From contig CAWICY010000004.1 in NCBI GenBank assembly GCA_963834845.1, positions 2,649,530-2,713,529 on the forward strand: a stretch of 64,000 bases of DNA. Direction: 5' to 3'. The DNA comes from an uncultured Pseudomonadota bacterium. Its GTDB lineage: Bacteria > Pseudomonadota > Gammaproteobacteria > Burkholderiales > SG8-39. Numbering within the stretch: position 1 is the stretch's first letter; every line of letters starts with the position of its first letter. The position numbers and the translations under genes were made by a program. Positions 1-64,000 of the stretch are shown here, one piece after another. The notes under the pieces were generated by a model. That model saw nothing but the letters and a program-made list of their open reading frames with translations. It was not told where the DNA came from and did no database searches.

Positions 1-1
1 C

Positions 2-100
2 GGATTCTCCAGCACGCACCACGGCAACGCGCTTTCCGAGGACGAGCAGTGGCGCAAGCTCGAGCTGGTGGTCGAGGTCGCTAACGAGATATGGGGGTGA
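2..100 (+). CDS. 3' end of a CDS that starts upstream of the window; product unknown
   Basis: Frame 2 reads open from the window edge: GFSSTHHGNALSEDEQWRKLELVVEVANEIWG, ending at TGA 98-100. Family not recognised. Confidence 0.35.
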   Translation, partial: GFSSTHHGNALSEDEQWRKLELVVEVANEIWG

Positions 101-468
101 GCATGTCGCAGGAACAGGAAATTCTCGCGCTCGAAGACGTGCGCTTCAAGGCGATGGTGTCGGGGGACGTCGGGCTGCTCGACGGATTGCTGCACCAGGA
201 TCTGATCTACACGCACTCGTCGGCCGTGGTCGACACGAAGGCGAGCTATCTCGAGGCGATTAGGAGCGGGAAGACGCGCTACACGTCGCAGAAGCGCTTC
301 GAGGAGCGCGTGCGACTGTGCGGCGACTGCGCGCTGGTCACCGGACGTGCCGAGATGGAAGCGGAGGTGAATGGCGTACGCAAGACACTGCGGCTGCGCT
401 ACCTCGACGTGTGGACGAAGACGCCGCAGGGCTGGAAGTTCGTCGCCTGGCAGTCGACCGGAATCTAG
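91..468 (+). CDS. NTF2-like / SnoaL-DUF4440 family small protein
   Basis: 125-aa ORF with the typical DUF4440 layout (LEDVRFKAMVSGDVGLLDGLL...W.KTPQGWKFVAWQST). Start may be ATG 103 instead of 91. Its stop overlaps the convergent gene in CTAG (465-468). Confidence 0.7.
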   Translation: MGVSMSQEQEILALEDVRFKAMVSGDVGLLDGLLHQDLIYTHSSAVVDTKASYLEAIRSGKTRYTSQKRFEERVRLCGDCALVTGRAEMEAEVNGVRKTLRLRYLDVWTKTPQGWKFVAWQSTGI

Positions 469-1637
469 GCCTGGTGGCCTTCCTCCCACGGCGGCAACAG
501 GCTTGCCAGGATCCATAGAACGACAAACGGGCCTGTCAACAGGAGGAGGGAGGTGAGCGCTCCCTCGCGCCCCAGGAATTCGGCCTGGAACGTCAACAGT
601 CCTTTCATCGTCTTCGACAACTCCTCCCCGCCAATAACCACGTTCCACCGCATCGCCAGCACGGCGATTAGCAGCAATACGGCCGCAGCGGTGAGCCAGA
701 CAACGAGCTTCCTGCCCTGCGTTCTTAAGGCGATCAAGGCCGTCAGCACCGCGAACGCCACGACAGAACCGAGAGCCTGAATCAGCAGGCCAGGCCACAG
801 GGGCCCCTTGATTAGCTGCAGGATCGTGTCGATGCCTTCCCTCCCTCGGTAGAACATCTCGACGTACTCCAATGCCTCAACCACGATTACCACCGTCAGG
901 AACGCCCACATGACGTTGGCAAGCCCCCTCAGGCAGTCGTCTTCCAGCTCGACCCGGCGCAGCTTCCAGACGACCACGTAGAGAACCACCAGCAGCGCGA
1001 CGCCCGAGACGATGGCGGAGAGCAGAAAGATGATCGGCATCAGGTCCGACGACCACCATTCGCGCGATTTCAGCGAACCGAAGATGAACCCGACATATCC
1101 GTGCAGGCCCGCGGCGGAGGGAATGCCGATGATCGCCAGCGCGCGCGCCCATTTGTGGTCATAGGCGAGGGCGGTGGGCGATACGTCGTCCGAGCCCAGC
1201 GTCAGGGCACGGTAGAACAGGCGCAGCGGACCTCGGGCGCTCTTGGAACTGGCTACGATGTCGGGCCGGAAGGCGAACCAGACCTCGAGCACGAGGATGA
1301 CCAGATAGAAGCCTGCGACGTAGCCGAAAGCTGCCATCGCCGAGGTCCAGTGCGGGGTGATCACGGCGTTGAACGCCCGCTCCGGTCGCCCGAGGTGGAA
1401 CAGCAGCGGGGTGGGCGCAAACAGCAGGAAGCACAACGCGGTCAGTAGCGCAAAGCGGGCGATCGGCCGGAACTGGCGCATGCCGAACACGTGATAGAAG
1501 CTGGAGACGATGAAGGCGCCAGCGACCAGGCCGGTGATGTACGGGTAAATAACGATCAGCTCGCCCCAGGGGATGTCGGTCTCGTTGGGATAGACATAGC
1601 CGACGTAGGGCGCGGCATGTGCAAAGAGCCCGTCCAT
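465..1637 (-). CDS. NrfD/PsrC/DsrP-type integral membrane quinone-interacting subunit
   Basis: About 390 aa and highly hydrophobic, multi-TM, resembling the polysulfide reductase NrfD family. Real start taken at MDGLFAHAAPYVGYVYPNE (ATG 1637), which overlaps the stop of the upstream FeS gene. The longer 460-aa ORF N-terminus is Arg-rich junk. Confidence 0.85.
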   Translation of the reverse strand: MDGLFAHAAPYVGYVYPNETDIPWGELIVIYPYITGLVAGAFIVSSFYHVFGMRQFRPIARFALLTALCFLLFAPTPLLFHLGRPERAFNAVITPHWTSAMAAFGYVAGFYLVILVLEVWFAFRPDIVASSKSARGPLRLFYRALTLGSDDVSPTALAYDHKWARALAIIGIPSAAGLHGYVGFIFGSLKSREWWSSDLMPIIFLLSAIVSGVALLVVLYVVVWKLRRVELEDDCLRGLANVMWAFLTVVIVVEALEYVEMFYRGREGIDTILQLIKGPLWPGLLIQALGSVVAFAVLTALIALRTQGRKLVVWLTAAAVLLLIAVLAMRWNVVIGGEELSKTMKGLLTFQAEFLGREGALTSLLLLTGPFVVLWILASLLPPWEEGHQA

Positions 1638-2479
1638 CACGACACCTCGCGGTCGATTCCGGCGTAGAAGACGTGCGGCCCGTTTCCCGTCTCGGGCTTG
1701 AGCACCTGGACCCGATTGTCGCGGACAAACTGATTGATCTCTGATGCGGCGTCGTTCAGGTCGCCGAACACCCTGCAGTGAGTCGGGCAGACTTCGACGC
1801 AGGCAGGGTTGAGCCCCTTGGTAATGCGGTGATAGCACCAGGTGCACTTATCGGCGACCCCTTTTTGGTGGTCGATGTACCTGGCGCCATAGGGGCAGGC
1901 CTGTATGCAGTACTGGCATCCGATGCAGTAGGCCTGGTCGATCAGTACCACGCCGTCCTTCGCCTTGTAGCTCGCACCGGTTGGGCACACCTGAACGCAC
2001 GGTGGGTGCTCGCACTGGTTGCAAAGCTTCGGCACGAAGTACGCCTTGGCGACTTTCGCGTTACGGTACCGGTCGTCGAAGCGGTAGTCACCGCCCGTTC
2101 CCGAGGCGGCGATATTTTGTGGATCGGACTGACTGTCGATTCTCGGGCGCGCTTCGCCCTCCAAGTAGACGTAACGCTCCACCCAGGTGCGGAAGTGGTT
2201 GGCATCCCGTACCACGTCGTTCTCGATCTTGCAGGCTTCGTCGCAACGCAGACAGCCGATGCACCGACCGATATCGATGCCGAATGCCCAACGGTGCTTG
2301 GTCCAGTCATAGCCTGGTATGGGAGGGCTGGCTGCCGACTGGGCGCCTGCAGCCGCGGCTTCACCCAGCACCGTGTGCGCCGCGACCGCGGTGCCCGCGA
2401 ATGCGATGGCACCTCCGAGAATGCGCAGAAAGTCGCGGCGTTCCTGCTGGGGCGTCGCGGGTTTCTTTTCGTCGTCCAT
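1637..2479 (-). CDS. Tat-exported 4x[4Fe-4S] ferredoxin-like subunit (NrfC/PsrB/DsrO/HybA type)
   Basis: Starts MDDEKKPATPQQERRDFLRILGG (twin-arginine signal). Four Cys clusters: CIGCLRCDEAC, CNQCEHPPCVQVCP, CIGCQYCIQACP, CTWC...CVEVCP. The rest of the 571-aa ORF upstream is out-of-gene readthrough. Confidence 0.9.
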   Translation of the reverse strand: MDDEKKPATPQQERRDFLRILGGAIAFAGTAVAAHTVLGEAAAAGAQSAASPPIPGYDWTKHRWAFGIDIGRCIGCLRCDEACKIENDVVRDANHFRTWVERYVYLEGEARPRIDSQSDPQNIAASGTGGDYRFDDRYRNAKVAKAYFVPKLCNQCEHPPCVQVCPTGASYKAKDGVVLIDQAYCIGCQYCIQACPYGARYIDHQKGVADKCTWCYHRITKGLNPACVEVCPTHCRVFGDLNDAASEINQFVRDNRVQVLKPETGNGPHVFYAGIDREVS

Positions 2480-2517
2480 TTTCAATGCTCCTTGCCGCAC
2501 TTGCGCCGCGGTGCGTC

Positions 2518-3555
2518 TCACCTGCAACCAGCGTTGGCGAAATACTCCCCCGCGATCGCGGCATCCGCGTCGCTCAGTCCCTTCGCGATACCCGCCATGA
2601 TGGCGTTCTTGCGACCACCGCCCTTGTAAGCCCGCAATGCGTTGAGCAGGTAGTCCTTGGACTGCCCGGCGAGATTGGGCCACAGCGGGTTGACGCTGAC
2701 CCCGCTCGCGCCATGGCAGGCGGCACAGTTGGACGCCGTCGTTTGACCGGCGCTGGCCGCTTGCTTCCCGGCATCCGCGGAGCGCTTGCAGCTCAGGCCG
2801 GCGAAATATGCCGCGAGATCTTCGACATCTGAGTCGCTCAGGCCCTTCGCCAACGGGCCCATCATGGGGTTGTCGCGCGCCCCGGTCCGGTATCCCTTGA
2901 GCGCGTCGACGAGATACGCCTCCTTTTGTCCCGCGAGGTTGGGCCCGGGGAGATTCACGCTGTTGCCCTGCGCGCCATGGCACGCGGCGCAGGTCGCCGC
3001 CTTCGCTTTTCCCGCCGCAACGTCGCCCGGACGCGCATTCGGCGCGGCCGCGCCGATCAGGAGCTTGGGCGAATGCGGATTGTGGCAAGTCATGCATTGT
3101 TGCGTCCCCGCGTGGGTGGCGACCACGATCTGGCGTTGCGCCACGGGCCTCGCCGCGATCTTTTCGTGACAACGCGTGCACAGCTCCGTCGTGTCGGTCG
3201 GCACCATCAGCTTCACGTTGTCCGGGTGATCCGGGCCGGTCGCCGAACGCCGGAACATGCCCCGCATGTCCCGGCGGCCGGCCGCGCCATGGCAGACCTC
3301 GCATTTGACGACCTTGCCGATGGCCGCGCTGTTGTGCACGCCCCGCGACCATTCAGCGTAGCGCTCGGCATGGCATTGCTGGCACGACTGCGGGTTCTTG
3401 TACTTGGGCTTGTCCGAGGCGATTTCCGCTACCGAGTCACCCCGGTAGTGGCCGTAACGGTAAAACGAGGCGGGAGTGAAAAGAATCTTGGCCGCGTAGG
3501 CAGCCGTTCCAAGGGCGCCCACGAGCAGGATGAGTCGAACGATGTGTTTCGGCAT
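2518..3555 (-). CDS. Membrane-anchored hexahaem c-type cytochrome (N-terminal tetrahaem module fused to two c4-like domains)
   Basis: N-terminal TM helix ([22 protein letters not shown]). Six CXXCH motifs: CQQCH, CEVCH, CTRCH, CMTCH, CAACH, CAACH. The last two lie in repeated c4-type domains (GPNLAGQ / WPNLAGQ, with Met-containing NPMMGP / NAIMAGI). Confidence 0.9.
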
Positions 3556-3597
3556 GCTGCTCAGATGATGGCGCAGGCGCCAATTACCCGGAGGACC

Positions 3598-4203
3598 TCA
3601 CTTAGCCGGAGCGACGCTTTGATTGAACATATAGACGATGGCGCTGCGGATCTCCGGGTCGGTGAGATCGGCCATGCCGCCGCGCGGAGGCATCCCTCCA
3701 TGCCCCTTGATCGCGGAGCGAACCACCGCGTCAAGCCCTTGCTTCGCTCGCGGTATCCATGCCGAGCGATCGCCGATCCTGGGCGCTCCGTCGACCCCCG
3801 TCTCGTGGCACTTGAAGCATTGCGTGCGCACGATCTGCTCGCCGCTGCGGTCGGCGGCAGGCGGCGCGGCCTTGTCGATGGGTTCGGCCCAATGGCCCCC
3901 CGACTGATTGACCATGTAGGTAATCGCGAGCTCGAGTTCGAAATCGGTGACGCCCGGACTGCCACCATGCGCAGGCATTTGCCGGATGCCCTTGATCGCA
4001 TGCTGAGTGAGGCTGGTAAGCCCCTGCGAGGCGCGAGGTTTCCACGCGCTTTGATCGCCGATTTTCGGCGCGCCGTTTGCGCCCGTCGCGTGACACGCGG
4101 TGCAGACCGCATCGACCACTTCCTTCCCATTGCGCCCGGTGGCCTCGGCATCGGGTTGCACGGCGATCTGGGCCGCGAGAGCAAGCATGGCGCCGATTGC
4201 CAT
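3598..4203 (-). CDS. Dihaem cytochrome c5-like periplasmic cytochrome
   Basis: Two repeats of CxxCH-x3-GAPKIGD/GAPRIGD-x-SAW-x-PRA...MPxxGG (CTACH, CFKCH). Signal-like start at MAIGAMLALAAQIAV (ATG 4203); the ORF extends to 4266. Confidence 0.85.
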   Translation of the reverse strand: MAIGAMLALAAQIAVQPDAEATGRNGKEVVDAVCTACHATGANGAPKIGDQSAWKPRASQGLTSLTQHAIKGIRQMPAHGGSPGVTDFELELAITYMVNQSGGHWAEPIDKAAPPAADRSGEQIVRTQCFKCHETGVDGAPRIGDRSAWIPRAKQGLDAVVRSAIKGHGGMPPRGGMADLTDPEIRSAIVYMFNQSVAPAK

Positions 4204-4543
4204 CTTCGTCGCGGGCCGGCATGACGTCACCTGCCTCGCTGTCTCTGTTTCGCCTCCCCTCGACATTGCAATCCTCTCCGAATCCGGTTACGTAGCATCG
4301 CCAGCATCTACGCGGCTAATAGAAGACGCGATTTCGGAAGAACTTGTTTTGATGCCAGTCAATGGCACACCGAGTATTCGGTTCTTGTGTCAGAGAATTG
4401 CTCTCATTTGCTGGCTGGGCCGCGGGGCCAGGATCGACGGCTGCGACAGCGACCGTCGCCAGACGGAAATTGCGCAATAACGGGCACCCGCACGATTCCG
4501 AGGGCGGATACTTTCCCTATGAAGTGTTTGCTGCAAAAGAATA

Positions 4544-4564
4544 TGACGTCAGTCTGACGTCAGT
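4544..4564. promoter_or_regulatory. Tandem direct repeat TGACGTCAGT-c-TGACGTCAGT (each copy contains the palindrome TGACGTCA) in the divergent cytochrome intergenic region
   Basis: Read directly at 4544-4553 and 4555-4564, about 100 bp upstream of the Cyc2-like start. It is followed by an AT-rich stretch with TTGATctagCTTAA (4576-4589). Function is inferred only. Confidence 0.35.
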
Positions 4565-4662
4565 AATTATTTATCTTGATCTAGCTTAAAGCAGCGCTGG
4601 TTGCCGGCCTGCAGACTCGCCTCGGGGCACGTGGGATTCAATCCATTCCAAGGGAGATCGTT

Positions 4663-6018
4663 ATGCGGCAAGGCAAGCTGACAACTTTCATCATGGCGCT
4701 CGCGGTGGCAAGCGGTGGCCTGCTGCTCCTGCCGGGAAGCGCCCAGGCGGTGCCAAGCTTCGCCAGGCAGACGGGCATGGCCTGCGAAGCCTGCCACACG
4801 GTTTTTCCGGAGCTGACGCCTTTCGGCCGGCGCTTCAAGCTGAACGCGTACACCATCGACAACCTGCCGCAGGTGAGCGGCATGACACCGAACAAGGAGC
4901 AGACGCTGCTGCTGAACCAGCTGCCGCCGCTGTCATTCATGTTTCAGGCCTCGGTGACCAATACCAAAACAGCCGTCCCGGACTCGGCAGTGGTAGGCGA
5001 GAACGCGCAGAACGGCCAGGTGCAGTTCCCGCAGCAGGCGAGCCTGTTCTACGCCGGAAGGATCGCACCGAACCTAGGGGCGTTCGTACAGATGACCTAC
5101 GATGGCACTGAGGGCCAATTCGGCTGGGACAACACGGACATCCGCTACGCGAGCAATGCGAGCGACAAGTTCCTGTGGGGCGTGAGCTTCAACAACAACC
5201 CGACGGTGCAGGACGTGTGGAACAGCACGACCGCATGGCAGGTGCCGTTCGACCAGCGTAGCGCCACCGCGCCGACGCCCGGCGCGGTCACCATGATCGA
5301 CGGCGGCCTGGCCGATGCGGGCGTGGCCGGGTTAAGTATCTATGGTTACTGGAACAACTCGATCTACGCTGAGCTCGGCGTGTACAAGTCGGCGCCCGCT
5401 GCGGCGCAGATCGACAGCACCAGCACGAACGTCGTCAAAGGGGTCGCCCCCTACTGGCGCCTCGCCTACGAGCGCCAATGGCAGCGGAACTCGTGGATGT
5501 TCGGCGCCTACGGCGTGAACGCCAAGCTGTACCCGGGTGACGGTGCTGCGCTCTCAGGCCCGGCCAACAAGTTCAGCGACTGGGCGCTGGATACGCAATA
5601 CCAGTATATCGGCGACGATCACCTGTTCTCGGTCATGGCGACCTACATCGACGAGAAGCAGAACTGGGACGCGGGCGGCTCGGCCAATCCTTCCGATACG
5701 CTGAAGACAACCAGGATCGGCGGGCATTACTTCTACCAGCGGAAATACGGCGTGGCGCTGGGGTACTTTTCGACCACCGGCAGCGAGGATGCCGGGCTGT
5801 ACCAGCAGGTCGATCCGGTGACCGGCTTCGCCAATAACAAGCCCAACAGCAACGGCTGGGTTGGCGAGCTCGATTGGGTGCCCTACCAGAACACCAAGAT
5901 TGCGCTGCAGTACACGGTGTACAACAAGTTCAACGGCGGCGGCAGCAACTACGACGGCAACAACCGGAGCGCCTCCGACAACAACACCCTCTACCTCCTC
6001 GGCTGGCTCAACTTCTAG
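4663..6018 (+). CDS. Cyc2-like fused monoheme cytochrome c-porin (outer-membrane beta-barrel with N-terminal CXXCH)
   Basis: RBS AAGGGAG. Sec signal ...LLPGSAQA|VPSF. A single CXXCH (CEACH) sits in PSFARQTGMACEACHTVFPELTPFGRRFKLN. The remaining ~400 aa is Gly/Tyr/Asn-rich with an alternating pattern and ends YLLGWLNF (OMP C-terminal Phe signature). Confidence 0.75.
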   Translation: MRQGKLTTFIMALAVASGGLLLLPGSAQAVPSFARQTGMACEACHTVFPELTPFGRRFKLNAYTIDNLPQVSGMTPNKEQTLLLNQLPPLSFMFQASVTNTKTAVPDSAVVGENAQNGQVQFPQQASLFYAGRIAPNLGAFVQMTYDGTEGQFGWDNTDIRYASNASDKFLWGVSFNNNPTVQDVWNSTTAWQVPFDQRSATAPTPGAVTMIDGGLADAGVAGLSIYGYWNNSIYAELGVYKSAPAAAQIDSTSTNVVKGVAPYWRLAYERQWQRNSWMFGAYGVNAKLYPGDGAALSGPANKFSDWALDTQYQYIGDDHLFSVMATYIDEKQNWDAGGSANPSDTLKTTRIGGHYFYQRKYGVALGYFSTTGSEDAGLYQQVDPVTGFANNKPNSNGWVGELDWVPYQNTKIALQYTVYNKFNGGGSNYDGNNRSASDNNTLYLLGWLNF

Positions 6019-6028
6019 GCGAACGACG

Positions 6029-6637
6029 ATGAAAACGATCATTGCACTTGCAACAGGCGCCCTGCTCGCGGCCGGCATGACAGCCGCGGTGGCGCAGAGC
6101 GATCAGGATGCGTCCGCGCTCGCCAAGGGCGTGTGCTCCGCCTGCCACGGACCGGAGGGCCACAGCGTATCGCCGGTATTTCCCCACCTCGCCGGGCAGC
6201 AGGCGGCCTACATCACCCTGCAGCTCGACGCATTCCGCGGTCACCTGCGCGGCGACCCGAATGCCCAGGCGTACATGTGGGGCATGGCCTCGCAGCTGAG
6301 TGACGCCACGATCAAGGCCCTGTCGGATTACTATGCTGCGCAGAAACCGGCACCGGGCAGGGCGGGCGACCCGAAGCTCATGGCGGAAGGGGAGAAGATC
6401 TACGCCCAAGGGATTCCGGGGAAGAAGGTGCAGGCCTGTGCGACCTGCCATGGCCCGAACGCCGAGGGGGCGACCGCGTTCCCGCGGCTCGCCGGGCAGC
6501 ACGTCGAGTACCTGATCGCGCAACTCGAGGGCTTCAAGTCGGGGACCCGCGCGAACGCGCCGATCATGTTGGGGGTGGTGCGTGGCATGACCTCGGAGCA
6601 GCTGAAAGCGGCGGCGACCTACGCCGCCTCGAGATAG
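6029..6637 (+). CDS. Dihaem cytochrome c4 (Cyc1-like periplasmic cytochrome)
   Basis: MKTIIALATGALLAAGMTAAVA signal. Two haem motifs (CSACH, CATCH), each followed by FPxLAGQ...Y...QL..F, as in c4 family cytochromes. Confidence 0.9.
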   Translation: MKTIIALATGALLAAGMTAAVAQSDQDASALAKGVCSACHGPEGHSVSPVFPHLAGQQAAYITLQLDAFRGHLRGDPNAQAYMWGMASQLSDATIKALSDYYAAQKPAPGRAGDPKLMAEGEKIYAQGIPGKKVQACATCHGPNAEGATAFPRLAGQHVEYLIAQLEGFKSGTRANAPIMLGVVRGMTSEQLKAAATYAASR

Positions 6638-6735
6638 CGGCACACTTGCAACTCGCGGGGCGGAGGCGCAATCTCCCCGGGGCTCGTTCCCGTGCGCTTC
6701 CTCCTCGTCCCTTTTTCAGATCGGATAGCGAAGAA

Positions 6736-7281
6736 ATGCGGATAGCACTCCCGCTACTCGTTTCCCTTGCGCTCGCCGGCGCCCCTGCGGCGCGGGCGGC
6801 GGAGCCGGACAATGCGACGCTGCAGCAGGAAGTGAACGCGCTGAAAGCGGTGGTGCATGACCTGCAGCAGCGCATGAACGTGCTGGAAGGGCGATCGCCG
6901 GCGGCGGCGCAGACCGCGCCAGTGCCGCAGGCCGCGCCCGCGTCTCAGGCCGCGCCCGCAGTACCTCAGGCCGCGCCAATGCCACAGGCCGCGCCCGCAG
7001 CGCCTCAGCCGCAGGCCGCGCCGGTCGCGGCGGCTCCGCCCGCGGCGAGCGCCGGCTACGTGAGCCCGGAGGCGGCACTCAGGGCGAACTGGTCGAAGGT
7101 GAACGCCAAGATGGATCAGGATGATGTAACGCGGCTTCTCGGCGCGCCGTCGAAGAAGTTCATGCTCGACGGCAGGAACGTCTGGTATTACTACTATCCG
7201 GGAACCGGCGGCGGCTCGGTGTTCTTCACTGACGTCGGGCGCGTAACGAGCAGCCAGTCGCCTTTCGGCTGGAGCTGGTAG
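6736..7281 (+). CDS. Secreted protein: coiled-coil, Pro/Ala/Gln repeat, C-terminal SmpA/OmlA (BamE-like) domain
   Basis: Signal MRIALPLLVSLALAGAPAARA|AEP. Heptad-like LQQEVNALKAVVHDLQQRMNVLE. PQAAPA repeats. C-terminus is DDVTRLLGAPSKKF...VWYYYYPG....VFF. Confidence 0.6.
   Translation: MRIALPLLVSLALAGAPAARAAEPDNATLQQEVNALKAVVHDLQQRMNVLEGRSPAAAQTAPVPQAAPASQAAPAVPQAAPMPQAAPAAPQPQAAPVAAAPPAASAGYVSPEAALRANWSKVNAKMDQDDVTRLLGAPSKKFMLDGRNVWYYYYPGTGGGSVFFTDVGRVTSSQSPFGWSW
6919..7026 (+). repeat. Imperfect in-frame tandem repeat (five copies of CAGGCCGCGCC with 18-27 nt period) encoding (V/A)PQAAPA
   Basis: CAGGCCGCGCC read at 6928, 6946, 6967, 6985 and 7012. It is a coding low-complexity repeat inside CDS 6736-7281. 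Confidence 0.8.
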
Positions 7282-7290
7282 CGGCGGCGC

Positions 7291-8220
7291 TCAGGTGCGC
7301 GCGCCGAGCAGCGGGTTGAGCCCGCTGCGCGTGACGCGCCCGTTGAGTTCGCGCCCGAGCGCGCGCTCACACAATTCGGCGGTCGCGAGCAGGCCGTCGA
7401 GGTCGATGCCGGTGGCCACGCCCATCGACTCGAGCAGGTTCACCAGGTCCTCGGTGCACACGTTGCCGGTGTAGCCGGCGCCGTACTTCACTTTCGCCGG
7501 GTGCCCGCCGACCCCGCCGAACGACGCATCGAAGTGGCGCACGCCGGCTTCGAGCGCGGCGACTGCGTTGACGAGGCCGGTGCCGCGCGTGTCGTGGAAG
7601 TGGGCGATCGGGGTCAATCCCGCGATGTGCGCCAGCCGCCCGCACATGTCCTTCACCGAGCGCGGCGTGGCCATCCCCGTGGTGTCGCCGAGCGCAACGT
7701 GATCGACGCCGAGCGCGGCGAAGCGCGCTGCGTCCTCGGCGACGACGCCGGCATCGACCTGGCCCTCGAACGGGCAGCCGAAGGCCACCGACACGGTACC
7801 GACCAGGCGGAAGTGCCCGCGCGCCGCGCGCGCCATCCGCTCGACGTTGGCCCACTGCTCGGCGCGCGTGCGGTTCAGGTTCTTCCGTGTGTGCGATTCG
7901 GTCGCCGAGACCAGCAGGCTGATCTCGTTCGCGCCGTGGCCGGCCTCGAGGTCGGCGAGCGCGCGCGCGACCGCGCGCGGGTTGGCGCAGGTCGCCTTGT
8001 ACCAGGTCCCCGGGCGGCGCGAGAGCGAGGCGAGCAGCTCGCTCGCGTCGGCGAACTGCGGCACGACCTCGGGATTGGAGTAGGAGGTCGCCTCGACGCG
8101 CGCGAAGCCGAGCGCGGCGAAGCGCTCGACGAGCGCGCGCTTGACGGCGGTCGGCACGAACTGCGGCTCGTGCTGCAGACCGTCGCGCGCGAAGCATTCG
8201 CAGATGACGACTGCTGCCAT
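7291..8220 (-). CDS. Hydroxymethylglutaryl-CoA lyase family (HMGL-like) protein
   Basis: 309 aa. N-terminus ICECFARDGLQHE, ...EATSYSNPEVVPQ..., ...HFHDTRGTGLVNAVAALEAGV..FDASFGGVGG.P: canonical HMGL-like TIM-barrel motifs. Confidence 0.9.
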   Translation of the reverse strand: MAAVVICECFARDGLQHEPQFVPTAVKRALVERFAALGFARVEATSYSNPEVVPQFADASELLASLSRRPGTWYKATCANPRAVARALADLEAGHGANEISLLVSATESHTRKNLNRTRAEQWANVERMARAARGHFRLVGTVSVAFGCPFEGQVDAGVVAEDAARFAALGVDHVALGDTTGMATPRSVKDMCGRLAHIAGLTPIAHFHDTRGTGLVNAVAALEAGVRHFDASFGGVGGHPAKVKYGAGYTGNVCTEDLVNLLESMGVATGIDLDGLLATAELCERALGRELNGRVTRSGLNPLLGART

Positions 8221-8236
8221 GGGGTATAGTTGATAG

Positions 8237-8266
8237 TGTCAACGAGTCGCGCTAAGCTTGTCAACG
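8237..8266. promoter_or_regulatory. Direct repeat TGTCAACG (8237-8244 and 8259-8266, 22-bp spacing) in the 53-bp divergent HMGL / pcaH intergenic region
   Basis: Read directly. The position between two divergent starts suggests an operator. No regulator can be assigned from sequence alone. Confidence 0.3.
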
Positions 8267-8273
8267 GATCCGG

Positions 8274-9017
8274 TTGCGGAGGCACCAAGTGGCAGCGAAC
8301 CCCATCGACCTGCGGCAATTCCCCTACGTCGCCGGCGCGCCCGACGAGCCGACGCAGCCGCTGCGCGTGGTGCCCGGCTACAGGGAAACGGCCTGGCGCA
8401 ACCCGGCGCAGCCGCTCGTCAAGCGGCCGGCGACGCTCTCCGAGCTTACCGGTCCGCTCGAGCCGGCGCGGCGCCTGAGCCTGCTCGGCCACGACCTCGC
8501 CGGTCACGGAGAGCAGCGCGCCATCGGCCAGCTCATGCACCTGCGTGTGCGCGTGCTGGACGAGGACGGCAGCCCGGTGAGCGGCGCGCTGGTGGAGATC
8601 TGGCACGCGAACGGGGCCGGCCGCTACATCCATCCGAACGACGACGATCACGCGCCGGTCGATCCGAACTTCTACGGCGCGGCGCGCCTGCTGACCGACG
8701 AAAGCGGCGCCTTCGAGCTGCGCACCATCAAGCCCGGCGCCTATCCGGTGCCCAACTCGGGCGGCTGGTGGCGGCCGCCGCACATCCACTTCTCGCTGTT
8801 CGGCAAGATCTGGCTGTCGCGCCTGGTGACGCAGATGTATTTCCCGGACGACCCGCTGAACCCGCAGGACCGCATCCTCAATGCGCCGCCGAGCGCCGAG
8901 GCGCGCGCGCGGCTCATCGCGCGCATGCTGCCGCCGAGCGAGGGGCCGGCGGACGCGCTCGTCTTCGAGCACCAGATCGTGCTGCGCGGCCGCCGGGCCA
9001 CGCCGGCGCAGCCCTGA
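8274..9017 (+). CDS. pcaH: Protocatechuate 3,4-dioxygenase beta subunit-like intradiol dioxygenase
   Basis: LSELTGP..., VRVLDEDGSPVSGALVEIWHANGAGRYIHP.D, RTIKPGAYP......WRPPHIHFSLF, TQMYFPDDPLN: PcaH signature. Start (TTG 8274 vs GTG 8289) is uncertain. Confidence 0.88.
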   Translation: MRRHQVAANPIDLRQFPYVAGAPDEPTQPLRVVPGYRETAWRNPAQPLVKRPATLSELTGPLEPARRLSLLGHDLAGHGEQRAIGQLMHLRVRVLDEDGSPVSGALVEIWHANGAGRYIHPNDDDHAPVDPNFYGAARLLTDESGAFELRTIKPGAYPVPNSGGWWRPPHIHFSLFGKIWLSRLVTQMYFPDDPLNPQDRILNAPPSAEARARLIARMLPPSEGPADALVFEHQIVLRGRRATPAQP

Positions 9018-9030
9018 AAGGGGAGCCGCA

Positions 9031-9588
9031 ATGACTCTTGTCCCCACCGCATCGGCGACCACCGGGCCGTTCTTCCCGCCGCGCTACATCGACGCCGGTT
9101 GCAACGACCTCACGAGGTTCGAGGGCCGCGCGGCGCGTGGCGAGCCGATCGAGATCCACGGCCGCGTGCTGCAGGAGGACGGCAGCCCGCTTAACAACCT
9201 GATCGTCGAGATCTGGCAGACCGACGCCGGCGGCGTGTTCCGTCATCCCGGCGATCCGCGCATGCAGGAAGCAGACCCGGATTTCTTCGGCTGGGGACGC
9301 ACCACCACCGACCCCGACGGCGTGTATCGTTTTCGCAGCGTGCTGCCGGGCGCGCGCCCGCCGCGCGCGCGGCACGTCAACTTCCAGCTCATGTTTTCGG
9401 GGCTGATGCGCATGCTGCCGACGGTGATGTATTTCGAGGGCCAGGCGGACAACGACGCCGATCCGGTGCTCGCCGCGGTGCCCGCGGCGCGCCGCGCGCT
9501 GCTGGTGGCGAAGCGCGAGGCCGCCGGCCGCTATCGCTTCGACATCCGCCTGCGCGGCGAGGGCGAAACGCCGTTCTTCGATCTCTGA
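9031..9588 (+). CDS. pcaG: Protocatechuate 3,4-dioxygenase alpha subunit-like
   Basis: MTLVPTASATTGPFFPP..., IEIHGRVLQEDGSPLNNLIVEIWQTDAGGVFRHP, HVNFQLMFSGLMRMLPTVMYFEG. Lies 13 nt after pcaH. Confidence 0.88.
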   Translation: MTLVPTASATTGPFFPPRYIDAGCNDLTRFEGRAARGEPIEIHGRVLQEDGSPLNNLIVEIWQTDAGGVFRHPGDPRMQEADPDFFGWGRTTTDPDGVYRFRSVLPGARPPRARHVNFQLMFSGLMRMLPTVMYFEGQADNDADPVLAAVPAARRALLVAKREAAGRYRFDIRLRGEGETPFFDL

Positions 9589-9594
9589 GCCGCC

Positions 9595-10071
9595 TTGACC
9601 ACCATCCGCGAGCTGCTCTCCTTTCGCCTGCACGTGCTGGCGAACCTGCTGTCGCGCGGCGCCGAGATGCGCTACCGGCGCGAGTTCGGCGTCAGCCTGT
9701 GGGAGTGGCGCACCGTGGCGCTGCTCGGCGGCGCCGCGGGGCCGCTGTCGTTGAACGAATTGGCGCTTGCGGCGGGCATCGACAAGAGCCAGATGAGCCG
9801 CGTGGTGTCGGGGCTCGCCGGGCGCGGCATCGTGCTGCGCCGGGCCGACGCCGAGGACGCGCGCGGCGTGCGGCTCACGCTCACGCCGGCGGGCCGCAAG
9901 CTGTACGCCGGGCTGATGCGCGCCGCGAGCGAGCGCAACGAGGCGTTCCTCGCCGCGCTCGCGCCGCGCGAGCGCGAGGGCCTCGAGGCGGCGCTCGGCA
10001 AGCTCGCCGCGCGCGCGAAGACGTTCATCCAGCGCGAGCGCGCGCTGGGGGCGAAGCCGAGGCGCAGGTGA
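9595..10071 (+). CDS. MarR family transcriptional regulator
   Basis: 158 aa with a winged-helix pattern (WRTVALLG....LSLNELALAAGIDKSQMSRVVSGLAGRGIVLRR.D.EDARGVRLTLTPAGRKL). TTG start 6 nt after pcaG. Confidence 0.85.
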   Translation: MTTIRELLSFRLHVLANLLSRGAEMRYRREFGVSLWEWRTVALLGGAAGPLSLNELALAAGIDKSQMSRVVSGLAGRGIVLRRADAEDARGVRLTLTPAGRKLYAGLMRAASERNEAFLAALAPREREGLEAALGKLAARAKTFIQRERALGAKPRRR

Positions 10072-11012
10072 AGACGCGCATCACCGAGCTGCTCGGCATC
10101 GAGCACCCGATCATCCAGGCCGCGATGAGCTGGGCGTCGTCCAACGCGGCGCTGGTGGTCGCGGTGTCGAACGCCGGCGGCATGGGCGTCCTCGGGGCGG
10201 GGCCGATGCGGCCCGACGACTTCCGCAAGTGCCTCGCGGACATCAAGGCGGGCACGGCGAAGCCGTTCGGCGTCAACATCCCGTTGAACGGCGCGCGCGC
10301 CGCCGAGCTGCTCGACATCGCGTTCGAGGCGCGCATCCCGGTGATGGTCGCCTCGCAGGGCGGGCCGCGCGGAGCGCTGGCGCGCTTCCGCGCGATCGGC
10401 ACGAAATGGCTGCACGTGGTCGCGTCGCTCGAGCACGCGCTGAAGGCGGAAGCCGCGGGCGTCGACGCGCTGGTGGTCGACGGCGCCGAGGCCGGCGGCC
10501 ATCCGCCGCCCTCAGAGGTGACGACGCTGGTGCTGGTGCGGCGCGTGGTGAAATCGACGCGGCTGCCGGTGGTGGCGAGCGGCGGGGTGGCCGACGGCGC
10601 GGGCGTCGCCGCGCTGCTCGCGCTCGGCGCCGAGGCGGTGCAGCTCGGCACGCGCTTCATCGCCACGCCCGAGGCGAGCGTGCACCCGGCCTACAAGCAG
10701 GCAGTGCTCGATGCCGGCGTCGACGGCAGCACGCTGCTTGCGCGCGGCGCGCTGCCGATCCGCCAGCTCAAGAACGCGTTCTCGGCGAAATACGAGGCCG
10801 CCGAGCGCGCGGGCGCGTCGCCCGAGGAACTCGCCGGGATCTTCAAGGCCTCCAGCCTGAAGCAGGCGGCGCTCGAGGGCGACGTGGCCTGGGGCAAGCT
10901 CGAGGCCGGGCAGAGCGCCGGCCTGGTGGAGGACATCGTGCCGGCGGGCGAGCTGGTAAAGCGCCTGGCCGCCGAACTGGAGCAAGCGCGGCGCCGCGTG
11001 GCGTCGCTATGA
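10068..11012 (+). CDS. Nitronate monooxygenase / FabK-like FMN oxidoreductase (NMO family)
   Basis: GTG start overlaps the MarR stop (GTGA). TELLGIEHPIIQAAMSWASS..LVVAVSNAGGMGVLG, ...VVDGAEAGGH..., ASGGVADGAGVAALLALGAEAVQLGTRF. Confidence 0.88.
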   Translation: MKTRITELLGIEHPIIQAAMSWASSNAALVVAVSNAGGMGVLGAGPMRPDDFRKCLADIKAGTAKPFGVNIPLNGARAAELLDIAFEARIPVMVASQGGPRGALARFRAIGTKWLHVVASLEHALKAEAAGVDALVVDGAEAGGHPPPSEVTTLVLVRRVVKSTRLPVVASGGVADGAGVAALLALGAEAVQLGTRFIATPEASVHPAYKQAVLDAGVDGSTLLARGALPIRQLKNAFSAKYEAAERAGASPEELAGIFKASSLKQAALEGDVAWGKLEAGQSAGLVEDIVPAGELVKRLAAELEQARRRVASL

Positions 11013-12220
11013 CGAGAAAGGTGAAGGACATGACGATCGACGAACGCATTGCACGCATGCACGACGAACTGACGCAATGGCGGCGCGACATCCACGCGCA
11101 CCCCGAGCTCGGCTTCGAGGAGACGCGCACCTCCGGGCTCGTGGCCGAAAGGCTCGCGTCGTTCGGCGTCGAGGTGCACCGCGGCGTCGGCAAGACCGGC
11201 GTGGTCGGCGTGCTGCGCGCGGGCAAGGGCGGCGATGCGAAGGACGGCACGCGTGCCGTGGGCTTGCGCGCCGACATGGACGCGCTGCCGATCCAGGAGG
11301 CGAACGGCTTCGCGTACCGCTCGCGCCACGACGGCAAGATGCACGCCTGCGGCCACGACGGCCACACCACCATGCTGCTCGGTGCGGCCAGGTACCTCGC
11401 CGAGACGCGGGCCTTCGACGGCACGGTCAATTTCATCTTCCAGCCGGCCGAGGAGGGCATCGGCGGCGCCAGGGCGATGATCGACGACGGCCTGTTCGAG
11501 CGCTTCCCCTGCGAGGCGGTGTTCGGCATGCACAACCGCCCCAGTCTGCCGGTCGGCTCGTTCGCGGTGCGCGCCGGGCCGATGATGGCGGGCGGCGGCT
11601 TCTTCGACATCCGCATCACCGGCAAGGGCGCGCACGGCGCGCGCCCGGAGGCCGGCATCGACCCGGTGATCGTCGCGGCGCACATCGCCACCGCGCTGCA
11701 GACCATCGTGTCGCGCAACGTGCCGCCGGTGGAGACCGCAGTGGTATCGGTGACGAAAATCCAGGGCGGCGATGCCTACAACGTGATCCCGCAGAGCGCG
11801 CTGCTCGCCGGCACGGTGCGCGCGTTCTCGCGCCCGGTGATGGACCAGATCAGCGCCGCGGTGCAGCGCATCGCCAAGGGCGTGGCCGAGGGCTTCGGCG
11901 CCAGGGCCGAGGTCGACGTGCGCTGGAATTTCGCGCCGACCATCAACGATGCAACAGAGGCCGAATTCGCGGCCCGGATCTGCGCCGAGCTGGTGGGCAA
12001 GGAGCGCGTCGAGCGCGACCCGCCGCTCATCATGGCCTCGGAGGATTTCTCCTTCATGCTGGAGAAGGTGCCGGGCTGCTACCTCAACATCGGCAACGGC
12101 GAAGGCGAGTCCGGCTGCGAAGTGCACAACCCGGGCTACGACTTCAACGACCGCGCGCTGCCGCTCGGCGTGAGCTTCTTCGCGCGGCTGGTCGAGACGC
12201 GGCTGGGGAAGGGCGCGTGA
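11009..12220 (+). CDS. M20/M25/M40 family amidohydrolase (hippurate hydrolase / N-acyl-amino acid amidohydrolase type)
   Basis: ATGA overlap with the upstream gene. WRRDIHAHPELGFEE.RTS..V...L, RADMDALPI.E, HACGHDGHTTMLLGAA, FQPAEEG.GGA..M. Confidence 0.9.
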   Translation: MTRKVKDMTIDERIARMHDELTQWRRDIHAHPELGFEETRTSGLVAERLASFGVEVHRGVGKTGVVGVLRAGKGGDAKDGTRAVGLRADMDALPIQEANGFAYRSRHDGKMHACGHDGHTTMLLGAARYLAETRAFDGTVNFIFQPAEEGIGGARAMIDDGLFERFPCEAVFGMHNRPSLPVGSFAVRAGPMMAGGGFFDIRITGKGAHGARPEAGIDPVIVAAHIATALQTIVSRNVPPVETAVVSVTKIQGGDAYNVIPQSALLAGTVRAFSRPVMDQISAAVQRIAKGVAEGFGARAEVDVRWNFAPTINDATEAEFAARICAELVGKERVERDPPLIMASEDFSFMLEKVPGCYLNIGNGEGESGCEVHNPGYDFNDRALPLGVSFFARLVETRLGKGA

Positions 12221-12952
12221 GCGAGGTGCTGCTAAGCGAGGACCGCGGCCGGGTGCGCATCCTCACCATGAACCGGCCCGGGAAGCTGAACGCGCTTAAT
12301 ACCGCGCTCACCGAGGCGCTTCTTGCCGGGTTGGAGCAGGCCGAGCACGACGACGCGGTGTCGGTGGTGATCCTGACCGGCGCCGGGCGCGCCTTCTGCG
12401 CCGGCGCCGACGTCGGCGAATTCAGGGAGCTGACGCCGGACCAGGCGGCGCGCGTCGAGCGCCGCGCCGAGCTCACCATGCGCTCGCACCTCGTCTTTTC
12501 GCGGATGCGCAAGCCCGTGATCGCCGCGCTGCGCGGCGCGGCGATGGGCGGCGGCGCGGGGCTCGCGCTGGCTGCCGACCTGGTGGTCGCCTCGGAGAAC
12601 GCGAAGATCGGCTACCCGGAGATCAAGCACGGCATCCTGCCGGCGATCGTCATCGCCAACCTCACGCGCCAGGTGGGCAGGAAGGCCGCCTTCGAGCTGG
12701 TGAGCACCGGCGAGCCGCTCGATGCGCGGCGCGCCTTCGAGCTCGGCGCGGTCAACCGCGTGGTGCCCGACGACAAGCTGCTCGAGGCGGCGCTCGCGCT
12801 CGCCGAAACGCTCGCCGCCTTCAAGCCCGAAGCGCTGTACGCCATCAAGCGATCTGTTCCACCAGGTTGCCGACCTGCCGCTCGCCGCCGGGCTGGAGGA
12901 GGGCCGCAAGGCGAACATCGCCATGCGGGCGATTTACGCCCGGGGACGCTGA
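12217..12952 (+). pseudogene. Enoyl-CoA hydratase/isomerase (crotonase) interrupted by one +1 frameshift near 12850-12853
   Basis: The crotonase N-terminus (RILTMNRPGKLNALN...LTGAGRAFCAGADV...GAAMGGGAGLALAADL) runs in frame 1 to AIKR. The expected C-terminus (LFHQVADLPLAAGLEEGRKANIAMRA...*) continues in frame 2 (ORF 12722-12952). The apparent extra nucleotide is in cga-t-ctg. Confidence 0.75.
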
Positions 12953-12990
12953 GCCCGGCTGCCCCGAGAACCGGCAATCGCTGCGCCGCC

Positions 12991-13887
12991 ATGGGTGTCT
13001 CGCTCGCGCTGCTGTCGATGCTGTGCTTCGCGTCGAACATCATCATCTCGCGCTACGCGATGGCGCAGATGAAGATCGAGCCCGGCTTTCTCGTGGTGCT
13101 GCTGGTGAACATCCTGTTCGCGGCCCTTGTGTTCGCGATCGAGCTCGCGCTGCGCTCGACGCCGTTCGCGATCCAGTGGGGCGAGGCGGGTCTGTTCGCG
13201 CTCGCCGGCATCGTCGGCACCTACCTGGGCAGGCGTCTGCTGTTCGACACGGTGCGCCTTCTCGGGCCGGCGCGCGCGAGCGTGTTCCATTCTTCGGCCC
13301 CGGTGTTCACGCTGATCGCCGCATGGCTGCTGGTGGGCGAGCGGCTGGGCGGTTACGAGCTCGCCCTGATGGCGCTGGTGATGGCGGGCCTGTGGACCAC
13401 GCAGCCGGCGAGCGGCGGGGCCGCCGATGTCCATCGCCCGAGCGGCGACGCGCTGCGCCGCGGAATGCTGATGGGGATCCTCACGGTCGCCGGCTTCGGC
13501 GTCGGCAACGCGATCCGCGGCCTCGCGATGCGCAGCTGGAGCGAGGCGGTGTTCGGCGCGCTCGCCGGCTCGATGGCGGCGTTCGCTTGCCAGCTCGCCA
13601 CCACGCGCAACCACGCCAAGGTGTTCGGCGAGCTGCGCGCGGCGAGCCGCGCGGGGATCGCGCTCTATGCGGCGAGCGGCATCGCCACGGTGTGCGGCTC
13701 GATCTTCATCGTGTCGGCGATGCGCTACATGGAGATCGCGCTCGCGGCGCTCGTCACGCACACCACGCCGCTGGCGATCTTCCCGGTGAGCGTGATCGTG
13801 TACCGCAACCGCGAGGGCCTGTCGCCGCGCACCGTGCTCGGCGCCGCGATGGTGCTGGCCGGCATCGTGCTGCTGGCCGTGCGTTGA
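12991..13887 (+). CDS. EamA/DMT superfamily permease
   Basis: About 298 aa with ~10 hydrophobic segments. MGVSLALLSMLCFASNIIISRYA..., duplicated EamA-like halves. Confidence 0.75.
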   Translation: MGVSLALLSMLCFASNIIISRYAMAQMKIEPGFLVVLLVNILFAALVFAIELALRSTPFAIQWGEAGLFALAGIVGTYLGRRLLFDTVRLLGPARASVFHSSAPVFTLIAAWLLVGERLGGYELALMALVMAGLWTTQPASGGAADVHRPSGDALRRGMLMGILTVAGFGVGNAIRGLAMRSWSEAVFGALAGSMAAFACQLATTRNHAKVFGELRAASRAGIALYAASGIATVCGSIFIVSAMRYMEIALAALVTHTTPLAIFPVSVIVYRNREGLSPRTVLGAAMVLAGIVLLAVR

Positions 13888-13923
13888 CAGCGCCATGGAG
13901 GTAGTTGACAATGGCAACTATCT

Positions 13924-15108
13924 ATGCGGCCCCTCGAGCACGTCACCGTCGTCGACCTGTCGCGCGTGCTGGCGTGCCCGTTCGCCAGCATGGTGCTCGC
14001 CGAGCTCGGCGCGACGGTGATCAAGGTCGAGCAGCCGGGCACCGGGGACGAGACGCGCGGCTTCGAGCCGCAGCTGGCGCGCGACAGCGCCTACTATTTC
14101 GCCTGTAACCGCGCCAAGCGGTCGATTACCGTCAACCTGCGCTCGGCCGACGGGCAGCAGATCGTGCGCGAGCTGGCGCAGGGCGCCGACGTGCTTGTCG
14201 AGAACTTCCCGGTCGGCACGCTTGGCCGCTACGGCCTGGGCTTCGCTACCCTCTCGGGCCTCAACCCGCGGCTGGTCTACGTCTCGTGCACCGGCTTCGG
14301 CCAGAGCGGACCCTACGCGCACAAGAAGGGCTACGACACCGTGTTCCAGGCGATGGGCGGCATCATGAGCCTGACCGGCGAGAAAGGCGGCGGGCCCGTG
14401 AAGCCGGGCCTGCCGGTGGCCGACCTCACGTCGGGGCTGTGGGTGGCGATCGCGATCCTCGCCGCGCTCGCGGGACGCGAACGCGCCGGCCGCGGCTGCC
14501 AGGTCGACTTCTCCATGCTCGACGGCCAGGTGTCGCTCCTGACGCTGGCCGCGGCGCGCTATTTCGCCCTCGGCGAGATACCGCCGCGCCTCGGCACCGA
14601 GCATCCGGGACGCGTGCCCTCGGCGAGCTTCCGCTGCAAGGACGGGCGCTTCGCCCACATCACCGCCAGCGACCAGCACTGGCAGCCGCTGTGCCAGGCG
14701 CTGGAACTGGCGAAACTCGGATCTGACCCCGATTTCTCCGACAACGCGCAGCGCGTCGCGCGGCGCGAGGAGGTGATGGCGGCGCTGACCGCGGCGGTGG
14801 CGAGCGTGACGCGCGCCGAGCTGATCGCCAGGCTCGACGCCGCCGGGGTGCCGGTCGGGCCGGTGAACGACGTCGCCGAAGTGATCGCCGATCCGCAGGT
14901 GCGCGCGCGCCGCATGGTCGGCAGCTTCGACTATCCCGGCGTGGGCGAATTCCGCGCGCTCGCGCTGCCCTACAAGTTCCTCGGCTGGGACGATCCCGAG
15001 ATCGGCCGGCCGCCGACGCTCGGCGAGCACACCGAGGCAATCCTGAGAGAACGGCTCGGCTACAGCGACGAGCGCATCGCCGAGCTGAGGAGGTCGCGCG
15101 CCATATGA
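13924..15108 (+). CDS. Family III CoA-transferase (CaiB/BaiF type)
   Basis: PLEHVTVVDLSRVLACPFASMVLAELGATVIKVE.PG.GDETR, ...GYDTVFQAMGGIMSLTGE: the classic family III signature. Confidence 0.9.
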   Translation: MRPLEHVTVVDLSRVLACPFASMVLAELGATVIKVEQPGTGDETRGFEPQLARDSAYYFACNRAKRSITVNLRSADGQQIVRELAQGADVLVENFPVGTLGRYGLGFATLSGLNPRLVYVSCTGFGQSGPYAHKKGYDTVFQAMGGIMSLTGEKGGGPVKPGLPVADLTSGLWVAIAILAALAGRERAGRGCQVDFSMLDGQVSLLTLAAARYFALGEIPPRLGTEHPGRVPSASFRCKDGRFAHITASDQHWQPLCQALELAKLGSDPDFSDNAQRVARREEVMAALTAAVASVTRAELIARLDAAGVPVGPVNDVAEVIADPQVRARRMVGSFDYPGVGEFRALALPYKFLGWDDPEIGRPPTLGEHTEAILRERLGYSDERIAELRRSRAI

Positions 15109-15851
15109 GCGTTCTCTACGATCTCAGAAACGGCGTGGTGACGATCACGCTCGATCGCCCAGAGGCGCGCAACGCGCTCGACATGGCGCTGTGCGACGCG
15201 CTGCTCGCGGCGGCACGGCGCGCCGCCACCGACGAATCCGTCAGGCTGGTGCTGGTGCGCGCCGCGGGCCCGGTGTTCTGCGCCGGCGCCGACCTCAAGG
15301 AGCGCCAGGGCATGGACGAGACGCAGGTGCGCGCGCGCCGCATGCGCGCGTTCGAAGCCTACGCCGCGCTGGAAGCGCTGCCGATGCCGGCAATCGCGGT
15401 GATCGAGGGGCCGGCGGTCGGCTCGGGTTGCGAGATTGCCGCCGCCTGCGACTTCATCGTCGCCACGCCGCGCGCAGCGTTCCGCACGCCGGAGGCCTTG
15501 TGGGGCACGGTCGGGGCGACGCAGCGCCTGCCGCGCGTGCTCGGCAAGCGGCTCGCCAAGGACCTGATGTTCACCGGGCGCACGCTCACCGCGGAGGAAG
15601 CCGAGCGCCACGGGCTGGTAGCGCGCGTGGTGCCCGAGGACGAGCTCGAAACGGTGCTGGCGCAGATCGCCGAGACCATCGGCAAGGCCCCCGCGCGCTC
15701 GCTGGCGCTCGCCAAGCGCTCGATCGACCGCGGCATCGAGCTCGACGCGCGCGGCGCGCTCGACACCGAGATCGCGGCGATCGAGGAGCTGCTCGCCGCC
15801 AAGGGCTGGAAGGACGGCTTCGCCGCGTTCGGCAAGCGCGAGCCCGGATGA
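15105..15851 (+). CDS. Enoyl-CoA hydratase/isomerase family protein
   Basis: ITLDRPEARNALD...AAGPVFCAGADLKER...IAVIEGPAVGSGCEIAAACDF. ATGA overlap at both ends. Confidence 0.9.
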   Translation: MSVLYDLRNGVVTITLDRPEARNALDMALCDALLAAARRAATDESVRLVLVRAAGPVFCAGADLKERQGMDETQVRARRMRAFEAYAALEALPMPAIAVIEGPAVGSGCEIAAACDFIVATPRAAFRTPEALWGTVGATQRLPRVLGKRLAKDLMFTGRTLTAEEAERHGLVARVVPEDELETVLAQIAETIGKAPARSLALAKRSIDRGIELDARGALDTEIAAIEELLAAKGWKDGFAAFGKREPG

Positions 15852-17359
15852 GCTGGCAGGCGGCGACGCTCGGCGAGGTGCTCGAAGCGCAGGCACGCGC
15901 GCGCCCGCGGGCCGAGGCGCTGGTGACCGCGACGGCGCGCCTCACGTACACCGAATTGCTCGCAGCCGCGCGGCGCGCCGCCGGCGGCATGCAGGCCATG
16001 GGCCTCGCCAGGGGCGAGCACGTCGCGATCCTCATGGGCAACGACGAGAAGTGGTTGGCCCTCTTCTACGGCGCGGCGCTCGCCGGCCTCGTCACGGTGC
16101 CGGTCAACACGCGCTTCAAGGCGCCCGAGCTCGACTACTGCCTGAAGAAGGCCGACTGCAAGGCGCTCTTCTATGTCGAGCGTTTCCTCAACAACGACTA
16201 CGGCGCGATGGTGCGCGAGCTGCGCCCGCCGCGCGCGCTCGACGTCTCGCAGTCGATGCCCGAAGGCGAGTTCCGCGGCGCGCAGGTGTCGCCAGGCGAG
16301 CTGCTGCTCATCCAGTTCACCTCGGGCACCACCGCCTATCCGAAGGGCGTGATGCTGACGCACGACAACATGCTGAGGAATGCCTTCGCCGCGGGAACGC
16401 GCATCGGCGTGGGCGCCGATGACCGCTACTTCAACTGCCGGCCGCTGTTCCACGTCGGCGGCTCGACGCTCTCGGCGCTCATGTCGCTCGTGTTCGGTGC
16501 CTGCCTGGTGACGCTGCCCAGCTTCGAGGCTGGCGCGGCGCTCGCCATGATGGAGCGCGAGCGCTGCACGCTCACCTCGGGCAACGACACCATCTTCCAG
16601 ATGCTGATGGGCCACGAGGACTTCGCCAGGCGCAGGCTGTGCCTGCGCGGCGGGTGGGCGGCGGCCGGCCCGCAGACCATGAGGAGGATCATCGACGTGC
16701 TCGGCGCAAAGCACATCTGCGCCGCCTACGGCCTGTCGGAGGCGTCGCCCAACGTGGTGATGAGCGACTGGCGCGAGCCCGAGGCGCTGCGCGTCGAGGG
16801 CCTGGCGCGGCCGCACGAGGGGCTCGAATTGCGCATCTCCGCCGAAGGCGAGATCCAGGTGCGCGGCTGGAGCGTGATGCGCGGCTACTACAACGACCCC
16901 GAGCAAACCGCAAAAGCGTTCACCGCCGACGGCTGGCTGCGGACCGGCGACCTCGGCGCGCTCGACGCCGAAGGGCGCTTGCGCATGCTCGGGCGCCTGA
17001 AGGACGTGTTCCGCGTCGGCGGCGAGAACGTCGCGCCGGCGGAGGTCGAGGAAATGCTGCTCGCGCATCCCGCGGTCGCAAGCGCGCAGGTGATCGGCGT
17101 GCCAGATGCGCGCCTGGGCGAGGTGCCCTGCGCCTACGTCACGCTGAAGGCCGGCGCGCGTGCGTCCGAGGCGGAGCTGGTCGCCTGGGCGAAGGCGCGC
17201 GCGGCCAATTTCCGCGTGCCGAGATATCTCAGGATCGTGGCGGACTTCGAGGCCATCGGCATGACCGCCAGCGGCAAGGTGCAGAAGGCGAAGCTGCGCG
17301 AGCATGCGCTGCGCGAGCTGGGTTTGAAAATCGAGCCTGGCCCCTTTTCCTTTTCATGA
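15848..17359 (+). CDS. AMP-dependent synthetase/ligase (acyl-CoA synthetase)
   Basis: IQFTSGTTAYPKGVMLTH (AMP-binding motif I), ...YGLSEASP..., TGDLG.LD.EGRL....R.KD....GGENV.P.EVE, ...SGKVQK. Confidence 0.9.
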   Translation: MSWQAATLGEVLEAQARARPRAEALVTATARLTYTELLAAARRAAGGMQAMGLARGEHVAILMGNDEKWLALFYGAALAGLVTVPVNTRFKAPELDYCLKKADCKALFYVERFLNNDYGAMVRELRPPRALDVSQSMPEGEFRGAQVSPGELLLIQFTSGTTAYPKGVMLTHDNMLRNAFAAGTRIGVGADDRYFNCRPLFHVGGSTLSALMSLVFGACLVTLPSFEAGAALAMMERERCTLTSGNDTIFQMLMGHEDFARRRLCLRGGWAAAGPQTMRRIIDVLGAKHICAAYGLSEASPNVVMSDWREPEALRVEGLARPHEGLELRISAEGEIQVRGWSVMRGYYNDPEQTAKAFTADGWLRTGDLGALDAEGRLRMLGRLKDVFRVGGENVAPAEVEEMLLAHPAVASAQVIGVPDARLGEVPCAYVTLKAGARASEAELVAWAKARAANFRVPRYLRIVADFEAIGMTASGKVQKAKLREHALRELGLKIEPGPFSFS

Positions 17360-18543
17360 TCGGTCGCGCCGTCCTGTTACTGTCCCTGGCTGCGTTCGCC
17401 AGCGCCGCGAGCCTGCGCGCCACCGATCCGCTGCTACCGCTGATCGCCGGCGAATTCCGCGTGACCGCGGGCGCGGCCGCGGCGGTGATCACCGCGTTCT
17501 CGATCGCCTACGGCGTGCTGCAGCTGATCACGGGACCGCTCGGCGACCGCATCGGCAAGTACCGCATGGTCTGCATCCTGTGCGCGCTGTCGGCGATTGG
17601 CTGCCTCGCCTGTGCGGCGGCGCCCACGCTCGAGCTGCTGGTGGCGGCGCGCTTCGCCTCGGGCGCCACGGTCGGCGCCATCGTGTCGCAGGCGATGGCA
17701 TGGATCGGCGACGCCGTTCCCTACGAGCGGCGCCAGCCGGTGCTGGCGCGTTTCCTGATCGGCCACATGCTCGGCGTCGCCTTCGGCACCGCGGGTTCGG
17801 GCGCGCTCGGCGAGCTGTTCGGCTGGCGCGCGATCTTCGTTGCGCTCACGCTGCTGTACGCGGCGACCGCGGCGCTGCTGTACGTCGAGCTGCGGGGCAA
17901 CCCCCACACGCGCGACGCCGGTCCCGCGGCGGGCTCGTTCGGCGAGGCGTTCCGCCGCATGGGCGCTCTGCTCGCCGGGCGCTGGGTGCGGGTGATCCTG
18001 GCGATCGTGTTCGTCGAGGGGGCGCTGTTCACCGGCGCGCTGGCCTTCGTGCCGTTCTACCTGCACCAGCGCTTTGGCGCCTCGCTGGCGGCGAGCGGCG
18101 CGCTGGCGGCGGTATTCGCCGCGGGCGGGCTGGTGTACGCCGCGGTGGCCGGGCGCATGGTGCCGCGCCTGGGCGAGCGCGGCCTGGCGATCGGCGGCGG
18201 CTCGGTCCTCGGGCTGGGCTACCTCGGTATGATCGCGGCGCCGCACGCAGCGTTCTCGATCCCGTGCATGTTCGCCGTCGGCATGGGCCTGTACATGCTG
18301 CACAACACGCTGCAGGTGAATGCGACGCAGATGGCGCCGCAGGCGCGCGGCGCGGCGGTGGCGCTGTTCGCGTGTTCCCTGTTCACCGGGCAGTCGCTCG
18401 GCGTGTGGCTCTCGTCGCGGCTGGTGGACAGTGTCGGAGTATGGCCGGTGTTCGCGGTCGCGGGGATCGGGTTGCCGCTGCTCGCGGCCGAGTTCAGGCG
18501 GCGGCTGGCGCAGCGCGGCGCGCTTTTCAAGGGAGAGCAATGA
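17356..18543 (+). CDS. MFS transporter
   Basis: About 395 aa with 12 predicted hydrophobic segments. GPLGDRIGKYR motif (MFS loop 2-3). ATGA overlap with the ACS gene. Confidence 0.85.
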   Translation: MIGRAVLLLSLAAFASAASLRATDPLLPLIAGEFRVTAGAAAAVITAFSIAYGVLQLITGPLGDRIGKYRMVCILCALSAIGCLACAAAPTLELLVAARFASGATVGAIVSQAMAWIGDAVPYERRQPVLARFLIGHMLGVAFGTAGSGALGELFGWRAIFVALTLLYAATAALLYVELRGNPHTRDAGPAAGSFGEAFRRMGALLAGRWVRVILAIVFVEGALFTGALAFVPFYLHQRFGASLAASGALAAVFAAGGLVYAAVAGRMVPRLGERGLAIGGGSVLGLGYLGMIAAPHAAFSIPCMFAVGMGLYMLHNTLQVNATQMAPQARGAAVALFACSLFTGQSLGVWLSSRLVDSVGVWPVFAVAGIGLPLLAAEFRRRLAQRGALFKGEQ

Positions 18544-19283
18544 TGTCCGAAAAAGAGATTCTTGCGGGACGTGTGGCGCTGGTGACCGGCGCCTCGCGCG
18601 GCATCGGCAAAGCGATCGCCCTGGCGCTCGCCGCGGCGGGCGCCGACGTGGCGGTGAACTACCGCGCGCGCGCGGACGACGCGCAGGCGGTCGCCGCCGC
18701 GATCCGCGCCCTGGGGCGAAGGAGCGTCGCGCTCGGCGCCGACGTGTCGCAGGGCGCGGCGGTGGCGAAGCTCGTGCGCGCGGCGGAAGAGGCGCTCGGA
18801 CCGATCGGCGTGCTGGTCAACAACGCGGGCGTGGCGCTCAGGCGCGGCCTCGACGAGCTCGGCGAGGACGACTTCGACCGCACTATTGCCGTCAACCTGA
18901 AGTCCGCGTTCCTGTGCACCCAGGCGGTATGGCCTGGCATGCGCGCGCGCGGCTGGGGGCGCATCGTCAACATCTCCTCGGGCGCCGCGCGCGGCGCCGG
19001 CATCGTCGGCCCGCACTACAACGCCTCCAAGGCCGGCATGGAAGGCCTCACGCGCGGCTACGCCGCGCGCCTGGTCAAGGAGGGCGTCACCATCAACGCG
19101 GTGGCGCCATCGCTCATCGACAGCGACATGACCGCGGGGCACCGCGCCGAGAGCGCGGCGCGCATTCCGGTCGGACGCCTCGGCACGGGGGAGGAGGTCG
19201 CATCGGTGGTGGTGATGCTGGTGGGCAACGCCTACATGACCGGCCAGACGGTGCAGGTCAACGGCGGCCTGCACTTCAACTGA
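18540..19283 (+). CDS. Short-chain dehydrogenase/reductase (FabG-like 3-oxoacyl reductase)
   Basis: VALVTGASRGIGKAIA (TGxxxGIG), NNAG, YNASKAG (YxxxK), ...TGQTVQVNGG. Confidence 0.9.
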   Translation: MMSEKEILAGRVALVTGASRGIGKAIALALAAAGADVAVNYRARADDAQAVAAAIRALGRRSVALGADVSQGAAVAKLVRAAEEALGPIGVLVNNAGVALRRGLDELGEDDFDRTIAVNLKSAFLCTQAVWPGMRARGWGRIVNISSGAARGAGIVGPHYNASKAGMEGLTRGYAARLVKEGVTINAVAPSLIDSDMTAGHRAESAARIPVGRLGTGEEVASVVVMLVGNAYMTGQTVQVNGGLHFN

Positions 19284-19293
19284 GCGGCCGATG

Positions 19294-21387
19294 CTAGAAC
19301 GGCAGCCTGCCCTGCACGCCAAGCATGTAGCTGCGCCCGGGGGCAGGCTCGTAGAAGCGCTGGTTCGACTCGTTGACGATCACCGAGCCGACGTAGTCCT
19401 TGTCCGCGAGGTTGTCGATGCGCAGGAACTCCGACAGCTGCCAGTCGCGCGCCTGCTGCCGGAAGCCGAGCGCCAGGTTGGCGATGGTGTAGGCGTCGGC
19501 GAACTGGGTGTTGGCGTCGTCGGCCGCGATGCGCGAGCGGTACTGCACCTCGAACAGCACGTTGAAGCCGGTCGGGGCGTGCCTCCAGCGCAGCTCGCCG
19601 TAAACGCTGTTGCGCGGCACGCTGGGGAGAACGTTGCCCGCGGCGACGGCGCCGCTGCCGCCGGTGAAGCTGTCCTCGAACGTGGCGTCGAGCAGGGTCC
19701 AGGCGAGCGCTGCCTCGATGTCGTAGGGCAGCGTTGCGCTCGCGCCGAGCTCGGCGCCGCTGCGATGCGTGCGACCGGCATTCTTGTACGTCGTGCGCCC
19801 GCCGCTGCTGGTGTCGACCACGATCTCGTCGCGCGTCTGGATGTCGTACAGCGCGAAATTGACCCGCAGGTTGGAAGCGAAGAGCGCCTTGATGCCAGTC
19901 TCCCAGTGGCGGCTGGTGGCCGGCTCGAGCGCGAAATTAAGGCCGGTGCCGGTGGGGCTGTATGCCATCTCGGCGAAGGTCGGGGTCTCGAAGCCCTGGC
20001 CGTAGCTTACGTAGGCGCTGGCCGTCGGCGTGATGCGGTACAACAGTCCCGCCGTCGGCGTGGTGGCGCTGAAATCGCGGTTGCCGCTGTCGTCGAGATT
20101 GCTCGGCAGCACGATAAAGTGGTCGACCGAGTCGAACGACACCCGGCTGGCGCGCACGCCGGCGATCGCAACCCACTTCTCCGCCGGGCGCCACTCCGCC
20201 TGCGCGTAAGCGCCGGTGCTGGTGACGGTATCGTCCTCGTCGCGCTTCAGGTTGGTGAGATCGCCGAAGTTGTTGATGTAGCCGCGGCGCCGCTCGTCTT
20301 GCAGCTCGTACTCGGCGCCGACGTTCAGCGTGAGCGGCCGTCCGGCGAGCGATCCCTCGTGCGCGAAGCGCAGGCCGGCGCCGCCGAAGTTGCGACCGAG
20401 GTCCACCACGCCGCCCGAGCTGGTCGGCGCGTTCTGCGCGCCGAGCGGGATCGCCAGGTACTGGCGAATGGTGCGGTCGCCGGCGTACAGCGTCGCGCTC
20501 ACCGTGTTGTCCCCGAAGTGATGCTCTAGCGTGCCGCCGAGCTGGTTCTGCAGGACGCTCTTGCGCGTGTCGAACGCAATGGCATTGGTGCCGGCCTGGC
20601 GCCGGTCGGAGTCGAGCTGCGCGCGCGTCAGCCCGAGCGGGTCCTGCACCTCGGGGCTGTTGAAGTAGTTGGCCACCACCGTCACCGTGGTATCGCCACC
20701 CAGGCCGAAGCGCAGCTTGGTGTTCAAATTGTCGCGCCGCGCGCTGCTGTGGTCGCGGTAGCCGTCGGTCTCGAACCGCGCTCCGCTCGCGAGCCAGTCC
20801 ATGTTGCCGCTGCGCTCGCCCGCCTTGACGCCAGCGCGCCAGGTGCCGAAGGAGCCCGCCTCGGCGCCGGCATCGAATCCCGGCGCGCTCGAGCCGCTCT
20901 GCGTGAACACGTTGATCACGCCGCCCGCGGCGTTGCCGTACATCACCGAGAACGGGCCGCGCAGCACCTCGATTCTCTCGGCCGAGCCGAGGTCGATGTG
21001 CGACACCTGCCCCTGGCCGTCGGGCATGCTCGCCGGGATGCCGTCCACCAGCAGCCGCAGGCCGCGGATGCCGAAGGTCGAGCGCGCGCCGAAGCCGCGC
21101 GAGGAGATCTGCAGGTCCTGCGCGTAATTCTGGCGGTTCTGCGCCACGATACCCGGCACGCTGCCGAGCGACTCTGATAGGTTCACCTGGGGCCGCGCCG
21201 AATGGATGTCCTCGCCGTAGACGCGGTCGATGGAGGCCGGCACTTCGAGGATGGGGCGCTGGCTGCGCGTCGCGGTGACCGTCAGCGCTTCGTCGGCCGC
21301 GGGCTGCTGGGCGAGCGCCGCCGCCGGCACGCAGAGCTGCGCACAAATCGCGAGACCGCGAAAGGGGAAAGCGAGGAATTGCTGCAC
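19294..21387 (-). CDS. TonB-dependent outer-membrane receptor
   Basis: GTG start with GGGAGGG RBS and signal FLAFPFRGLAICAQLCVPAAALA. Plug motifs (LTVTATR..., IEVLRGPFSVMYGNAAGGVINVFT). C-terminal ...YMLGVQGRLPF. An in-frame ATG at 21591 with an AGGAGG RBS also exists (see findings). Confidence 0.88.
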   Translation of the reverse strand: MQQFLAFPFRGLAICAQLCVPAAALAQQPAADEALTVTATRSQRPILEVPASIDRVYGEDIHSARPQVNLSESLGSVPGIVAQNRQNYAQDLQISSRGFGARSTFGIRGLRLLVDGIPASMPDGQGQVSHIDLGSAERIEVLRGPFSVMYGNAAGGVINVFTQSGSSAPGFDAGAEAGSFGTWRAGVKAGERSGNMDWLASGARFETDGYRDHSSARRDNLNTKLRFGLGGDTTVTVVANYFNSPEVQDPLGLTRAQLDSDRRQAGTNAIAFDTRKSVLQNQLGGTLEHHFGDNTVSATLYAGDRTIRQYLAIPLGAQNAPTSSGGVVDLGRNFGGAGLRFAHEGSLAGRPLTLNVGAEYELQDERRRGYINNFGDLTNLKRDEDDTVTSTGAYAQAEWRPAEKWVAIAGVRASRVSFDSVDHFIVLPSNLDDSGNRDFSATTPTAGLLYRITPTASAYVSYGQGFETPTFAEMAYSPTGTGLNFALEPATSRHWETGIKALFASNLRVNFALYDIQTRDEIVVDTSSGGRTTYKNAGRTHRSGAELGASATLPYDIEAALAWTLLDATFEDSFTGGSGAVAAGNVLPSVPRNSVYGELRWRHAPTGFNVLFEVQYRSRIAADDANTQFADAYTIANLALGFRQQARDWQLSEFLRIDNLADKDYVGSVIVNESNQRFYEPAPGRSYMLGVQGRLPF

Positions 21388-21654
21388 GAGATATTCCCTC
21401 CCTGATCGCTTACGTTCGCGCCGCCGGTCAGGGCCGCAGCGCAGTCCTCTGCATCGCAATTCTGCCATACGGCGCGCCTCGCTATCCCGCGCCGCGCTTG
21501 CCCGGCGTGGAATTGGGCTGGTTGCCGACGGCGGCCACTCGGCGTTAAAGCCCGTAAACGCTACGGCGCTTCGGGCGGCAACCGACCGCATGCAAAACCT
21601 CCTGTCTGACTCAATGCGGTGAGGAATCGCGGGCGCTGGCGCGACGGGCCAGGA

Positions 21655-22647
21655 TCAGCGCACCACTACACCCCAGGGCTTCTCCCCGACCGATACGTCC
21701 CGCAGCCGCTCGTTCTTTTCGGTGTCGATCACCGACACCGAGTTCGAACGGCCATTCGCGACGTAGAGCTTCTTCGCGTCGGGTGTCAGCGCCATGTTCC
21801 AGGGGCGCTTCCCGACCGGGATCGTGGCAATGATCGCATTCGAAGCGGTGTCGATCACCGATACCGTAGCATCGCCGCCGTTCGATACGTACACCCATTT
21901 GCCGCTGGGGTGCACGGCGATGCCATTGCAGCGCACCCCCGCCTTGATGCGCGTGATGACCTTGAAATTCACCGCGTCGAGCACGTAGACATGGTTGGCG
22001 TTCTCGGCGGCAACGTAGGCGCGGCTGCCGTCGGGCAGGAAGCCGATGCCGCGCGGTCGCGCGCCGACAGGCACCTGGGCGATCTCCTTGCGTTGGCCGA
22101 CGTCGATGATGTCGACCGCTTCGCCTTCCTCGGCGCTGACGAACACGAGCCGCCCATTCGGGCTGAATACCGCGTGCTCGGGGTTCTTGCCGCGCACCTT
22201 GACGACGAAGGCCTTGCGGTTGTCGCGGGTATCGACGAATGCGACGTCGTTGCTTTCCTCGATCGCCGCAGCGACCCAGCGCCCATCCGGAGACATCCCC
22301 ACGCCTTCGGGCGATTCGCCCAGCGGCACGGACGCGGCTTCCCGACGGGTGCTCAAGTCGATCAGCACGAGGCGATTGTTGGGTTGGTCGCTCACGTACA
22401 GCCAGCGGGCGTCGAGGCTTACTGCGGTGCCGCGGGGCTTCTTGCCGGCGGCCAGCTCTGCGACCACCGCGTCGGTCCCGGTATCGATGATGGATACGGT
22501 GCCGGAGCCCTCGTTGGGCACATAGGCATATGGCGCCGCGAGGAGCGTATGCGGCAGCACCCACACGAGCGCGCACAGGAACCGCGCGAGCGAGATGGCG
22601 CGACGCAAGACGCGGCTAATCTCTTGCACCGGCGGCGCGCAGCGCAT
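21655..22647 (-). CDS. YVTN-family beta-propeller repeat protein (resembles the PQQ-dependent-catabolism-associated propeller family)
   Basis: Repeated ~40-aa units (YVPNEGSGTVSIIDT, LYVSDQPNNRLVLIDL, VYVSNGGDATVSVIDT, LYVANGRSNSVSVIDT). Signal-like FLCALVWVLPHTLLAA. Start ambiguous (ATG 22668/22647 or TTG 22608). Confidence 0.82.
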   Translation of the reverse strand: MRCAPPVQEISRVLRRAISLARFLCALVWVLPHTLLAAPYAYVPNEGSGTVSIIDTGTDAVVAELAAGKKPRGTAVSLDARWLYVSDQPNNRLVLIDLSTRREAASVPLGESPEGVGMSPDGRWVAAAIEESNDVAFVDTRDNRKAFVVKVRGKNPEHAVFSPNGRLVFVSAEEGEAVDIIDVGQRKEIAQVPVGARPRGIGFLPDGSRAYVAAENANHVYVLDAVNFKVITRIKAGVRCNGIAVHPSGKWVYVSNGGDATVSVIDTASNAIIATIPVGKRPWNMALTPDAKKLYVANGRSNSVSVIDTEKNERLRDVSVGEKPWGVVVR

Positions 22648-23275
22648 CGATGGTCTCGCGGTTGCCATTGTCGATCGCCATGGACAGAGCGGTCTTGCCG
22701 CGGTTGTCGCGCTTCGCCGCGTCAGCTCCCCGCAGCAGCAGCAGCTTCACAGTGGCGGCTTGGCCGTATCCGGCGGCCCACATCAGCGCGGTCAGTTCGT
22801 TGCTGTATGCAGTGTTGACATCGACGCCGGCGTCCAGCAAAGCGGCGAGGCAGTCTGCGTGGCCGGTGCCCGCGGCGTAGATGGCGGCGGTCTTCTTGAC
22901 CCGATCGGCCAGCATCGGGTCGGCCTTGCGCGCGAGCAGCATGCGCACGATCTCCGCGTGCCCGTTGTAGGCCGCGCTCATGAGCGGCGAAACGCCAGCG
23001 GCATTCTGCAAGTTAACATCCGCGCCGCGCTCGAGCATGAGCTTCACGATCTCGGCCTTGCCGTTCTTGGCGGCCGTGTTCAGCGGGGTGTCGCCGATGC
23101 GATTGCGCGAGTCGGGATTCGCGCCCTGCTCGAGCAGCGCAGTTGCGCTGGCCACGCTGCCGGAACGCACAGCCACCAGCAGTTCCGCATTGACGTTTTG
23201 GAGTCCGGCCTGGCCCCAAGAATTGCAGGCCACCAACAGCAGCCCGACGATCCCCAGCGGTCTGATTACTTGCAT
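22616..23275 (-). CDS. Ankyrin-repeat lipoprotein (exported)
   Basis: MQVIRPLGIVGLLLVAC has a lipobox (LVAC). At least five ANK repeats follow (G.TPLN.AAKNGKAEIVKLMLERGADVN, G.SPLMSAAYNGHAEIVRMLL, LTALMWAAGYGQAATVKLLLLRGAD...). Confidence 0.85.
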   Translation of the reverse strand: MQVIRPLGIVGLLLVACNSWGQAGLQNVNAELLVAVRSGSVASATALLEQGANPDSRNRIGDTPLNTAAKNGKAEIVKLMLERGADVNLQNAAGVSPLMSAAYNGHAEIVRMLLARKADPMLADRVKKTAAIYAAGTGHADCLAALLDAGVDVNTAYSNELTALMWAAGYGQAATVKLLLLRGADAAKRDNRGKTALSMAIDNGNRETIDALRAAGARD

Positions 23276-23563
23276 TTGCCTTACGCTCCGAGCACTATTC
23301 GAAGCCGAGAGGAGCGTGAACCCGCTCGATCGGCTCATTTTCGAGGTACGCTGCGACGCACGGCCCGCTTTCGCTCAAGGTCGGCATGAGCGTCGCCGGC
23401 GCGGTTCAATGCATTTTCCAATGCTTCTCATATAGAGTAACAAAAAAACAAGAGCCGTTAACGATTACTTGGTCGCTTGGCCGCGGCTGGGTCTTTGGTC
23501 AAGCGTGAGGTGTTGGCAGGATCGCAAAACAAGCGAAACAGAAACTACGCGAGGGAGACATCC

Positions 23564-25285
23564 ATGTTCAGGGAACGCAAGACGCTTCTCATTCGGGCCG
23601 GCGCGGCCGCTGCCTTGATGGCGGCAGCGGGCGTGGTCGGCGCGCAGAAGATTCAGGCTCAAAAAGCGGGGCCCGGCACCAGCGCGATCAAGAGCGTCAA
23701 TGTCAGCCAGGCGATGCTCAATGGTTCCGACAAGCAGGACAAGAACTGGCTCCAGACCAACGGTGGCTACGCCCAGACGCGCTACTACACCGGGTCGCAG
23801 ATCAATACCGGCAACGTGAAGAAGCTGAAACCGGCATTCGTTTTCCAGACCGAGGTGGTGGAATCGATGGAGACGGCGCCGATCGTCGTCGACGGCGTCA
23901 TGTACCTGACCACCTCGTTCGATCACGTGTACGCCGCCGACGCGGTGACGGGCAAGGAGCTCTGGCACTACAAGCACAAGATGGGGCCGATCACCACATT
24001 CTGCTGCGGCCCGAACAACCGCGGCGTGGCGATCTCCGGTGGAGCGCTTTACCTCGGGACGCTCGATGCGAAGCTGGTGTCGCTCGACGCCAAGACCGGC
24101 AAGGTCCTGTGGGAAACGCAGATCGCCGATCCGGAGAAGGGCTATAGCGAGACGATGGCTCCGACGGTCGTCGACGGCAAGGTGCTGATCGGCACCAACG
24201 GCGGCGAGTACGGCATCCGCGGATTCGTGAAGGCCTATGACGCGGCCGACGGCAAGCTGCTCTGGACCTTCCACACCATCCCCGAAAAGGGGCACGAGGG
24301 CGCGTGGGCGGTCAACGATGCGACGGGCCGCAACATGCACCGCGATATCGCGGCGGAAAAGGCCGCGTTCGAGAAGGACAGCTCGTTCTATCAGACCCTC
24401 GGTGGCGGCGTGTGGATGAACCCTTCGGTCGACCTCAAGACCCGCACCATCTTCTTCGTCGTCGGCAACCCGTCGCCCGACCTGTATGGCGCGATTCGTC
24501 CTGGGGATAACCTGTACACCGACTCCATCGTGGCCGTCGATCTGGACAAGGGGACCTACAAGTGGCACTCCCAGTACGTCCCGCACGACGTGTGGGATCT
24601 CGATGCCGTCAGCGCCACGATGCTGATCGACGTCAAGGACAAGTCGGGCAAGATGGTTCCGGCCGTGATTCATGGCGGCAAGACCGGCCACGTGTACATC
24701 CACAACCGCGAAAGCGGAAAGCTGATCCGGTTCTCGCAGGCGATGATCCCGCAGGAGAATATGTGGGTGCTGCCGACTCCGGAGGGTGCGCGCATGCTGC
24801 CCGGCGCCAATGGCGGCGTGGAATGGTCGCCGATGGCGTTCAGCCCGAAGACCAGGCTCGTCTATGCGCTGAACCTGCACCAGCCGATGACTTACCACGT
24901 CGAGGCCTCCCCCTACCCGGGCGGGAAGCTCTGGCTCGGCGGCGCGTTCAAGACCATACCGACCGAGAAGCAGTGGGGCCGCGTCGCGGCGGTGAGCGTC
25001 GACTCGGGCAAGGTGGTCTGGAAGCATGACACCGAGCAGCCGCTTATCGGCGGCGGATTGGCGACGGCGGGCGGATTGTTCTTCTTCGGCGAGGGCAACG
25101 GCAATTTCAACGCCCTTGACGCGAAGACCGGCAAGAAGCTCTGGAGCTTCAACTGCGGCGCCGGCGCCAACGCGATGCCCGTGTCCTACATGGTCGGGGG
25201 CAAGCAGTACATCGCCATGGGCTGCGGTGGCAATACCCAGCTCAACTTCAAGCGCGGCAACAGCGTCTTCGTTTTCGCGCTCTAA
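23564..25285 (+). CDS. PQQ-dependent alcohol dehydrogenase (methanol/ethanol family quinoprotein), D-x-D lanthanide-type signature
   Basis: GAGGGAGA RBS and a signal peptide. Propeller W-motifs. Vicinal disulfide FCCGPNNRG. Active-site region [11 protein letters not shown] (WDLD at 24593-24604). No C-terminal haem domain. Confidence 0.92.
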
Positions 25286-25305
25286 CCAAAGCGCAGCAGC
25301 ATGGC

Positions 25306-25336
25306 GAGGCCGCCTTCGGGCGGCCTCGTTCGTTTT
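25306..25336 (+). terminator. Stem-loop GAGGCCGCC-TTCG-GGCGGCCTC followed by GTTCGTTTTA (intrinsic terminator or attenuator after the PQQ-ADH gene)
   Basis: A perfect 9-bp GC stem with a TTCG tetraloop at 25306-25327, then a T-rich tail. Lies 21 nt after the ADH stop. Confidence 0.6.
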
Positions 25337-25939
25337 ATGGAAGGAGGAATTCATTTGCGGCTTCGCACTACATGGTTCTTGGTGGGAATGTCGTTCGCGC
25401 TCGTGAGCGGGCGTGCGCAGTGCCAGGATATCGATGCCGGGGCGCGCAAGGCGGAGGTATGCATCCCCTGCCATGGCGTCAACGGCAACTCGACCAACCA
25501 CCAGTTTCCGATACTTGCCGGACAGACCGCGCGCTACATCTATCTGCAGCTCAAGGATTTCAAGGAGGGGCGCCGCAGGGACCCGTCGATGGATCCGATG
25601 GCGGCCAAGCTCTCGCGCGAGGACATGTTCGACCTGGCCGCGTTCTTTTCCGCGCAGAAGCGACTACCGACCCCATTCAATTCCGACCCCGCCAAAGCAG
25701 CCAAGGGCAAGGCCAAGGCGGATGAAACGCTTTGCACCATGTGTCACCTCGGCGGCTTCATGGGGCAAAACGAGATTCCGCGGGTTGCGGGGCAGCACTA
25801 CGAGTACATCGTCAAGCAGCTCGGGAATTTCAAGGCCCGTCGACGCACGAACGACGCAGGCAACATGACGAGCGTCGCGAACACTCTGTCCGACGACGAC
25901 ATCGAGAATCTTGCGAACTATTTGGCAGGATTGCAGTAG
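25337..25939 (+). CDS. Dihaem cytochrome c4-like protein (probable electron acceptor of the PQQ dehydrogenase)
   Basis: CIPCHG...FPILAGQ.ARYIYLQLKDF and CTMCH...IPRVAGQHYEYIVKQLGNF. Best start may be TTG 25355 (AAGGAGG RBS, giving signal RLRTTWFLVGMSFALVSGRAQC). The ORF-track start 25301 would include the terminator hairpin. Confidence 0.85.
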   Translation: MEGGIHLRLRTTWFLVGMSFALVSGRAQCQDIDAGARKAEVCIPCHGVNGNSTNHQFPILAGQTARYIYLQLKDFKEGRRRDPSMDPMAAKLSREDMFDLAAFFSAQKRLPTPFNSDPAKAAKGKAKADETLCTMCHLGGFMGQNEIPRVAGQHYEYIVKQLGNFKARRRTNDAGNMTSVANTLSDDDIENLANYLAGLQ

Positions 25940-28220
25940 CAGCGTCGCGCGGCGGCCCAGCGCGCCGGCGCGCGCGTTCGTCGGCGCTCTTGCGCTGGGA
26001 CTGATCGCCATGCTGGCGCCAATGACTGCGGACGCGCAGGATCAGCAGGCATCGCCCCGGGAGCTGCCGGAGCTGGTCGTCGTCGGAAGCAGCCCGGCGG
26101 GTGGCACCGGGATCCCCGCCGGACTGTACCCCGGAAACGTGCAGACCATTTCAGGCAATGACATCCGGCCCGGCACCGCGAGCCTGGCCGAGATCCTTGA
26201 TCGGTCCTTGGGTAGCGTGAGCACCAGCGACACCCAGGGAAATCCGTTCCAGGTGGACCTGAATTACCGCGGCTACAGCGCCTCGCCGGTGCTCGGCACC
26301 CCGCAGGGGCTTTCGGTCTATGTCGACGGCATGCGCGTCAACGAGCCCTTCGGAGACGTGGTGTCGTGGGATCTCATCCCGCAGATAGCGATTGCCAACG
26401 TCACGGCGATCCCGGGCACGAATCCTGTGTACGGATTGAATACACTTGGCGGTGCGATTTCGGTCAACACCAAGAGCGGCTTTGCATTTCCCGGTGCGAG
26501 CGTCGGCCTGGGCGGAGGCTCCTTCGGACGCAAATCCCTGGATGCGCAATACGGCGGACACGGCGAGCATACCGACTATTACCTCGCTGCGAGCCTCTAT
26601 GACGAGAACGGCTGGGCGTTGTTCAATCCGAGCCGCGTGCGACAGTTCTTTGCCAAGACCGGGTTTCAGGACAGCGATACCGACTTCGATCTGTCGATCC
26701 AGTATGCGGATAACAGCCTGGCCGGCAATCAACTCGTACCCCAATCCGCGCTGGCCGATGCGGCGCAAGGCTATACCCATCCCGACGTCACTACCACGAA
26801 GAATTTCGTGCTCAATCTGAGCGGCCGGCGAGACCTCAGCGAGACCGACGGCGTCGAAGGAAACGCCTATTACCGACGCATCTCGCGGGACTTGTTGAAC
26901 TCCAACATCGATCATCCCGTGGTGCCGGGGTCGCCCGACCAGGCGGCGAGCTGCGCGGCCCTCTACGGGGAGGCGTGCGCGCAGAACATCCTTAGCCACG
27001 AGACGCAGAATGCGTACGGTCTGAATCTGCTGCTGACGAATCAGGCAAAGTTCCTCGGGCACCAGCAGTATTTTTCAGCAGGCATCAACGCCGAGTACGG
27101 CACGAGCACCCTGTCGCAGTGGTCGCAGGACGCGGTCTTCGACGCGACCCGGGCGACGATCGGCGTCACGGATTTCAGCCCGCAGTCCGCCGTCGATTCG
27201 CGGACCCGGCGCTACGGCGCGTACGTGACCGACACGTTGTCGCTCGGCAAACGTTCGAGCCTCACCGTATCGGGAAGGTTCGACCGCGCATCGGTGGGGC
27301 TCTCGGGGACATCCGTTGACCAAGCGGGCTATCCGGTGAGCGTCGATGGCAGCCACTCCTACCAGCGATTCAATCCGGCGATCGGCGGCACTTATGCGCC
27401 GTCCCCGGTGACGACCCTGTTCGCCAATTACGCCGAAGGATTCCGCACGCCTTCGGCGATCGAACTGGCATGCGCAGATCCGCTGCGTCCGTGCGCGGGC
27501 GTGCCCAACGCCTTCTCGGCGGACCCCGAGCTGAAAGCCGTGGTGGCAAAGAGCTTCGAGCTCGGGGCGCGTGGCAAGCTGCGTGGCGACGCTGCCTGGC
27601 GCATCGCAGGCTTCTACAGCATGCTGTACGACGACATATTGTTCAATCAGTCGACGGTCAGCACCGGGTTCTTCTCCAATGTCGGGAAGACCCTTCGCAA
27701 AGGCGTCGAGTCCAGCCTGAGCGGAAAGCGATCGCAATGGGACTATGCCCTGAACGCGACATGGATCAGCGCGACATATCAGAGCCCTTTCGAGGTCGCC
27801 AATCCCGCGAACAGCGGGTCCGCTTGCCCGGGTGCCGGCTGCGTCCCCGTGCAACCGGGCGACCGGATCCCGGGCATCCCAAGGCTGATCGGCAAGCTCC
27901 TTCTGGGTTATCGGATTGCGCCGCAAACCCGCGTAGAGGCCCAGATCCTGGCCCAGGACTCTCAATATGCGCGGGGCGACGAAAACAATCTCGCGACCTA
28001 CGGCAAGATCCCGGGGTTCGCGACGGTCAGGCTCGGTGCCACGCAGCAGCTTGGCAGGGCGGTCGAGCTCTACGCGACCGTGACCAACCTGTTCAATCGG
28101 CGCTACGCCAGCTTCGGGGCGCTCGCCCAGAACAACCTCGGCGCGGGAACTACGGAGAACTTCTGGGCGGTCGGCCAGCCGCGCGCCTACCTCCTCGGAC
28201 TGAGAGCCATTTTCGAGTGA
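25911..28220 (+). CDS. TonB-dependent outer-membrane receptor
   Basis: Signal ...ALALGLIAMLAPMTADA. Plug region (LPELVVVG..., FQVDLNYRGYSASPVLGTPQGLSVYVDGMRVNEPFGD.V.WDLIP). C-terminal ...YLLGLRAIFE. Overlaps the cytochrome gene by 29 nt if ATG 25911 is used. Confidence 0.88.
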   Translation: MRTIWQDCSSSVARRPSAPARAFVGALALGLIAMLAPMTADAQDQQASPRELPELVVVGSSPAGGTGIPAGLYPGNVQTISGNDIRPGTASLAEILDRSLGSVSTSDTQGNPFQVDLNYRGYSASPVLGTPQGLSVYVDGMRVNEPFGDVVSWDLIPQIAIANVTAIPGTNPVYGLNTLGGAISVNTKSGFAFPGASVGLGGGSFGRKSLDAQYGGHGEHTDYYLAASLYDENGWALFNPSRVRQFFAKTGFQDSDTDFDLSIQYADNSLAGNQLVPQSALADAAQGYTHPDVTTTKNFVLNLSGRRDLSETDGVEGNAYYRRISRDLLNSNIDHPVVPGSPDQAASCAALYGEACAQNILSHETQNAYGLNLLLTNQAKFLGHQQYFSAGINAEYGTSTLSQWSQDAVFDATRATIGVTDFSPQSAVDSRTRRYGAYVTDTLSLGKRSSLTVSGRFDRASVGLSGTSVDQAGYPVSVDGSHSYQRFNPAIGGTYAPSPVTTLFANYAEGFRTPSAIELACADPLRPCAGVPNAFSADPELKAVVAKSFELGARGKLRGDAAWRIAGFYSMLYDDILFNQSTVSTGFFSNVGKTLRKGVESSLSGKRSQWDYALNATWISATYQSPFEVANPANSGSACPGAGCVPVQPGDRIPGIPRLIGKLLLGYRIAPQTRVEAQILAQDSQYARGDENNLATYGKIPGFATVRLGATQQLGRAVELYATVTNLFNRRYASFGALAQNNLGAGTTENFWAVGQPRAYLLGLRAIFE

Positions 28221-28231
28221 GCGGCGGGGCG

Positions 28232-28249
28232 GCCGGACTGAAGTCCGGC
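28232..28249. terminator. Perfect hairpin GCCGGACT-GA-AGTCCGGC between the convergent TBDR and cytochrome b561 genes
   Basis: Read directly, 11 nt after the TBDR stop. There is no U-tract on either strand, so termination activity is uncertain. Confidence 0.4.
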
Positions 28250-28265
28250 TCGAAGGCATCGCGCC

Positions 28266-28622
28266 CTAAGGCAATCCGGGCATCCTTGAGCGCGCGCTTG
28301 GCCACATCCGCTGCAGAACCGCGTCGCGATCGACGAGTGCGTGCTTCAGCGCGGCATGCAGCCACTTCGCGGCACGTGCCTCCCACCGCGGCATGGTGCC
28401 AGGAAACGGAGGCGCCGGATGTAGGGCGCGCCACCAGAGTCTGATGAGTATGATGACTCCTGCGGTGACGCTGATCGACTTGTGCAAGTTGATGACGATA
28501 CTGCGCTCGGGCACGCCGCTTGGCACGCCACCGAGGTACCAGCCGAATGCAATCTGGAACAACACCAGGCCAGCGACGATCCAATGCAGGGCGATCGCCG
28601 TGCGGGTGTATCGATTTTCCAT
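28266..28622 (-). CDS. Cytochrome b561 family protein, apparently C-terminally truncated (possible gene remnant)
   Basis: MENRYTRTAIALHWIVAGLVLFQIAFGW...INLHKSISVTAGVIILIRLWWR....P.....P.WEARAAKWLHAAL matches the first ~2.5 helices of CybB/YceJ-type b561. The sequence then becomes non-hydrophobic and stops at 118 aa; family members are typically ~175-190 aa. Confidence 0.6.
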   Translation of the reverse strand: MENRYTRTAIALHWIVAGLVLFQIAFGWYLGGVPSGVPERSIVINLHKSISVTAGVIILIRLWWRALHPAPPFPGTMPRWEARAAKWLHAALKHALVDRDAVLQRMWPSARSRMPGLP

Positions 28623-28650
28623 GCCGCTTACGGCTTTCCGCGAGCGGCGC

Positions 28651-28971
28651 TTATTTCGGCGGCGTCACGGTCACCTTGATGCTCGAATACCACTCCGAGA
28701 CATTGTCGATGTCGGCATCGGTGAGCGGCTTCGCGATGATGCTCATCTGGTCATTCCGGCGGCTGCCGGAGCGAAAGGCCCTGAGCTGCGCCACGAGGTA
28801 TTCCTTCTGCTGGCCACTGAGGTTGGCGGCGCCGGGCAGGACCGCGACGCCGTCCGCGCCGTGGCAGTTCTGGCACAGGGTCTGCACCATCGGCGGCGCC
28901 TCGCCCCCAGCTCGTGCCTGGACCGGCGACAGGAAGGCGGCGAGTACGAACGCCGTGCAAATGATACGCAT
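28651..28971 (-). CDS. Monohaem class I cytochrome c
   Basis: Signal MRIICTAFVLAAFLSPVQA. CQNCHG....LPGAANLSGQQKEYLVAQLRAFRSG.R.ND.MS (c4-half/c553-like). Confidence 0.85.
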   Translation of the reverse strand: MRIICTAFVLAAFLSPVQARAGGEAPPMVQTLCQNCHGADGVAVLPGAANLSGQQKEYLVAQLRAFRSGSRRNDQMSIIAKPLTDADIDNVSEWYSSIKVTVTPPK

Positions 28972-28980
28972 TTGTCTTCG

Positions 28981-29017
28981 GGGAGAAAAAGATGGGCCGG
29001 GCGCCGGGCCCGGCCCA
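28981..29017 (-). terminator. Rho-independent terminator after the sorbosone-dehydrogenase-like gene
   Basis: On the minus strand: UGGGCCGGGC-ccggc-GCCCGGCCCA (10-bp stem, 28993-29017) followed by UCUUUUUCUCCCC. Confidence 0.6.
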
Positions 29018-29032
29018 GTCTAGTCTGCCCCG

Positions 29033-30325
29033 CTACTTGCCTTGGTACGAGATGCGATAGATCGCGCCGGCCTTGTCGTCGGCTACCAGGATCGAGCCGT
29101 CGACGTACTGCCTCACGTCGACCGGCCGGCCGAGGTAGACGCCTTCCTCGTTCATCCAGCCTTCGGCGAACGGCTCGGTCTTCATCGCATTGCCCTTGTC
29201 ATCCAGGTAGGTGACCATCACCCTTGCGCCCCTGGGCTTGACCGCGTTCCACGAGCCGTGCTGCGCGTCGAAGATCGCGTTGTGGTACTTGGCCGGGAAC
29301 ATCTTGCCCGTGTAGACCATCATTCCCAGGTCCGCGGCGTGCGCGATCATTTCCACCTGGGGCTTGACGTATATCGCGGCGAGTTCCTTGGGAATCTGCT
29401 TGTCCTTGTACTCGTCGGTCCTCGTGCTGCCGCCGCCGTAGTACGGGAAGCCGTACCAGCCGCCCAGATGGAGCTTGCCGTTCGGGGCGGGCACCTTGTT
29501 CAGCTCGCCCGGAGGAATTTCGTCTCCCATGCCGTCGACCTGGTTGTCGGTGAACCACAGGCTCTTGTCCTTGGAATTGAAATCGAGCCCGGACGAATTG
29601 CGCATCCCGGTCAGGACCACTTCGCGTCCCGTGCCGTCACGGTTGAAGCGCACGATGCCGCCGATGCCCCACTTGCGGTACAGATCGACCTTTTCCGGCG
29701 GGGTCACGTTGAACGGCTGGCCGAGGGTGATGTAGATCTTGTTATCGGGGCCGATTACGCAGGCGCGCGCCGTGTGGTTGTACGATTCCTCTTCCGGCGG
29801 AATCAGCTCGCCCTGCTTGACGATCGCGACCGCAACCGTGTCGGGGCTTTCCATGAAGTATTCCGCCGCCGGGAACATCATCACGCGGTTGCGCTCGGCG
29901 ATGAACAGGAACCCGTCGGGCGAATAGCAGGCGCCGGCGGGAATGTCGAACTTGACGCTCGGGCTGAACTCCTCGACCGTGTCGGCGACGTTGTCCATGT
30001 CGCGATCGGTCACCGACCAGACGGTGGACTTGCGCGTGCCGACCCAGACGGTCGCCTTGTTGCGGCTCACCGCCATCTGCCGGGCATCGGGCACGATGGC
30101 AAACAGCTCGATCTTGAAGCCGTCGGGCAGCTTGATGCGCTGTAGCACCTTCTTAAGGTTATCCGCGTACTGGCCACCTTGCGGCACGCTCTTCCCGGGA
30201 CGGGAATCGGTGCGCTTGAACGCGCCCAGCTTGTCCAGATTTGCCTCGTCGTCCTTCGCGAAACCGGTGCTCGCGGAGAACGCAAATGCCAAGCCTACGG
30301 CAAGATATAAAGCCTTCCTCTTCAT
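29033..30325 (-). CDS. PQQ-dependent sugar/sorbosone dehydrogenase family beta-propeller (exported)
   Basis: MKRKALYLAVGLAFAFSASTGFA signal. ...LPDGFKIELFA....ARQMAV..., NSSGLDFN.KDKSLWFTDNQVDGMGDEIPPGELN, ...GSILVADDKAGAIYRISY: the sorbosone/glucose dehydrogenase-like pattern. Confidence 0.8.
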   Translation of the reverse strand: MKRKALYLAVGLAFAFSASTGFAKDDEANLDKLGAFKRTDSRPGKSVPQGGQYADNLKKVLQRIKLPDGFKIELFAIVPDARQMAVSRNKATVWVGTRKSTVWSVTDRDMDNVADTVEEFSPSVKFDIPAGACYSPDGFLFIAERNRVMMFPAAEYFMESPDTVAVAIVKQGELIPPEEESYNHTARACVIGPDNKIYITLGQPFNVTPPEKVDLYRKWGIGGIVRFNRDGTGREVVLTGMRNSSGLDFNSKDKSLWFTDNQVDGMGDEIPPGELNKVPAPNGKLHLGGWYGFPYYGGGSTRTDEYKDKQIPKELAAIYVKPQVEMIAHAADLGMMVYTGKMFPAKYHNAIFDAQHGSWNAVKPRGARVMVTYLDDKGNAMKTEPFAEGWMNEEGVYLGRPVDVRQYVDGSILVADDKAGAIYRISYQGK

Positions 30326-30379
30326 GATTCCTCTCCCTTTCCTTATGTGATCCGCTGTCGCCCCTGGGGCAACTCCTGC

Positions 30380-30399
30380 CTGGATCGGTGTCGATCCAG
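30380..30399. promoter_or_regulatory. Perfect inverted repeat CTGGATCG-gtgt-CGATCCAG upstream of the sorbosone-dehydrogenase-like gene
   Basis: Read directly, 55 nt upstream of start 30325 in the divergent intergenic region shared with the acyl-CoA dehydrogenase gene. Could be an operator or a 5'-UTR hairpin. Confidence 0.3.
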
Positions 30400-30574
30400 C
30401 GCCGTTCGTTCGATTGGGGCGAGCCATGCTCCTCCCCTTGTTGCGTGCCCGTCAAGCGACGGATCGAACGTTGCCGGCCCACTGTCGTCCCACCCGCGTC
30501 CAACTCGCTTCCCACTGCAACCGTTTGCCGCAGCGCGTTAGACTGAGCGCGGTTTATCCCGGTATCCGACTACG

Positions 30575-31705
30575 ATGCGCTCGCCCTATTTCGACGACAC
30601 CCACCGGCTGCTGCGCGAGACGCTGCGGCGCTTCGTCGACAAGGAGGTGGTGCCGCAGGCCGCGGCCTGGGAGGAGCAGGGCTTCGTGCCGCGCCAAGTG
30701 CTGCGCGAAATGGGGCGCTACGGCTTCCTCGGCCTTCGCTACCCCGAGAAGTACAGCGGCGGCGCCATGAACGCGCTCGCGACCGCGCTGCTCGCCGAGG
30801 AGCTGGGGCGCTCGGGCTTCGGCGGCTTCGCCGCCACGGTGCTGGTGCACACCGACATGGCCTCGCCGCACCTGATGCACGCCGGCTCGGCGGCGCAGCT
30901 CGAGCGCTGGATGCCGGGCATCGTCGCCGGCGACCTGATCACCGCGGTGGCGGTGACCGAGCCCGACGCGGGCTCCGACGTGAAGGCGATCCGCACCAGC
31001 GCGCGCCGCGACGGGGACGCATGGTTGCTGCAGGGCAGCAAAATGTTCATCACCAACGGCGCACTCGCGGACCTGGTTTTCGTCGCCGCCAGGACCGATC
31101 CGGCCGCGGGATCGAGGGGCATTTCCATGTTCGCCGTCGAGAAGGGCGCGCGCGGGTTCTCGGTCGGGCGCAAGCTCGACAAGATGGGCTGGCGCTGCTC
31201 CGACACCGCCGAGCTGGTGTTCGAGGACGCTCCGGCCGAGCTGCTCGGCGAAGAAGGCCGCGGCTTCTACGCCATCATGCGCAATTTCCAGAACGAGCGC
31301 ATCGCGCTCGCCGCGATGGCGATGGGCGAGAGCCAGCGCGCGCTCGAGCTGACCCTCGAGTACGTGAAGACGCGCAAGGCCTTCGGCGGCGCACTGTGGG
31401 ACAAGCAGGCGCTGCGCCAGCGCCTGGCGACGCTCGCCGCGCGCGTCGAGGCCGGCCGCGAGCTCGTCTATCGCGCCGCCTGGCTCGACGCTCAGGGCGC
31501 CGAGTGCGTGAAGGAAGTATCGATGGCCAAGGCCTACTGCGGCGAGCTGACGAACGAGGTGATGTACGACTGCCTGCAGTTCCACGGCGGCTTCGGCTAC
31601 ATCCGCGAGTCCGCCATCGAGCGCATGTACCGCGACGCGCGCGTGCAGTCGATCGGCGGCGGCGCGACCGAAGTGATGCTCGAGGAAGTGGCGAAGCGCC
31701 TGTAG
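30575..31705 (+). CDS. Acyl-CoA dehydrogenase
   Basis: 376 aa. ...AVTEPDAGSDV..., GSKMFITNG..AD, ...QFHGGFGY..E..IERMYRDARV..I.GG..EVM. Confidence 0.92.
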   Translation: MRSPYFDDTHRLLRETLRRFVDKEVVPQAAAWEEQGFVPRQVLREMGRYGFLGLRYPEKYSGGAMNALATALLAEELGRSGFGGFAATVLVHTDMASPHLMHAGSAAQLERWMPGIVAGDLITAVAVTEPDAGSDVKAIRTSARRDGDAWLLQGSKMFITNGALADLVFVAARTDPAAGSRGISMFAVEKGARGFSVGRKLDKMGWRCSDTAELVFEDAPAELLGEEGRGFYAIMRNFQNERIALAAMAMGESQRALELTLEYVKTRKAFGGALWDKQALRQRLATLAARVEAGRELVYRAAWLDAQGAECVKEVSMAKAYCGELTNEVMYDCLQFHGGFGYIRESAIERMYRDARVQSIGGGATEVMLEEVAKRL

Positions 31706-31708
31706 GGC

Positions 31709-32590
31709 GTGCGATCCGTGCGCGAGGCGACGATCCGGCTGTCGCACGGCAGGCTGCTCGGCTACGCCGAGTACGGCGACCCGCGCGGCGCGCCCGTGCT
31801 GACGCTGCACGGGCTTCCGGGATCGCGTTACCAGCGCCATCCCGACGAGACGATTGCGGCGCGGCTCGGTGCGCGCCTCATCGTGTTCGAGCGGCCCGGC
31901 TTCGGCCTGTCCAGCCCCGCGCCGCGCGCTAGCCTGCTCGCGTGCGCGCAGGACGCCGCGGCGCTCGCCGACGCGCTTGGCCTGGCGCGCTTTCGCGTGC
32001 TGGCGGTGTCGGGCGGCGCACCCGCGGGCTGCGCCTGCGCTTGCGTGCTCGCGGAGCGCATCGAGCGGCTCGCGCTGGTGAGCGGCGTGGGCCCGCCCGA
32101 CTCGATGCACGCGGGCATGTCGTTCATGCCGCGTATGGGCTTCGCGCTCGCGCGGCGTGCGCCCGCGGCGCTGCATCCGCTCGTCGCGCTCGGCGCGCGG
32201 TTCGCGCTGCGCGCGCTACGCGCGCCGGCGCGCGAGATCGACCGGCTGGCGCGCCGGCTGCCGGAATCCGACCGGCGCGTGCTGGCGCGCGACGACGTGC
32301 GCGCCATGTTCGCCGAGGACTTGCGCGCCGCGTTCGCGCAGGGCGTGGCCGGCTTCGTGGACGACTTGGCGCTCTCGGCGCGGCCCTGGGACTTCGCGCC
32401 GGGGGCGATCCGCGTGCCGACCGATATCTGGCACGGCGAGGCGGACCCGATCGTGCCGCCCGCCGCGGCGCGCGCGTTCGCCGCGATCCCGGGCAGCCGC
32501 CTGCATCTGCTTCCCGGCGAAGGCCACTACCTAGTGATTGAGCGCTGGGAGGAAATCCTCGATGCGCTGCTCCATGACGGCATCCGCTAG
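31709..32590 (+). CDS. Alpha/beta-fold hydrolase
   Basis: GDPRGAPVLTLHGLPGSR, nucleophile elbow AVSGGAP (G-x-S-x-G-like), C-terminal ...GEGHY. Confidence 0.75.
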   Translation: MRSVREATIRLSHGRLLGYAEYGDPRGAPVLTLHGLPGSRYQRHPDETIAARLGARLIVFERPGFGLSSPAPRASLLACAQDAAALADALGLARFRVLAVSGGAPAGCACACVLAERIERLALVSGVGPPDSMHAGMSFMPRMGFALARRAPAALHPLVALGARFALRALRAPAREIDRLARRLPESDRRVLARDDVRAMFAEDLRAAFAQGVAGFVDDLALSARPWDFAPGAIRVPTDIWHGEADPIVPPAAARAFAAIPGSRLHLLPGEGHYLVIERWEEILDALLHDGIR

Positions 32591-32614
32591 ACTCGGCCTG
32601 ATACGGGGAAAGTC

Positions 32615-33676
32615 ATGAAGAGCTTCGTCTATACGGGGTACGCCTCGCGCGTGGTGTTCGGCGAAGGCTCGATCGCGCAGTTGCCCGCCGAGGTGGAGCG
32701 GCTCGGCGCGACGCGTGCGCTGGTGCTGTCGACGCCCGAGCAGGCGGCGAGCGTGCGGCAGGTCGCGGCGAGCCTGGGCGAGCGCGCCGCGGGCGTCTAC
32801 GACAAGGCCGCAATGCACGTGCCGCTCGAGATCGCCGAGGACGCGCGCCGCGTCGCGCGCGAGCTGGGCGCGGACTGCTGCGTCACGGTCGGCGGCGGCT
32901 CGACCACGGGCCTGGGCAAGGCCATCGCGCTTACCTCGAGCCTGCCGATCCTCGCCGTGCCGACCACCTACGCGGGCTCCGAGATGACGCCGATCTACGG
33001 CCTCACGGAGGGCGGGATGAAGAAGACCGGTCGCGACGCACGCGTGCTGCCGAAGACCGTGATCTACGATCCAGCGCTCACGCTGACGCTGCCGGCCGCG
33101 CTGTCGGCGGCGAGCGGCATGAACGCGGTCGCGCACTGCGTCGAGGCACTTTACGCGCACGACGGCAACCCGATCGTCTCGCTCATGGCGGAGGAGGGCA
33201 TCCGCGCGCTTGCCGCCGCGCTTCCCGTCATCGTCAATGATCTTTTCGACATGGAGGCGAGGAGCGAGGCCCTCTACGGTGCCTGGCTAGCGGGCGTGTC
33301 GCTCGGCTCGGCGGGCATCGCGCTGCACCACAAGCTGTGCCACACGCTAGGCGGCAGCTTCAACTTGCCGCACGCCGAGACGCACGCGATCGTGCTGCCG
33401 CACGCCGCGCGCTACAACCGCGACGCGGCGCCCGCGGCGATGGCGCGCGTGGCGCGCGCGCTCGGCGTGCAAGACGCGCCCACGGGCCTCTACGACCTGG
33501 AGACGAAGCTCGGAATGAAGATGCGACTTTCCCAGATCGGGATGAAGGAAGCGGACCTCGAGCGCGCCGCGCGCATCGCCACCGAGGCCCCGTATCCGAA
33601 CCCGCGCCCGGTGGACTACGCCGGGTTGCTGGCGCTCTTGCGCGACGCCTACGAGGGGCGCCGCCCTGAAGCCTGA
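32615..33676 (+). CDS. Maleylacetate reductase (iron-containing alcohol dehydrogenase family)
   Basis: F.YTGYASRVVFGEGSI..L..E..RLGA.RALVL, VGGGSTTGLGKAIAL...LPILAVPTTYAGSEMTP, HHKLCHTLGGSFNLPHAETHAIVLPHA. Confidence 0.88.
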   Translation: MKSFVYTGYASRVVFGEGSIAQLPAEVERLGATRALVLSTPEQAASVRQVAASLGERAAGVYDKAAMHVPLEIAEDARRVARELGADCCVTVGGGSTTGLGKAIALTSSLPILAVPTTYAGSEMTPIYGLTEGGMKKTGRDARVLPKTVIYDPALTLTLPAALSAASGMNAVAHCVEALYAHDGNPIVSLMAEEGIRALAAALPVIVNDLFDMEARSEALYGAWLAGVSLGSAGIALHHKLCHTLGGSFNLPHAETHAIVLPHAARYNRDAAPAAMARVARALGVQDAPTGLYDLETKLGMKMRLSQIGMKEADLERAARIATEAPYPNPRPVDYAGLLALLRDAYEGRRPEA

Positions 33677-33722
33677 GCGCGGCGCGGCGCTGCTGCTCGC
33701 CGGCGCGCTGCTCGCCACCGCG

Positions 33723-34787
33723 GTGGCGCAGGGCGTCGGGCGCTTCGTGCTGACGCCGCTCTTGCCCGGCATGCGCGCCGCGGCCGGCCTCGACGCGGCG
33801 CAGGCCGGGCTCATCGCCGGCACCAACTTCGCCGGCTACCTCGCGGGCAGCCTGTGGGTCGCGAGCCGCGCGCGCGAGGGGCGCATCGGCGCGGTGCCGC
33901 TCGGCCTGGCGCTGGTGCTCGGCGGCGCGGCGGCGATGGCGCTCGCGCCGGCGCTGCCGCTGTGGCTCGCGGCACGCTTCGTTTCCGGGCTGGGCGGCGC
34001 GCTGCTGTTCCTCGGCGCGCTCGACGCCTATGCGCGCGCCGCACCCTCGCCGGCGGACGTGCGGCCGCTCGCTGGCGTCGGGCTGGGCATCGCGGCGACC
34101 GGCCTCGCGGTGCTGCCCTGGCTGTCCGAGTGGCGCGCCGGCTGGCTCGCCGTGGCGCTGCTCGGCGCGCTCGCCGCGCCGGTGGTGCTGCGCCTGCCGC
34201 GCGGCGATGCGCATGGCCCGCGCGCGCACGAGCCGCCGCCCGAGCACAGCGGGCCGATGCTGCGCCTGGCGCTGTCGTACATCGGCTACGGCTTCGGTTT
34301 CGGCGCCGCTGGAACCTTCTTCGTCAACGTCGTCTCGGGCGGCGCGCTGCACGCTGCGGCGCTGGTGTGGGTGGTGGTCGGCCTGTGCGCGGCGGTGTCG
34401 ATCTGGGTCTGGGCCTGGGTGCGGCGGCGCGCGAGCGGCACGCGCGCGCTGTGCGCCGCAAACGTGCTGCATGCGTTCAGCATCTTTCTGGTGGCGCTCG
34501 ACCCGCGTCCGCTCACGGCGGCGATCGCGGGCGTGTTCTTCGGCGGCACGGTGGTCGCCATTACCGCGCTGGCGCTGCCGCTCGCGCGCGCGCTCGCGCC
34601 GCGCTCGCCGCGCCGCGCCGTGGCCTGGGTGACGGCGTTGTTCGGCGTCGGCAACATCGCGGGTCCGCCCGCGGTCGGCTGGCTCGGCGAGCGCCTCGGC
34701 TCGCTCGCGCACGGCCTGCTCGGCGCGGCGCTGGTTGCGGCGGCCGGCGCGTTGGTGCTGGTCCCCGACCTGCGCCGCGGCCGCTAA
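33723..34787 (+). CDS. YbfB/YjiJ-type MFS transporter
   Basis: GVGRFVLTPLLPGM.....LD.AQAGLIAGTNFAGYLAG is the family N-terminal motif. About 11-12 hydrophobic segments. The family normally has one more N-terminal helix, so the true start is probably upstream of GTG 33723 (see findings). Confidence 0.75.
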   Translation: MAQGVGRFVLTPLLPGMRAAAGLDAAQAGLIAGTNFAGYLAGSLWVASRAREGRIGAVPLGLALVLGGAAAMALAPALPLWLAARFVSGLGGALLFLGALDAYARAAPSPADVRPLAGVGLGIAATGLAVLPWLSEWRAGWLAVALLGALAAPVVLRLPRGDAHGPRAHEPPPEHSGPMLRLALSYIGYGFGFGAAGTFFVNVVSGGALHAAALVWVVVGLCAAVSIWVWAWVRRRASGTRALCAANVLHAFSIFLVALDPRPLTAAIAGVFFGGTVVAITALALPLARALAPRSPRRAVAWVTALFGVGNIAGPPAVGWLGERLGSLAHGLLGAALVAAAGALVLVPDLRRGR

Positions 34788-35098
34788 TCCACCTCGATCT
34801 CCATCTCCAGCAGCGCATAGCTGAGGCTCTTGCCGTGCGCGTCGAGCGCAAGCGAGGTGGTGACCCCGCCGCCGAGTGCGCCCTCGCACACGAACTGCAG
34901 CGCGCACAGGTTGGGCACTTCGTGGCGCACGACCTCGCCGCTGACGACCTGCGCAAGGTGCGCCTTGACGCGCGCCGCGGTGACCGCCTCGCGCAGCAGT
35001 GGGTAGTCCGCGTCGCGCAGCGCGATCAGCGACAGGATCGAGGTGTTGCCCTTGTCGCCGGCGCGGCAGTGCGCGAGCTCATACAAGCGTTTTTTCAC
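34784..35098 (-). CDS. Small protein resembling the DUF4387 / AtuA C-terminal module
   Basis: 104 aa (MKKRLYELAHCRAGDKGNTSILSLIAL...). Immediately downstream of, and overlapping by 20 nt, the DUF1446 gene, which is the usual partner arrangement. Confidence 0.55.
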   Translation of the reverse strand: MKKRLYELAHCRAGDKGNTSILSLIALRDADYPLLREAVTAARVKAHLAQVVSGEVVRHEVPNLCALQFVCEGALGGGVTTSLALDAHGKSLSYALLEMEIEVD

Positions 35099-36413
35099 CG
35101 CGCGTTTCCCTGATGGTGAGCTGCGGGCGCACCCGCTCGCGCTCGACGAGCGTCGAGACTACGCCGACCTGCTCGCGCACGTATTTGCGCGCGCCGCCGC
35201 CGCCGCCGGGACCGTTGGTCCACAGCGCCTCGACCTCCTCGCCAACCAGCTCGGCCTTCTCGCGCAGCGTCGCGCGAGCGGCGACGCGCAGCCGCACCTC
35301 GTAGGGCTCGCCCGCGACGCGCGAGGCCTTGCCGTGCAGCGAGTCGCAGCCGATGTAGTCGATGCGCAGCTCGCGGAACTCGCCCGCCAGACGCGCGCGC
35401 ACGGTCTCGCCGGCGAGCCGCGCGCGCGCCAGCGCGTTCGGCCCCGCGTAGCCCATCTCGCCTTCGCCGACGTAGCCCGCGTGGTAGCCGATGCTCGCCT
35501 TGAGCGTCGCGGGGCGCGCGCGGCCGCTCGCGCCGGAGACCGCGACCCGGTCGGCGCCCGCCTGCGCAATGCGCACCGTGGTGAAGTCGGCCACCACGTC
35601 GGGCGTCAGGTAGGCGCGCGGATCGGTGACCTCGTAGAGCAGCTGCTCCCTGACCGTCATCAGGTCGATGCGCCCGCCGGTGTCCTCGGGCTTGCCGAGC
35701 ACGAAGCGGCCGTCGGCGCCGATCTCCGCCCAGGGAAAGCCGAGCCGGGCGAAATCGGGCACGTCCTTCACGCCCGGGTCGGCGAAATAGCCGCCGGTGA
35801 CCTGCCCGGCGCACTCCAGCAGGTGGCCCATTGCCGTGCCGGCGGCCATGCGCCCGACGTCGGCCAGGTCCCAGCCGAGCTCGTGCGCCGCGGGCGCGAG
35901 GAACAGCGACGGATCGGCAACCCGTCCGGTGAGGATCACGTCGGCGCCGCTCGCCAGCGCCGGAAGCAGCGCGTCGGCACCGAGGTAAGCGTTGGCGGAA
36001 ACGAGCCACGGGTAGTCGCCGACCCTGCCGCCGGTCTCGAGGATGCGGTCCGCGGGGCGCAGCGCCTTCAGCACGTCGTCGCCGGTGACCGCCGCCACCT
36101 TGAGCGCGAGCCCGCGGCGCCGCGCGATGCCGAGCACCGCGTCGGCGGCGGCGACCGGATTGGCCGCGCCCATGTTGCTGATGACGCGAACGCCGCGGCG
36201 CTTGATCACCGGCAGCAGCAGCTCCATGCGCCGCGCGAGCAGCGGATCGTAGCCCTCGGCCGGGTCCTTGAGCCTGCGCAGCTGCGCCAGCGCGATGGTG
36301 CGCTCTGCGAGGCACTCGAGGCCGAGGTAGCGGATGTCGCCGCGCTCGGCGAGCACCACCGCCGGCTCGAGCCGGTCGCCCGCGAAGCCTGCGCCGGAGC
36401 CGATGCGAATCAT
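35079..36413 (-). CDS. AtuA-like acyclic-terpene-utilisation family protein (DUF1446)
   Basis: MIRIGSGAGFAGDRLEPAVVLAERGDIRYLGLECLAERTIALAQ...; ...ANAYLGA..L..AL..GADVILTGRVADPSL...HLLECAGQVTGGYFADP. The start overlaps the upstream ligase stop (ATGA-type). Confidence 0.75.
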   Translation of the reverse strand: MIRIGSGAGFAGDRLEPAVVLAERGDIRYLGLECLAERTIALAQLRRLKDPAEGYDPLLARRMELLLPVIKRRGVRVISNMGAANPVAAADAVLGIARRRGLALKVAAVTGDDVLKALRPADRILETGGRVGDYPWLVSANAYLGADALLPALASGADVILTGRVADPSLFLAPAAHELGWDLADVGRMAAGTAMGHLLECAGQVTGGYFADPGVKDVPDFARLGFPWAEIGADGRFVLGKPEDTGGRIDLMTVREQLLYEVTDPRAYLTPDVVADFTTVRIAQAGADRVAVSGASGRARPATLKASIGYHAGYVGEGEMGYAGPNALARARLAGETVRARLAGEFRELRIDYIGCDSLHGKASRVAGEPYEVRLRVAARATLREKAELVGEEVEALWTNGPGGGGGARKYVREQVGVVSTLVERERVRPQLTIRETRGEKTLV

Positions 36414-38068
36414 GTGAACTCCCTTTCCTGCAGCGCGCGCCACATCAGCTTGCCGGAGGCGGTGCGCGGCAGCGCCTCGGAGAACTCGATCAGTCGCGGC
36501 GCCTTGTAGGCCGCCATCTGGCCGCGCGCCCAGCCGAGGATATCGTCGCTCGTGACCTTGCCGGCGAACTCCTTCTTCAGCACCACCACGGCCTTCACCG
36601 TCTCGCCGCGGCGCGCATCGGGCGAGGCGATGATGCAGCACTCCTGGATCGCCGGGTGCCGGTACATCGCCGCCTCGACCTCGGCCGGCCAGACCTTGAA
36701 GCCCGCGGCGTTGATCATGCGCTTCAAGCGGTCGGAAATGTAGTAGTAGCCGTCCTCGTCCATGCGACCGAGATCGCCGGTGCGGAAGAACCGCTTGCCG
36801 CCGATCTCGGCCCAGGACTCGCGGTAGGCCTGCTCGTTGTTCCAGTAGCCGGTGAGCAGCTGCGGGCCGCGCACCACGATTTCGCCCTGCTCGCCGGGAT
36901 CGAGCACGCGCAAGGTCTCCGGATCGACGACGTGCGACTCGGTGTCGAAATAGGGAAAGCCCAGGCACTGCTTCTTCGGGCGCTCGGGCGGGTTCATGTG
37001 CGTCTGCGAGATGGTCTCGGTCATCCCGTAGCCCTCGAGGTAATGGATGCCGCAGGTGTCGTACAGCTTCTGCGCGATCGCCTCGGGCATGGCCGAGCCG
37101 CCGCCGAAGATGCAGCTGAGCGAGGAAACGTCGTGCTTGAGGGCCTGGGGATGCGACAGCAGGTCGACCACCATGGTCGGCACGTTCGCCCAGTGTGTGC
37201 AGCGGTGGCGCTCGATCAGGCGCGCCGCGAGGTGGGCGTCCCAGCGCGGCTGGATGACCGTCGTCGCGCCCGCATAGACCGACGCGTGCAGCGTGTGCAC
37301 GAAGCCCGTGACGTGGAACATCGGCGCAGTCGACAGCGCCACCGTGTCCTGGTGGATGTCTTCCCATAGCGCCGCGCCGGCGACGTTGAACATCACCGTC
37401 GCGTGCGTGTGCATGCAGCCCTTGGGCAGGCCGGTGCTGCCCGAGGTGTAGGGCATGACGCACAGCGTGCCGGGCTGCGCGCGCGAGGGCTCGGGCGCGT
37501 GGCCCATGGCGAGCGCGTGCGGCCACAACGTGACGCCGCGCGCGTCGATGCGCTCGCGCTTCGCCGCCACCGCCTCGGGAAGCGGCAGATCCGTGTCGAG
37601 CGACGCGTAGTCCGCGTACGCGGCGACCAGCACGCGCTCGAGCGGCGTGCGGCCGAGCAGGTCGCCGATTCTCGGCCAGGCTTCCTGGCCGACGATCGCG
37701 ACGCGCGCGCCGCTGTCCTCGAGGTAGTGCGCCAGCTCCCCGGCGACGCACATCGGGCTCACCGGCACCATCACCGCGTCGGCGCGCAGGATGGCGTAGC
37801 AGGCGAGCAGGAACTGCGGGCTGTTCTGCAGGTCGACCAGCACGCGCTCGCCCGGCCGCACGCCGCAGGCCTTCTGCAGGAAGCCCGCGAGCCGCAGCGT
37901 CTGCTCTTCGGCGTCGCGGTAGCGCAGCTCGGTGCCGAAGAACAGCGTCGCCGGCTTGTCGGGATAGCGCCGCGCCGAGACCTCGAGCAGCTCGTGCAGG
38001 GCCGAGCGCGGCGCCGTCAAGTGGTGACCGAAGCGCTTCGGCCAGAAGCGATAGTGGCGCGGGGTCAT
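36410..38068 (-). CDS. AMP-dependent acyl-CoA synthetase/ligase
   Basis: 552 aa. PYTSGSTGLPKGCMHTH, ...YGMTET..., TGDLGRMDEDGYYYISDRLKRMINAAGFKVWPAEVE, ...SGKLMWR. Confidence 0.92.
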   Translation of the reverse strand: MTPRHYRFWPKRFGHHLTAPRSALHELLEVSARRYPDKPATLFFGTELRYRDAEEQTLRLAGFLQKACGVRPGERVLVDLQNSPQFLLACYAILRADAVMVPVSPMCVAGELAHYLEDSGARVAIVGQEAWPRIGDLLGRTPLERVLVAAYADYASLDTDLPLPEAVAAKRERIDARGVTLWPHALAMGHAPEPSRAQPGTLCVMPYTSGSTGLPKGCMHTHATVMFNVAGAALWEDIHQDTVALSTAPMFHVTGFVHTLHASVYAGATTVIQPRWDAHLAARLIERHRCTHWANVPTMVVDLLSHPQALKHDVSSLSCIFGGGSAMPEAIAQKLYDTCGIHYLEGYGMTETISQTHMNPPERPKKQCLGFPYFDTESHVVDPETLRVLDPGEQGEIVVRGPQLLTGYWNNEQAYRESWAEIGGKRFFRTGDLGRMDEDGYYYISDRLKRMINAAGFKVWPAEVEAAMYRHPAIQECCIIASPDARRGETVKAVVVLKKEFAGKVTSDDILGWARGQMAAYKAPRLIEFSEALPRTASGKLMWRALQEREFT

Positions 38069-38106
38069 GAAGCCAGAGAGTATATTAGACGCGCCTTGGA
38101 GGAATC

Positions 38107-38451
38107 ATGATCGCGGTAATCTTCGAATTCACGCCCGCCCCGGGCCGCAAGCAGGAGTACCTCGACCTCGCCGCGGCGCTCAAGCCCGAGCTCGAGCGCG
38201 CCGACGGCTTCGTCTCGATCGAGCGCTTCGAGAGCATCACCGCGCCCGGGCACTTCGTGTCGATCTCGTACTGGCGCGACGAGCAGGCGGTGCGGCAATG
38301 GCGCAACCTCGAGCAGCACCGCGAGGCGCAGGCGAAGGGACGGAGCGGCATCTTCGCCGGTTATCGGCTGCGCGTGGCCTCGGTACTGCGCGACTACGGC
38401 CGCGGCGAGCGCGCCCAGGCGCCCGAGGACAGCGTCGCCGCGCACGGCTAG
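38107..38451 (+). CDS. Antibiotic-biosynthesis-monooxygenase (ABM) domain protein
   Basis: MIAVIFEFTPAPGRKQEYLDLAAAL.P.LE...GF.SIERFES.....HFVSISYWRDE.AV..WRN...H..AQ. Confidence 0.75.
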   Translation: MIAVIFEFTPAPGRKQEYLDLAAALKPELERADGFVSIERFESITAPGHFVSISYWRDEQAVRQWRNLEQHREAQAKGRSGIFAGYRLRVASVLRDYGRGERAQAPEDSVAAHG

Positions 38452-38804
38452 GCCGTGCGCGAGGCGAGCCAGGCGAGGGCTTCGTCCAGATTGGTGAACG
38501 CGCGCAGCCGCGCGTCCGGGCTTTCGGCGACCAGCTGGGCGAAGCGTGGGCTCGCTGTGCGTTCGTTTGCGGCGGCAAGCATTGCCGTCTTACAACGCTC
38601 GGCAAGCACCTCGCAAAGGCGATACAGATCGAGTACGTCGAGCGTCTCGTCGGCCTCGCGCAGGTCTACCAGCAGCACGCACGGCGCGGCGATGGTCGCG
38701 GCGAGGCGCGCGACCATCGCCTTGCTGGCGTCGAAGTCGAGCCGGTCTTGCGCCGTCGTCATGACGAACTCGTGGGGGCGAACGAGCTTGACGTCGACCG
38801 GCAC
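38448..38804 (-). CDS. Hypothetical protein (STAS-like feel); start uncertain
   Basis: The ORF ends ...RLRAFTNLDEALAWLASRTA. Possible starts are GTG 38804 (10 nt after the amidase stop) or ATG 38762. No RBS and no family recognised with confidence. Confidence 0.4.
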   Translation of the reverse strand: MPVDVKLVRPHEFVMTTAQDRLDFDASKAMVARLAATIAAPCVLLVDLREADETLDVLDLYRLCEVLAERCKTAMLAAANERTASPRFAQLVAESPDARLRAFTNLDEALAWLASRTA

Positions 38805-38814
38805 GGCCGCCCGA

Positions 38815-40248
38815 TCACACCATCTTGTCGGCTTCCGGCTCGCGGGCGGCGAGCGCCGCGAGGTCCGGCATCGGGATCGGCTGCTCCGACTCGAAGGCGC
38901 GCGCGGCGCGCAGCACCAGCGCATCGGCGTAGCGCGGCCCGACGATGTGCAGGCCCACCGGCAGGCCCGCGGCCGTCAGCCCGCAGGGAATCGAGGCCGC
39001 GGGCTGCTGCGTCAGGTTGAACGGGTAGGAGAAGGGCGTCCAGTCGGTCCAGCGCTTTTCCTTCATGACGTCGGCCACCTCCTTGCCCGCGTCGAAGGCG
39101 GCAAGCGGCAGGCTGGGCGTGAGCAGCAAGTCGTACTTCTCGTGGAACTGGTTCATGTGCACGCCGAGCGCGCCGCGCCGCTGCACCGCGTCGAGCAGCT
39201 CGAGCATGCCGATCTTCGCGCCCTGCTCGGCGACTTCGACCAGGCCGGGATCGACGAGCGCCTTCTGCTGCGGCGAGAAATTCTTCAGCAGGTAGGCGGC
39301 GCCCGTGAACCAGTGCGCGCGGAACACCGGCTCGGCATTTACGAAGCCCGGATCCACCGGCTCGACCAGCGCGCCAAGATCGACGAAGCGCATCGCCGCC
39401 TGCTCGACCAGCGCGGCCACTTCAGGGTCGACTTCGGCGTAGCCGAGGTTGGCCGAGTAGGCGATGCGCAGGCCGCGCACGCCCTCGTCCAGGCCGACGC
39501 GGTAATCGCGCGGCTCGTAGGGCAGGGCGAACCAGTCGCGCGTGTCGGGCCGCGACAGCACGTTTAGCAGCAGCGCGGCGTCGTGCACGCTGCGGGTCAT
39601 CGGCCCGACGTGCGCCACCGTGCCGAACGGCGACAGCGGCCAGGCGGGCACGCGACCGAACGACGGCTTGAGGCCGAACAGGCCGGTGAAGGCGCAGGGA
39701 ATGCGGATCGAGCCGCCGCCGTCGGTGCCGAGGGTCAGCGGCCCCATGCCCGCGGCGACCGCCGCCGCGGCGCCGCCCGAGGAGCCGCCGGGCGTCTTGG
39801 CGGGGTTCCACGGATTGCGCGTGATGCCGGTGAGCGAATTGTCCGTGACGCCCTTCCAGCCGAACTCCGGAGTGGTGGTCTTGCCGAGCAGCACCGCGCC
39901 CGCTTCGCGCAGCCGCGCCACGGCGGGCGCGTCGTCGTTCCACGGGCCCTTCGGATCGACGGTGCGCGAGCCGCGCAGCGTTGGCCAGCCCTTGGTGAGC
40001 AGCAGGTCCTTGATCGATGCGGGAACGCCGTCGAGCATGCCTTTCGGTTCGCCCTTCATCCAGCGCGCCTCCGATTCCTTGGCGACCGCGAGCGCGTCGG
40101 GCGCGAGGAAGCAGAAGCAGTTCAGCAGCGGGTTGAGGTCGTCGATCTGCTTGAGCACCGCGCGCGTCACCTCGACGGGCGAAATGCGCTTGCTGCGGTA
40201 CAGGTGGAGCAGCTCGACGGCGGACAGGGTGAGCAGGTCGGAGGACAT
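38815..40248 (-). CDS. Amidase (amidase-signature family)
   Basis: 477 aa. GVPASIKDL, ...GGSSGGAAAAVAAGMGPLTLGTDGGGSIRIP (AS signature). Confidence 0.92.
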   Translation of the reverse strand: MSSDLLTLSAVELLHLYRSKRISPVEVTRAVLKQIDDLNPLLNCFCFLAPDALAVAKESEARWMKGEPKGMLDGVPASIKDLLLTKGWPTLRGSRTVDPKGPWNDDAPAVARLREAGAVLLGKTTTPEFGWKGVTDNSLTGITRNPWNPAKTPGGSSGGAAAAVAAGMGPLTLGTDGGGSIRIPCAFTGLFGLKPSFGRVPAWPLSPFGTVAHVGPMTRSVHDAALLLNVLSRPDTRDWFALPYEPRDYRVGLDEGVRGLRIAYSANLGYAEVDPEVAALVEQAAMRFVDLGALVEPVDPGFVNAEPVFRAHWFTGAAYLLKNFSPQQKALVDPGLVEVAEQGAKIGMLELLDAVQRRGALGVHMNQFHEKYDLLLTPSLPLAAFDAGKEVADVMKEKRWTDWTPFSYPFNLTQQPAASIPCGLTAAGLPVGLHIVGPRYADALVLRAARAFESEQPIPMPDLAALAAREPEADKMV

Positions 40249-40260
40249 GGACTCGCGATC

Positions 40261-41154
40261 TCAGGTTCCGGAATACCGAAATCGGCTGGCCAGCGCCTCG
40301 GCGGTGCCGAACAGCCATGCTCCGCCGAGCGCCGGCGGCATGCGTGCAGAATACAGGGTCCCGCGCGGCTGCGCGACTGCGCCGGCACGCGCGCAGCGCC
40401 CGAGAAGCTCCCCGGGGTCGCGGCAGGCGAGCGCGTAGCCGGCGAGCGCGGGCGCCGCCGGGGCGCCGCCGAGCAGCGCGACGAGATCCTCCCTGCGGCC
40501 GACCAGCAGATCGCCGCGCGCGGTCGGCAGCCTCACGAACGCTCCGGCCGGGCGCGGCGCGAGCCCCGCGAAGCGCGCGTAGCGCGCCGCCACCGCCACC
40601 GGGTCGTCGGCGACGACGAACGCCGCGGCGAGCGCGCTCACGCCGTTGTCGTGCCGCAGCCAGCGCGGCTGCCACAGGCATTCGGGCGTCTTCTGCTCGA
40701 CGAACTGCACGCGTCCCTCGGGCATCGTTTCCGGCGGCACGCGCACCACGCCGAAGCGCGCGCGGCGCGTTGCGCCGTCGGGCATCTCGACATCGCGCGC
40801 GAGATCGACGCCGGGCAGCGGGGCGAAGCCGTGGCGCGCGAGGCGCTCGTGCTCGGCCGCGGCGTTAGGAGTGCCCAGGGCGAGGATGTGCACGCCCGCG
40901 TAGCGCGCCATCGCCGCGCGCGTGCGGCGCGCGTGCGGCGTGTCGGCGACCGGCGCGAGCAGCTCGATGTAGCCCGCGTCGAGCATGACGCAGCGGTTGG
41001 CGGTGCCGGTGGGGCCCTCGGCCGTCGCCTGCGCCGAGTACGGCGTCACGACGAAGCCGAGCGTCTGCAGGGCGGCGGCCGCGGCGTCCAGGTCCGGCAC
41101 GAAGTGCGCGACGTGGTCCAGGACCAGGGATCCGGCGATGGCGGTTTGCGGCAC
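40261..41154 (-). CDS. Glyoxalase-like / VOC domain protein
   Basis: LVLDHVAHFVPDLDAAAAALQTLGFVVTP... and ...GYIELL... resemble the glyoxalase-like domain family. GTG 41154 is chosen as the start; the longer ORF to 41259 would overlap the divergent NHase gene. Confidence 0.6.
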   Translation of the reverse strand: MPQTAIAGSLVLDHVAHFVPDLDAAAAALQTLGFVVTPYSAQATAEGPTGTANRCVMLDAGYIELLAPVADTPHARRTRAAMARYAGVHILALGTPNAAAEHERLARHGFAPLPGVDLARDVEMPDGATRRARFGVVRVPPETMPEGRVQFVEQKTPECLWQPRWLRHDNGVSALAAAFVVADDPVAVAARYARFAGLAPRPAGAFVRLPTARGDLLVGRREDLVALLGGAPAAPALAGYALACRDPGELLGRCARAGAVAQPRGTLYSARMPPALGGAWLFGTAEALASRFRYSGT

Positions 41155-41193
41155 GGTGTTTTTTCCGGACGTTGCGGGTGCAATAATAGCCGC

Positions 41194-41511
41194 ATGATCG
41201 AGCGCGGACACCACGACATGGGCGGATTGCCGGGCGGGCCGGTGGAGCGGAGCGAGCACGATTATGCCGATTGGGAGCGGCGCGTCGACGCGCTGATGGT
41301 CCTGCTGTCCGGCGTCAAGGGCGTGCGGAAGCTGCTCACGGTGGACGAGCTGCGCAAGAACATCGAGGCACTTGGACCCGAGGCCTACGACCGGATGAGC
41401 TACTACGAGCGCTGGGTGACCTCGATCACGCAGACCATGCTCCAGCGCGGCGTCATCACCACGGAGGAGCTGGCGCGCAAGATGCGGGAGGTCGAGCGGC
41501 GTGGCGATTGA
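41194..41511 (+). CDS. Nitrile hydratase beta subunit, N-terminal half (separate ORF)
   Basis: MIERGHHDMGGLPGGPVERSEHDYADWERRVDAL....G......VDELR..IE.L.P..Y..MSYYERWV.SI...L..GVIT.EEL matches the N-terminal half of NHase beta (HDxGG start motif). Confidence 0.85.
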   Translation: MIERGHHDMGGLPGGPVERSEHDYADWERRVDALMVLLSGVKGVRKLLTVDELRKNIEALGPEAYDRMSYYERWVTSITQTMLQRGVITTEELARKMREVERRGD

Positions 41512-41791
41512 GGCCCGCTTCAGGCCGGGCGACCGCGTGCGGGTGATGCAGGCCTACCCGCTCGGCCACGTCCGCACGCCTTACTACATCCGCGGCCACA
41601 GCGGCGTGATCGAGCGCGTGTGCGGGTCGTTCCCCAACCCCGAGGAGCTGGCGCAGATGCGCAGCGGTCTGCCCGCGCTGCCGCTGTACCGCGTGCGCTT
41701 CCGGCAAACGGAGGTGTGGCCAGACTACCGCGGCGAGCCAGACGACGTGGTCGAGATCGAGATTTTCCAGCACTGGCTGGAGACTGGATGA
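41501..41791 (+). CDS. Nitrile hydratase beta subunit, C-terminal half (separate ORF)
   Basis: The GTG start overlaps the previous ORF by 11 nt in another frame. [10 protein letters not shown]....[27 protein letters not shown].....G....PLYRVRF....VW......[12 protein letters not shown] matches the NHase beta C-terminal SH3-like half. Confidence 0.85.
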
Positions 41792-42381
41792 GCGAGCTCG
41801 GCAAGTACCAGCCGCTGACCTATTTCCAGCTCATGGAGGTCAGCCTGCGCGAGCTGCTGGTCGAGAAGGGCGTAGTGACCGAGCAGGCGATCGAGGCGGC
41901 CGTCGAGGATATGCGCTCGCGCGGGCCGGAGCGCGGCGCGAGGGTGGTGGCGCGCGCCTGGAGCGACCCGGGATACAAGCGGCGTCTGCTCGAGGACGGC
42001 ACCGCGGCCTGCGAGGAGCTGGGCCTGGACGTTCCGGCGCTGCGCCTGGTGGTGATGGAAAACACGCCCGCGGTGCACAACCTGATCGTGTGCACGCTGT
42101 GCTCGTGCTATCCGCGGATGCTCCTAGGCCTGCCGCCCGACTGGTACAAGTCGCGCAACTACCGCAGCCGCGTGGTGCGCGAGCCGCGCGCCGTGCTCGC
42201 CGAGTTCGGCACCACGATCCCGGACCATGTCGCGATCCGCGTGCACGACTCGACCGCCGACATGCGCTATATGGTGCTGCCGATGCGCCCCGCGGGCACC
42301 GAGGGCTGGGACGAGGAGCGCCTCGCGGCGCTGGTCACGCGCGACTCGATGATCGGCGTGGCGCTGCCGAAGGCGCCTTGA
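41788..42381 (+). CDS. nthA: Nitrile hydratase alpha subunit, cobalt-type (VCTLCSCY)
   Basis: ATGA overlap with beta-C. Metal-binding claw [35 protein letters not shown]; Thr and Tyr at the positions typical of Co-type enzymes. Confidence 0.92.
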
Positions 42382-43106
42382 GAGACAAGGCCCCCAAGCC
42401 GCTCGGCGTGCTGCCGCTCGGCGACGCCGCGGCGTACGTCGAATTCTCCGAGACGCTCGACCTCGCGATCAACGATGCGGTGCAGCGCCTCGCGGCCGCA
42501 GTGCGCGAGCGCGCCGTGCCGTGGATGCAGGACGTGGTCCCCGCCCTCGGCGGCCTCGCGCTGCACTTCGACGTCGATCACCCCGCGCTGCCCGATGCGC
42601 CGTTACAGGCGGCCGCCGAGCTGGTCGACGAATGCCTGAAGGCGGGCTTGCCCGCATCCGAGAAGGTAGGCCGCACGGTGGACGTGCCGGTGTGCTACGA
42701 CACCGAGCTCGCTCTCGACCTGGAGGAGATCGCCGAGCGCGTGAAGCTCGCGCCCGAGGAAGTGGCGCGCCGCCACGCCGCGCGCGAGTACCGCGTGCTG
42801 ATGATGGGGTTTTCTCCCGGGCTGCCATACCTCGGCGGCCTCGACCCGAGCATCGCGGTGCCGCGCCGCGCCACGCCGCGCGCCACGGTGCCGGCGGGGT
42901 CGATCGCCATCGCCAACCTGCAGGCGGTGGTCTACCCCTACGCCATACCGGGCGGCTGGAACGTGATCGGGCGCACGCCGCTCACGGTGTTCGACGCGCG
43001 GCGCGCGGCGCCGAGCCTGTTCGCGCCGGGCGACCGCGTGCGCTTCAGGCCGGTGACGCGCACCGAATTCGAGCGGCTGCGCGAAGCGCGGCGCGGCGCG
43101 CCATGA
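42378..43106 (+). CDS. pxpB: 5-oxoprolinase subunit B family (PxpB / KipI / allophanate hydrolase subunit 1)
   Basis: The TTG start overlaps the nthA stop (TTGA). ...[11 protein letters not shown]...; [19 protein letters not shown]....[21 protein letters not shown]...PGGWN.IGRTP. Confidence 0.85.
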
Positions 43107-44113
43107 GCGTCAAGGTCCTGCGGCCGGGCCTGCTTACCACCGTGCAGGACCGCGGGCGCTACGGGCTGCAGCACCTGGGCATCGTTCCCTGCGGTGCGAT
43201 GGACGTCACGGCGCACACGCTTGCCAATGCGCTGGTCGGCAACGAGCGCGACGAGGCGACGCTCGAGATTACTGTGCTCGGCCCCGAGCTCGAGTTCGAG
43301 CGTACCGCGCTGGTCGCGCTGTGCGGCGCCGAGTTCGACGCGCGCGCGGACGGCCGCGCGCTGCCGCCCAACCGTCCGGTGCTGCTCGAGGCGGGCGCAC
43401 GCCTCACGGCGCGGCGCGCGCTGCGCGGCGCGCGCGCCTACCTGGCGGTCGCCGGGGGCCTGGCACTCGAGGAGGTACTCGGCAGCCGCAGCACCTACCT
43501 TCCGGCGCGCTTCGGCGGGCTCGACGGCCGCGCGCTGCGCGCAGGGGACGTCGTGCCGCTGGCGCGCGACGCTTCCAGGGTCGCGGCGGCGCGCTACGCG
43601 AAGCTCGCGCGCGGCGCCGTCGTGCGCGACGGGCTGCGCACGGTGCGCTGGTCGGCGCCGTCGCTTACGCTGCCCGACCGCGAACCGATCGTCGTGCACG
43701 CCATGGAGGGCCGTCATTTCGCCAGGTTCCAGGCCACCTCGCAGCGCGTGCTGTTCGACGCCGTGTGGCGCGTCTCGCCGGATTCCAACCGCATGGGCTA
43801 CCGGCTCGCGGGGCCGACGCTCACGCTGATCGAGGCCGGTGAGATACTATCGGAGCCAACCTGCCTCGGCACGGTGCAGGTGCCCCCGAACGGCGTGCCG
43901 ATCGCGCTGCTGGCCGACCACCAGACGACCGGCGGCTATCCGAAGGTCGCCGAGATCGCCGTGGCGGACGTGCCGCGGCTGGCGCAGCTCGCGCCGGGCG
44001 GAACGTTGCATTTCGCGCGCTCGACGCTCGAGGACGCGCTGGGTTTGCGGCGTGCCGCGCGCCATCGCCTGCAGGCGGCGTTGCGCGCGGTGGCCTGGGA
44101 GTACGGGAAATGA
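43103..44113 (+). CDS. pxpC: 5-oxoprolinase subunit C family (PxpC / KipA / allophanate hydrolase subunit 2)
   Basis: [34 protein letters not shown]..., ...SNRMGYRL.GP.L......ILSEPTCLGTVQVPPNG.PI.LLADHQTTGGYPK. Confidence 0.88.
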   Translation: MSVKVLRPGLLTTVQDRGRYGLQHLGIVPCGAMDVTAHTLANALVGNERDEATLEITVLGPELEFERTALVALCGAEFDARADGRALPPNRPVLLEAGARLTARRALRGARAYLAVAGGLALEEVLGSRSTYLPARFGGLDGRALRAGDVVPLARDASRVAAARYAKLARGAVVRDGLRTVRWSAPSLTLPDREPIVVHAMEGRHFARFQATSQRVLFDAVWRVSPDSNRMGYRLAGPTLTLIEAGEILSEPTCLGTVQVPPNGVPIALLADHQTTGGYPKVAEIAVADVPRLAQLAPGGTLHFARSTLEDALGLRRAARHRLQAALRAVAWEYGK

Positions 44114-44865
44114 AACGCATCGATCTCAACTGCGACATGGGCGAAAGCTACGGCGCTTGGAAGATGGGCGCCGACGCCGACATCATGCCGCTCATCACTT
44201 CGGCCAACATCGCCTGCGGCTTTCACGCGGGCGACCCGGCGACCATCAGGAAGACTGTGCAGCTGGCCGTCGAGCACGGCGTCGCGGTCGGCGCGCACCC
44301 TTCGCTGCCCGACCTGCAGGGATTCGGCCGACGGGTCATGAAGATCACGCCGCAGGACATGTACGATCTGGTGCTGTACCAGGCCGGCGCGCTGCAGGCC
44401 TTCGCGCGCGCCGCGGGCGGCAGACTGCACCACGTCAAGTGCCACGGCGCGCTGTACAACATGTCGACCGACGACGAGGCGCTGTCCGATGCGATGGCGC
44501 GCGCCGTGCAGGACCTTGGCGGCGAGGTCATCCTGTACGCGCTGTCGAACAGCCGCATGATGGAGGCGGCTAAGGCGCGCGGCGTCCGGGTCGCCGGCGA
44601 AGCCTTCGCCGACCGCGGCTACTCGGACGATGGCACGCTCGCGCCGCGCGGCAAGCCCGGCGGCATGATCGAGCAAGAGGACAAGGCGGTGGCGCAGGCG
44701 CTCGCGATGATCGAGCAGGGCTACGTCACCAGCCTGTCGGGCAAGCGCGTGCCGGTGGCACCGGACACGCTGTGCCTGCACGGCGACCAGCCCGGAGCGG
44801 TCGCCTTCGCCAATGCATTGCGCAAGGCATTTGCCGATCGCGGCATCGCGCTCGGAGCACCCTGA
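44110..44865 (+). CDS. pxpA: 5-oxoprolinase subunit A (LamB/YcsF family)
   Basis: MKRIDLNCDMGESYGAWKMG.D..IMPLITSANIACGFHAGDP..I...V.LA..HGVAVGAHPS.PDL.GFGRR. Confidence 0.92.
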   Translation: MKRIDLNCDMGESYGAWKMGADADIMPLITSANIACGFHAGDPATIRKTVQLAVEHGVAVGAHPSLPDLQGFGRRVMKITPQDMYDLVLYQAGALQAFARAAGGRLHHVKCHGALYNMSTDDEALSDAMARAVQDLGGEVILYALSNSRMMEAAKARGVRVAGEAFADRGYSDDGTLAPRGKPGGMIEQEDKAVAQALAMIEQGYVTSLSGKRVPVAPDTLCLHGDQPGAVAFANALRKAFADRGIALGAP

Positions 44866-44882
44866 GAAAGGAACCGGAATCG

Positions 44883-46007
44883 ATGAGCAGCAAGCTATTC
44901 ACTACCATCCAGCTCGGCGGCGTCACGCTGCCCAACCGCATCGTGGTGTCGCCGATGTGCCAGTACTCCGCCGACGACGGCTCGATGACCGACTGGCACA
45001 TGATGCACCTCGGCAGCCTCGCGGCCTCGGGCGCGGGCCTGCTGATGATCGAGGCCACGGGCGTGACGCGTGAGGGCCGCATCTCGCACGGCTGCACCGG
45101 GCTTTACAGCGACAACAACGAGGCGGCGATGAAGCACGTGGTCGACGCCTGCCGGCGCGTCACCAGGAGCCCGATCGGCGTGCAGGTTGGCCACGCCGGC
45201 CGCAAGGGCTCGGCGCAGGTGCCGTGGCTGGGAGGCAAGGCGCTGTCGGCCGCCGAGTCGCCCTGGCAGACGGTCGCGCCTTCCGCGCTCGCGTTCGGCG
45301 AGGGCTGGCACACGCCGCGCGAGCTCTCCGCCGCCGACATCGCCGGCCTGGCGCAGGCTTTCGCCGCGGCCGCGCAGCGCGCGCAGCGCATCGGCCTGGA
45401 CGTGCTCGAGATGCACTCGGCGCACGGCTACCTGCTGCACGAGTTCCTGTCGCCGCTTTCGAACACCCGCAGCGATCGGTACGGCGGCAGCCTCGAGAAC
45501 CGCATGCGCGCGCCGCTCGAGATGGCGCAGGCGCTGCGCGCGGCCTGGCCGAAGGAGCGCTGCCTCGGCGCGCGCATCACGGCGAGCGACTGGACCGAGG
45601 GGGGTTTCGAAGCGGCCGACGCGGTGACCTACGCCAGGGAGCTGGCGCGCATCGGCTTCGACTACGTGTGCGTATCGAGCGGCGGGGCGGTGCCGCAGCA
45701 GCGCATCAAGGTGGTGCCCGGCTATCAGGTGGCGTTCGCCGAGAAGGTGAAGAAGGGCGCGCCCATCGCGGTGCGCGCGGTCGGCATGATCGCCGACCCA
45801 GAGCAGGCCGAGGAGATCGTCGCGAGCGGCAAGGCCGACATGGTGGCGCTGGCGCGCGGCTTCCTGGACGACCCTCGCTGGGTATGGCACGCCGCGGAGA
45901 AGTTCGGCGTCAAGATCGACTACCCCCCGCAATACGCGAGGAGCCATCCGGACCTGTGGCCGGGCGCGCGCCTGGCGCGCCCGCTGCCCGCCGCCGCAAC
46001 TGCATGA
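44883..46007 (+). CDS. NADH:flavin oxidoreductase (Old Yellow Enzyme family)
   Basis: LFTTIQLGGVTLPNRIVVSPMCQYS, ...HAGRK..., LEMHSAHGYLLHEFLSPLSN.R.D.YGGSLENR.R. Confidence 0.92.
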   Translation: MSSKLFTTIQLGGVTLPNRIVVSPMCQYSADDGSMTDWHMMHLGSLAASGAGLLMIEATGVTREGRISHGCTGLYSDNNEAAMKHVVDACRRVTRSPIGVQVGHAGRKGSAQVPWLGGKALSAAESPWQTVAPSALAFGEGWHTPRELSAADIAGLAQAFAAAAQRAQRIGLDVLEMHSAHGYLLHEFLSPLSNTRSDRYGGSLENRMRAPLEMAQALRAAWPKERCLGARITASDWTEGGFEAADAVTYARELARIGFDYVCVSSGGAVPQQRIKVVPGYQVAFAEKVKKGAPIAVRAVGMIADPEQAEEIVASGKADMVALARGFLDDPRWVWHAAEKFGVKIDYPPQYARSHPDLWPGARLARPLPAAATA

Positions 46008-46909
46008 AGCCGGCTGTCGCGCTCGTCGGCCTCGGCCGCATGGGCGCGCCGATGGCACGCCGCCTGCTCGCGGCGCGCCACCGGCTGCGCGTCTACGACG
46101 CGAGCCCGCGCGCACGCGCGGCCTTCGCCGCGGAGAAAGGCGCCACCGTGTGCGCGTCGCCGGCCGACGCCGCACGCGGCGCCCGTGTGCTGATCACCAT
46201 GCTGCCCGACGGTGCCGCGGTGCGCGCGGCGCTGCTCGGCAGGGACGGCGCGGCGCCGGCGCTGGCGCGCGGCGCGGTGGTGGTCGACATGAGCTCGTCG
46301 GACCCGGACACCACGCGGCGCCTGGGCCGCGCGCTCGCGGCGCGCGGCGTGGCGTTTCTCGACGCGCCGGTCTCGGGGCGCGTGGTCGGCGCGCGCGAGG
46401 GCACGCTCACCATCATGGTCGGAGGCGCGCCCGCGGCGCTCGCGCGCGTGCGGCCGGTGCTCAGGCACCTCGGCACGCGCATCTTTCACTGCGGCCCCGC
46501 GGGCGCCGGGCACGCGGTCAAGTCTCTCAGCAATGCGATCGCCGCGGCCGGCACGGTCGCCGCGTTCGAGGCGCTCATCGTCGGGCGCGCGCTCGGGCTC
46601 GACGCGAGGCTGATCAACGAGGTGTGGAATGCCTCGGCAGGACGCAACACCACCACCGAGCAGAAGATTCCGACACAGGTGCTGACGCGCGCCTTCGCAT
46701 CGGGCTTCGCGCTGTCGCTGATGGCGAAGGATATCGGCATCGCGGCGCGGCTCGCGCGCAGGACCGGCGTCGACGCGCCGCTGCTGCGCAGGAGCCTCGC
46801 GCTGTGGCGTGCGGCCGAGCGGCGTCTCGGGCGCGGCGCCGATCACACCGAGATGTATCTCTACCTCGCGAACAATTCAGCGAAGCGCAAGCGTCGGCGC
46901 GTAAGCTGA
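46004..46909 (+). CDS. NAD(P)-dependent 3-hydroxyisobutyrate/6-phosphogluconate dehydrogenase-like oxidoreductase
   Basis: VALVGLGRMGAPMARRL (Rossmann GxGxxG), ...FLDAPVSG......G.LTIMVGG..., ...G.G...K..NN. ATGA overlap with the OYE gene. Confidence 0.85.
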   Translation: MKPAVALVGLGRMGAPMARRLLAARHRLRVYDASPRARAAFAAEKGATVCASPADAARGARVLITMLPDGAAVRAALLGRDGAAPALARGAVVVDMSSSDPDTTRRLGRALAARGVAFLDAPVSGRVVGAREGTLTIMVGGAPAALARVRPVLRHLGTRIFHCGPAGAGHAVKSLSNAIAAAGTVAAFEALIVGRALGLDARLINEVWNASAGRNTTTEQKIPTQVLTRAFASGFALSLMAKDIGIAARLARRTGVDAPLLRRSLALWRAAERRLGRGADHTEMYLYLANNSAKRKRRRVS

Positions 46910-46929
46910 GCGACAGCTTTCTTTTTTTT
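46904..46929 (+). terminator. Weak stem (AGCTG-agcga-CAGCT) followed by TTTCTTTTTTTTG; probable intrinsic terminator of the NHase-pxp operon
   Basis: Read directly. The T-tract is the longest in the window. The stem is only 5 bp and includes the stop codon. Confidence 0.5.
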
Positions 46930-46968
46930 GTTTCACGGCGCGCGCGAACTGTCGTACGCTCTGCGGGC

Positions 46969-47154
46969 ATGAGTCTCCACGCCTCGAGCATCCTCGCGTC
47001 GGTCATCGCGTATCTCGCTGTGGCGCACGTGGTGAGGCGCGCGTGCGACGAGATGGAGATTCCCAAGGGCATGACGCGCGGCGCGCTGATCTTCGCGCTG
47101 GCGCTTGCCGCGGCCTACGGCGCTGCGGCCCTGGTCGACGTCATCGTCGCCTGA
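46969..47154 (+). CDS. Small hypothetical membrane protein (61 aa)
   Basis: Two hydrophobic stretches (ILASVIAYLAVAHVV, ALIFALALAAAYGAAALVDVIVA). No recognised family and no clear RBS. Confidence 0.3.
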   Translation: MSLHASSILASVIAYLAVAHVVRRACDEMEIPKGMTRGALIFALALAAAYGAAALVDVIVA

Positions 47155-47586
47155 CTAGGAGCCGCTCACTACCTGCAGGTTGTTCTGCACCGATTTCACG
47201 CCCGGCACCGCGCGCGCGATCGTCACGGCCCGGGCGCGCCGCTCGGCCCGCGCGACCGTTCCCCAAAGCGTCACCACGCCGCCCTTGGCGGTGACGTCGA
47301 TGCCCTGCGCGTTGACGCGCTTGTCGGCCTCGAGCGCCGCCTTGACCGCCGCGGCGAGCGCCTGGTCCACGTCGGGCTTGGGCGCTTCGGCCTGCGCGGG
47401 CGCCGGCGTGGCGGCGGGCGCCGGCATCGCCTCGGTCTTCGGGGGTGCGGGCTGCGCCTGCGGCGCGGGCGACTTCTCGGCGGCGGGCTTGGGCGGCGCC
47501 TTGTCCTCGCCGCAGGCGGCCAGGGCGAGCGCGAGGGCGCTGCAGATTGCGGCCGCGACGAGCCGCCGTGTAGTTCTGGGGTGCAT
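47155..47586 (-). CDS. BON-domain lipoprotein (OsmY-like)
   Basis: AAAGGAG RBS before MHPRTTRRLVAAAICSALALALAAC (lipobox LAAC). Pro/Ala linker. C-terminal BON domain (IDVTAKGGVVTLWGTV....R..AV.IAR.VPGVKSVQNNLQV). Confidence 0.85.
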   Translation of the reverse strand: MHPRTTRRLVAAAICSALALALAACGEDKAPPKPAAEKSPAPQAQPAPPKTEAMPAPAATPAPAQAEAPKPDVDQALAAAVKAALEADKRVNAQGIDVTAKGGVVTLWGTVARAERRARAVTIARAVPGVKSVQNNLQVVSGS

Positions 47587-47617
47587 AGCGTGCTCCTTTC
47601 TCTTTTGCATTGTAGCG

Positions 47618-48238
47618 TCAGCGCCGATGAAAAGGAGGCCGCCCGCGCCAGTACTGGATGAGCAGCCAGGCGCCGACCATGCCCCCGAGGTGCGCGAAGT
47701 GCGCGACGCCGGCCTGCGTCCCGGTCACCCCCAGGAACAGCTCCAGCGCGCCGTACAGCACCACGAACAGCCAGGCCGGCATGGGGATCGGCGGAATGAG
47801 GAGCACGATGGTGCGGTGGGGGAAGTACATGGCGAAGGCGAGCAGCACGCCGAACACCCCGCCCGAAGCGCCGATCGTGGGATACGGCTCGCCGCCGGCC
47901 ATGCCGGCGTAGAGCAGCTGCGAGATCGCGGCGGTGATGACGCTGGCCAGATAGAGGTTGAGGAAGCGCTTCGGCCCGAACAGCGTCTCGAGCTGGCCGC
48001 CGAACATGTAGAGCGCGAACATGTTGAGAAAGATGTGCGCCACGCTGCCGTGCAGGAACGCATAGGTGATCACCTGCCAGGGCTGGAAACCGGGCAGCGT
48101 CTCGTATACCGACGCCGTGCCGAACGGCCACAGCCCGAGGTAATAGATCAGCGCGTCGCCGACCGTCGCCTGCAGCAGGTACATCGCCACGCTGGCGATG
48201 ATCAGCGTGCGCGTGACCGGCGGAATCGAGAAGAACAC
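47618..48238 (-). CDS. Rhomboid family intramembrane serine protease
   Basis: ...HGS..HI..NM..L..FG..LE, catalytic GASGGVFG, and HLGG near the C-terminus. Six TM segments. Confidence 0.88.
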   Translation of the reverse strand: MFFSIPPVTRTLIIASVAMYLLQATVGDALIYYLGLWPFGTASVYETLPGFQPWQVITYAFLHGSVAHIFLNMFALYMFGGQLETLFGPKRFLNLYLASVITAAISQLLYAGMAGGEPYPTIGASGGVFGVLLAFAMYFPHRTIVLLIPPIPMPAWLFVVLYGALELFLGVTGTQAGVAHFAHLGGMVGAWLLIQYWRGRPPFHRR

Positions 48239-48351
48239 GGGGAAATGGTGGCGTCCGAGGCGAAACGAGCGCTTAGTTTAGTGGATACGGAGCGGCCCGG
48301 CATCTGCGCTATGCTTGGCGCTCGTTCCCATTCCGATCTGCAAGCGCCGAG

Positions 48352-49392
48352 ATGAAGCCGAAGATCGTCCTGCTCGTCGCGGTGGTCGCGCTGCTCGCGG
48401 CGGGCGGCGCATGGTGGTGGCGCCAGCAGCGCGCGCAGCCGCCGAGCGACGCGCTGGTGCTCCACGGCAACGTCGATATCCGCCAGGTCGAGCTCGCCTT
48501 CAACGCCTCGGGGCGCATCGAGCAGATGCTGGCCCACGAGGGCGATCGCGTGACGCCGGGACAGCTGCTCGCGGTGCTCGACATGCGCCGGCTCGAGCGC
48601 GCCGAGCAGCTGGCCGAGGCGCAGGTCGCCGCGCAGCGCCAGGTGGTGGCGCGCTTCCGGGCGGGATCGCGGCCCGAGGAGATCAGCAAGGCGAAGGCAG
48701 ACGTCGAGGCCGCGCGCGTCGACGCGAGGAACGCCGCGCACACCTATGAGCGCCTCAAGGCGCTTGCCGCGCAGCGCTTCATCGCCGAGCAGCAGGCCGA
48801 TGATGCGCGCGCCGCGGCCGAGGCCGCCAGCGCCCGGCTCAAGTCGGTGGAGGAGGCGCTGCGCCTGGTGGTGCTCGGCCCGCGCCAGGAGGACACGGCG
48901 GCCGCCGAGGCGACGCTGGCGGCCAACGAGGCGGCGCTCGCCATCGCGCGGCGCGACCTCGCCGAGGCGTCGCTCTACGCGCCGGCCGCGGGCGTGATCG
49001 AGAACCGCGTGCTCGAGCCTGGCGACATGGCCTCGCCGCAGAAGACGGTATTCACGCTGGCGCTCGGCGAGCCGCTGTGGGTGCGCGCCTACGTGCCCGG
49101 CCCCGATCTCGGCAAGATCCGCGTCGGCAGCCGCGCGGCGGTGCGCACCGACAGCTATCCCGGCAAGCGCTATCGCGCATGGGTCGGCTTCATATCGCCG
49201 ACCGCGGAGTTCACGCCGAAATCGGTCGAGACGCAGGAGGTGCGCACCCAGCTCGTCTACCAGGTGAGGGTGTTCGTGTGCGCGCCGCAGGGCGAACTGA
49301 GGCTCGGCATGCCCGCGACCGTCGACATCCCGCTCGGCGAGCCGGCGCCTGCCGCCGGCCGCGGCCCGGATCCCTGCAAAAACGGCGCATGA
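48352..49392 (+). CDS. HlyD-family membrane-fusion protein (YbhG-like)
   Basis: N-terminal anchor IVLLVAVVALLAAGGAWWW, long coiled-coil region, ...YAPAAGVI..R..EPG......Q.VF.L......WVRAYV.E..L, ...FTPK.V.T.E.R..LVY.V. Confidence 0.88.
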   Translation: MKPKIVLLVAVVALLAAGGAWWWRQQRAQPPSDALVLHGNVDIRQVELAFNASGRIEQMLAHEGDRVTPGQLLAVLDMRRLERAEQLAEAQVAAQRQVVARFRAGSRPEEISKAKADVEAARVDARNAAHTYERLKALAAQRFIAEQQADDARAAAEAASARLKSVEEALRLVVLGPRQEDTAAAEATLAANEAALAIARRDLAEASLYAPAAGVIENRVLEPGDMASPQKTVFTLALGEPLWVRAYVPGPDLGKIRVGSRAAVRTDSYPGKRYRAWVGFISPTAEFTPKSVETQEVRTQLVYQVRVFVCAPQGELRLGMPATVDIPLGEPAPAAGRGPDPCKNGA

Positions 49393-51118
49393 GCGCGCCG
49401 GAGGTCGTCCTCGAGCTCGAGGGAGTGGCCAAGCGCTTTCGCGCCGGCAAGCGCGAAGTGGCTGCGCTGCGCGGCGTGAGCCTGCGCATGCGCGCGGGGC
49501 TGGTGATGGGGCTGGTCGGGCCCGACGGCGCCGGCAAGACGACGCTCATGCGCCTGGTCGCGGGGCTGCTGGCGCCCGATGCCGGGCGCATCACGGTGCT
49601 CGGACTCGACGCCACCAGCCGGTCGCTCGACGTGCAGGCGGCGCTCGGCTACATGCCGCAGCGCTTCGGACTGTACGAGGACCTGAGCGTGCAGGAAAAC
49701 CTCGACCTGTACGCGGACCTGCAGGGCGTGCCGAGGGCGGCGCGCGCCGCGCGCTACGCCGAGCTGATGCAGATGACGGGCCTCGGCCCGTTCAGCGGCC
49801 GCCTCGCCGGGCGCCTCTCTGGCGGCATGAAGCAGAAGCTCGGCCTCGCCTGCACGCTGGTGCGCGCGCCGCCGCTGCTGCTGCTGGACGAGCCCACAGT
49901 CGGCGTCGACCCGGTGTCGCGCCGCGAGCTGTGGGCGATCGTCTACCGGCTGGTGAAGGGCGAGGGCACGAGCGTGCTGCTGTCGCACGGCGTACCTGGA
50001 CGAGGCCGAGCGCTGCGACGAGGTGGTGCTGCTGCACGAGGGAGAGGTGCTGGTGCAGGGACCGCCCGCGGAGCTCGCCGAGCGCGTGCGCGGGCACAGC
50101 TTCACGCTGCGCGCGCGCGGCGCCGACCGACGGCGGTTGCAGGAAGCGCTCGCACGCCGGCCGGGGGTGATCGACGCGCTGATCCAAGGCGAGGAGGTGC
50201 GCTTCGTCACCGAGAGCGCGGCGCCGCCGGGCGACATTGCCGGGCTGCGCGCCGAGCCCGTAGCGCCGCGCTTCGAGGACGCTTTCGTGTCCTTGCTGCA
50301 CGAGCGGCGCGGGGCCCAGGGCCGCGCGGCGCCCGCGGCCGCCGCCGAAGACGCGGATCCGCCGGCGGACGAAGTGGTGATCGACGTGCGCGGCGCGCAG
50401 CGCAAGTTCGGCGATTTCTACGCCGTCCGCGACGTGAGCTTCGAGGTGCGCCGCGGCGAGATCTTCGGCCTGCTGGGCGCCAACGGCGCGGGCAAGTCGA
50501 CCACCTTCCGCATGCTGTGCGGGCTGCTGCCGGCGAGCGCGGGGCACGCTGCGCGTGGCCGGCGTCGACCTGCGCCGCGCGGCCGCGGCGGCGCGCGCGC
50601 GCATCGGCTACATGTCGCAGAAGTTCTCCCTGTACGGCAACCTGAGCGTGCGCCAGAACCTCGAGTTCTTCGCCGGCGCCTACGGACTCGACGGGCACGC
50701 GGCGTGCCGAGCGCGAAGCCTGGGCGCTCGACGAATTCGAGCTCGGACGAGGAGCGCCGACGCCGCGAGCGCCGAGCTGCCGCTCGGCTACAAGCAGCGC
50801 CTGGCGATGGCCTGCGCCCTGATGCACGAGCCGGAGATCCTGTTCCTCGACGAGCCCACCTCCGGGGTCGATCCGCTGGCGCGGCGCGAGTTCTGGCGGC
50901 GCATCAACGCGCTCGCGCGGCGCGGCGTGACGGTGATGGTGACCACGCATTTCATGGAGGAAGCCGAGTACTGCGACCGGCTGGCGATCATGGCTGCGGG
51001 CGAGATCCTCGCGACCGGCGCGCCCGACGAGATCAAGGCGCGCGCCCGGGCGCCGGGCGCGCCCGAGCCGACCATGGAAGACGCCTTCATCCAACTGATC
51101 CAGGGCGCGGCCGCATGA
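49389..51118 (+). pseudogene. Tandem-ATPase ABC protein (YbhF-like, two NBDs) carrying about 4 frameshifts
   Basis: NBD1 is in frame 0 (GLVGPDGAGKTT, LSGGMKQKL, LLLLDEPTVGVD) up to SVLLS. TAYLDEAERCDEVVLLHEG continues in frame 1 (extra c ~49986). NBD2 (GLLGANGAGKSTT) shifts again at GGGG 50541-50544, at GGG 50693-50695 and at ~50748. It ends LPLGYKQRLAMA...LFLDEPTSGVDP...*. Confidence 0.8.
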
Positions 51119-52280
51119 GCGCGCGCGGCGGCGCCGCCGCAGGGATCGCCGTGCGCGGCGGCGCGACGATGCGGCTGCGCGGGCTGGTGCGCAAGGAGTT
51201 CCTGCAGATCGTGCGCGATCCGAGCAGCATCGCGATCGCCTTCATCATGCCGGTCGTGCTGCTGCTGCTGTTCGGCTACGGCGTGTCGCTCGACGTCGAG
51301 CACGTGCCGGTGGCGGTGGTGGTCGAGCAGCCCGAGCGCCGACACCGCGGACTTCGTCGGCTCGCTGCGGGGCTCGCGCTATTTTGCGCCCCTCGAGGTG
51401 CCGGGCATGCAGGCGGCCGAGGAGGCGCTGCTGCGCAGGCCGGGTCGACGCGATCGTCCGCCTGCGCGCCGACTTCGCCGCGCGCGAGCGGCGGCCGCAG
51501 GGCGCGCCGGTGCAGCTGATCGTCAACGGCATCGACGCCAACACCGCGCGGCTGGTCGAGGGCTACATGGACGGCGTCACCACCGTGTGGCTGGCGCGGC
51601 GCGCCGCCGAGCGCGGCCGGCGCTTCGAGACGCCGGTGGCGCTCGAGCAGCGCGTGTGGTTCAACTCCGAGGTGCGCAGCCGCAACTTCCTGGTGCCCGG
51701 CCTGGTCGTGGTGATCATGACCCTGATCGGCGCGCTGCTCACCGCGATGGTGATGGCGCGCGAGTGGGAGCGCGGCACCATGGAGGCGCTGCATGGTCAC
51801 GCCGGTCGCGGTCGGCGAGATCCTGCTCGGCAAGCTGATTCCCTACTTCATTCTCGGCATGGGCGGAATGCTGCTGTCGGTGGCGATGGCCATCTGGCTG
51901 TTCGACGTGCCGCTCGCGCGGCTCGTTCTGGCTGCTGCTGCTCACCTCGGCGCTGTTCCTGCTGGTCGCGCTGGGCATGGGTCTGCTGATCTCGAGCGTC
52001 GCCCGGGTGCCAGTTCGTCGCCGGGCAGGTCGCCATCATCACCACCTTCCTGCCGGCGTTCCTGCTCTCCGGCTTCATCTTCGACATCGGCAGCATGCCT
52101 GCGGTGGTGCAGGTGATCACGCACCTGTTCGCGGCGCGCTATTTCGTCGCCATCGTCACCACCCTGTTCCTCGCCGGCGACGTCTGGTCGGTGATCGTGC
52201 CGAACACGCTGGCGCTGGCGCTCATGGCGGCGATATTTCTCGGCCTGACGCGGCTCAAGACCCGCAAGCGGCTGGAGTGA
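51115..52280 (+). pseudogene. ABC-2 type permease (YbhS-like) carrying about 5 frameshifts
   Basis: The protein can only be assembled from four frames: MSARGG...VAVVVEQ | SADTADFVGSLRGSRYFAPLEV | VDAIVRLRADF...REWERGTMEAL | MVTPVAVGEILLGK...FDVPL | SFWLLLLTSALFLLVALGMGLLISS | QFVAGQVAIITTFLPAFLLSGFIFDIGSMPAVVQVITHLFAARYF...*. Shifts fall near 51331-51333, 51437, 51792, 51913-51922 and 52004-52010. Confidence 0.75.
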
Positions 52281-52289
52281 TCCGGACAG

Positions 52290-53399
52290 ATGTGGAGCCG
52301 CATCCTCGCGCTGGTAATCAAGGAGTTCCTCGCGCTGCTCAAGGACAGGCAGGAGCCGGGTGGTGCTGATCGTGCCGCCGCTCGTCCAGCTGCTGGTGTT
52401 CGGCTATGCCGCGACCTTCGACCTGAAGCAGGTGCCTTACGCGCTGTACAACGAGGATGCGGACCCGGCGGGCGGCGGCTGGTGGCGATGCTGCGCGGAT
52501 CAAGCAGCTTCAGCGAGGCGGCGACGGTGTCATCGATCGACGAGATGGCGCCGCTGGTCGACGCGAGGAAGGTGCTGCTGGTGATCCACGTCGATGCGCG
52601 CTTCACCCGCGACCTGCTGGCGGGCAAGCCGGCCAGGCTGCAGCTGATCGTCGACGGCCGCAACTCGAACACCGCGCTCATCGCGGTCGGCTACGTGCGC
52701 CAGATCGTCGGCCGCTTCAACCGCGAGTGGTCGGCCGAGCAGGGGCTGCCCGCGCCGCCCGCCGCGCTCGAGACGCGCGCCTGGTTCAATCCGAACCTGG
52801 AGAGCCGCTGGTTCTTCCTGCCGGGCATCGTCGGCATCCTGACGCTGCTCATCACCATGCTGGTCACCGCGCTGTCGGTGGCGCGCGAGCGCGAGCAGGG
52901 GACCTTCGACCAGCTGCTGGTGACGCCGATGCGCCCGGTGGAAATACTCATCGGCAAGGCCCTGCCGGGGTTCATCATCGGCATCCTCGAGGCGACGGCG
53001 ATCATGCTGATCGCCGTGCTGTGGTTCCGCATTCCGCTGCTCGGCAGCGTGGCGACGCTGTATGCCGGGCTCGCGCTGTTCCTGTTGTCGGCGGTCGGCA
53101 TCGGGCTGATGATCTCTTCGCTCGCGGTCACCCAGCAGCAGGGGCTGCTGGGCGCGTTCCTGTTCATGGTCCCCGCGGTCATCCTGTCGGGCTTCGCCAC
53201 GCCGATCGCCAACATGCCGACGGCGATCCGGCTCATCACCCTGGTCGATCCGCTGCGCTATTTCCTGGTGATCCTGCGCAAGCTGTTCCTCGAAGGCGCG
53301 CCGGCTTCATCGCTGGTGCACCAGCTCTGGCCGATGGCGCTGATCGGCGCGGCGAGCATGGCGCTCGCCGGCTGGCTGTTCCGCCACCGCATGTACTGA
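52290..53399 (+). pseudogene. ABC-2 type permease (YbhR-like); ORF stays open but contains a +1/-1 frameshift pair that scrambles ~40 codons
   Basis: Residues KDRQ then EPGGADRAAARPAAGVRLCRDL... are non-membrane-like. The alternative frame (ORF 52360-52584) reads the expected RVVLIVPPLVQLLVFGYAATFDLKQVPYALYNEDADPA. Extra g ~52353; missing nucleotide ~52468-52475. Confidence 0.7.
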
Positions 53400-53408
53400 G
53401 CGCGCGCC

Positions 53409-54593
53409 ATGCGGGACTACACCGAAGGCGCGCGCGAGCTGGTGGAGCGCGCCGAGCGCGAGTCGCTCGCGCTGCTGCGCGACAACCTCGGGCCGGGCGG
53501 CATTCTCGCCGCGGGGCGCGGCACGCAGGCGAGCCGGCGCGGCTACGACGTGGTGTTCGCGCGCGACGCGGCGGTGTGCGCGCTGGCGATGACGCTCGCC
53601 GGCGAGGCGCGGCTCGAGCGCGGCGCGGCCGCGGGCCTTGCCACGCTTGCCGAGCGCCAGGCGGCCAACGGGCAGATCCCGAAATTCGTCGACCGGGCTT
53701 CGGGCAGCGGCGATTTCTGGTACGTCGGCTGCATCGACGCCACGCTGTGGTGGCTGGTCGCGCTGCGCTGGCTCGAGCGGCACGGGGTGCAGCGCCGCCT
53801 GCTCGGCAGGCTCGCGCCGCACGCGGCGCGCGCGCTCGCCTGGCTCGCGGCGCAGGAGCATCCGAGGATCGGCCTGCTGCAGCAGAACGAGGCGAGCGAC
53901 TGGGCCGACATCATGCCGCGCTCGGGCTTCGTGCTCTACAGCAACGCGCTGTGGTACCGCGTCAAGCGCCTGTACGGGCTCGCCGGCGCGGAGCTCACGC
54001 AACGGCATTTCAACCAGCTGTTCATGCCGAGCGACCGCGACGTCCCGGAGTACCGGCGCTTGCGTCTGCTGGCGCACTACGCGCGCCGCAAGCGCGGCTT
54101 TCCGGATCTCTATCTGAGCTTCGTCAACCTCGCCGCGGCGGGCGACGAGGGCGACGTGTTCGGCAACCTGCTCGCCGCGCTGTTCGGCCTCGCCGACGGC
54201 GCGCGCGTCGCGGCGATGCTGCGGGCGATCGGGCGCGCCCAGGCGGGCGCGCCGCACCCGGTGCGCGTCACCTGTCGGCCGATCCCGCCGGGCGATCCGC
54301 TGTGGCGGCCGTACATGAGCCGCCACCAGCAGAACTTCGAGCACCAGTACCACAACGGCGGCATCTGGCCGATGGTCGGCGGCTTCTGGGTGAGCGCGCT
54401 CGCGGCGGCCGGCAAGCGCCAGGCGGCGCGCGACGAGCTGCTGCGCCTGGCGCGCGCCAACGCGGTCAACGGCTGGGAGTTCAACGAATGGTTCCATGGC
54501 CTCACCGGGCGGCCGAGCGGCATGCCGCGCCAGTCGTGGAACGCGGCGACCTTCCTGCTTGCGCGCCGCGCGCTCGAGAAGAAGCTCTTCTAG
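53409..54593 (+). CDS. GH100-like (alkaline/neutral invertase / amylo-alpha-1,6-glucosidase-like) six-hairpin glycosidase family protein
   Basis: 394 aa, intact. ...GYDVVFARDAAV..., QIPKFV......DFWY.GCIDATLWW, ...QNEASDWADIMPRSG.VLYSNALWY, ...YHNGGIWPMVGGFW..., ...EW.....G...G...QSWNAA. Confidence 0.7.
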   Translation: MRDYTEGARELVERAERESLALLRDNLGPGGILAAGRGTQASRRGYDVVFARDAAVCALAMTLAGEARLERGAAAGLATLAERQAANGQIPKFVDRASGSGDFWYVGCIDATLWWLVALRWLERHGVQRRLLGRLAPHAARALAWLAAQEHPRIGLLQQNEASDWADIMPRSGFVLYSNALWYRVKRLYGLAGAELTQRHFNQLFMPSDRDVPEYRRLRLLAHYARRKRGFPDLYLSFVNLAAAGDEGDVFGNLLAALFGLADGARVAAMLRAIGRAQAGAPHPVRVTCRPIPPGDPLWRPYMSRHQQNFEHQYHNGGIWPMVGGFWVSALAAAGKRQAARDELLRLARANAVNGWEFNEWFHGLTGRPSGMPRQSWNAATFLLARRALEKKLF

Positions 54594-55307
54594 AGCCCGA
54601 GGTAGGCCTGGCGCACGCGGTCGTCGTGCAGCAGCGCCTCTCCCGCGCCCGACATCACCACGGCGCCGTTCTCGAGCACGAAGGCGTGCTGCGAGATCTT
54701 GAGCGACACCGCTACGTTCTGCTCGACGAGCAGAATCGTCAGGCCTTTGTCGTGCAGCATGCGGATGGTGTGGAACACCTCCTGCACCACGGTCGGCGCC
54801 AGGCCGAGCGACGGCTCGTCGAACATGATCAGCTCGGGCTGGCCCATCAGGCAGCGGCCGATGGCGAGCATCTGCTGCTCGCCGCCGGACATGGTTCCCG
54901 CGAGCTGCCTGCGGCGCTCGGCGAGGCGCGGGAACAGCGCGTAGACCTCCTGCATCTGCTTCAGCCGCACGCCCACGCGCGCGCGGCAGCAGGCCGCCCA
55001 TCTCCAGGTTCTCCTCGACCGTGAGCGAAGGGAACACCTGGCGCCCTTCGGCCACCTGGCCGATGCCGAGGTTGCAGATCTGGTGGGATTCCAGCCCCGT
55101 GATGTCTCGCTGTTCGAACAGCACTTTTCCGGAGCGCGCCCGCTCGATTCCCGCGATCGCGCGGATCAGCGAGGACTTGCCGGCGCCGTTGGCGCCGACG
55201 ATGGCGACGATCTCGCCCTTGGGAACCTCGAGCGACACGCCGGCTAGCGCCTGCGCGTCGCCGTAATAGAGGTCCAGGTCGCGCACGGAAAGCAGCGGCG
55301 CGCTCAT
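54590..55307 (-). pseudogene. livF: Branched-chain amino acid ABC transporter ATP-binding protein LivF, one frameshift
   Basis: The N-terminal half (MSAPLLSVRDLDLYYGDAQAL.GVSLEV.KGEIVAIVGANGAGKSS...TVEENLEMGG) and the C-terminal half (VRLKQMQEVYALFPRLAERR.Q.AGTMSGGEQQMLAIGR...MFDEPSLGLAP) are in different frames. The junction is in the CGCGCGCG run at ~54975-54985. Confidence 0.8.
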
Positions 55308-56027
55308 ACGCTCGTGTCCTCGCCCAGGTAGCACTCGAGCACCGCGGGGTCGTGCACCACCTCGCCTGGCGCGCCGCGCGCGATGATCTCGCCGTGGTGC
55401 AGCACCACCACCTGCTCCGCGAGCGCCATCACGGCGCGCATGACGTGCTCGATGAGCAGGATCGTCAGGCCGCCGCGGTTCAGCTCGCGGAACACCTCGA
55501 CCATCTGGTCGCACTCGGTGGGCCGCAGGCCCGCCATCGCCTCGTCGAGCAGCAGCAGGCGAGGGCCGCGTGGCGAGCGCGCGCGCCACCTCGAGGCGCT
55601 TCCTGTCGGGCAGCGTGAGCGAGGAAGCGGGCAGGTCCTTCTTCGCGGCGAGATCGAGCCGGGCGAGGATGGCGAGCGCCCGCTCGCGCGCGCGTGGCAC
55701 GCTCGGCTCGCGTCGCAGGGCGCCGACGATCACGTTGTCGAGCACCGAGAGGCCGGCGAAGGGCTTGACGATCTGGAAGGTGCGCCCGATCCCGGCGCCA
55801 CAGATCTGGTCGGGTCGCAGGCCGTCGATCCTGCTGCCGGCAAACACGATTTCCCCTTCGTCCGGCGCGTACGCGCCGGCGGCCATGTTGAAGATGGTGG
55901 TCTTGCCGGCGCCGTTCGGTCCGATCAGTGCGACCAGGCCGCCCTCGGGCACTTCGAGCGAAGCGTTCGACACCGCGCGCAGGCCGCGGAAAGACTTGCC
56001 GAGCGAGCGGATCTCGAGCAGCGCCAC
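55304..56027 (-). pseudogene. livG: Branched-chain amino acid ABC transporter ATP-binding protein LivG, one frameshift
   Basis: GTG start. MALLEIRSLGKSFRGLRAV...LIGPNGAGKTT... up to EVARALATRP, then RLLLLDEAMAGLRPTE...LLIEHVM continues in another frame (ORF 55304-55537). The apparent extra nucleotide is at ~55562. Confidence 0.8.
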
Positions 56028-56028
56028 G

Positions 56029-57012
56029 TCAGGTCTTCCGCCTGATGCCGAGCTTGCGCGCGAGCGCCGGCCAGATGCCGTTCGGCAGGAACATCACCAC
56101 CAGCAGCAGCACCACGCCGTAGAACACCTGCTTCACGCCGGGGAACTCCAGGCCGACCGCGGCGAGCAGCTCGGTGATGCTGTCGGCGAGGATGGTGAGC
56201 ACCGCGGCGCCCAGGATCGGCCCGAACAGCGTGCCTACGCCGCCGATGATCGGCCCGAGGATGATCTCGATCGAGCGGCTGATGTGGAAGATCGTCTCCG
56301 GGAACAGGTTGTTGTAGTAGAAGGCGAAGAACACGCCGGAGAACGCGGTCATCGCGGCGCTGATCACCACCGCGAGCATCTTCCAGCGGAAGGTGTTGAT
56401 GCCGAGCGACTGCGCCGCCTCCTCGTTCTCGCGGATCGCCTGCCAGTAGTAGCCGGCGCGGCTGCGCAAGAGCCATGCGCACAGCGCGAACGCGCCCGCC
56501 GCGAGCGCCAGCATCACGTAGTAGAACATCACGGGGGGGCCGCGCAGGTTGAGCAGATCGGCGGCCTGGCGCTGACCGACCTTGAGGAACAGCCCGCCCG
56601 GCCCGCCGAGCCAGCCGATGTGGTCGAAGCCGATGCGGGTGAACTCGGCGAAGGCGATCGTCAGCAGGGCGAAGTACACGCCCGAGATGCCGAAGCGGAA
56701 GGCGAGAAAGCCGATCACCGCGCCCGCGGCGACGCACACGGCGATCGCCAGCCAGATTCCGGCCCAGGGTCCGATGCCGAAGTGGAAGAACAGCCCCGCC
56801 GCCGCGTAGGCGCCGAGTCCGACGTACAGCGAATGCCCGAGCGAGAGCTGCCCGGCGAAGCCCATCATCACGTTCCATGCCTGGCCGGTGAAGGCGAAGA
56901 ACAGGATCAGCGTCGCCACCGACAGCAGGTAGCTGCCCGCGAACAGCGGCAGCGCCAGCAGCGCGCCGGCCAGCAATGCGAGCAGCACCTCGGCGCGGCG
57001 GTTGCCGCTCAT
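56029..57012 (-). CDS. livM: Branched-chain amino acid ABC transporter permease LivM (apparently intact)
   Basis: About 327 aa. ...TGQAWNVMMGFAGQLSLGHSLYVGLGAYAAA... with hydrophobic segments throughout. The ATG overlaps the livH stop (ATGA). Confidence 0.82.
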   Translation of the reverse strand: MSGNRRAEVLLALLAGALLALPLFAGSYLLSVATLILFFAFTGQAWNVMMGFAGQLSLGHSLYVGLGAYAAAGLFFHFGIGPWAGIWLAIAVCVAAGAVIGFLAFRFGISGVYFALLTIAFAEFTRIGFDHIGWLGGPGGLFLKVGQRQAADLLNLRGPPVMFYYVMLALAAGAFALCAWLLRSRAGYYWQAIRENEEAAQSLGINTFRWKMLAVVISAAMTAFSGVFFAFYYNNLFPETIFHISRSIEIILGPIIGGVGTLFGPILGAAVLTILADSITELLAAVGLEFPGVKQVFYGVVLLLVVMFLPNGIWPALARKLGIRRKT

Positions 57013-57886
57013 GGCTTTCTCCCCAGCAGCCCCTGCGGGCGGAACAGCAGCACCAGGATCAGCAGCGCGAAGCTGAACATGCTCTTCGCCGAGGGCTGGA
57101 TGAACAGGCCCGCCAGCGCCTCCGACACGCCGATCAGCACGCCGCCGAGCAGCGCGCCCGCCCATCGAGCCGAGGCCGCCGACGATCACGATGACGAACG
57201 CGAGCAGCGTGTAGGACGGCCCGAGCGTGGGGGTGACGTCGACCAGCAGCGATCATCATGCAGCCGGCCACCGCGACGCAGGCCGCGCCCAGGCCGAAGG
57301 TGAGCGCGTAGTAGGCGCTTGACGTTCAGGCCCGACCACCTTGGCGCCGAGGTGGTTGTCGGCGCAGGCGCGGATCGCCTTGCCGGTGCGCGCGTAGCGG
57401 AAGAACGCGAACAGCGCGCTGCGGTCGCGAGCGATCGCTACGCCGGCGGCATAGACGCGCGCCTTGTCGAACAGGATCGGGCCCAGGGCCCAGGATTCGA
57501 GCTGGTAGTCGACCTGCACGTTGCGCGCGTCGGGGCCGAACGCCATCAGCAGCGCGTTCACCAGGATGATCGCGACCGCCACCAGCAGCATGAACTGCGA
57601 GTGCTCGGGCCGCGTGATGAACGGGTTGATCAGCCCGCGCTGCAGCAGCGTAGCCGAGGACGAAGAAGGCCGCAGCGACCGGGATCACGGCGAGGAAAGG
57701 GTCCAGCCGGAATGCCGTGAACAGGCCCACCGCGGCGTACATGGCGATGGTCATCATCTCGCCGTGCGCGAAGTTGACCACGCGCACCACGCCGAAGATC
57801 ACCGACAGGCCGAGCGCCATCAGCCCGTACACCAGGCCGGTGAGCACGCCCGCGAGGGCGACGTTGACGACGAGGTCTACCGCCAT
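57009..57886 (-). pseudogene. livH: Branched-chain amino acid ABC transporter permease LivH, about 5 frameshifts
   Basis: MAVDLVVNVALAGVLTGLVYGLMALGLSVIFGVVRVVNFAHGEMM... is readable. The protein then has to be followed through frame changes near 57651, 57330, 57315, 57250 and 57158 to reach ...FALLILVLLFRPQGLLGRKP*. Confidence 0.75.
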
Positions 57887-57944
57887 GGGACGAGAAAAAG
57901 GCCGGCCGACGGGGTCATCGGCCGGCCTTCGAGGGGCGGCGCTC

Positions 57945-59192
57945 CTAGGCCTTGTAGCTCGGCCAGGGGAATACCGGCTTCGCCTCGGCGGCTTCCGCGG
58001 GCAGCACCACCTTGGGCGTGCCGCCCAGGTTCTGCACGCAGGCCGAGAGGTTGCCCTCGACCTGGCCCTTGGCATTGAACTTGATCGGGCCGCCGAGCGC
58101 CACGCGGTCGGTGATGTTGGTCTGCCGGATGGCGTCGGCGAGCGCGCGCGCGTCGCTGCTGCGCGCGCGCTTGTAGCGCATCGGCAGCGATCAGGATCGC
58201 CTCGAAGGTGTAGGCAACGTTGATGGCGTGGAACACGAACTTCTCGCTCGGGTTCTGCTTCCTGAACGCCGCGTCGACGATCTTCGTCATGTTGGTCTTG
58301 GGGTTGTACCAGGGCGCGTTCGAAATGCAGTACTCGGCGTACTTGCCGAGCACCTTGGCGAACTGCTCCTCGTACATGCCGGGCGAGCCCGGGCTGATGA
58401 CGCCCATCGGATTCCAGCGCTGCTTCACCATCTCGCGGCGCAGGATGATCGAGTCGTTGCAGGCGGCACACCAGCAGCAGGAAATCGGCGTTCGCGGCCT
58501 TGGCCTTCGACACTTCGACCGTGAGGTCCTTGGCCGCCGGGTCGTAGGGCGACGCTCTCGATGATCTTGAACGGCAGGTTGGTCAGCCGCGGCAGGAAGG
58601 CGTTGATGCCCTTGGACATCGCCTGGCCGAAGGTGTCGTTGACGTGCATGAACACCGCGCTGCGCGGCGCGACGCTGGTCGCCTGGAACAGCGTCGCCGA
58701 TGATCGACGAGGCCGTTCCTCACCAGGTCGGGCGCGGTCGGGAAGTTGCGGAACACGAACTTGTAGCCCTGCTCGGTGATCTGCGGCGCGGCAGCGATGT
58801 TGACCACGTAGGGCACGCCGCGCTGCTCGGCGACCTGCGCGATGGCGGTCGGCTGCCCGGAGTCGAAGGCGCCGACCAGCACGTGCGCGCCTTCCTGGAT
58901 GAGGCGCTCTGCGCGCGTGCGCGCGGTGTCGACGTTGCGTTTCGGTGTCGGCGTTCATCAGCTCGATGTCTACGCCGAGCAGATTCTTGATCACGCCGGG
59001 CGCGAGGTCGGCGCCTTTCTGGCACGACTGGCCGATGAAGCCGAGGTAGCCCGAGCGCGGCAGCAGCACGCCGACCTTGAGCTTGGCGCCTTGCGCGCGC
59101 GCGATGCCGAATGGCGACAGCGCGGCGAGCACGCTGGTCGCGGCCGCCGCGGTATTGAACTTGCGGCGGTTCATGCCGGTGGAACGTTCCAT
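57945..59192 (-). pseudogene. livK: Periplasmic branched-chain amino acid-binding protein (LivK/LivJ family), about 5 frameshifts
   Basis: AGGAGGAGG RBS and a signal peptide. Family-like segments (KLKVGVLLPRSGYLGFIG, HVLVGAFDSGQPTAIAQVAEQRGVPYVV, SAVFMHVNDTFGQAM, NADFLLLVCRL, WNPMGVISPGSPGMYE, GPIKFNAKGQVEGN) are spread over three frames. Shifts fall near 58940, 58700, 58555, 58465 and 58178. Confidence 0.75.
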
Positions 59193-59250
59193 ATTGCCTC
59201 CTCCTGAGAGTGCCGGTTCATTCTACGCTGCCCGCTTGCTGCGGGGTAGA

Positions 59251-59269
59251 TTGTTATATACGATGACAA
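59251..59269. promoter_or_regulatory. AT-rich imperfect palindrome TTGTTATATACGATGACAA upstream of the MarR gene (candidate MarR operator, copy 1)
   Basis: Read directly, 27 nt upstream of ATG 59296. 15 of 19 positions are identical to the site at 63587-63605. Confidence 0.5.
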
Positions 59270-59295
59270 TTTCGCGGTCAACGCCGCGCCGCAAT

Positions 59296-59778
59296 ATGAG
59301 CAAGCCTCCCTCACCGCACCGGCCGCGTGCCCTGGCGCCGATCGAGCGCGTGCCGGGGGTCGACTACGGGGTGCTCGACGAGCTGCTCGGCTACTCGCTG
59401 CGCCGCGCGCAGGTGGCCATGTTCCTCGCCTTTCACCGCGCCACGCGCGGGCTCGAGATCACGCCGCCGCGCTTCAGCGCGCTGGTGATCATCGGCGCCA
59501 ACCCCGGCTTGAGCCAGTCCACTCTGGGCGCGGTGCTCGGCATCGCGCGCTCGGGGGCGATGCTGCTCGCCGACTGGATGGTCGAGCGCCGCCTGGTCGA
59601 GCGCCGCCGCCGCCCGGACGACGGCCGCGCCTGGGGCCTGCACCTCACGCGCCGCGGCGCCGAGCTGGTGGAGAAGATGAGGCGCGCGGTCGCGGCCGAA
59701 GACCGCCGCCAGGCGGCGCGCCTCAGCGCCGCCGAGCGCCGCGAGCTGCTGCGCCTGCTGGACAAGCTCGCAGGTTAG
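59296..59778 (+). CDS. MarR family transcriptional regulator
   Basis: 160 aa. ...LGYSLRRAQVAMFLAF......LEITPPRFSALVIIGANPGLSQSTLGAVLGIARSGAMLLADWMVERRLVERRR.PDDGRAWGLHLT.RG. Confidence 0.85.
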   Translation: MSKPPSPHRPRALAPIERVPGVDYGVLDELLGYSLRRAQVAMFLAFHRATRGLEITPPRFSALVIIGANPGLSQSTLGAVLGIARSGAMLLADWMVERRLVERRRRPDDGRAWGLHLTRRGAELVEKMRRAVAAEDRRQAARLSAAERRELLRLLDKLAG

Positions 59779-60536
59779 CGCGGCGCCATGCGCAGCGCAC
59801 CGTCCAGGCGGATCACCTCGCCGTTAAGCTGCACGTTGTCGATGATGTGCAGCGCGAGGCGGGCGAACTCTTCCGGCGTGCCGAGGCGCTTGGGGAAGGG
59901 AATCGACGCGGCGAGCGACTTCTGCACCTCGTCGGGCAGCGTGCCGAGCAGCGGCGTGAGGAAGATGCCGGGCGCGATGGTCATCACGCGCACGCCGAAC
60001 TGCGACAGATCCCGCGCCAGCGGCAGCGTCATCGAGACGATGCCGCCCTTGGAAGCCGAATACGCGACCTGCCCGATCTGGCCGTCGTAGGCCGCGACCG
60101 AGGACGTGTTGATCATCACGCCGCGCTCGCCGTCGGCGAGTGGGGGCATTGTAATCATGTCGGCGGCGGCGAGACGCATCATGTTGAAGCTGCCCACCAG
60201 GTTCACGTTGACTATCCTGGTGAAATGCTCGAGCGGCATCGCGCCATCCTTGCCCACCAGGCGCCGGGCCCCGCCGATGCCGGCGCAATTGACCAGAATC
60301 CGCGCCGGCCCGTGCGCGGCGCGCGCCTTGGCGACCGCGGCCTCGGCGCTCGGGCCGCTCGAGACGTCGCATTCGGCGAACACGCCGCCGATCTCCGCGG
60401 CGAGCTTGCTGCCGAGCTCGGCATTCACGTCGAGCAGCGCCACCCTGGCGCCCGCCGCGGCGAGCTTGCGCGCGGTGCCCGCGCCGAGTCCCGAGGCGCC
60501 GCCGGTGACCAGCGCAGCTTGTCCCTTGATTTCCAT
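59775..60536 (-). CDS. 3-hydroxyacyl-CoA dehydrogenase type II-like SDR
   Basis: MEIKGQAALVTGGASGLGAGTA..L, NCAGIG, YSASKGG (YxxxK), ...MTIAPGIF.TPLL...P...Q..L....PFP.RLG.P.EFA. Confidence 0.88.
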   Translation of the reverse strand: MEIKGQAALVTGGASGLGAGTARKLAAAGARVALLDVNAELGSKLAAEIGGVFAECDVSSGPSAEAAVAKARAAHGPARILVNCAGIGGARRLVGKDGAMPLEHFTRIVNVNLVGSFNMMRLAAADMITMPPLADGERGVMINTSSVAAYDGQIGQVAYSASKGGIVSMTLPLARDLSQFGVRVMTIAPGIFLTPLLGTLPDEVQKSLAASIPFPKRLGTPEEFARLALHIIDNVQLNGEVIRLDGALRMAPR

Positions 60537-60538
60537 GT

Positions 60539-61795
60539 TCAGCTCCCTTTGTTGAGGTTGGTATTCTCGAGCAGCAGCGCGATGCCCTGGCCGCCGCCGA
60601 TGCAGGCGGAGGCGATGCCGTAGCGCCCGTTGCTGCGCGCGAGCTCGCGCGCCACGGTGAGCGTGAGGCGCACGCCGGTCGCGGCGAGCGGATGGCCGAT
60701 CGCGATCGCACCGCCGTTGACGTTGACCCTGTCGCGGTCGATGCCCAGCTCGCGGATCACCGCCAGGCACTGCGCACCGAAGGCCTCGTTGATCTCGAAG
60801 CGGTCGATGTCCTGGAGCGCGAGGCCCGTGCCCTCGAGCAGCCGCCGGATCGCCGGCGCCGGTCCGATGCCCATGATCTCCGGCGGCACGCCGATCGCCA
60901 CGCCGCCGACCACGCGCGCCAGCGGCTTGCGGCCGCCCGATCTTGCGTACGCGCCCGACGACACCAGCGCCGCGGCGGCGCCGTCGACGATCGCCGAGCT
61001 GTTGCCGCCGGTTTGCACGCCGCCGAAGGCCGGCTTGATCTGCGCCAGCTGGTCCAGCGGCGAGGGCCGCGGGTGCGTGTCCTTGTCGACCTGGGCGAGC
61101 TTGGACGGGATGCGGATGCCGCGCGGATTGTAGCCCTGGAGCTCGAAGGTCTCGGTCCTCACCGGTGCGATCTCGCCGGCGAGGAAGCCGTCCTGCTGCG
61201 CAGCGAGCGCGCGCGCGAAGCTCTCGGCGGCGAACCGGTCGACTTCCTGGCGGGAGATCTTGTACTTCCTCGCCAGGTTCTCGGCGGTGTCGCCCATGGT
61301 GACGCTCGCCGCGGGGTCGAGCAGCGCCTCCCAGAGGAAGTCCTTGAATTCGATCTGTCCCATGCGAAAGCCGCCGCGGTGCGTGTAGGCGGCGACCGGG
61401 TTGCGGGTCATCGACTCCGCGCCGACGCACAGGCCGAGGTCGATCTGGCCGAGCTTGATCGCGTCGCCCGCGCGCAACACCAGCTCCATGCCGGTGCCGC
61501 ACACCCGCTGCGTGAGCGTGGCGGGCACCTCGAGCGGCACGCCCGAGTAAAGGCCGATGTGGCGCGGCAACATGTAGGCGTCGAAGCTCGCCTGCGCCAT
61601 GCTGCCGGCGAACACGTGGCCGACGTCCGCGGCGGGCACGCCGGAGCGCGCGAACGCCTCGCGCGCGGCCTTGATGCCCAGGTCGATCGGCGAGGCCTGG
61701 CCGAGCGCGTGGTTATAGTCGACAAACGGCGTGCGCACGCCGTCCAGCAGCCATACATCGTCGTATTGCGTGAACAGACCGCGTTTCCCGGCCAT
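60539..61795 (-). CDS. Thiolase (acetyl-CoA C-acyltransferase family)
   Basis: 418 aa. ...TLTQRVCGTGMEL (active-site Cys region), ...NVNGGAIAIGHPLAATG, ...ASACIGGGQGIALLLE. Confidence 0.9.
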   Translation of the reverse strand: MAGKRGLFTQYDDVWLLDGVRTPFVDYNHALGQASPIDLGIKAAREAFARSGVPAADVGHVFAGSMAQASFDAYMLPRHIGLYSGVPLEVPATLTQRVCGTGMELVLRAGDAIKLGQIDLGLCVGAESMTRNPVAAYTHRGGFRMGQIEFKDFLWEALLDPAASVTMGDTAENLARKYKISRQEVDRFAAESFARALAAQQDGFLAGEIAPVRTETFELQGYNPRGIRIPSKLAQVDKDTHPRPSPLDQLAQIKPAFGGVQTGGNSSAIVDGAAAALVSSGAYARSGGRKPLARVVGGVAIGVPPEIMGIGPAPAIRRLLEGTGLALQDIDRFEINEAFGAQCLAVIRELGIDRDRVNVNGGAIAIGHPLAATGVRLTLTVARELARSNGRYGIASACIGGGQGIALLLENTNLNKGS

Positions 61796-61804
61796 GACGG
61801 TTCC

Positions 61805-63577
61805 CTAGGTTGAAGGAAGGATGACGCGCGGCGAGGGCGCCGCGGCGTAGAGCTCCTCGACGAGCGCGGCGCGCGCCTTCAGTACCGCGCGCTGGTTGAT
61901 CGAGCCCTTGTCGGTGACTTCGCCCGCGTCGATCGACAGCGATTCGCTTAGCAGCAAGGCGCGCGCGACGCGGTTGGAGCTGGCGGTGGCCTTGAGCGCG
62001 AGCGTGTCGACCAGCCGCTGGAAGAAGCGGCGCATCTCGGGCGAGTCGGGCACGCCGGCGCGCGGCACGATCAGCGCGCCGACCTCGGCGCGGTCGTGTC
62101 CGGTGATCACCGCGTCCTGCACGTAGGGGTCGCCGGCGGCGATGATCTGCGCGCGCAGCGGCCCGACGCTCACCCAGGTGCCCGTGTCGAGCTTGAAGTC
62201 CTCGGCGATGCGGCCGTCGAAGGCGAGGCCCTTCTGCGGGTCGGCGGGGTCCATGAAGCGCGCCGCGTCGCCGCTCCTGTAGAAGCCGTCGTCGTCGAAC
62301 GCGTCGCGCGTGAGCGAGTCCTGGCGCCAGAAGCCGGGGGTCACGTTCGGGCCGCGGTAGCGCACCTCGAGCTTGTCGGCGACCGGCGCGAGGCGCAGCT
62401 CGGTGCCCGGCGCGGGGTGGCCGATGCCGCCCGAGCGGCCCGCTTCCCAGTTGGCGCAGATCGCGAACGGCGCGGTCTCGGTCATGCCGAGGCCGGTGAT
62501 CATGAGGATCCTCTCGCCCACGGTGCGCTCGGCGATCTCGTGCAGGCTGTCCCAGATCGGCTGCGACAGGCTGGCCGCGGCGTAGAACATCATCTTCAGG
62601 CGCGAGAAGAATTTTTCCGCCAACGCGCGATCGGCGTCGAGCGCGCGCGCGATCTCCTCGAAGCCGCGCGGCACGTTGAAGTACACCGTGGGCGCGATCT
62701 CGCGCAGGTTCCTGAGGGTCTCGCCGATCAGTTGCGGCGCGGGCTTGCCTTCATCGATGTACAGCGTGCCGCCGTTGTACAGCGTCAGGCCGAAGTTGTG
62801 GTTGCCGCCGAAAGTGTGGTTCCACGGCAGCCAGTCGACCAGCACCGGCGGCTCCTCGGCGAGAAACGGCATGCAGTCGACGATCATCTGCAGGTTGCTG
62901 GTGAGCATGCGCTGCGTGTGGATCACCGCCTTCGGCATGCCGGTGGAGCCCGAGGTCAGCAGGAACTTGGTGATCGAATCAGGCGTGATGGCGGCATGCG
63001 CCGCGTCGACGCGCGCCGTGGCCGGGGTCGCGGCCAGCACGGCGAAGTCGTTGCGCCAGAGCACCTCGGTGCCGGGCGGGATCGCGGCCGAAACCGCCGT
63101 CGCGTAGCGCTCGTCGGCGGCGTACACGAGGCCGGGAGTCATCAGGTCGGCGACGAAGCGCAGCTTGCCGAAGTCCTGCGAAACGAGCGAGTAGGCGGGC
63201 GACACCGGCACGAAGGGCACGCCGACGTGCAGCGCGGCGAGCGCCAGCATGGCGTGCTCGAGGTCGTTCTCCGACAGAATCATGAGCGGCCGCTCGGCCG
63301 ACAATCCCCGCGCGAGCAGCGCCTCGCCCAAGGCGCGCGCGGTGCCGAGCGCCTCGGCGTAGGATATGCGCCGCCAGGCGCCCGAGGCGTCGCGCTTGGC
63401 GACGAAGCTGCGCTCCGGCGCCTCGGCGGCCCACTTCAGCAGCCGCTCGGTGAGGCGCGCGGGATAGGCGCCTAGCGGCGCGGGCGACCTGAGCAGCCAG
63501 CGGCCGCGCGCGTCGCGCCCCGCCAGCACGCTGGCGGGGCCGAGCGAGACCTTGCGGGTTGCCGGGGCCGGGCGCAT
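61805..63577 (-). CDS. AMP-dependent acyl-CoA synthetase (feruloyl/hydroxycinnamoyl-CoA synthetase-like)
   Basis: Start MRPAPATRKV. FLLTSGSTGMPKAVIHT, ...GLGMTET..., YRSGDAARF.DP.DP.KGL.FDGRI.EDFKL.TGTWV. Confidence 0.85.
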   Translation of the reverse strand: MRPAPATRKVSLGPASVLAGRDARGRWLLRSPAPLGAYPARLTERLLKWAAEAPERSFVAKRDASGAWRRISYAEALGTARALGEALLARGLSAERPLMILSENDLEHAMLALAALHVGVPFVPVSPAYSLVSQDFGKLRFVADLMTPGLVYAADERYATAVSAAIPPGTEVLWRNDFAVLAATPATARVDAAHAAITPDSITKFLLTSGSTGMPKAVIHTQRMLTSNLQMIVDCMPFLAEEPPVLVDWLPWNHTFGGNHNFGLTLYNGGTLYIDEGKPAPQLIGETLRNLREIAPTVYFNVPRGFEEIARALDADRALAEKFFSRLKMMFYAAASLSQPIWDSLHEIAERTVGERILMITGLGMTETAPFAICANWEAGRSGGIGHPAPGTELRLAPVADKLEVRYRGPNVTPGFWRQDSLTRDAFDDDGFYRSGDAARFMDPADPQKGLAFDGRIAEDFKLDTGTWVSVGPLRAQIIAAGDPYVQDAVITGHDRAEVGALIVPRAGVPDSPEMRRFFQRLVDTLALKATASSNRVARALLLSESLSIDAGEVTDKGSINQRAVLKARAALVEELYAAAPSPRVILPST

Positions 63578-63586
63578 CGGGCAGGA

Positions 63587-63605
63587 TTGTAATATAAGAC
63601 TACAA
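63587..63605. promoter_or_regulatory. AT-rich palindrome TTGTAATATAAGACTACAA upstream of the acyl-CoA synthetase operon (candidate MarR operator, copy 2)
   Basis: Read directly, 10 nt upstream of start codon 63577 (minus strand). TTGTA/TACAA arms. 15 of 19 positions identical to 59251-59269. Confidence 0.5.
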
Positions 63606-63632
63606 AAGCACCGGGGCCGCCGCAACCGCTGG

Positions 63633-64000
63633 CTAGTAGAGCGCGCTCGCCAGCTTCCTGCGGTACTCGGAGACCAGCTCGGGCTGATCCTCGGCGAGCT
63701 GGAAGATGTTCAGCACCTGCTTGCGCGCCTCGCCGTCCCGCCAGTCCCTGTCGCGCCGTACGATCTCGAGCAGCTCGTCGAGCGCCTCGCGGTAGCGCTT
63801 CTTGCCGGCGTAGGCGCCCGCCAGCGCGAGGCGCGCGCGGTGATCCGCGGGATCCGCCGCGAGCGTTTGGCGCAGCCGCCCTTCGTCGGCGCCGGATTGG
63901 GCGAAGGCGATCGCCGCGCGCAGCGCCGCGACGCGCGCGTCCAGGTCGACGTCCGGGCGCACCGCGTCGAGCAGCGGCCCGGCCTCCGCAGGGCGCCCGA
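63633..64000 (-). CDS. C-terminal TPR part of a YbbN/CnoX-like thioredoxin-domain co-chaperone (5' end beyond the window)
   Basis: ...ADHRARLALAGAYAGKKRYREALDELLEIVRRDRDWRDGEARKQVLNIFQLAEDQPELVSEYRRKLASALY* is the typical YbbN C-terminus. The ORF runs off the window end. Confidence 0.7.
   Translation of the reverse strand, partial: GRPAEAGPLLDAVRPDVDLDARVAALRAAIAFAQSGADEGRLRQTLAADPADHRARLALAGAYAGKKRYREALDELLEIVRRDRDWRDGEARKQVLNIFQLAEDQPELVSEYRRKLASALY

Follow-up and report, generated by a model that had tools for sequence, protein, structure and literature searches.

A hexahaem cytochrome-FeS-NrfD operon divergent from a Cyc2-like gene: a candidate low-oxygen link between periplasmic cytochromes and the quinone pool

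What might be the role of an operon that encodes a membrane-anchored hexahaem cytochrome, an exported FeS protein and an NrfD-type membrane subunit, apparently with no catalytic subunit, back-to-back with a Cyc2-like gene, and in which direction would its electrons flow? We addressed this question for a locus at one end of a 64-kb stretch of DNA (the window), in which the following features were recognized.

91-468, convergent on the NrfD gene: DUF4440 gene
465-1637, minus strand: NrfD-family integral membrane subunit, 390 aa (Pfam PF03916, E=4.7e-39)
1637-2479, minus strand: Tat-exported ferredoxin-like subunit, 280 aa (Fer4_11, E=1.8e-27)
2518-3555, minus strand: hexahaem cytochrome c, 345 aa, six CXXCH (Pfam Cytochrome_C7, Paired_CXXCH, Cytochrom_C)
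3598-4266 (alternative start 4203), minus strand: dihaem class-I cytochrome with c5/c551-like domains (two PF13442 domains, E=2.3e-27)
4267-4662: AT-richer control region that separates the divergent c5 and Cyc2-like operons
4349-4362: FNR/FixK/Anr-type box TTGATGCCAGTCAA (read along the operon strand, TTGACTGGCATCAA), 89 nt 5' of the c5 ATG at 4266
4663-6018, plus strand: Cyc2-type fused monohaem cytochrome-porin, 451 aa, with a signal peptide and a single CXXCH
6026-6637, plus strand: periplasmic dihaem cytochrome c4 (Cyc1-like; top PDB match 1h1o, E=8.3e-39)
6736-7281, plus strand: small secreted Pro/Ala-rich protein with a signal-like N-terminus, third gene of the Cyc2-c4 unit

The reading of the open frames together with the profile matches recovers all four co-oriented minus-strand genes of the original prediction between 465 and 4266, namely those for a dihaem c5-like protein, a TM-anchored hexahaem cytochrome, a Tat-exported 4x[4Fe-4S] protein and an NrfD protein, and places the Cyc2-type cytochrome-porin and the dihaem c4 divergently on the plus strand. 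A recount of the CXXCH motifs over the six genes (0+0+6+2+1+2) yields the 11 that had been claimed. The predicted overlap of the FeS stop and the NrfD start is likewise real, TGA and ATG having one base in common (TGATG), and the same -1 spacing is repeated in other loci with the hexahaem-FeS-NrfD trio. As had also been proposed, the operon has no molybdopterin or other catalytic gene next to it in the window, which extends 464 bases past the NrfD gene. The sole corrections to the earlier description concern the c5-like gene, the first in the operon, and the region upstream of it. Translation more likely starts at 4266, where the ATG is preceded by a GGAGAGG ribosome-binding site, than at 4203, and the intergenic region, originally given as about 460 bp, is therefore shorter (396-459 bp, according to which c5 start is taken); its divergent position and AT-richness (GC 53-55% vs 64% in the flanking genes) stand. 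The DUF4440 gene also neighbours the NrfD gene in the closest relative, L004. Downstream of the c4 gene, the small secreted protein, for which the single Pfam match is a weak one to BamE (E=0.003), is followed by an HMG-CoA-lyase-like gene; homologues of the small protein come after c4 in the closer Cyc2 loci.

The hexahaem cytochrome consists of one N-terminal hydrophobic helix (residues 4-22), a tetrahaem c3/c7-like domain of the bis-His type and a complete fused cytochrome c4 with two His/Met haems (residues 177-339, similar to cytochrome c4 6q2u in the PDB, E=1.2e-22). All six CXXCH motifs are invariant among 20-27 homologues with identity down to 42%, as are H74, H110, H148, H161, M232 and M320, which are the predicted sixth ligands of the six haems; since every haem has an invariant sixth ligand, none is expected to be open for catalysis. 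The FeS protein combines a twin-arginine signal (ERRDFLRILGG, with an RRDFL motif) with 16 Cys in four groups (CxxCxxCxxxC, CxxCx4CxxxCP, CxxCxxCxxxCP and CxxCx11CxxxCP), and is expected to carry four [4Fe-4S] clusters; its top PDB sequence match is PsrB (2vpw_B, E=9.5e-49). The NrfD subunit has about 9-10 hydrophobic helices and found no match in PDB sequence and profile searches. The top PDB folds for its AF2 model (pLDDT 79.8, pTM 0.83) are all ActC, the quinol-binding subunit of alternative complex III (ACIII; 8k9e_C, 6btm_C, 6f0k_C and 6lod_C, with TMq 0.73-0.77 at 17-19% identity), followed by ActF (0.54-0.60) and then PsrC (0.39). Judging from this ActC-like model, the subunit presumably provides the quinone/quinol site, which in all NrfD-family complexes is on the P side and adjoins the FeS subunit (Calisto & Pereira 2021, PMC8076601). 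The c5-like protein, with PDB matches to c551 (2zon_G, E=6e-20) and to cytochrome c5 (8smr_L, 1cc5; the C-terminal domain matches c5/c551), is the likely soluble periplasmic partner of the three. In 16 of 80 loci, all of the Betaproteobacteria type, a homologue of it is encoded directly upstream of the trio or in one array with it.

In membership tests, the trio falls outside ACIII, NrfBCD, DsrJOP and TtrBC, and its subunits score under the curated NCBIfam cut-offs for DsrO/DsrP, NrfC/NrfD, TtrB, HmcB/C and QrcC. The FeS subunit reaches 202 bits for TtrB (cut-off 416), 191.7 for DsrO (200) and 140.9 for NrfC (377.6), and the best model for the NrfD subunit is DsrP, with 56 bits vs a cut-off of 350. 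The overall architecture parallels ActA+ActE / ActB2 / ActC and the NrfD fold is ActC-like; defining parts of ACIII are absent. Being below these cut-offs and lacking those parts, the trio is therefore distinct from the characterised complexes. The claim of a distinct compact cytochrome:quinone module is thus supported by the missing catalytic partner, the six-ligated haems, the ActC-like model and the failed memberships. Its novelty has to be qualified, since for Ferrigenium straubiae the three-subunit architecture has already been named a 'novel membrane-bound redox complex' (bioRxiv 10.64898/2026.01.22.701106).

The order hexahaem-FeS-NrfD is invariant over about 80 loci from alpha-, beta- and gammaproteobacterial MAGs, and none of these loci has a neighbouring molybdoenzyme or catalytic gene. 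Homologues in Gallionella/Gallionellales MAGs share 62-63% (NrfD), 60% (FeS) and 42-44% (hexahaem) identity with the window's proteins. Among the 49 large loci, 27 carry genes for MtrA-like decahaem cytochromes and/or MtrB_PioB porins within 10 kb of the trio (MtrB_PioB Pfam match, E=2.8e-151), 18 include CbcL-like genes, and 13 lack any cytochrome neighbours; the accessory cytochromes of these islands are mainly of the His/Met c4 type.

The box at 4349-4362 is the only match to the FNR-type motif in 64 kb with at most one mismatch, and by itself it lacks significance (expected number 0.24; one or more matches in 21% of shuffles). Across the family, an FNR-type box precedes the trio operon in 50 of 62 related loci vs 89 of 466 control upstream regions (19%; Fisher p=9e-22). 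This enrichment is a new finding. L004 has a perfect TTGATTGGCATCAA at the aligned position, a perfect box also lies upstream of the Gallionellales trio L088, and the conserved blocks that the window's control region shares with L004 include the box, a palindrome (TGACGTCAGTCTGACGTCA, 4544-4562) and, close to the start of the Cyc2-like gene, GGATTGAATCC. FNR/FixK boxes are typical of microoxic respiration regulons. The operon has its own putative FNR/FixK-type promoter and is therefore predicted to be expressed when oxygen is scarce. Within the subclade to which the window's Cyc2-like gene belongs, 13 genes are likewise preceded by such boxes; both the trio and this subclade tend to carry them.

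On the other side of the control region, the Cyc2-like protein has CEACH preceded by AVPSFARQT and followed, four residues on, by PEL, a pattern that defines Cyc2 (Keffer et al. 2021, PMC8406198). Pfam and NCBIfam searches with it gave no match; its AF2 model (pLDDT 58, pTM 0.65) contains 16 long beta strands over residues 90-449 and resembles the 16-stranded porins OmpT, OmpC, OmpF and OprO. The c4 protein, the next PDB matches of which are the c4 entries 8uf3, 1etp and 6q2u, is encoded directly 3' of its Cyc2-like partner in essentially all of the 82 related loci with room for it; the stable Cyc2 unit is Cyc2-c4(-small protein).

The Cyc2-like protein is a possible outer-membrane partner of the trio, and the entire locus (465-6637) might be one dedicated Cyc2-to-quinone conduit, the parts of which evolved and work as a unit. 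This would account for the back-to-back operons with a common control region that holds the window's only FNR-type box, for the boxes before the 13 Cyc2-like genes, for the same divergent arrangement in L004 and for the tight co-directional array Cyc2-c4-X-c5-hexahaem-FeS-NrfD in L042 (gaps of at most 50 nt; 37-59% identity to the window). However, the gene-order co-occurrence originally proposed as a check is confined to these three among 81 distinct trio loci (the window and 80 others), and the trio is absent from the 20 Cyc2-like loci that have 5 kb or more on either side and from the 25 that have 5 kb or more upstream. Conservation of the Cyc2-c4 pair is separate from that of the trio, which is more often found with MtrAB-type genes or with nothing. 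The earlier picture of a fixed system leading from Cyc2 through c4/c5 and the trio to quinone is thus weak, and we regard a dedicated whole-locus conduit as unlikely. Still less probable, in our assessment, is a sulfur module of the DsrJOP, Ttr or Psr kind with its catalytic partner encoded elsewhere. The DsrO score just below the cut-off, the TtrB score and the DsrP and PsrB best matches point that way, but every score is under its curated cut-off, dsrMK, dsrAB, sox, ttrA and psrA are absent from the 64-kb window and the roughly 80 related loci, and the tetrahaem-c4 fusion is unlike the trihaem DsrJ. Equally hard to credit is a catalytic hexahaem, with the trio acting as a terminal reductase dependent on quinol. 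The Ferrigenium preprint reports induction under nitrate-reducing conditions and, with a ProFunc-based suggestion, entertains nitrite reduction, which its authors label 'highly speculative' (bioRxiv 10.64898/2026.01.22.701106). The FNR-type box would be consistent with this role, but the distal His or Met is invariant on all six haems, no five-coordinate or Lys/Cys-ligated haem is evident, the domains are those of electron-transfer cytochromes by their matches (c7/c3-like and c4), and the association with MtrAB/Cyc2 islands would be left unexplained.

The more delicate choice concerns the direction of flow. We consider the trio most likely, if tentatively, to be a compact, low-oxygen-regulated, ACIII-like quinone/periplasmic-cytochrome c complex of the inner membrane that offers an inward route for electrons from the outer membrane. 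In this host, a Cyc2/Cyc1-type pair for Fe(II) oxidation lies back-to-back with the operon, homologous trios occur in Gallionella/Gallionellales MAGs, and His/Met c4-type accessory cytochromes would suit a high-potential uptake chain more than Fe(III)-oxide reduction. On textbook potentials, reduction of ubiquinone by a c4-type haem runs uphill by some 150-200 mV and would need proton-motive force; no NrfD-type complex is known to run from cytochrome c to quinone in this way. The same complex working in reverse, as a minimal alternative complex III with quinol:cytochrome c4/c5 oxidoreductase activity, is a reading that we take seriously without preferring it. Once induced by a lack of O2, it would supplement bc1 or bypass it, and would feed a cbb3 oxidase, denitrification enzymes of the periplasm or, via MtrAB-type conduits, outward extracellular electron transfer; the Cyc2 neighbourhood would then be incidental or reflect only a common c4/c5 carrier pool. 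Transfer from ubiquinol to c4 is thermodynamically downhill, and the ActC-like fold, the ACIII-like architecture, the His/Met haems of the terminal c4 domain, the c4 and c5 proteins in a cbb3 oxidase entry (8smr/8snh) and the CbcL-like and MtrAB-like genes of the islands all speak for this direction. FNR control fits a quinol-oxidising bypass to cbb3 oxidase or denitrification enzymes equally well. The characterised relatives with high-potential partners, ACIII, NetBCD and NrfBCD, all oxidise quinol, and NetBCD, a cytochrome-FeS-NrfD quinol dehydrogenase, is described (cited in PMC8805035) as serving the Aeromonas Mtr pathway. Against reverse operation, obligately Fe(II)-dependent Gallionellaceae would obtain quinol solely from reverse flow, terminal oxidase and nir/nor genes are not adjacent in the loci examined, and high-potential c4-type haems would be poor donors to Fe(III) oxides.

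From the gene content, cofactor motifs, fold, family conservation and box enrichment observed here, we infer complex formation, a quinone site, proton coupling and an inward flow that could proceed as follows. Periplasmic c5/c4 would dock at the fused c4 domain of the hexahaem cytochrome, with its two His/Met haems, and electrons would pass over the four bis-His haems to the four [4Fe-4S] clusters of the Tat-exported subunit and on to a periplasm-side quinone site at the ActC-like NrfD subunit, where redox chemistry would be coupled to proton movement. Taken together, these results suggest a self-contained membrane complex, one of a widespread family often encoded beside outer-membrane electron conduits, that probably connects the quinone pool with periplasmic cytochromes when oxygen is low. 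NarGHI needs quinol, and under the favoured inward reading, electrons taken up at the outer membrane would reach the quinone pool through c4/c5 at the expense of proton-motive force, and the resulting quinol may feed quinol-dependent anaerobic reductases such as NarGHI as well as NADH synthesis.

The hexahaem cytochrome, FeS and NrfD genes of the window (hereafter the trio) are highly likely to encode a quinone-pool:periplasmic-cytochrome c oxidoreductase of a design similar to that of alternative complex III (ACIII). The trio is part of a cluster that comprises the following genes:

3598-4266, minus strand: dihaem class-I cytochrome (c5-like) with two PF13442 domains; the originally predicted start at 4203 is possible
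2518-3555, minus strand: hexahaem cytochrome, 345 aa, with c7/c3-type multihaem and class-I cytochrome domains (Pfam/NCBIfam)
1637-2479, minus strand: ferredoxin-like FeS protein, 280 aa (Fer4_11, E=1.8e-27)
465-1637, minus strand: NrfD-family protein, 390 aa (Pfam NrfD, E=4.7e-39)
4663-6018, plus strand: Cyc2-like single-haem protein, 451 aa, with one CXXCH
6026-6637, plus strand: dihaem cytochrome c4 (best PDB match 1h1o, E=8e-39)

ORF listing and Pfam/NCBIfam searches bear out the gene set of the original prediction, including its total of 11 CXXCH motifs over the six genes. Inspection of start codons shows that the ATG of the c5-like gene at 4266 is preceded by a GGAGAGG ribosome-binding site. 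The stop codon of the FeS gene and the start codon of the NrfD gene have one base in common (TGATG), an overlap that is kept in other trio loci, and the remaining gaps within the operon are 38-42 nt. The divergent spacer spans 396-459 bp, with a GC content of 53-55% compared to 64% in the genes, and a scan of positions 1-7400 of the window found no sigma-70 promoter sites. The FeS protein carries a Tat signal (ERRDFLRILGG) and 16 cysteines in four canonical groups. The claim that the operon lacks a catalytic subunit turned out to be both correct and informative: none adjoins the trio in the window, according to the ORF listing and Pfam/NCBIfam searches, and no molybdoenzyme gene was ever adjacent to the trio in about 80 loci.

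The hexahaem protein is a fusion of three parts, namely, an N-terminal helix, a tetrahaem domain and a complete cytochrome c4, the last of which (residues 177-339) matches the c4 structure 6q2u with E=1.2e-22. Because no signal-peptidase site is conserved in the family alignment, the hydrophobic helix at residues 4-22 is a probable membrane anchor. All six CXXCH motifs, along with H74, H110, H148, H161, M232 and M320, are invariant among 20 close homologues, and among 27 when the Gallionella-type proteins (42-44% identity) are included. These residues would supply a candidate sixth ligand for every haem, yielding four bis-His and two His/Met haems. Given that the distal ligands are invariant for all six haems in the 27 homologues, the cytochrome appears to have no open catalytic haem, and we rejected the possibility that one of its haems is catalytic. 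Two cysteines, C256 and C344, each of which ends one half of the c4 domain, are invariant in 27 of 27 homologues and could form a disulfide or play another role.

For the FeS subunit, the nearest PDB match is PsrB (2vpw_B, E=9.5e-49), and for the NrfD subunit, sequence and profile searches of the PDB gave no match even at E<=1. The AlphaFold2 model of the latter (pLDDT 79.8, pTM 0.83) superposes best on ActC, with a TMq of 0.73-0.77 in four ACIII structures, compared to 0.54-0.60 for ActF and 0.39 for PsrC (Foldseek). All NrfD-like subunits except ActF have a P-side quinone site beside the FeS subunit, as well as putative ion pathways (PMC8076601). The invariant family residues H81, S99 and R330 are candidate equivalents of the conserved ActC residues of the quinone site and proton path, namely, His139, Ser164, Asp169, Asp253 and Arg395.

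The hexahaem family includes more than 120 full-length cluster representatives (59-100% identity), and clustering at 50% leaves only about 7 full-length representatives, which makes this a compact fusion family. When one genome per species was scanned, 167 relatives were recovered, and we analyzed the loci of the best 80 of these, all of them from metagenome-assembled genomes (MAGs) of soil, peat, permafrost and groundwater. Among these best 80, the carriers belong to Alphaproteobacteria (Bradyrhizobium, Xanthobacteraceae, Hyphomicrobiales, Acetobacteraceae), Betaproteobacteria (Burkholderiales, Sterolibacterium) and Gammaproteobacteria (Steroidobacteraceae), and the order hexahaem, FeS, NrfD was found in every locus with sufficient sequence. 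The closest relative, locus L004, is 83-89% identical to the window. NrfD homologues with 62-68% identity were detected in MAGs of Gallionella, Gallionellales and Acidiferrobacteraceae, which contain the same trio; in Gallionella and Gallionellales, the identity to the window is 42-44% for the hexahaem protein, 60% for the FeS protein and 62-63% for NrfD. Automated annotations of the homologues include 'cytochrome c553', 'NrfD/PsrC family molybdoenzyme membrane anchor subunit', 'polysulfide reductase' and 'Ni/Fe-hydrogenase subunit HybB-like'. These names are misleading for the trio family, and none suits the gene context.

In the literature that we searched, the trio is described only in a 2026 Ferrigenium preprint; it is absent from Zhong & Shi 2018 and from the Gallionellaceae pangenome paper. 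The preprint reports, for F. straubiae KS, a 'novel membrane-bound redox complex' SU1-SU3 (bioRxiv 10.64898/2026.01.22.701106, May 2026, section 6.5.5), encoded by the adjacent hexahaem, FeS and NrfD genes 2878408594-2878408596, which is known from models and transcript levels and is compared by the authors to ACIII; nitrite reduction by this complex is the authors' speculation (10.64898/2026.01.22.701106). Judged by the description in the preprint, the window encodes a complex of the same type: the gene order, the PsrB-like FeS protein with four [4Fe-4S] clusters, the ACIII/Psr-like quinone pocket of the membrane subunit, and the ligation of four bis-His and two His/Met haems all agree. The window goes beyond the F. 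straubiae complex in having the c5 gene in the operon and the divergent Cyc2-c4 pair. The FNR-type box, the spread among soil Alpha-, Beta- and Gammaproteobacteria, and the MtrAB/CbcL/Cyc2 neighborhood discussed below are not in the preprint.

By gene content and HMM cut-offs, the trio most probably does not belong to ACIII, NrfBCD, DsrJOP or the Ttr/Psr systems, each of which it resembles in part. It is like ACIII in combining a multihaem cytochrome anchored by a TM helix with an FeS subunit exported by the Tat pathway and a quinol-binding subunit of the NrfD type. The last of these has the ActC-type fold, which fits better than ActF or PsrC, and the terminal domain with its high-potential haems corresponds by analogy to ActE. 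However, the identity to ActC is 17-19%, without a PDB match at the sequence level; the FeS protein consists of 280 aa with Fer4 domains only, lacking the molybdopterin-like ActB1 domain; and there is no counterpart of ActF, ActD or ActE, given a single NrfD gene, no extra ORFs in the 38-42-nt gaps and the same composition elsewhere. In place of the pentahaem ActA, the trio has a tetrahaem domain fused to c4. ACIII contains a [3Fe-4S] cluster beside the quinone site (PMC8076601), unlike the trio FeS protein with its 16 cysteines (4x[4Fe-4S]).

The DsrJOP complex is similar in its TM-anchored multihaem cytochrome, Tat-exported DsrO and NrfD-type DsrP, and the DsrO and DsrP models are among the top-scoring named HMMs for the FeS and NrfD subunits, respectively. 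Nevertheless, both scores fall below the cut-offs (191.7 vs 200 bits for DsrO, 56.4 vs 350 for DsrP), no dsrMK-like genes lie nearby, DsrJ is a trihaem protein as opposed to the hexahaem with its c4 domain, and the trio loci have no sulfur-metabolism context. The TtrB score is 202 vs a cut-off of 416, and the catalytic Mo-bisPGD A subunit of TtrBC/PsrBC-type systems is present in no locus. The interpretation of the trio as a sulfur module was rejected on these scores and on genomic context. The NhcABCD and QrcABCD complexes of Desulfovibrio, which have a periplasmic multihaem cytochrome, an FeS protein and a 10-TM-type NrfD, are cytochrome c3:menaquinone oxidoreductases that feed the quinone pool from periplasmic cytochromes (PMC8076601; PMC6303296) and thus provide a precedent for inward flow. 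They differ in using low-potential donors (TpIc3) in a downhill, electrogenic reaction, in lacking a c4 domain, and in belonging to Desulfobacterota rather than aerobic or denitrifying Proteobacteria. Qrc additionally has the Mo-like QrcB subunit and a [3Fe-4S] cluster, and the QrcC model scores 93 bits vs a cut-off of 400.

NetBCD of Aeromonas, a divergent NrfBCD, is accepted as the inner-membrane quinol dehydrogenase of the MtrCAB pathway, acting with the dihaem shuttle PdsA (PMC8805035). Like the trio, the NetBCD and NrfBCD systems combine a multihaem cytochrome, a 4x[4Fe-4S] protein and NrfD, without a fused catalytic subunit, and the layout next to an outer-membrane conduit recurs at the trio loci (MtrA/MtrB-like genes in 27/49 large loci, the Cyc2-like gene in the window), a likeness that is functional only. 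The c4 domain and the c4 protein of the window give weak matches to the PdsA model. The trio is an analogue rather than an orthologue of these systems, with another cytochrome architecture, NetBCD being compared by description; the scores for the NrfC and NrfD equivalogs are far below the cut-offs (TIGR03149, 140.9 vs 377.6 bits; TIGR03148, 34.9 vs 347.6 bits).

The neighborhoods of the trio are rich in candidate components of extracellular electron transfer. In the 49 loci of at least 18 kb, with neighboring genes called by the GC3>GC1>GC2 rule, clustered by BLASTP and annotated by Pfam on representatives (the counts depend on the heuristic gene calls and on the clustering, which was single-linkage and placed all c4-containing cytochromes in one cluster), an MtrA-like decahaem cytochrome and/or an MtrB_PioB porin (E=2.8e-151) lies within 10 kb of the trio in 27, a CbcL-like protein with nine c-haems and a cytochrome b561 domain is encoded in 18, a tetrahaem cytochrome built of two c4 units in 30, and a 263-aa single-haem Aq_1264_TM membrane protein in 31; none of these was found in 13. 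In several betaproteobacterial MAGs, the genes form one co-directional array: MtrA, MtrB, a gap, hexahaem, FeS, NrfD, tetrahaem, monohaem, Aq_1264_TM and c5. In Betaproteobacteria, the trio is repeatedly accompanied by the c5-like gene (16/80 loci). No homologues of MtrA, MtrB, the CbcL-like protein, Aq_1264_TM or PSCyt1 were detected in the 64-kb window. The nine-haem and cytochrome b561-type fusions (for example, the 684-aa gene in L008, L024 4116-6146 and L052 4139-6265, all loci with the trio in the same island) resemble Geobacter CbcL; therefore, such islands contain two different candidate quinone-coupling modules. The Aq_1264_TM protein (~263 aa, several TM helices, one CXXCH; L001 2716-3507 and L088 5537-6280 in two related loci), a label that comes from precomputed Pfam and for which our own Pfam scan gave no match, adjoins the trio in 44/80 loci, usually just upstream, and could serve as a fourth subunit or as a partner in particular lineages.

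The control region of the trio operon provides an indication of the conditions of its expression. The consensus of FNR/FixK/Anr sites is TTGAT-N4-ATCAA. Alignment of the spacers of the window and L004 revealed a conserved TTGA(C/T)TGGCATCAA. The corresponding FNR-type box of the window, at 4349-4362, precedes the c5 ATG by 89 nt, and the 64 kb contain no second match. By itself, this occurrence is not significant (1 found vs 0.24 expected), and the box gains its weight from conservation across loci. In L004, there is a perfect box at the aligned site. When boxes with at most one mismatch within 350 nt upstream of the first gene of the operon are counted, the trio operon is preceded by a box in 50/62 loci, compared to 89/466 (19%) of the other upstream regions in the same loci (Fisher p=9e-22), and such a box also lies upstream of the Gallionellales trio. 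Boxes were found upstream of 13/20 CbcL-like genes and 11/24 MtrA-like genes, and precede 15/74 Cyc2-like genes, of which 13 are among the closest relatives of the protein in the window. Conservation of this putative FNR-type box across loci makes it very probable that the trio is expressed when oxygen is limiting or absent. In loci L021 (6707-8772) and L006, which among the Burkholderiales relatives come next to the window after L004, a histidine kinase and an OmpR-type response regulator are encoded directly ahead of the trio, flanked by two c5-like copies; no FNR-type box was found there, which suggests an alternative regulation in that lineage. On the other side of the spacer, some 100 nt ahead of the Cyc2-like start, positions 4544-4562 of the window read TGACGTCAGTCTGACGTCA, that is, two palindromic TGACGTCA octamers that are partly kept in L004, and GGATTGAATCC, closer to the Cyc2-like start codon, is partly kept there as well; these elements may be operators for some regulator.

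The protein encoded at 4663-6018 has the hallmarks of Cyc2. The published criteria are a signal peptide, a single CXXCH with AxPxFAR[Q/K][T/Y] upstream and PxL downstream, and a length of at least 365 aa (PMC8406198); the protein of the window has a signal peptide, AVPSFARQT before the haem site, PEL after it and 451 aa, the motif region reading AVPSFARQTGMACEACHTVFPEL. Its AF2 model, of moderate confidence (pLDDT 58, pTM 0.65), has 16 long strands and matches the 16-stranded porins OmpT, OmpC, OmpF and OprO (Foldseek). The structure matched by the adjacent c4 protein, 1h1o, is the Acidithiobacillus ferrooxidans c4 (Cyc1/CYC41). The locus thus resembles the Cyc2-Cyc1 pair of Fe(II) oxidizers in the motif, the single haem, the 16-strand porin model and the dihaem c4 next to it, and iron oxidation is a putative role of this Burkholderiales subclade.

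The original prediction of a dedicated conduit from Cyc2 to the quinone pool holds only in part. The Cyc2-like gene lies beside the trio in the window, in L004 (78% identical Cyc2-like protein) and in L042 (37%), that is, in 3/81 trio loci; L042 stands out because all seven genes form one tight array. Conversely, in the 82 Cyc2-like loci, a c4 gene follows the Cyc2-like gene essentially always where room allows, and no FeS, NrfD or true hexahaem gene was found, including in the 20 loci that extend at least 5 kb to either side. Because the adjacency is not conserved, the Cyc2-c4 pair and the trio are separate modules that were joined a few times. A gene for a small secreted Pro/Ala-rich protein (6736-7281) is kept as the third gene after the Cyc2-like and c4 genes in closer relatives (L084 12166-12762, L085 12023-12583, with a weak BamE-like match only), and its product may act in the Cyc2 module as an accessory factor. 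In L084 (8385-9794, 12836-14032), the Cyc2-like gene is flanked by genes for oxygen-independent HemN, NnrS, hemerythrin and universal stress proteins, and two FNR-type boxes are common to the Cyc2-like gene and the divergent HemN gene. Such surroundings suggest that this Cyc2 subclade is expressed in response to low oxygen or NO.

The base composition of the window is heterogeneous. The cytochrome cluster (91-7281) has 64% GC and a GC3 of 0.76-0.87, whereas the adjacent genes of aromatic/fatty-acid catabolism (7291-21468) have 71% GC and a GC3 of 0.91-0.98; the cluster may be a horizontally acquired island with a left border beyond the window. A second patch of lower GC3 (0.75-0.87), at 21655-30427, encodes a beta-propeller protein and also includes:

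23477-25285: PQQ-dependent dehydrogenase
25301-25939: dihaem cytochrome c
25911-28220: TonB-dependent receptor
28266-28622: cytochrome b561
28651-28971: monohaem cytochrome c
29033-30427: GSDH-like protein

These genes make up a further dehydrogenase/cytochrome system of the periplasm, which could draw on the same pool of c-type cytochromes.

If the trio connects the quinone pool with periplasmic cytochrome c, electrons could flow in either direction, and the complex may well be reversible. For this host, we rank the inward role, from cytochrome c to quinone, slightly above the outward role, at somewhat short of an even chance. Cyc2, MtoAB and the trio coexist within one F. straubiae genome, and the trio is strongly induced in this nitrate-reducing Fe(II) oxidizer (10.64898/2026.01.22.701106); its presence and induction in an Fe(II)-dependent autotroph, where the quinol-dependent NarGHI must be fed, argue for inward flow, as does the association with uptake-type, high-potential c4-rich islands and, in the window, with Cyc2/Cyc1. 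The outward role, from quinol to cytochrome c, appears somewhat less probable; it is thermodynamically favorable, has precedents in ACIII and NetBCD, and is consistent with FNR-type control, which is typical of microoxic and denitrifying respiration.

Inward flow would translate into a scheme in which electrons derived from Fe(II) or another extracellular source would pass from Cyc2 or from MtoAB/PioAB-type conduits through the trio into the quinone pool, and the resulting quinol would support quinol-dependent nitrate reduction and NADH synthesis. The trio would then be a modular partner of varied outer-membrane conduits in Gallionellaceae and in uncultured Proteobacteria of soil, peat and groundwater. 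As a rule for the entire family, namely, that the trio is the inner-membrane entry for extracellular electrons, a pmf-driven cytochrome c:quinone oxidoreductase under FNR-type regulators across Alpha-, Beta- and Gammaproteobacteria, this scheme is less likely than not.

Taken together, these results indicate that the catalytic-subunit-free module is real and more general than could be seen from a single sequence. The route of extracellular Fe(II) electrons into the quinone pool is usually credited by default to bc1 or to reverse-running ACIII, and both NADH synthesis and quinol-dependent nitrate reductase depend on this entry step. The trio family comprises over 120 clusters of full-length proteins at no less than 59% identity and is a compact, well-delimited and widespread candidate for that step. 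In part, this was already known, the architecture of the trio having been described in the Ferrigenium preprint; what is new is the family-wide FNR-type box and the extracellular-electron-transfer neighborhood, which make the function experimentally approachable. The question is testable because of the induction in a nitrate-reducing Fe(II) oxidizer, the conserved box and the placement near MtrAB-, CbcL- and Cyc2-type genes. Should the complex prove to be a quinol oxidizer, it would still represent a minimal ACIII, informative on the essential parts of ACIII. Many uncultured Bradyrhizobium, Xanthobacteraceae, Burkholderiales and Steroidobacteraceae of soil and peat appear to carry putatively FNR-controlled islands of extracellular electron transfer.

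Follow-up and report, generated by a model that had tools for sequence, protein, structure and literature searches.

Background

No genetic marker of microbial iron oxidation is in wider use than Cyc2, and one Cyc2 protein of each cluster of the family has been shown to be active as an Fe(II) oxidase. The family, its Burkholderiales members included, is already well documented. Its members are recognized by the motif AXPXFAR[Q/K][T/Y], which is stated to be unique to Cyc2 and is followed by CXXCH and then by PXL from the fourth residue after, together with a length of at least 365 aa and a BLASTP E-value of at most 1e-5 to a reference Cyc2 (Keffer et al. 2021, PMC8406198). Confidence in the iron oxidase function is highest for Cluster 1, which includes Cyc2PV-1 of Mariprofundus ferrooxydans and the Cyc2 proteins of the Gallionellaceae, and is lower for the Cluster 2 type. 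In the mechanism proposed for Cluster 1, dissolved Fe2+ enters the pore of the protein and the haem is located on the periplasmic side. Cluster 1 proteins are approximately 17-23% identical to the A. ferrooxidans group, represented by A. ferrooxidans, Ferrovum, Dechloromonas, GJ-E10 and Thiomonas. The partner protein Cyc1 is regarded as the carrier that takes electrons from Cyc2 to the inner membrane.

The function of Cyc2 outside the recognized iron oxidizers, especially that of Clusters 2 and 3 in heterotrophs, is an acknowledged question in the literature. [quoted passage not shown] A different architecture for electron transfer across the outer membrane is found in MtoAB, PioAB and MtrAB, which likewise join an outer-membrane beta-barrel with c-type haem but consist of two proteins, a 26-strand barrel and a separate decahaem cytochrome forming a wire that can touch solids.

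In this work, comparative genomics and structure prediction were applied to a cyc2-like gene and its surroundings in a 64-kb stretch of bacterial DNA, referred to here as the window. An earlier note on this DNA had proposed that the gene encodes an outer-membrane protein of the Cyc2 family. We report that this assignment is supported, that the gene stands in a clean cyc2-cyc1 module of a heterotroph, which is nothing new in kind, and that FNR-type boxes are enriched upstream of related cyc2 genes. The features discussed are collected in Table 1.

Table 1. Coordinates of the features of the cyc2 locus and its neighbor operon in the window
Feature	Position	Strand	Basis
cyc2-like gene: 451-aa fusion of a monohaem cytochrome c and a predicted 16-strand outer-membrane porin	4663..6018	+	ORF, BLASTP
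Predicted Sec signal peptide, residues 1-29, cut after AQA	4663..4749	+	Read from sequence; region and AxA site align in relatives
Cyc2 signature region: AVPSFARQT (29-37), CEACH (41-45, nt 4783-4797), PEL (49-51)	4747..4815	+	Match to the motif of Keffer 2021
Predicted beta-barrel porin domain, residues 89-451, terminating in the beta-signal YLLGWLNF	4927..6015	+	AlphaFold2, Foldseek
Best-conserved barrel segment NNNPTVQDVWNSTTAWQVPFDQ, residues 177-198, long loop between predicted strands 5 and 6	5191..5256	+	Invariant and near-invariant columns; DSSP of the model
cyc1-like gene: 202-aa periplasmic dihaem cytochrome c4, start 10 nt past the cyc2 stop	6029..6637	+	BLASTP, Pfam, PDB
Third cassette gene: 181-aa secreted protein with coiled coil, Pro/Ala-rich linker and C-terminal BamE/SmpA_OmlA-like domain	6736..7281	+	Conservation, Pfam, Foldseek
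Putative degenerate FNR/CRP-type box TTGATCTAGCTTAA, two mismatches, 87 nt ahead of the start codon of cyc2	4576..4589		Alignment with locus L028
Putative FNR-type box TTGATGCCAGTCAA, one mismatch, between the divergently transcribed genes, some 83-90 nt ahead of the dihaem cytochrome gene on the minus strand	4349..4362		Window scan
Divergent four-gene operon, neighbor of cyc2	465..4266	-	Pfam and NCBIfam matches
Dihaem cytochrome c	3598-4266	-	Pfam/NCBIfam
Membrane-anchored hexahaem cytochrome	2518-3555	-	Pfam/NCBIfam
TAT 4Fe-4S protein	~1637-2500	-	Pfam/NCBIfam
NrfD-type membrane subunit	465-1640	-	Pfam/NCBIfam

Assignment of the gene product to the Cyc2 family

Every test that could be run agrees with membership of the product in the Cyc2 family, including the signature, the length, the sequence match, the predicted 16-strand fold, the invariant haem motif and the adjoining Cyc1 homologue. 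In BLASTP, the protein aligns end to end (residues 5-451 on 9-512; E 6e-66; 33% identity) with the Cyc2 encoded by the first gene of the Acidithiobacillus ferruginosus pCF3-2 rus operon, a rus-operon orthologue and not the assayed A. ferrooxidans protein itself. The reference operon was verified by its gene order (cyc2, cyc1, ORF, coxB, coxA, coxC, rus), and its rus product is 100% identical to the rusticyanin in the PDB. The match to Cyc2 that the earlier note had named as a check was thus obtained by BLASTP alone, with an E-value far under the family cut-off. No family was matched in Pfam or NCBIfam scans, which agrees with the literature, where Cyc2 is without a Pfam model, and a PDB sequence search with the protein gave no match. 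A look-up by exact sequence gave no record for this Cyc2 or for the hexahaem protein of the divergent operon, although proteins encoded nearby are recorded from a 3.8-Mb NCBI/ENA contig.

The resemblance to the Acidithiobacillus protein is closest in the cytochrome region, which is near-identical (AVPSFARQTGMACEACHTVFPELTPFGRRFKL here and ALPSFARQTGWSCAACHTSYPQLTPMGRMFKL in the rus-operon Cyc2). The AVPSFARQT motif is located three residues ahead of C41, with identical spacing in the Acidithiobacillus Cyc2, and the PXL element follows as H45-TVF-P49-E-L51. The barrel is collinear with the reference to the last residue, and both proteins have the loop motif NN.PT..D.WN.T..WQ.PF. A signal peptide and a single haem site are also common to the product and to A. 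ferrooxidans Cyc2, the biochemically shown Fe(II) oxidase of the rus operon and a member of Cluster 2, although the former is shorter than A. ferrooxidans-type Cyc2 by approximately 35-60 residues as a result of loop deletions. We would place the protein in Cluster 2 (McAllister/Keffer), A. ferrooxidans type, a pairwise and not a tree-based placement that uses the 33% identity to this type against the published 17-23%, together with the literature on Burkholderiales. The Cluster 1 proteins, compared through their published descriptions, are alike in architecture, signature and proposed mechanism but form a different cluster.

Among 8000 scored sequences, 5816 homologues of the protein were found at E<=1e-3, and 3398 clusters at 50% identity were counted, which goes well past anything expected by chance. 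Conservation of the CXXCH motif, on which the earlier note had made its proposal depend, is complete: exactly one N-terminal copy occurs in 252 of 252 full-length homologues. Residues Q36, C41, C44, H45, L51, G55 and F58 are invariant in 56 diverse members including the Acidithiobacillus Cyc2, and P49 is kept in at least 90% of these members. The nearest relatives, with up to 85% identity, are metagenomic sequences, whereas the copies found in cultured organisms are only 30-47% identical to the product. The Cluster 2 cyc2 genes, with cyc1, of heterotrophic Burkholderiales (Leptothrix-Sphaerotilus, Ralstonia, Caballeronia) are alike in the kind of organism and in the gene pair; NCBI labels such Burkholderiales cyc2 and cyc1 products simply as "cytochrome C" and "c-type cytochrome".

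Domain organization and predicted structure

The protein features that the earlier note had read from the letters hold on closer comparison. The N-terminus MRQGKLTTFIMALAVASGGLLLLPGSAQA, with VPSF after the cut, has by eye the n, h and c regions and the AXA site of a Sec signal, and these align in relatives. CEACH is the sole CXXCH of the protein; it begins at residue 12 of the mature chain, and the protein has no Cys besides the two of this motif. The terminal Phe, taken as an outer-membrane beta-signal, has its counterpart in a C-terminal aromatic residue in 120 of 120 close and 115 of 132 distant homologues. Haem attachment and an outer-membrane location are accordingly predicted for the product. 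The gene itself is preceded by the Shine-Dalgarno sequence GGGAG at 4652-4656, and the ribosome-binding site and the ATG are kept in relatives.

The barrel-type composition noted earlier for the remainder of the protein, and the barrel of about 16 strands that the note had named as a check, are consistent with the AlphaFold2 model, which predicts 16 long strands over residues 90-450. The pLDDT is approximately 70-88 in most 10-residue blocks of residues 89-451, falls below 50 in loop 181-197 and is approximately 30 in the N-terminal haem domain. A Foldseek search with the model retrieved OmpF, Omp-Pst, OmpT and BpsOmp38 with a probability of 1.0 and a TM score of approximately 0.6, the top matches being 16-strand porins throughout. 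These general porins (OmpF, Omp-Pst1/2, BpsOmp38, OmpT) are alike in the barrel fold, the strand number and the long loop after strand 5, but their identity to the protein is 9-14% and they are without a haem domain, whereas Cyc2 has a cytochrome extension and a loop motif of its own. By analogy with them, the conserved segment 177-198 may occupy the position of the constriction loop L3. In comparison with MtoAB, PioAB and MtrAB, the product is one polypeptide with 16 predicted strands and one haem motif, and it does not fall into their class.

In a search for a conserved distal haem ligand, neither a Met nor a second His proved invariant in the family members compared. Conserved residues include K59 (96%) and a number of Tyr; no conclusion about the ligand follows from this.

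Gene order and the proposed route of electrons

The product of the gene that follows cyc2 is 42% identical to the Cyc1 of the rus operon (E 2e-45), where a dihaem c4 gene likewise stands directly after cyc2. It contains two Cytochrom_C domains in Pfam, and among PDB entries it matches 1H1O best (E 8e-39), an entry named cytochrome c-552 that we take to be A. ferrooxidans Cyc1/CYC41. In the related cyc2 loci, which were gathered with an alignment of closer homologues (A1), cyc1 is located directly after cyc2 in 65 of 66. Genes for HiPIP, HemN and FixL/J-like proteins are recurrent neighbors of these loci.

The third gene is limited to closer relatives, being kept in loci L001-L004 and in 17 of the 53 loci with room for it, with 140 database matches. 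It has a weak Pfam match to BamE, PF04355 is precomputed for 8 of 120 homologues among the matches listed, and the best Foldseek match of its AlphaFold2 model is BamE (5d0o_E, E 0.11). The possibility that it is the counterpart of the third gene of the rus operon (cup/AcoP) was rejected, as the two have no similarity. The next gene (7291-8220, minus strand) is convergent, and cup/AcoP, the aa3 oxidase genes coxBACD and rusticyanin were not found among the window ORFs inspected or Pfam-scanned. Since the third gene is unrelated, the next gene convergent and no oxidase or cupredoxin was seen, the locus is a cyc2-cyc1 module and, unlike its Acidithiobacillus counterpart, not a rus operon.

The divergent operon on the other side was considered as a conserved partner of cyc2 and rejected, with its FeS and NrfD genes present in none of 84 related cyc2 loci; the "hexahaem" matches in these loci are mere cross-matches of the c4-like domain of that protein to cyc1. 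The hexahaem protein is widespread on its own.

Taken as a whole, an account in which an A. ferrooxidans-type Cyc2 passes electrons inward to a Cyc1 homologue is, in our judgment, fairly probable. The polypeptide, with an N-terminal monohaem c domain of approximately 60 residues and a 16-strand porin, would be exported by Sec, and BamA would insert the porin by way of the beta-signal at its C-terminus. [quoted passage not shown] From the haem, the electron would pass to the co-transcribed periplasmic dihaem cytochrome c4, the Cyc1 homologue, and then to an acceptor in the inner membrane whose gene lies elsewhere, a terminal oxidase being the likeliest candidate. The third protein is probably an envelope accessory in this clade.

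Fe(II) oxidation by the product is suggested by homology to a characterized acidophile enzyme, and the functions encoded in the rest of the window are those of a heterotroph (acyl-CoA metabolism, PQQ dehydrogenase, TonB receptors, ring-cleavage dioxygenase), so caution on this point is apt. Terminal oxidase and carbon-fixation genes, like rusticyanin, were not seen among the ORFs of the window inspected or Pfam-scanned. The host is a high-GC, apparently neutrophilic heterotroph, in contrast to A. ferrooxidans, which lives at pH 2, and therefore the Fe(II)/Fe(III) couple and the haem potential needed would differ greatly from those at pH 2. In such a host, the system could serve to gain extra energy or to detoxify Fe(II), rather than to sustain a lithoautotrophic life.

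These heterotrophic surroundings also speak for another reading, which we regard as possible but less likely: the protein may belong to the Cyc2 family while iron is not its physiological substrate. Together with Cyc1, it would then accept electrons from, or detect, some other small reductant outside the cell, for example reduced humics or quinones, Mn(II), Cu(I) or sulfur species, or, alternatively, serve only in Fe(II) detoxification and the prevention of Fenton chemistry, without energy conservation. Homologues occur in plant pathogens and heterotrophs of soil, among them Ralstonia solanacearum, Caballeronia, Paraburkholderia and Methylocystis, which are not known as iron oxidizers, and the literature explicitly allows other functions. 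However, all three characterized family members oxidize Fe(II), the cyc2-cyc1 pairing of the energy-conserving pathway of A. ferrooxidans is strictly kept, and HiPIP, another high-potential carrier, recurs nearby.

Base composition

The earlier note had set the cyc2 gene, at approximately 62% GC, against a cytochrome operon at approximately 77%. The first value stands, cyc2 having 62.7% GC and lying below the window mean of 69.3%; the second does not, with 67.7% for cyc1 and 65.3% and 65.9% for the other adjacent cytochrome genes (FeS gene 62.0%, NrfD gene 62.8%). Single 60-nt lines reach 77-80% GC in all these genes, cyc2 too. The GC content of cyc2 at codon positions 1 and 2 is 0.56 and 0.46, and its GC3 of 0.87 falls within the 0.76-0.93 of its neighbors. 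The lower overall value is thus explained by a porin-type composition with many N, S, T, Y and D residues, which acts at codon positions 1 and 2, and the host-like GC3 gives no evidence of foreign origin; the low GC finds no support as a mark of something special.

That cyc2 is a recently acquired foreign gene or island, possibly non-functional in this host, is accordingly most improbable. The difference from the window mean would fit such an origin, and elsewhere, in other taxa, rus-type operons and cyc2 copies are found on plasmids and beside mobile elements. Against this stand the position of the deficit within codons, the intact reading frame with its conserved ribosome-binding site and start, and the presence of the three-gene cassette in relatives at 49-87% identity with differing flanks; moreover, no mobile-element gene was seen among the window ORFs inspected or Pfam-scanned.

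FNR-type boxes upstream of cyc2

Upstream of cyc2, FNR-type boxes with at most one mismatch occur in 16 of 75 loci where 0.24 would be expected; 7 of these loci have a perfect box, for which the expectation is 0.005. In the present locus, the degenerate box ahead of cyc2 aligns with a 1-mismatch box, TTGATATAGCTCAA, at equal distance in locus L028, and the box in the divergent intergenic region is the only FNR-type match with at most one mismatch in the 64-kb window. Between 4200 and 7500, a scan for sigma-70 promoters gave no match. Both boxes may be functional, and the cyc2 operon seems to be part of a low-oxygen (FNR-type) regulon, although the 2 mismatches in the box nearest to cyc2 in this window count against it. 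As a tentative and rather doubtful extension, Cluster 2 cyc2-cyc1 of heterotrophic, high-GC Burkholderiales-like soil bacteria would have both an FNR/FixK-type low-oxygen regulon and a dedicated BamE-like accessory protein.

The FNR-type boxes of many relatives, along with the HemN and FixL/J-like neighbors, suggest low-oxygen induction, which would also suit a module working outward: under oxygen limitation, respiratory electrons would leave by way of Cyc1 and then the Cyc2-like porin and reach an acceptor outside the cell, for instance Fe(III) chelates or humics. A homologue is present in Acidiphilium, which is named in the cited literature among heterotrophic acidophiles reported to reduce Fe(III). 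Even so, outward flow appears quite improbable. Low-oxygen induction would be equally expected for Fe(II) oxidation at neutral pH, because Fe(II) persists there only when oxygen is scarce, and a single haem recessed in a narrow pore fits a small soluble donor. Both the c4 cytochromes and HiPIP carry electrons at high potential and deliver them to oxidases. The measured potential of Cyc2 is also high, +208 mV for Cyc2PV-1 (Keffer et al. 2021, PMC8406198).

Conclusions

The assignment of the gene to Cyc2 is correct but ordinary, as such genes are already known by the thousand from comparable soil bacteria. The comparison of loci provides three handles on the function of the family in such organisms: the near-obligate cyc2-cyc1 linkage, the clade-specific third gene, and the FNR-type sites that predict low-oxygen induction. 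If confirmed, these would help to show whether heterotrophs in soil take part in Fe(II) oxidation where oxic and anoxic zones meet. If the proposed regulon with its accessory protein were true, micro-oxic or nitrate-coupled Fe(II) oxidation, or an unrecognized extracellular electron exchange, would be under regulation and common among ordinary soil heterotrophs, and not a speciality of lithotrophic iron oxidizers.

Assignment to the Cyc2 family

The product of the cyc2 gene almost certainly belongs to the Cyc2 family of outer-membrane fused monohaem cytochrome-porins. Its N-terminus, MRQGKLTTFIMALAVASGGLLLLPGSAQA, shows Sec-signal features, with VPSF following the predicted cleavage site. A single CXXCH motif, CEACH (residues 41-45), starts at mature residue 12 and holds both cysteines of the protein, and the translated sequence ends in YLLGWLNF. 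The earlier note had read the signal, the single CXXCH, the terminal residues and the 451-residue length correctly. Keffer et al. 2021 (PMC8406198) define Cyc2 proteins as 16-strand porins no shorter than 365 aa that carry a signal peptide, a single CXXCH, the motif AXPXFAR[Q/K][T/Y] upstream of it, held unique to Cyc2, and PXL four residues downstream. The window protein (AVPSFARQT ... CEACH-TVF-PEL) fits these motifs exactly.

Searches of Pfam, NCBIfam and PDB sequences gave no match for the protein. By sequence comparison, it is a member of a very large family: among 8000 scored sequences at least 5816 have E<=1e-3, the closest listed being 85% identical, and a search of sequences clustered at 50% identity gave 3398 clusters (439 with E<=1e-30). 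The homologues are named 'cytochrome C' and come from Burkholderiales, Usitatibacter and Xanthomonadaceae MAGs. The haem motif proved to be conserved, with exactly one N-terminal CXXCH in 252/252 full-length homologues examined, and Q36, C41, C44, H45, L51, G55 and F58 are invariant in 56 diverse members, Acidithiobacillus Cyc2 included. No conserved Met or second His that could serve as distal haem ligand was found among the homologues compared.

A rusticyanin query sequence, checked against PDB 1CUR/1RCY (350 bits), was used to fetch the rus operons of Acidithiobacillus, one of which (locus L005) has the order cyc2, cyc1, ORF, coxB, coxA, coxC, a short interval (no ORF >=120 aa) and rus. In BLASTP, the window protein aligned with the Cyc2 of this operon from residue 5 through to its C-terminal end (33% identity, E = 6e-66). 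None of the three outcomes that the earlier note named as refuting was seen as far as they were checked, the match to Cyc2 by BLASTP. The identity is well above the published values of about 17-23% that separate Cluster 1 from the A. ferrooxidans group, and typical of those inside that group (26.7-35.2%). Since A. ferrooxidans Cyc2 belongs to Cluster 2, and only Cluster 2 cyc2 is reported from the heterotrophic Leptothrix-Sphaerotilus (Burkholderiales), we infer from sequence identity and taxonomy that the window protein falls in Cluster 2.

The replicons carrying such genes were also recorded. The rusticyanin genes of L005 (A. ferruginosus pCF3-2; full operon order checked, rusticyanin 100% identical to the PDB sequence) and L008 (A. 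ferrianus p1MG) lie on plasmids, with cyc2 about 5-7 kb upstream in each. In cultured organisms (Ralstonia solanacearum, Caballeronia, Paraburkholderia, Ideonella, Acidiphilium and Methylocystis), secondary replicons carry homologues of 30-47% identity. For the homologue in Caballeronia sp. SBC1 (WP_206366205.1), the RefSeq CDS starts 48 nt past the start of the tblastn match (residue 30), and the annotated start probably costs the protein its signal peptide and some or all of the signature and haem region; starts mis-called in this way could conceal Cyc2 homologues from motif-based screens.

Barrel model and conserved loop

The beta-barrel proposed for the rest of the protein was recovered by structure prediction. 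An AlphaFold2 model (input alignment of 47 sequences; mean pLDDT 68.9, pTM 0.74) has 16 long strands in residues 89-451, where pLDDT is about 70-88 in most 10-residue blocks, and Foldseek against the PDB returned 16-strand general porins only (Omp-Pst1/2, OmpF, OmpT, BpsOmp38; probability 1.0, TM about 0.6 on target). Values fall below 50 in loop 181-197 and in residues 16-88, where low confidence is to be expected because the haem domain was modelled with no haem present. Conservation within the barrel is highest in NNNPTVQDxWNxTxAWQxPF (residues 177-198). In the model this segment is located in the long loop joining strands 5 and 6, which would correspond to constriction loop L3 in 16-strand porins, and it is a candidate for pore lining or haem-domain docking.

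Gene context

Features of the window and of the Caballeronia sp. SBC1 plasmid pSBC1_3
Feature	Position	Strand	Description
Divergent four-gene operon	465-4266	-	Dihaem cytochrome c; 345-aa membrane-anchored hexahaem protein; TAT-exported 4Fe-4S protein; NrfD/DsrP-like membrane subunit (Pfam and NCBIfam matches)
TGACGTCA	about 4222-4229		Within start of divergent gene
TTGAT-N4-ATCAA, <=1 mismatch	4349-4362		Divergent intergenic region of cyc2
Tandem palindrome TGACGTCAGTCTGACGTCAG	4544-4565		About 100 nt upstream of cyc2 ATG
Box, 2 mismatches	4576-4589		87 nt ahead of cyc2 ATG
Shine-Dalgarno GGGAG	4652-4656		cyc2
cyc2	4663-6018	+	451 residues
cyc1	6029-6637	+	202-aa dihaem cytochrome; starts ten nt past cyc2 stop
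Gene 3	6736 (true start)		181 aa; signal peptide, coiled coil, Pro/Ala-rich linker, small C-terminal domain
Two adjoining ORFs, then MarR-like regulator	8274-9588		By eye, beta and alpha intradiol ring-cleavage (protocatechuate 3,4-) dioxygenase subunits
Second lower-GC stretch	21655-30427		Beta-propeller protein; ankyrin-repeat protein; PQQ-dependent dehydrogenase then cytochrome c; two TonB-dependent receptors; cytochrome b561; glucose/sorbosone dehydrogenase-like protein
HiPIP, pSBC1_3 (L105)	3915-4226
cyc2 homologue, pSBC1_3 (L105)	5049-6257		WP_206366205.1

The window Cyc1 is 42% identical to the rus-operon Cyc1 (E 2e-45), and its top PDB match (8e-39) is 1H1O; this entry bears the name cytochrome c-552 and is taken here to be A. 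ferrooxidans Cyc1/CYC41. The cyc2-cyc1 order is repeated on four contigs with close homologues; among 84 related loci (49-87% identity), cyc1 lies immediately downstream of cyc2 in 65/66 with enough sequence. Gene 3 follows cyc1 in 17/53 loci, mainly of closer relatives. Only 140 homologues of it reach E<=1e-3 in the database. Among the matches listed, 8/120 have a precomputed PF04355 (BamE/SmpA_OmlA) assignment, and BamE is the best, non-significant, PDB match of its model (Foldseek). A correspondence of gene 3 to the third rus-operon gene was rejected, as the two proved unrelated on comparison.

HiPIP genes recur near cyc2 in seven loci, three of them with the gene directly after cyc1 (L046, L069, L077; also L065, L083, L087, L104), and in Caballeronia sp. 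SBC1; the protein carries a TAT signal, occurs in more distant relatives and recalls the HiPIP Iro of Acidithiobacillus. None was noticed in the examined part of the window.

The divergent operon is a quinone-interacting module and looks like a cytochrome c:quinone oxidoreductase, with no catalytic subunit among its genes. Its hexahaem protein fuses a NapC/NrfH-like tetrahaem part to a c4-like dihaem part, and the 4Fe-4S protein is DsrO/TtrB-like, scoring just under NCBIfam cut-offs. Because none of the 84 related loci contains the FeS and NrfD genes or links the operon to cyc2, and the hexahaem protein is widespread independently (3288 matches; common in Bradyrhizobium, Xanthobacteraceae and Burkholderiales), the linkage to cyc2 looks incidental. 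The remaining window ORFs encode heterotrophic functions, and no oxidase, rusticyanin or carbon-fixation genes were found among those inspected or scanned. The putative dioxygenase ORFs are consistent with an aromatic-degrading heterotroph.

Base composition

The GC contrast noted earlier for cyc2 is only partly borne out: cyc2 has 62.7% (window mean 69.3%), the neighbouring cytochrome genes have 65-68%, not 77%, and the FeS and NrfD genes 62-63%. GC3 (0.87) matches host genes and gives no sign of a foreign origin. The deficit lies in codon positions 1 and 2 (0.56 and 0.46) and thus reflects the N/S/T/Y/D-rich composition of the porin. The second lower-GC stretch (0.60-0.66, GC3 host-like) encodes a set of periplasmic oxidation functions not connected with cyc2.

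Predicted regulation

The box at 4349-4362 is the only match to the FNR-type motif TTGAT-N4-ATCAA with <=1 mismatch in the 64-kb window. Upstream of related cyc2 genes, boxes with <=1 mismatch occur in 16/75 regions (0.24 expected from shuffles, maximum 3) and perfect boxes in 7/75 (0.005 expected). The 2-mismatch box aligns with a 1-mismatch box of one related locus (L028) at equal distance to the ATG, and the Shine-Dalgarno sequence and ATG are kept in relatives. Together with the recurrent neighbours HemN (8 loci) and FixL-like and FixJ-like genes, this enrichment suggests that some members of the clade control the gene by low oxygen. Among the papers listed in the literature search, none named both cyc2 and Fnr.

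The tandem palindrome, scored as a stem-loop on both strands in a terminator scan, is possibly a regulator-binding site; no conservation is visible in aligned upstream regions of relatives.

Proposed function

In the published model of Cyc2, the barrel admits dissolved Fe2+ and the haem lies near the periplasmic mouth. By homology, the window protein would let in Fe2+ through its barrel and pass the electron to its single haem close to that mouth, from which Cyc1, as periplasmic carrier, would hand it on to the inner membrane. We lean modestly towards this full mechanism with Fe(II) as the physiological donor. Cyc2 has also been published from organisms without known iron oxidation, and homologues far from characterised proteins call for verification (Keffer et al., PMC8406198). 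With no oxidase, cupredoxin or rusticyanin genes among the window ORFs inspected or scanned, the locus counts as a cyc2-cyc1 module rather than a rus operon.

The literature already describes the Cyc2 family and its motif, its occurrence in Burkholderiales and the association with Cyc1, and excess Burkholderia, Ralstonia and Xanthomonas sequences were dropped from the tree of Keffer et al. 2021 (PMC8406198). The window cyc2 therefore adds a member to a known family, and the small additions beyond what was known are the BamE-like gene 3 and the enrichment of FNR boxes.

Follow-up and report, generated by a model that had tools for sequence, protein, structure and literature searches.

The 64 kb stretch of DNA analysed here (the window) carries a betaproteobacterial gene cluster that probably serves the oxidation of alcohols in the periplasm, with a lanthanide-type quinoprotein dehydrogenase at its centre and LutH-like and PqqU importers alongside, the use of the metal being predicted from sequence. 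Homology of the proteins, the metal ligand set of the enzyme, the homology of its extra Asp, the family assignments of the two receptors and the recurrent linkage of the genes were all observed directly; lanthanide dependence of the enzyme and lanthanide transport by the receptor are predicted from them. The features of the locus are collected in Table 1.

Table 1. Features of the dehydrogenase locus, with positions in the window, strand and basis of assignment.
Feature	Position	Strand	Basis
PqqU orthologue, TonB-dependent PQQ importer	19294..21591	-	NF041535, 6V81 homology, signature residues
YVTN beta-propeller protein, PedA2 kind	21655..22668	-	TIGR03866, 233 bits (cut-off 287)
Periplasmic ankyrin-repeat protein	22616..23338	-	Ankyrin-repeat matches only
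Periplasmic PQQ alcohol dehydrogenase	23564..25285	+	TIGR03075, PF01011, best PDB match PedH
Vicinal Cys pair C147-C148, in FCCGPNNRG	24002..24007	+	Kept in close homologues
W344-D345-L346-D347 codons: catalytic Asp and extra Asp two residues on	24593..24604	+	Translation, alignments
G+C-rich hairpin (12 pairs) followed by T-run	25303..25340	+	Pattern scan only
Dihaem c-type cytochrome, presumed electron acceptor	25355..25939	+	CIPCH and CTMCH motifs
LutH-like TonB-dependent receptor, candidate lanthanide importer	25911..28220	+	Homology, fold, linkage
Cytochrome b561 remnant, 118 aa	28266..28622	-	PF01292 partial match

The open reading frame of the dehydrogenase spans 23477-25285 on the forward strand, and its true start is likely ATG 23564 (M30 of the frame), giving a protein of 573 residues with an N-terminus that resembles a signal peptide ([27 protein letters not shown]). 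The protein matches TIGR03075 with 476 bits, just under the cut-off of 480, and PF01011 with 288 bits. When the PDB was searched with phmmer, PedH (6ZCV/6ZCW) was the best match with E 5e-91, and the matches as a group (PedH, ExaA, XoxF, MxaF) ranged from E 1e-91 to 1e-57. The same four enzymes were retrieved by Foldseek with TM 0.70-0.75, the best fold match again being PedH (TM 0.74), from an AF2 model in which the active-site loops have pLDDT below 50. The dehydrogenase is homologous to the eight-bladed quinoprotein dehydrogenases of the methanol/ethanol family. As stated in the original prediction, it possesses a vicinal Cys pair and has no haem domain: there is no CxxCH motif, and the Pfam matches comprise PQQ propeller domains only.

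An extra Asp lets XoxF, ExaF and PedH hold a trivalent lanthanide. Such a residue had been proposed for the present enzyme two positions after the catalytic Asp, and translation bears this out, with the codons TGG GAT CTC GAT giving W-D-L-D inside the wider active-site stretch [11 protein letters not shown] (24581-24613). The phmmer alignments place this stretch opposite 'phdgwdfdgvn' of the lanthanide enzyme PedH and opposite 'pndawdfsgnn' of the calcium enzyme ExaA. In an alignment of 74 sequences the column of D347 is occupied by D in S. meliloti XoxF and in PedH, by S in ExaA and by A in a type-6a Methylobacterium enzyme. D347 stands in the lanthanide Asp column of PedH and XoxF and is homologous to that Asp; lack of such homology had been named beforehand as the finding that would count against the proposal. 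C147, C148, E215, N302 and D345 align with PedH residues as well, and these five together with D347 are invariant across an alignment of 26 sequences. Among the 120 closest database homologues (78-97% identity) every one contains HD[VI]WDLDA, and CC, GGEYG and GNPSP are kept in at least 119 of them. Since the motif is held in 120/120 homologues and the ligands are invariant in the 26-sequence alignment, W-D-L-D is not a chance match.

More than 8000 homologues of the dehydrogenase are present in the database. Its own clade shows 75-90% identity across Burkholderiales, Gemmatimonadota, Rokubacteria and Myxococcota, and a tblastn search of plasmids gave 64-75% identity within the clade followed by a sharp fall to 36% or less outside it. 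The XoxF, PedH and ExaA references are 34-40% identical to the enzyme, and a rough neighbour-joining tree put it in a separate clade with uncharacterised cluster representatives, apart from all three. Of the alignment and tree placement suggested along with the original prediction, the homology of the Asp thus held, whereas a position inside the XoxF1-5 or the PQQ-ADH type 2b clade did not emerge from this rough neighbour-joining analysis at 34-40% identity. Our literature search found no characterised member of the clade. Cultured candidate carriers of an orthologue are Ideonella dechloratans CCUG 30977, Paraburkholderia caribensis, Caballeronia spp., Ramlibacter sp. MMS24-I3-19, Polaromonas sp. 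CG9_12 and Limnohabitans sp. Jir72.

Downstream of the dehydrogenase gene lies the cytochrome gene, the reading frame of which opens at 25301, with a likely start at TTG 25355 preceded by GGAGG. A homologue of this cytochrome is found directly downstream of the dehydrogenase in 78/80 genome loci. The hairpin in Table 1 lies in the gap that separates the stop codon of the dehydrogenase from the start of the cytochrome gene, and to judge from its sequence it could act as an attenuator within the operon or stabilise the mRNA.

The third gene in the same direction encodes a TonB-dependent receptor. Its start, TTG 25911, overlaps the end of the cytochrome gene (stop at 25939) by 29 nt, confirming the overlap first reported, and in our reading this TTG would be the sole start codon that retains the signal peptide of the receptor. 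The receptor had been put forward as an analogue of LutH; the relationship turned out to be stronger than claimed, the protein being a full-length homologue of LutH-type receptors (about 30% identity, E about 1e-94 to 1e-97). LutH-like and LanA sequences for comparison were taken from Table S2 of PMC12482762. Identity to the LutH-like receptor of M. trichosporium OB3b (CQW49_RS02145) is 30.6% over 729 aa (E 4e-94), and PMC12482762, citing Shiina 2023, describes that receptor as needed for cerium-dependent XoxF expression. A Methylobacterium nodulans receptor encoded on pMNOD02 beside a lanmodulin orthologue is 30.5% identical (E 4e-97). A profile of the receptor family scored the OB3b protein at 460 bits, PqqU at no more than 81 bits and LanA at 56 bits. 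With LanA scores of 46-56 bits over the comparisons made, a LanA-type identity is ruled out.

The sole PDB sequence match of the receptor was PhuR, at 30 bits, and the top Foldseek matches of its predicted fold were the PqqU structures 9C4O and 6V81. Residues that bind PQQ are missing from it, Y99 being replaced by L, K274 by G and R365 by a non-basic residue, with the R304 column varying according to the alignment used. Lanthanide receptors have been described as having a PqqU-like fold without the PQQ-binding residues (bioRxiv 10.64898/2026.07.10.737718), and the receptor fits this description because PqqU is its top fold match and the PQQ residues are absent. The idea of a second PQQ importer was rejected on three grounds: the PQQ-binding residues are absent, a true PqqU co-occurs, and the receptor persists in loci where pqqABCDE adjoins, which argues that it is not there for PQQ supply.

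Of 80 genome loci of the dehydrogenase clade, about 20 have a homologue of the receptor within 10 kb, and in 11 it follows the cytochrome directly. Another 80 loci, of the receptor family, were sampled without regard to dehydrogenases. Fifteen of these contained a PQQ dehydrogenase, and wherever the motif region was recovered (11 loci) at least one D-x-D dehydrogenase was present (11/11). Relatives of the receptor adjoin D-x-D dehydrogenases in cultured B. multivorans, where in FDAARGOS_246 the two genes are divergent, and on Sphingobium pMI1, and others have a PedH orthologue or a XoxF-like enzyme as neighbour. Taken together, the D-x-D dehydrogenases that adjoin this family belong to at least three clades, and the association is seen in both Alpha- and Betaproteobacteria.

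The cargo of the receptor might instead be a chelate of iron, another metal or some organic nutrient, and regulation or history might explain its place next to quinoprotein genes. The commonest neighbour in the sample of 80 loci was in fact a HisKA_3/GerE two-component system (31-35/80) and not a dehydrogenase, the loci of some family members that are 47-59% identical contain no PQQ gene, and database sources annotate relatives as iron receptors. TonB receptors, moreover, change substrate at about 30% identity, which is the level that separates the present protein from the LutH-type references. Against this, its full-length homology to two LutH-type receptors lies far above its matches to PhuR, PqqU and LanA, the linkage to D-x-D dehydrogenases spans at least three clades in two classes, the family co-occurs with PqqU and the YVTN propeller, and PQQ is excluded as cargo by the absent binding residues. 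On balance we regard a cargo other than a lanthanide as unlikely, while giving it some weight.

A second objection concerns the enzyme itself, which may be calcium-dependent or metal-promiscuous despite its D-x-D motif, the extra Asp being ancestral or structurally tolerated. The motif is not fully diagnostic, as a characterised membrane glucose dehydrogenase has it too and works with other divalent metals (PMC11996626); D-x-D is also found very often in the closest representatives of 50%-identity clusters, irrespective of clade, and the present clade is distant from every enzyme of determined metal. However, the Asp accompanies lanthanide binding in every enzyme family with a structurally determined metal (PMC11996626), it is invariant in the dehydrogenase clade, and the gene is co-transcribed with that of the LutH-like receptor. 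A calcium-dependent or promiscuous enzyme is, in our judgement, unlikely, and a lanthanide-dependent one is preferred.

The divergent genes upstream point to acquisition of the other cofactor. The upstream receptor matches E. coli PqqU (6V81; E 3e-162) from end to end with 43% identity, and its NF041535 match amounts to 674 bits against an equivalog cut-off of 1200. A PqqU is recognised by homology to the E. coli protein together with Y/F/W99, R304 and R365 (PMC12124388). The upstream receptor keeps F at the Y99 position, R304 and R365, and in addition K274, R536, Q84 and Q121; judged by its sequence, it is a PqqU in this sense. The signature is also intact in all 22 co-located homologues, and this intact PQQ signature rules out that the upstream protein is itself the true LutH-like one. 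Genes for pqqB, pqqC and pqqE were not found in the 64 kb window.

The YVTN propeller next to PqqU is a relative of the propeller family associated with PQQ catabolism (TIGR03866). In other loci it is again accompanied by PqqU, by cytochrome b561 and by the LutH-like receptor, and the lanthanide-uptake operon of P. putida likewise encodes a YVTN propeller, PedA2 (PMC6839425). The ankyrin gene is divergent from the dehydrogenase gene, and its product has a signal peptide or lipobox (LLVAC) from M22 on, at about nt 23275. Its homologues adjoin the dehydrogenase in 77/82 loci, and those with a recovered N-terminus are mostly signal-peptide-like. We can only guess at the roles of the propeller and the ankyrin protein, cofactor handling or enzyme maturation being candidates.

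In the proposed mechanism, the dehydrogenase would be exported via its Sec signal peptide and fold as an eight-bladed propeller, in which PQQ and a metal ion would be held by E215, N302, D345 (the presumed catalytic base) and the extra carboxylate of D347. An alcohol or aldehyde would be oxidised at PQQ, and the co-transcribed dihaem cytochrome c would receive the electrons and hand them on to the respiratory chain. The LutH-like receptor, as third gene of the transcription unit, would import the lanthanide through the outer membrane, either as the free ion or as a chelate, and the divergent upstream unit would supply PqqU for scavenging of PQQ, the PedA2-like propeller and the periplasmic ankyrin protein.

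We consider it very improbable that the module is in decay and has lost its function in the source genome. The neighbouring cytochrome b561 gene lacks about 66 internal codons through a deletion, but intact full-length reading frames with high third-position G+C encode the dehydrogenase, its cytochrome, the two receptors, the propeller and the ankyrin protein, and all catalytic and signature residues of the module are retained. The deletion is seen by comparison with a 198-aa homologue that accompanies LutH-like receptors elsewhere, about 66 internal residues being missing, and tblastn showed residues 23-109 and 176-197 of the L083 b561 homologue to be fused in frame in the remnant.

A wider interpretation, which we consider speculative and rather unlikely, would make the dehydrogenase clade a distinct lanthanide system with its own substrate and with ankyrin-assisted maturation or docking, and the block of PqqU, YVTN propeller, b561 and LutH-like receptor a portable island for scavenging PQQ and lanthanides, serving bacteria that make neither. 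If the lanthanide reading is true, the lanthanide enzymes gain a clade that is uncharacterised, highly conserved and very widespread, with members in soil and freshwater Burkholderiales, in Gemmatimonadota and in other groups, and a single compact locus encodes an enzyme together with an importer for each of its two scarce cofactors. Such a locus would provide a convenient test system for lanthanide and PQQ acquisition by non-methylotrophs, and a route to the roles of the conserved partners, the ankyrin protein and the YVTN propeller. Systems of this type are already predicted routinely from the D-x-D signature and from LutH-like receptors, and the cluster is therefore a confirmation and extension and not a surprise.

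Among known systems, PedH/ExaF (PQQ-ADH type 2b; 6ZCV, 6ZCW) shares with the present enzyme the periplasmic eight-bladed PQQ propeller, the vicinal Cys pair, the metal ligands Glu, Asn and Asp, and the extra Asp at the homologous position. It differs in belonging to another clade (about 39% identity), in having Arg in the 'ADRNG' stretch where the present enzyme has Lys, and in its cytochrome partner, which is c550/PedF there and dihaem here. A conserved periplasmic ankyrin partner is found in the present cluster, and genes for PedS2/PedR2 and PedA1BC were not seen near the locus. The XoxF1-5 methanol dehydrogenases belong to the same superfamily and have the same D-x-D signature, and XoxF systems likewise need PQQ, a c-type cytochrome and a TonB-dependent lanthanide receptor. 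S. meliloti XoxF, on the other hand, is about 34% identical to the present enzyme, the PDB scores for XoxF are under those for PedH, and no XoxJ-like binding protein gene adjoins the dehydrogenase gene.

The genes that flank the locus gave no match to an ABC transporter domain or an EF-hand in domain annotation, and neither an ABC transporter of the lutAEF/pedA1BC type nor a lanmodulin gene was seen nearby; the sole ABC system noted in the window is of the HlyD/ABC-2 type, at 48-53 kb. The small periplasmic lanthanide partner of the 2026 preprint was not evident near the receptor, whose neighbours are the b561 remnant and a monohaem cytochrome c. The propeller belongs to the same repeat family (TIGR03866) as the PedA2/LutB-type propellers and is, like them, linked to lanthanide-type dehydrogenases, but it scores under the TIGR03866 cut-off and has no ABC transporter genes adjoining. 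The LutH-type references of M. trichosporium OB3b and M. nodulans are only 30-31% identical to the receptor. A Cys-x6-C motif is common to the receptor and the LutH type (ELACADPLRPC versus ENGCSDRLHPC). LutH-type receptors also resemble it in their position beside lanthanide-type dehydrogenase genes, and differ in that the present receptor shares one transcription unit with its dehydrogenase and cytochrome. Finally, in contrast to E. coli PqqU (YncD), the PqqU described here shares its gene cluster with a LutH-like receptor, a quinoprotein dehydrogenase and a YVTN propeller.

The codons at positions 24593-24604 read TGG GAT CTC GAT and encode W-D-L-D within a plus-strand ORF (23477-25285), in accordance with the original prediction of a PQQ alcohol dehydrogenase carrying a D-x-D active site. 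The translated protein contains both the active-site stretch [11 protein letters not shown] and FCCGPNNRG; no CxxCH was found in it and its Pfam domains are confined to the PQQ propeller, so the proposed vicinal Cys pair and lack of a haem domain also hold. NCBIfam assigned it to the methanol/ethanol quinoprotein family with a score of 476 bits, slightly below the curated cut-off of 480. Since HD[VI]WDLDA occurs in all 120 closest database homologues, and C147, C148, E215, N302, D345 and D347 are invariant in a 26-sequence alignment, the motif is no chance occurrence.

The best PDB match by sequence was the lanthanide-dependent PedH from Pseudomonas putida (6ZCV/6ZCW, E 5e-91). In pairwise alignments the active-site stretch lies opposite 'phdgwdfdgvn' in PedH and 'pndawdfsgnn' in the calcium-dependent ExaA. 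A 74-sequence alignment has Asp in the extra-Asp column for PedH, a PedH orthologue and S. meliloti XoxF, Ser for ExaA and Ala for a Methylobacterium type-6a enzyme, while the GGEYG Glu and GNPSP Asn align with the remaining metal ligands. By these alignments the extra Asp is homologous to the lanthanide-coordinating Asp, and the predicted lanthanide-type character of the enzyme is thereby supported, with metal use inferred from homology and linkage. An AF2 model (mean pLDDT 70) gave PedH as first PDB fold match (TM 0.74); its active-site loops had pLDDT below 50, and no reading of geometry was therefore taken. In many quinoprotein clades, D-x-D is routinely taken as a predictor of lanthanide dependence (PMC11996626; bioRxiv 10.64898/2026.07.10.737718). 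As the motif also occurs in a characterised membrane glucose dehydrogenase (PMC11996626, ISME J), the signature is strong, not absolute.

Judged from sequence comparison, the dehydrogenase belongs to a separate, tightly knit clade. Of more than 8000 scored homologues, the best 120 share 78-97% identity with it. The best 80 loci (contigs, one genome per species; 74-91% identical) belong to Burkholderiales (Polaromonas, Ramlibacter, Limnohabitans, Rhodoferax, Curvibacter), Gemmatimonadales, Rokubacteria, Anaeromyxobacter and others. On plasmids and chromids identity is 64-75% (Ideonella, Paraburkholderia, Caballeronia, Alloyangia), followed by an abrupt fall to at most 36%. With PedH and ExaA the dehydrogenase shares 39-40% identity, with XoxF 34%, and a rough neighbour-joining tree put the clade outside the XoxF/ExaA/PedH group, beside uncharacterised cluster representatives; a literature search found no characterised member. 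The closest outgroup is the 50%-identity cluster represented by P0241 (51% identical), which reads HDIWGRDAAS; the Gly in place of the catalytic Asp points to a relative that is non-catalytic or wired differently. Another homologue, P0246 (44% identical), has WDLS.

Features of the window
Feature	Position	Strand	Remarks
NrfD-type membrane protein, multihaem and dihaem cytochromes	465-4266	-	left end of window; unrelated set
CoA-transferase, enoyl-CoA hydratase, acyl-CoA ligase genes	14-17 kb		unrelated set
PqqU orthologue	19294-21591	-	three genes upstream of dehydrogenase; 43% identical full-length to E. coli PqqU
YVTN propeller	21655-22668	-	PQQ-catabolism-associated propeller model matched below cut-off
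Ankyrin-repeat protein	22616-23338	-	signal peptide or lipobox LLVAC from M22
PQQ dehydrogenase	23564-25285	+	573 aa; most plausible start ATG 23564, signal-peptide-like N-terminus
Hairpin	25303-25340	+	strong, with T-run; intra-operon, dehydrogenase-cytochrome gap
Dihaem cytochrome c	25355-25939	+	start probably TTG 25355, preceded by GGAGG
TonB-dependent receptor	25911-28220	+	TTG 25911 is the only start keeping the signal peptide
Cytochrome b561	28266-28622	-	118 aa, against 198 aa in the homologue usual with LutH-like receptors
464-aa protein	28651-30427	-	weak glucose/sorbosone dehydrogenase (six-bladed propeller) match; span also takes in a terminator-like hairpin (28993-29017) behind the gene and then a monohaem cytochrome c
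Amidase, nitrile hydratase alpha subunit	38815-42381		unrelated set
HlyD/ABC/ABC-2 transporter ATPase region	49077-51519	+	spread across several overlapping ORFs; possibly split by frameshifts

A core of three genes is kept throughout the clade, namely the divergent ankyrin-repeat gene, the dehydrogenase and the dihaem cytochrome c. The ankyrin-repeat gene adjoins the dehydrogenase in 77 of 82 loci from several phyla; in Caballeronia it is placed after the cytochrome instead. Its product is probably periplasmic, because the N-termini, where recovered, are mostly signal-peptide-like. No ankyrin partner of a quinoprotein dehydrogenase is known to have been described. The hairpin behind the dehydrogenase gene may act as an attenuator of transcription or add to the stability of the dehydrogenase mRNA. 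Cytochrome and receptor genes overlap by 29 nt, and dehydrogenase, cytochrome and receptor thus look like one transcription unit.

Assignment to PqqU rests on homology and a Y99/R304/R365 signature (PMC12124388). The upstream orthologue has Phe at Y99 and keeps R304 and R365 as well as K274, R536, Q84 and Q121, and the signature is retained in 22 of 22 co-located homologues from other loci. This complete signature, together with the lack of the pqq biosynthesis genes pqqB, pqqC and pqqE within the 64-kb window, suggests PQQ scavenging. A YVTN propeller protein, PedA2, is also part of the lanthanide-uptake operon of P. putida (PMC6839425).

For the downstream receptor, a weak PhuR match was all that a sequence search of the PDB gave, NCBIfam returned no specific family, and the 2026 preprint (bioRxiv 10.64898/2026.07.10.737718) characterises lanthanide receptors as PqqU-like; the resulting view that it is unrelated to LutH was refuted by homology to the LutH-like receptor of Methylosinus trichosporium OB3b. 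Reference sequences of the latter and of LanA were taken from Table S2 of PMC12482762, where the OB3b receptor is mentioned, citing Shiina 2023, as needed for XoxF expression with cerium. Over 729 residues the window and OB3b receptors are 30.6% identical (E 4e-94), and an HMM of the window-receptor family scored the OB3b receptor at 460 bits, against at most 81 for PqqU and 56 for LanA. Both proteins have a Cys-x6-Cys motif, which the family retains without exception. A Methylobacterium nodulans receptor encoded on pMNOD02, which shares 43% identity with the OB3b receptor and 30.5% with the window receptor (E 4e-97), adjoins an orthologue of lanmodulin (68% identity with M. extorquens LanM). 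The proposed analogy to LutH can thus be strengthened to homology, with the receptor as candidate lanthanide importer. The M. nodulans locus (8146-16036 of the plasmid) is a plasmid-borne lanthanide-utilisation cluster with LutH-type receptor, response regulator, lanmodulin orthologue, YncE/YVTN propeller, SRPBCC protein and vWA proteins. An AF2 model of the window receptor (pLDDT 75) had PqqU structures first among its fold matches; aligned jointly with PqqU, the family has neither the aromatic residue at Y99 nor K274 nor R365, the pattern that the 2026 preprint gives for lanthanide receptors.

At about 20 of 80 loci of the dehydrogenase clade a receptor homologue is found within 10 kb, and at 11 it directly follows the cytochrome. 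When the receptor alone was used to retrieve 80 metagenome loci, the neighbours were GerE regulators (35), HisKA_3 kinases (31), YVTN propellers (19), PQQ dehydrogenases (15), cytochrome b561 (13) and true PqqU (9), and all 11 receptor loci with a recovered dehydrogenase motif region had at least one D-x-D enzyme. At one locus the dehydrogenase is a PedH orthologue (802 bits against 6ZCW), accompanied by a cytochrome, a binding protein, b561, a YVTN propeller and a second receptor; at another it is XoxF-like and lies with pqqBCDE and a XoxJ/XoxG fusion. In B. multivorans FDAARGOS_246 the receptor gene and a D-x-D dehydrogenase gene are divergently transcribed, with pqqABCDE close to the receptor, and on Sphingobium pMI1 the receptor accompanies a PedH-like enzyme, PedF, a PQQ-associated propeller and quinoprotein relay genes. 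Some members have no PQQ genes nearby, and the family is thus not exclusively tied to quinoproteins. Six metagenome loci (L132, L138, L147, L149, L154, L162) share a block of LutH-like receptor, GerE, HisKA_3, b561, YVTN propeller and PqqU; the first three also have a PedH-like D-x-D dehydrogenase inside the fetched DNA. The b561 gene of the window is probably a decayed copy, as about 66 internal residues are gone in frame. The neighbouring 464-aa protein, with no significant PDB match by sequence, could be a six-bladed PQQ enzyme as discussed in the 2026 preprint.

Taken together, the genes can be read as a module in which a lanthanide-type quinoprotein is accompanied by importers for PQQ and for the metal, metal use and transport being predicted from homology and linkage. 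The clade is extremely conserved and has an ankyrin partner. As markers of the 'lanthanome', D-x-D and LutH-like receptors are by now standard, and the locus thus extends a known kind of system.
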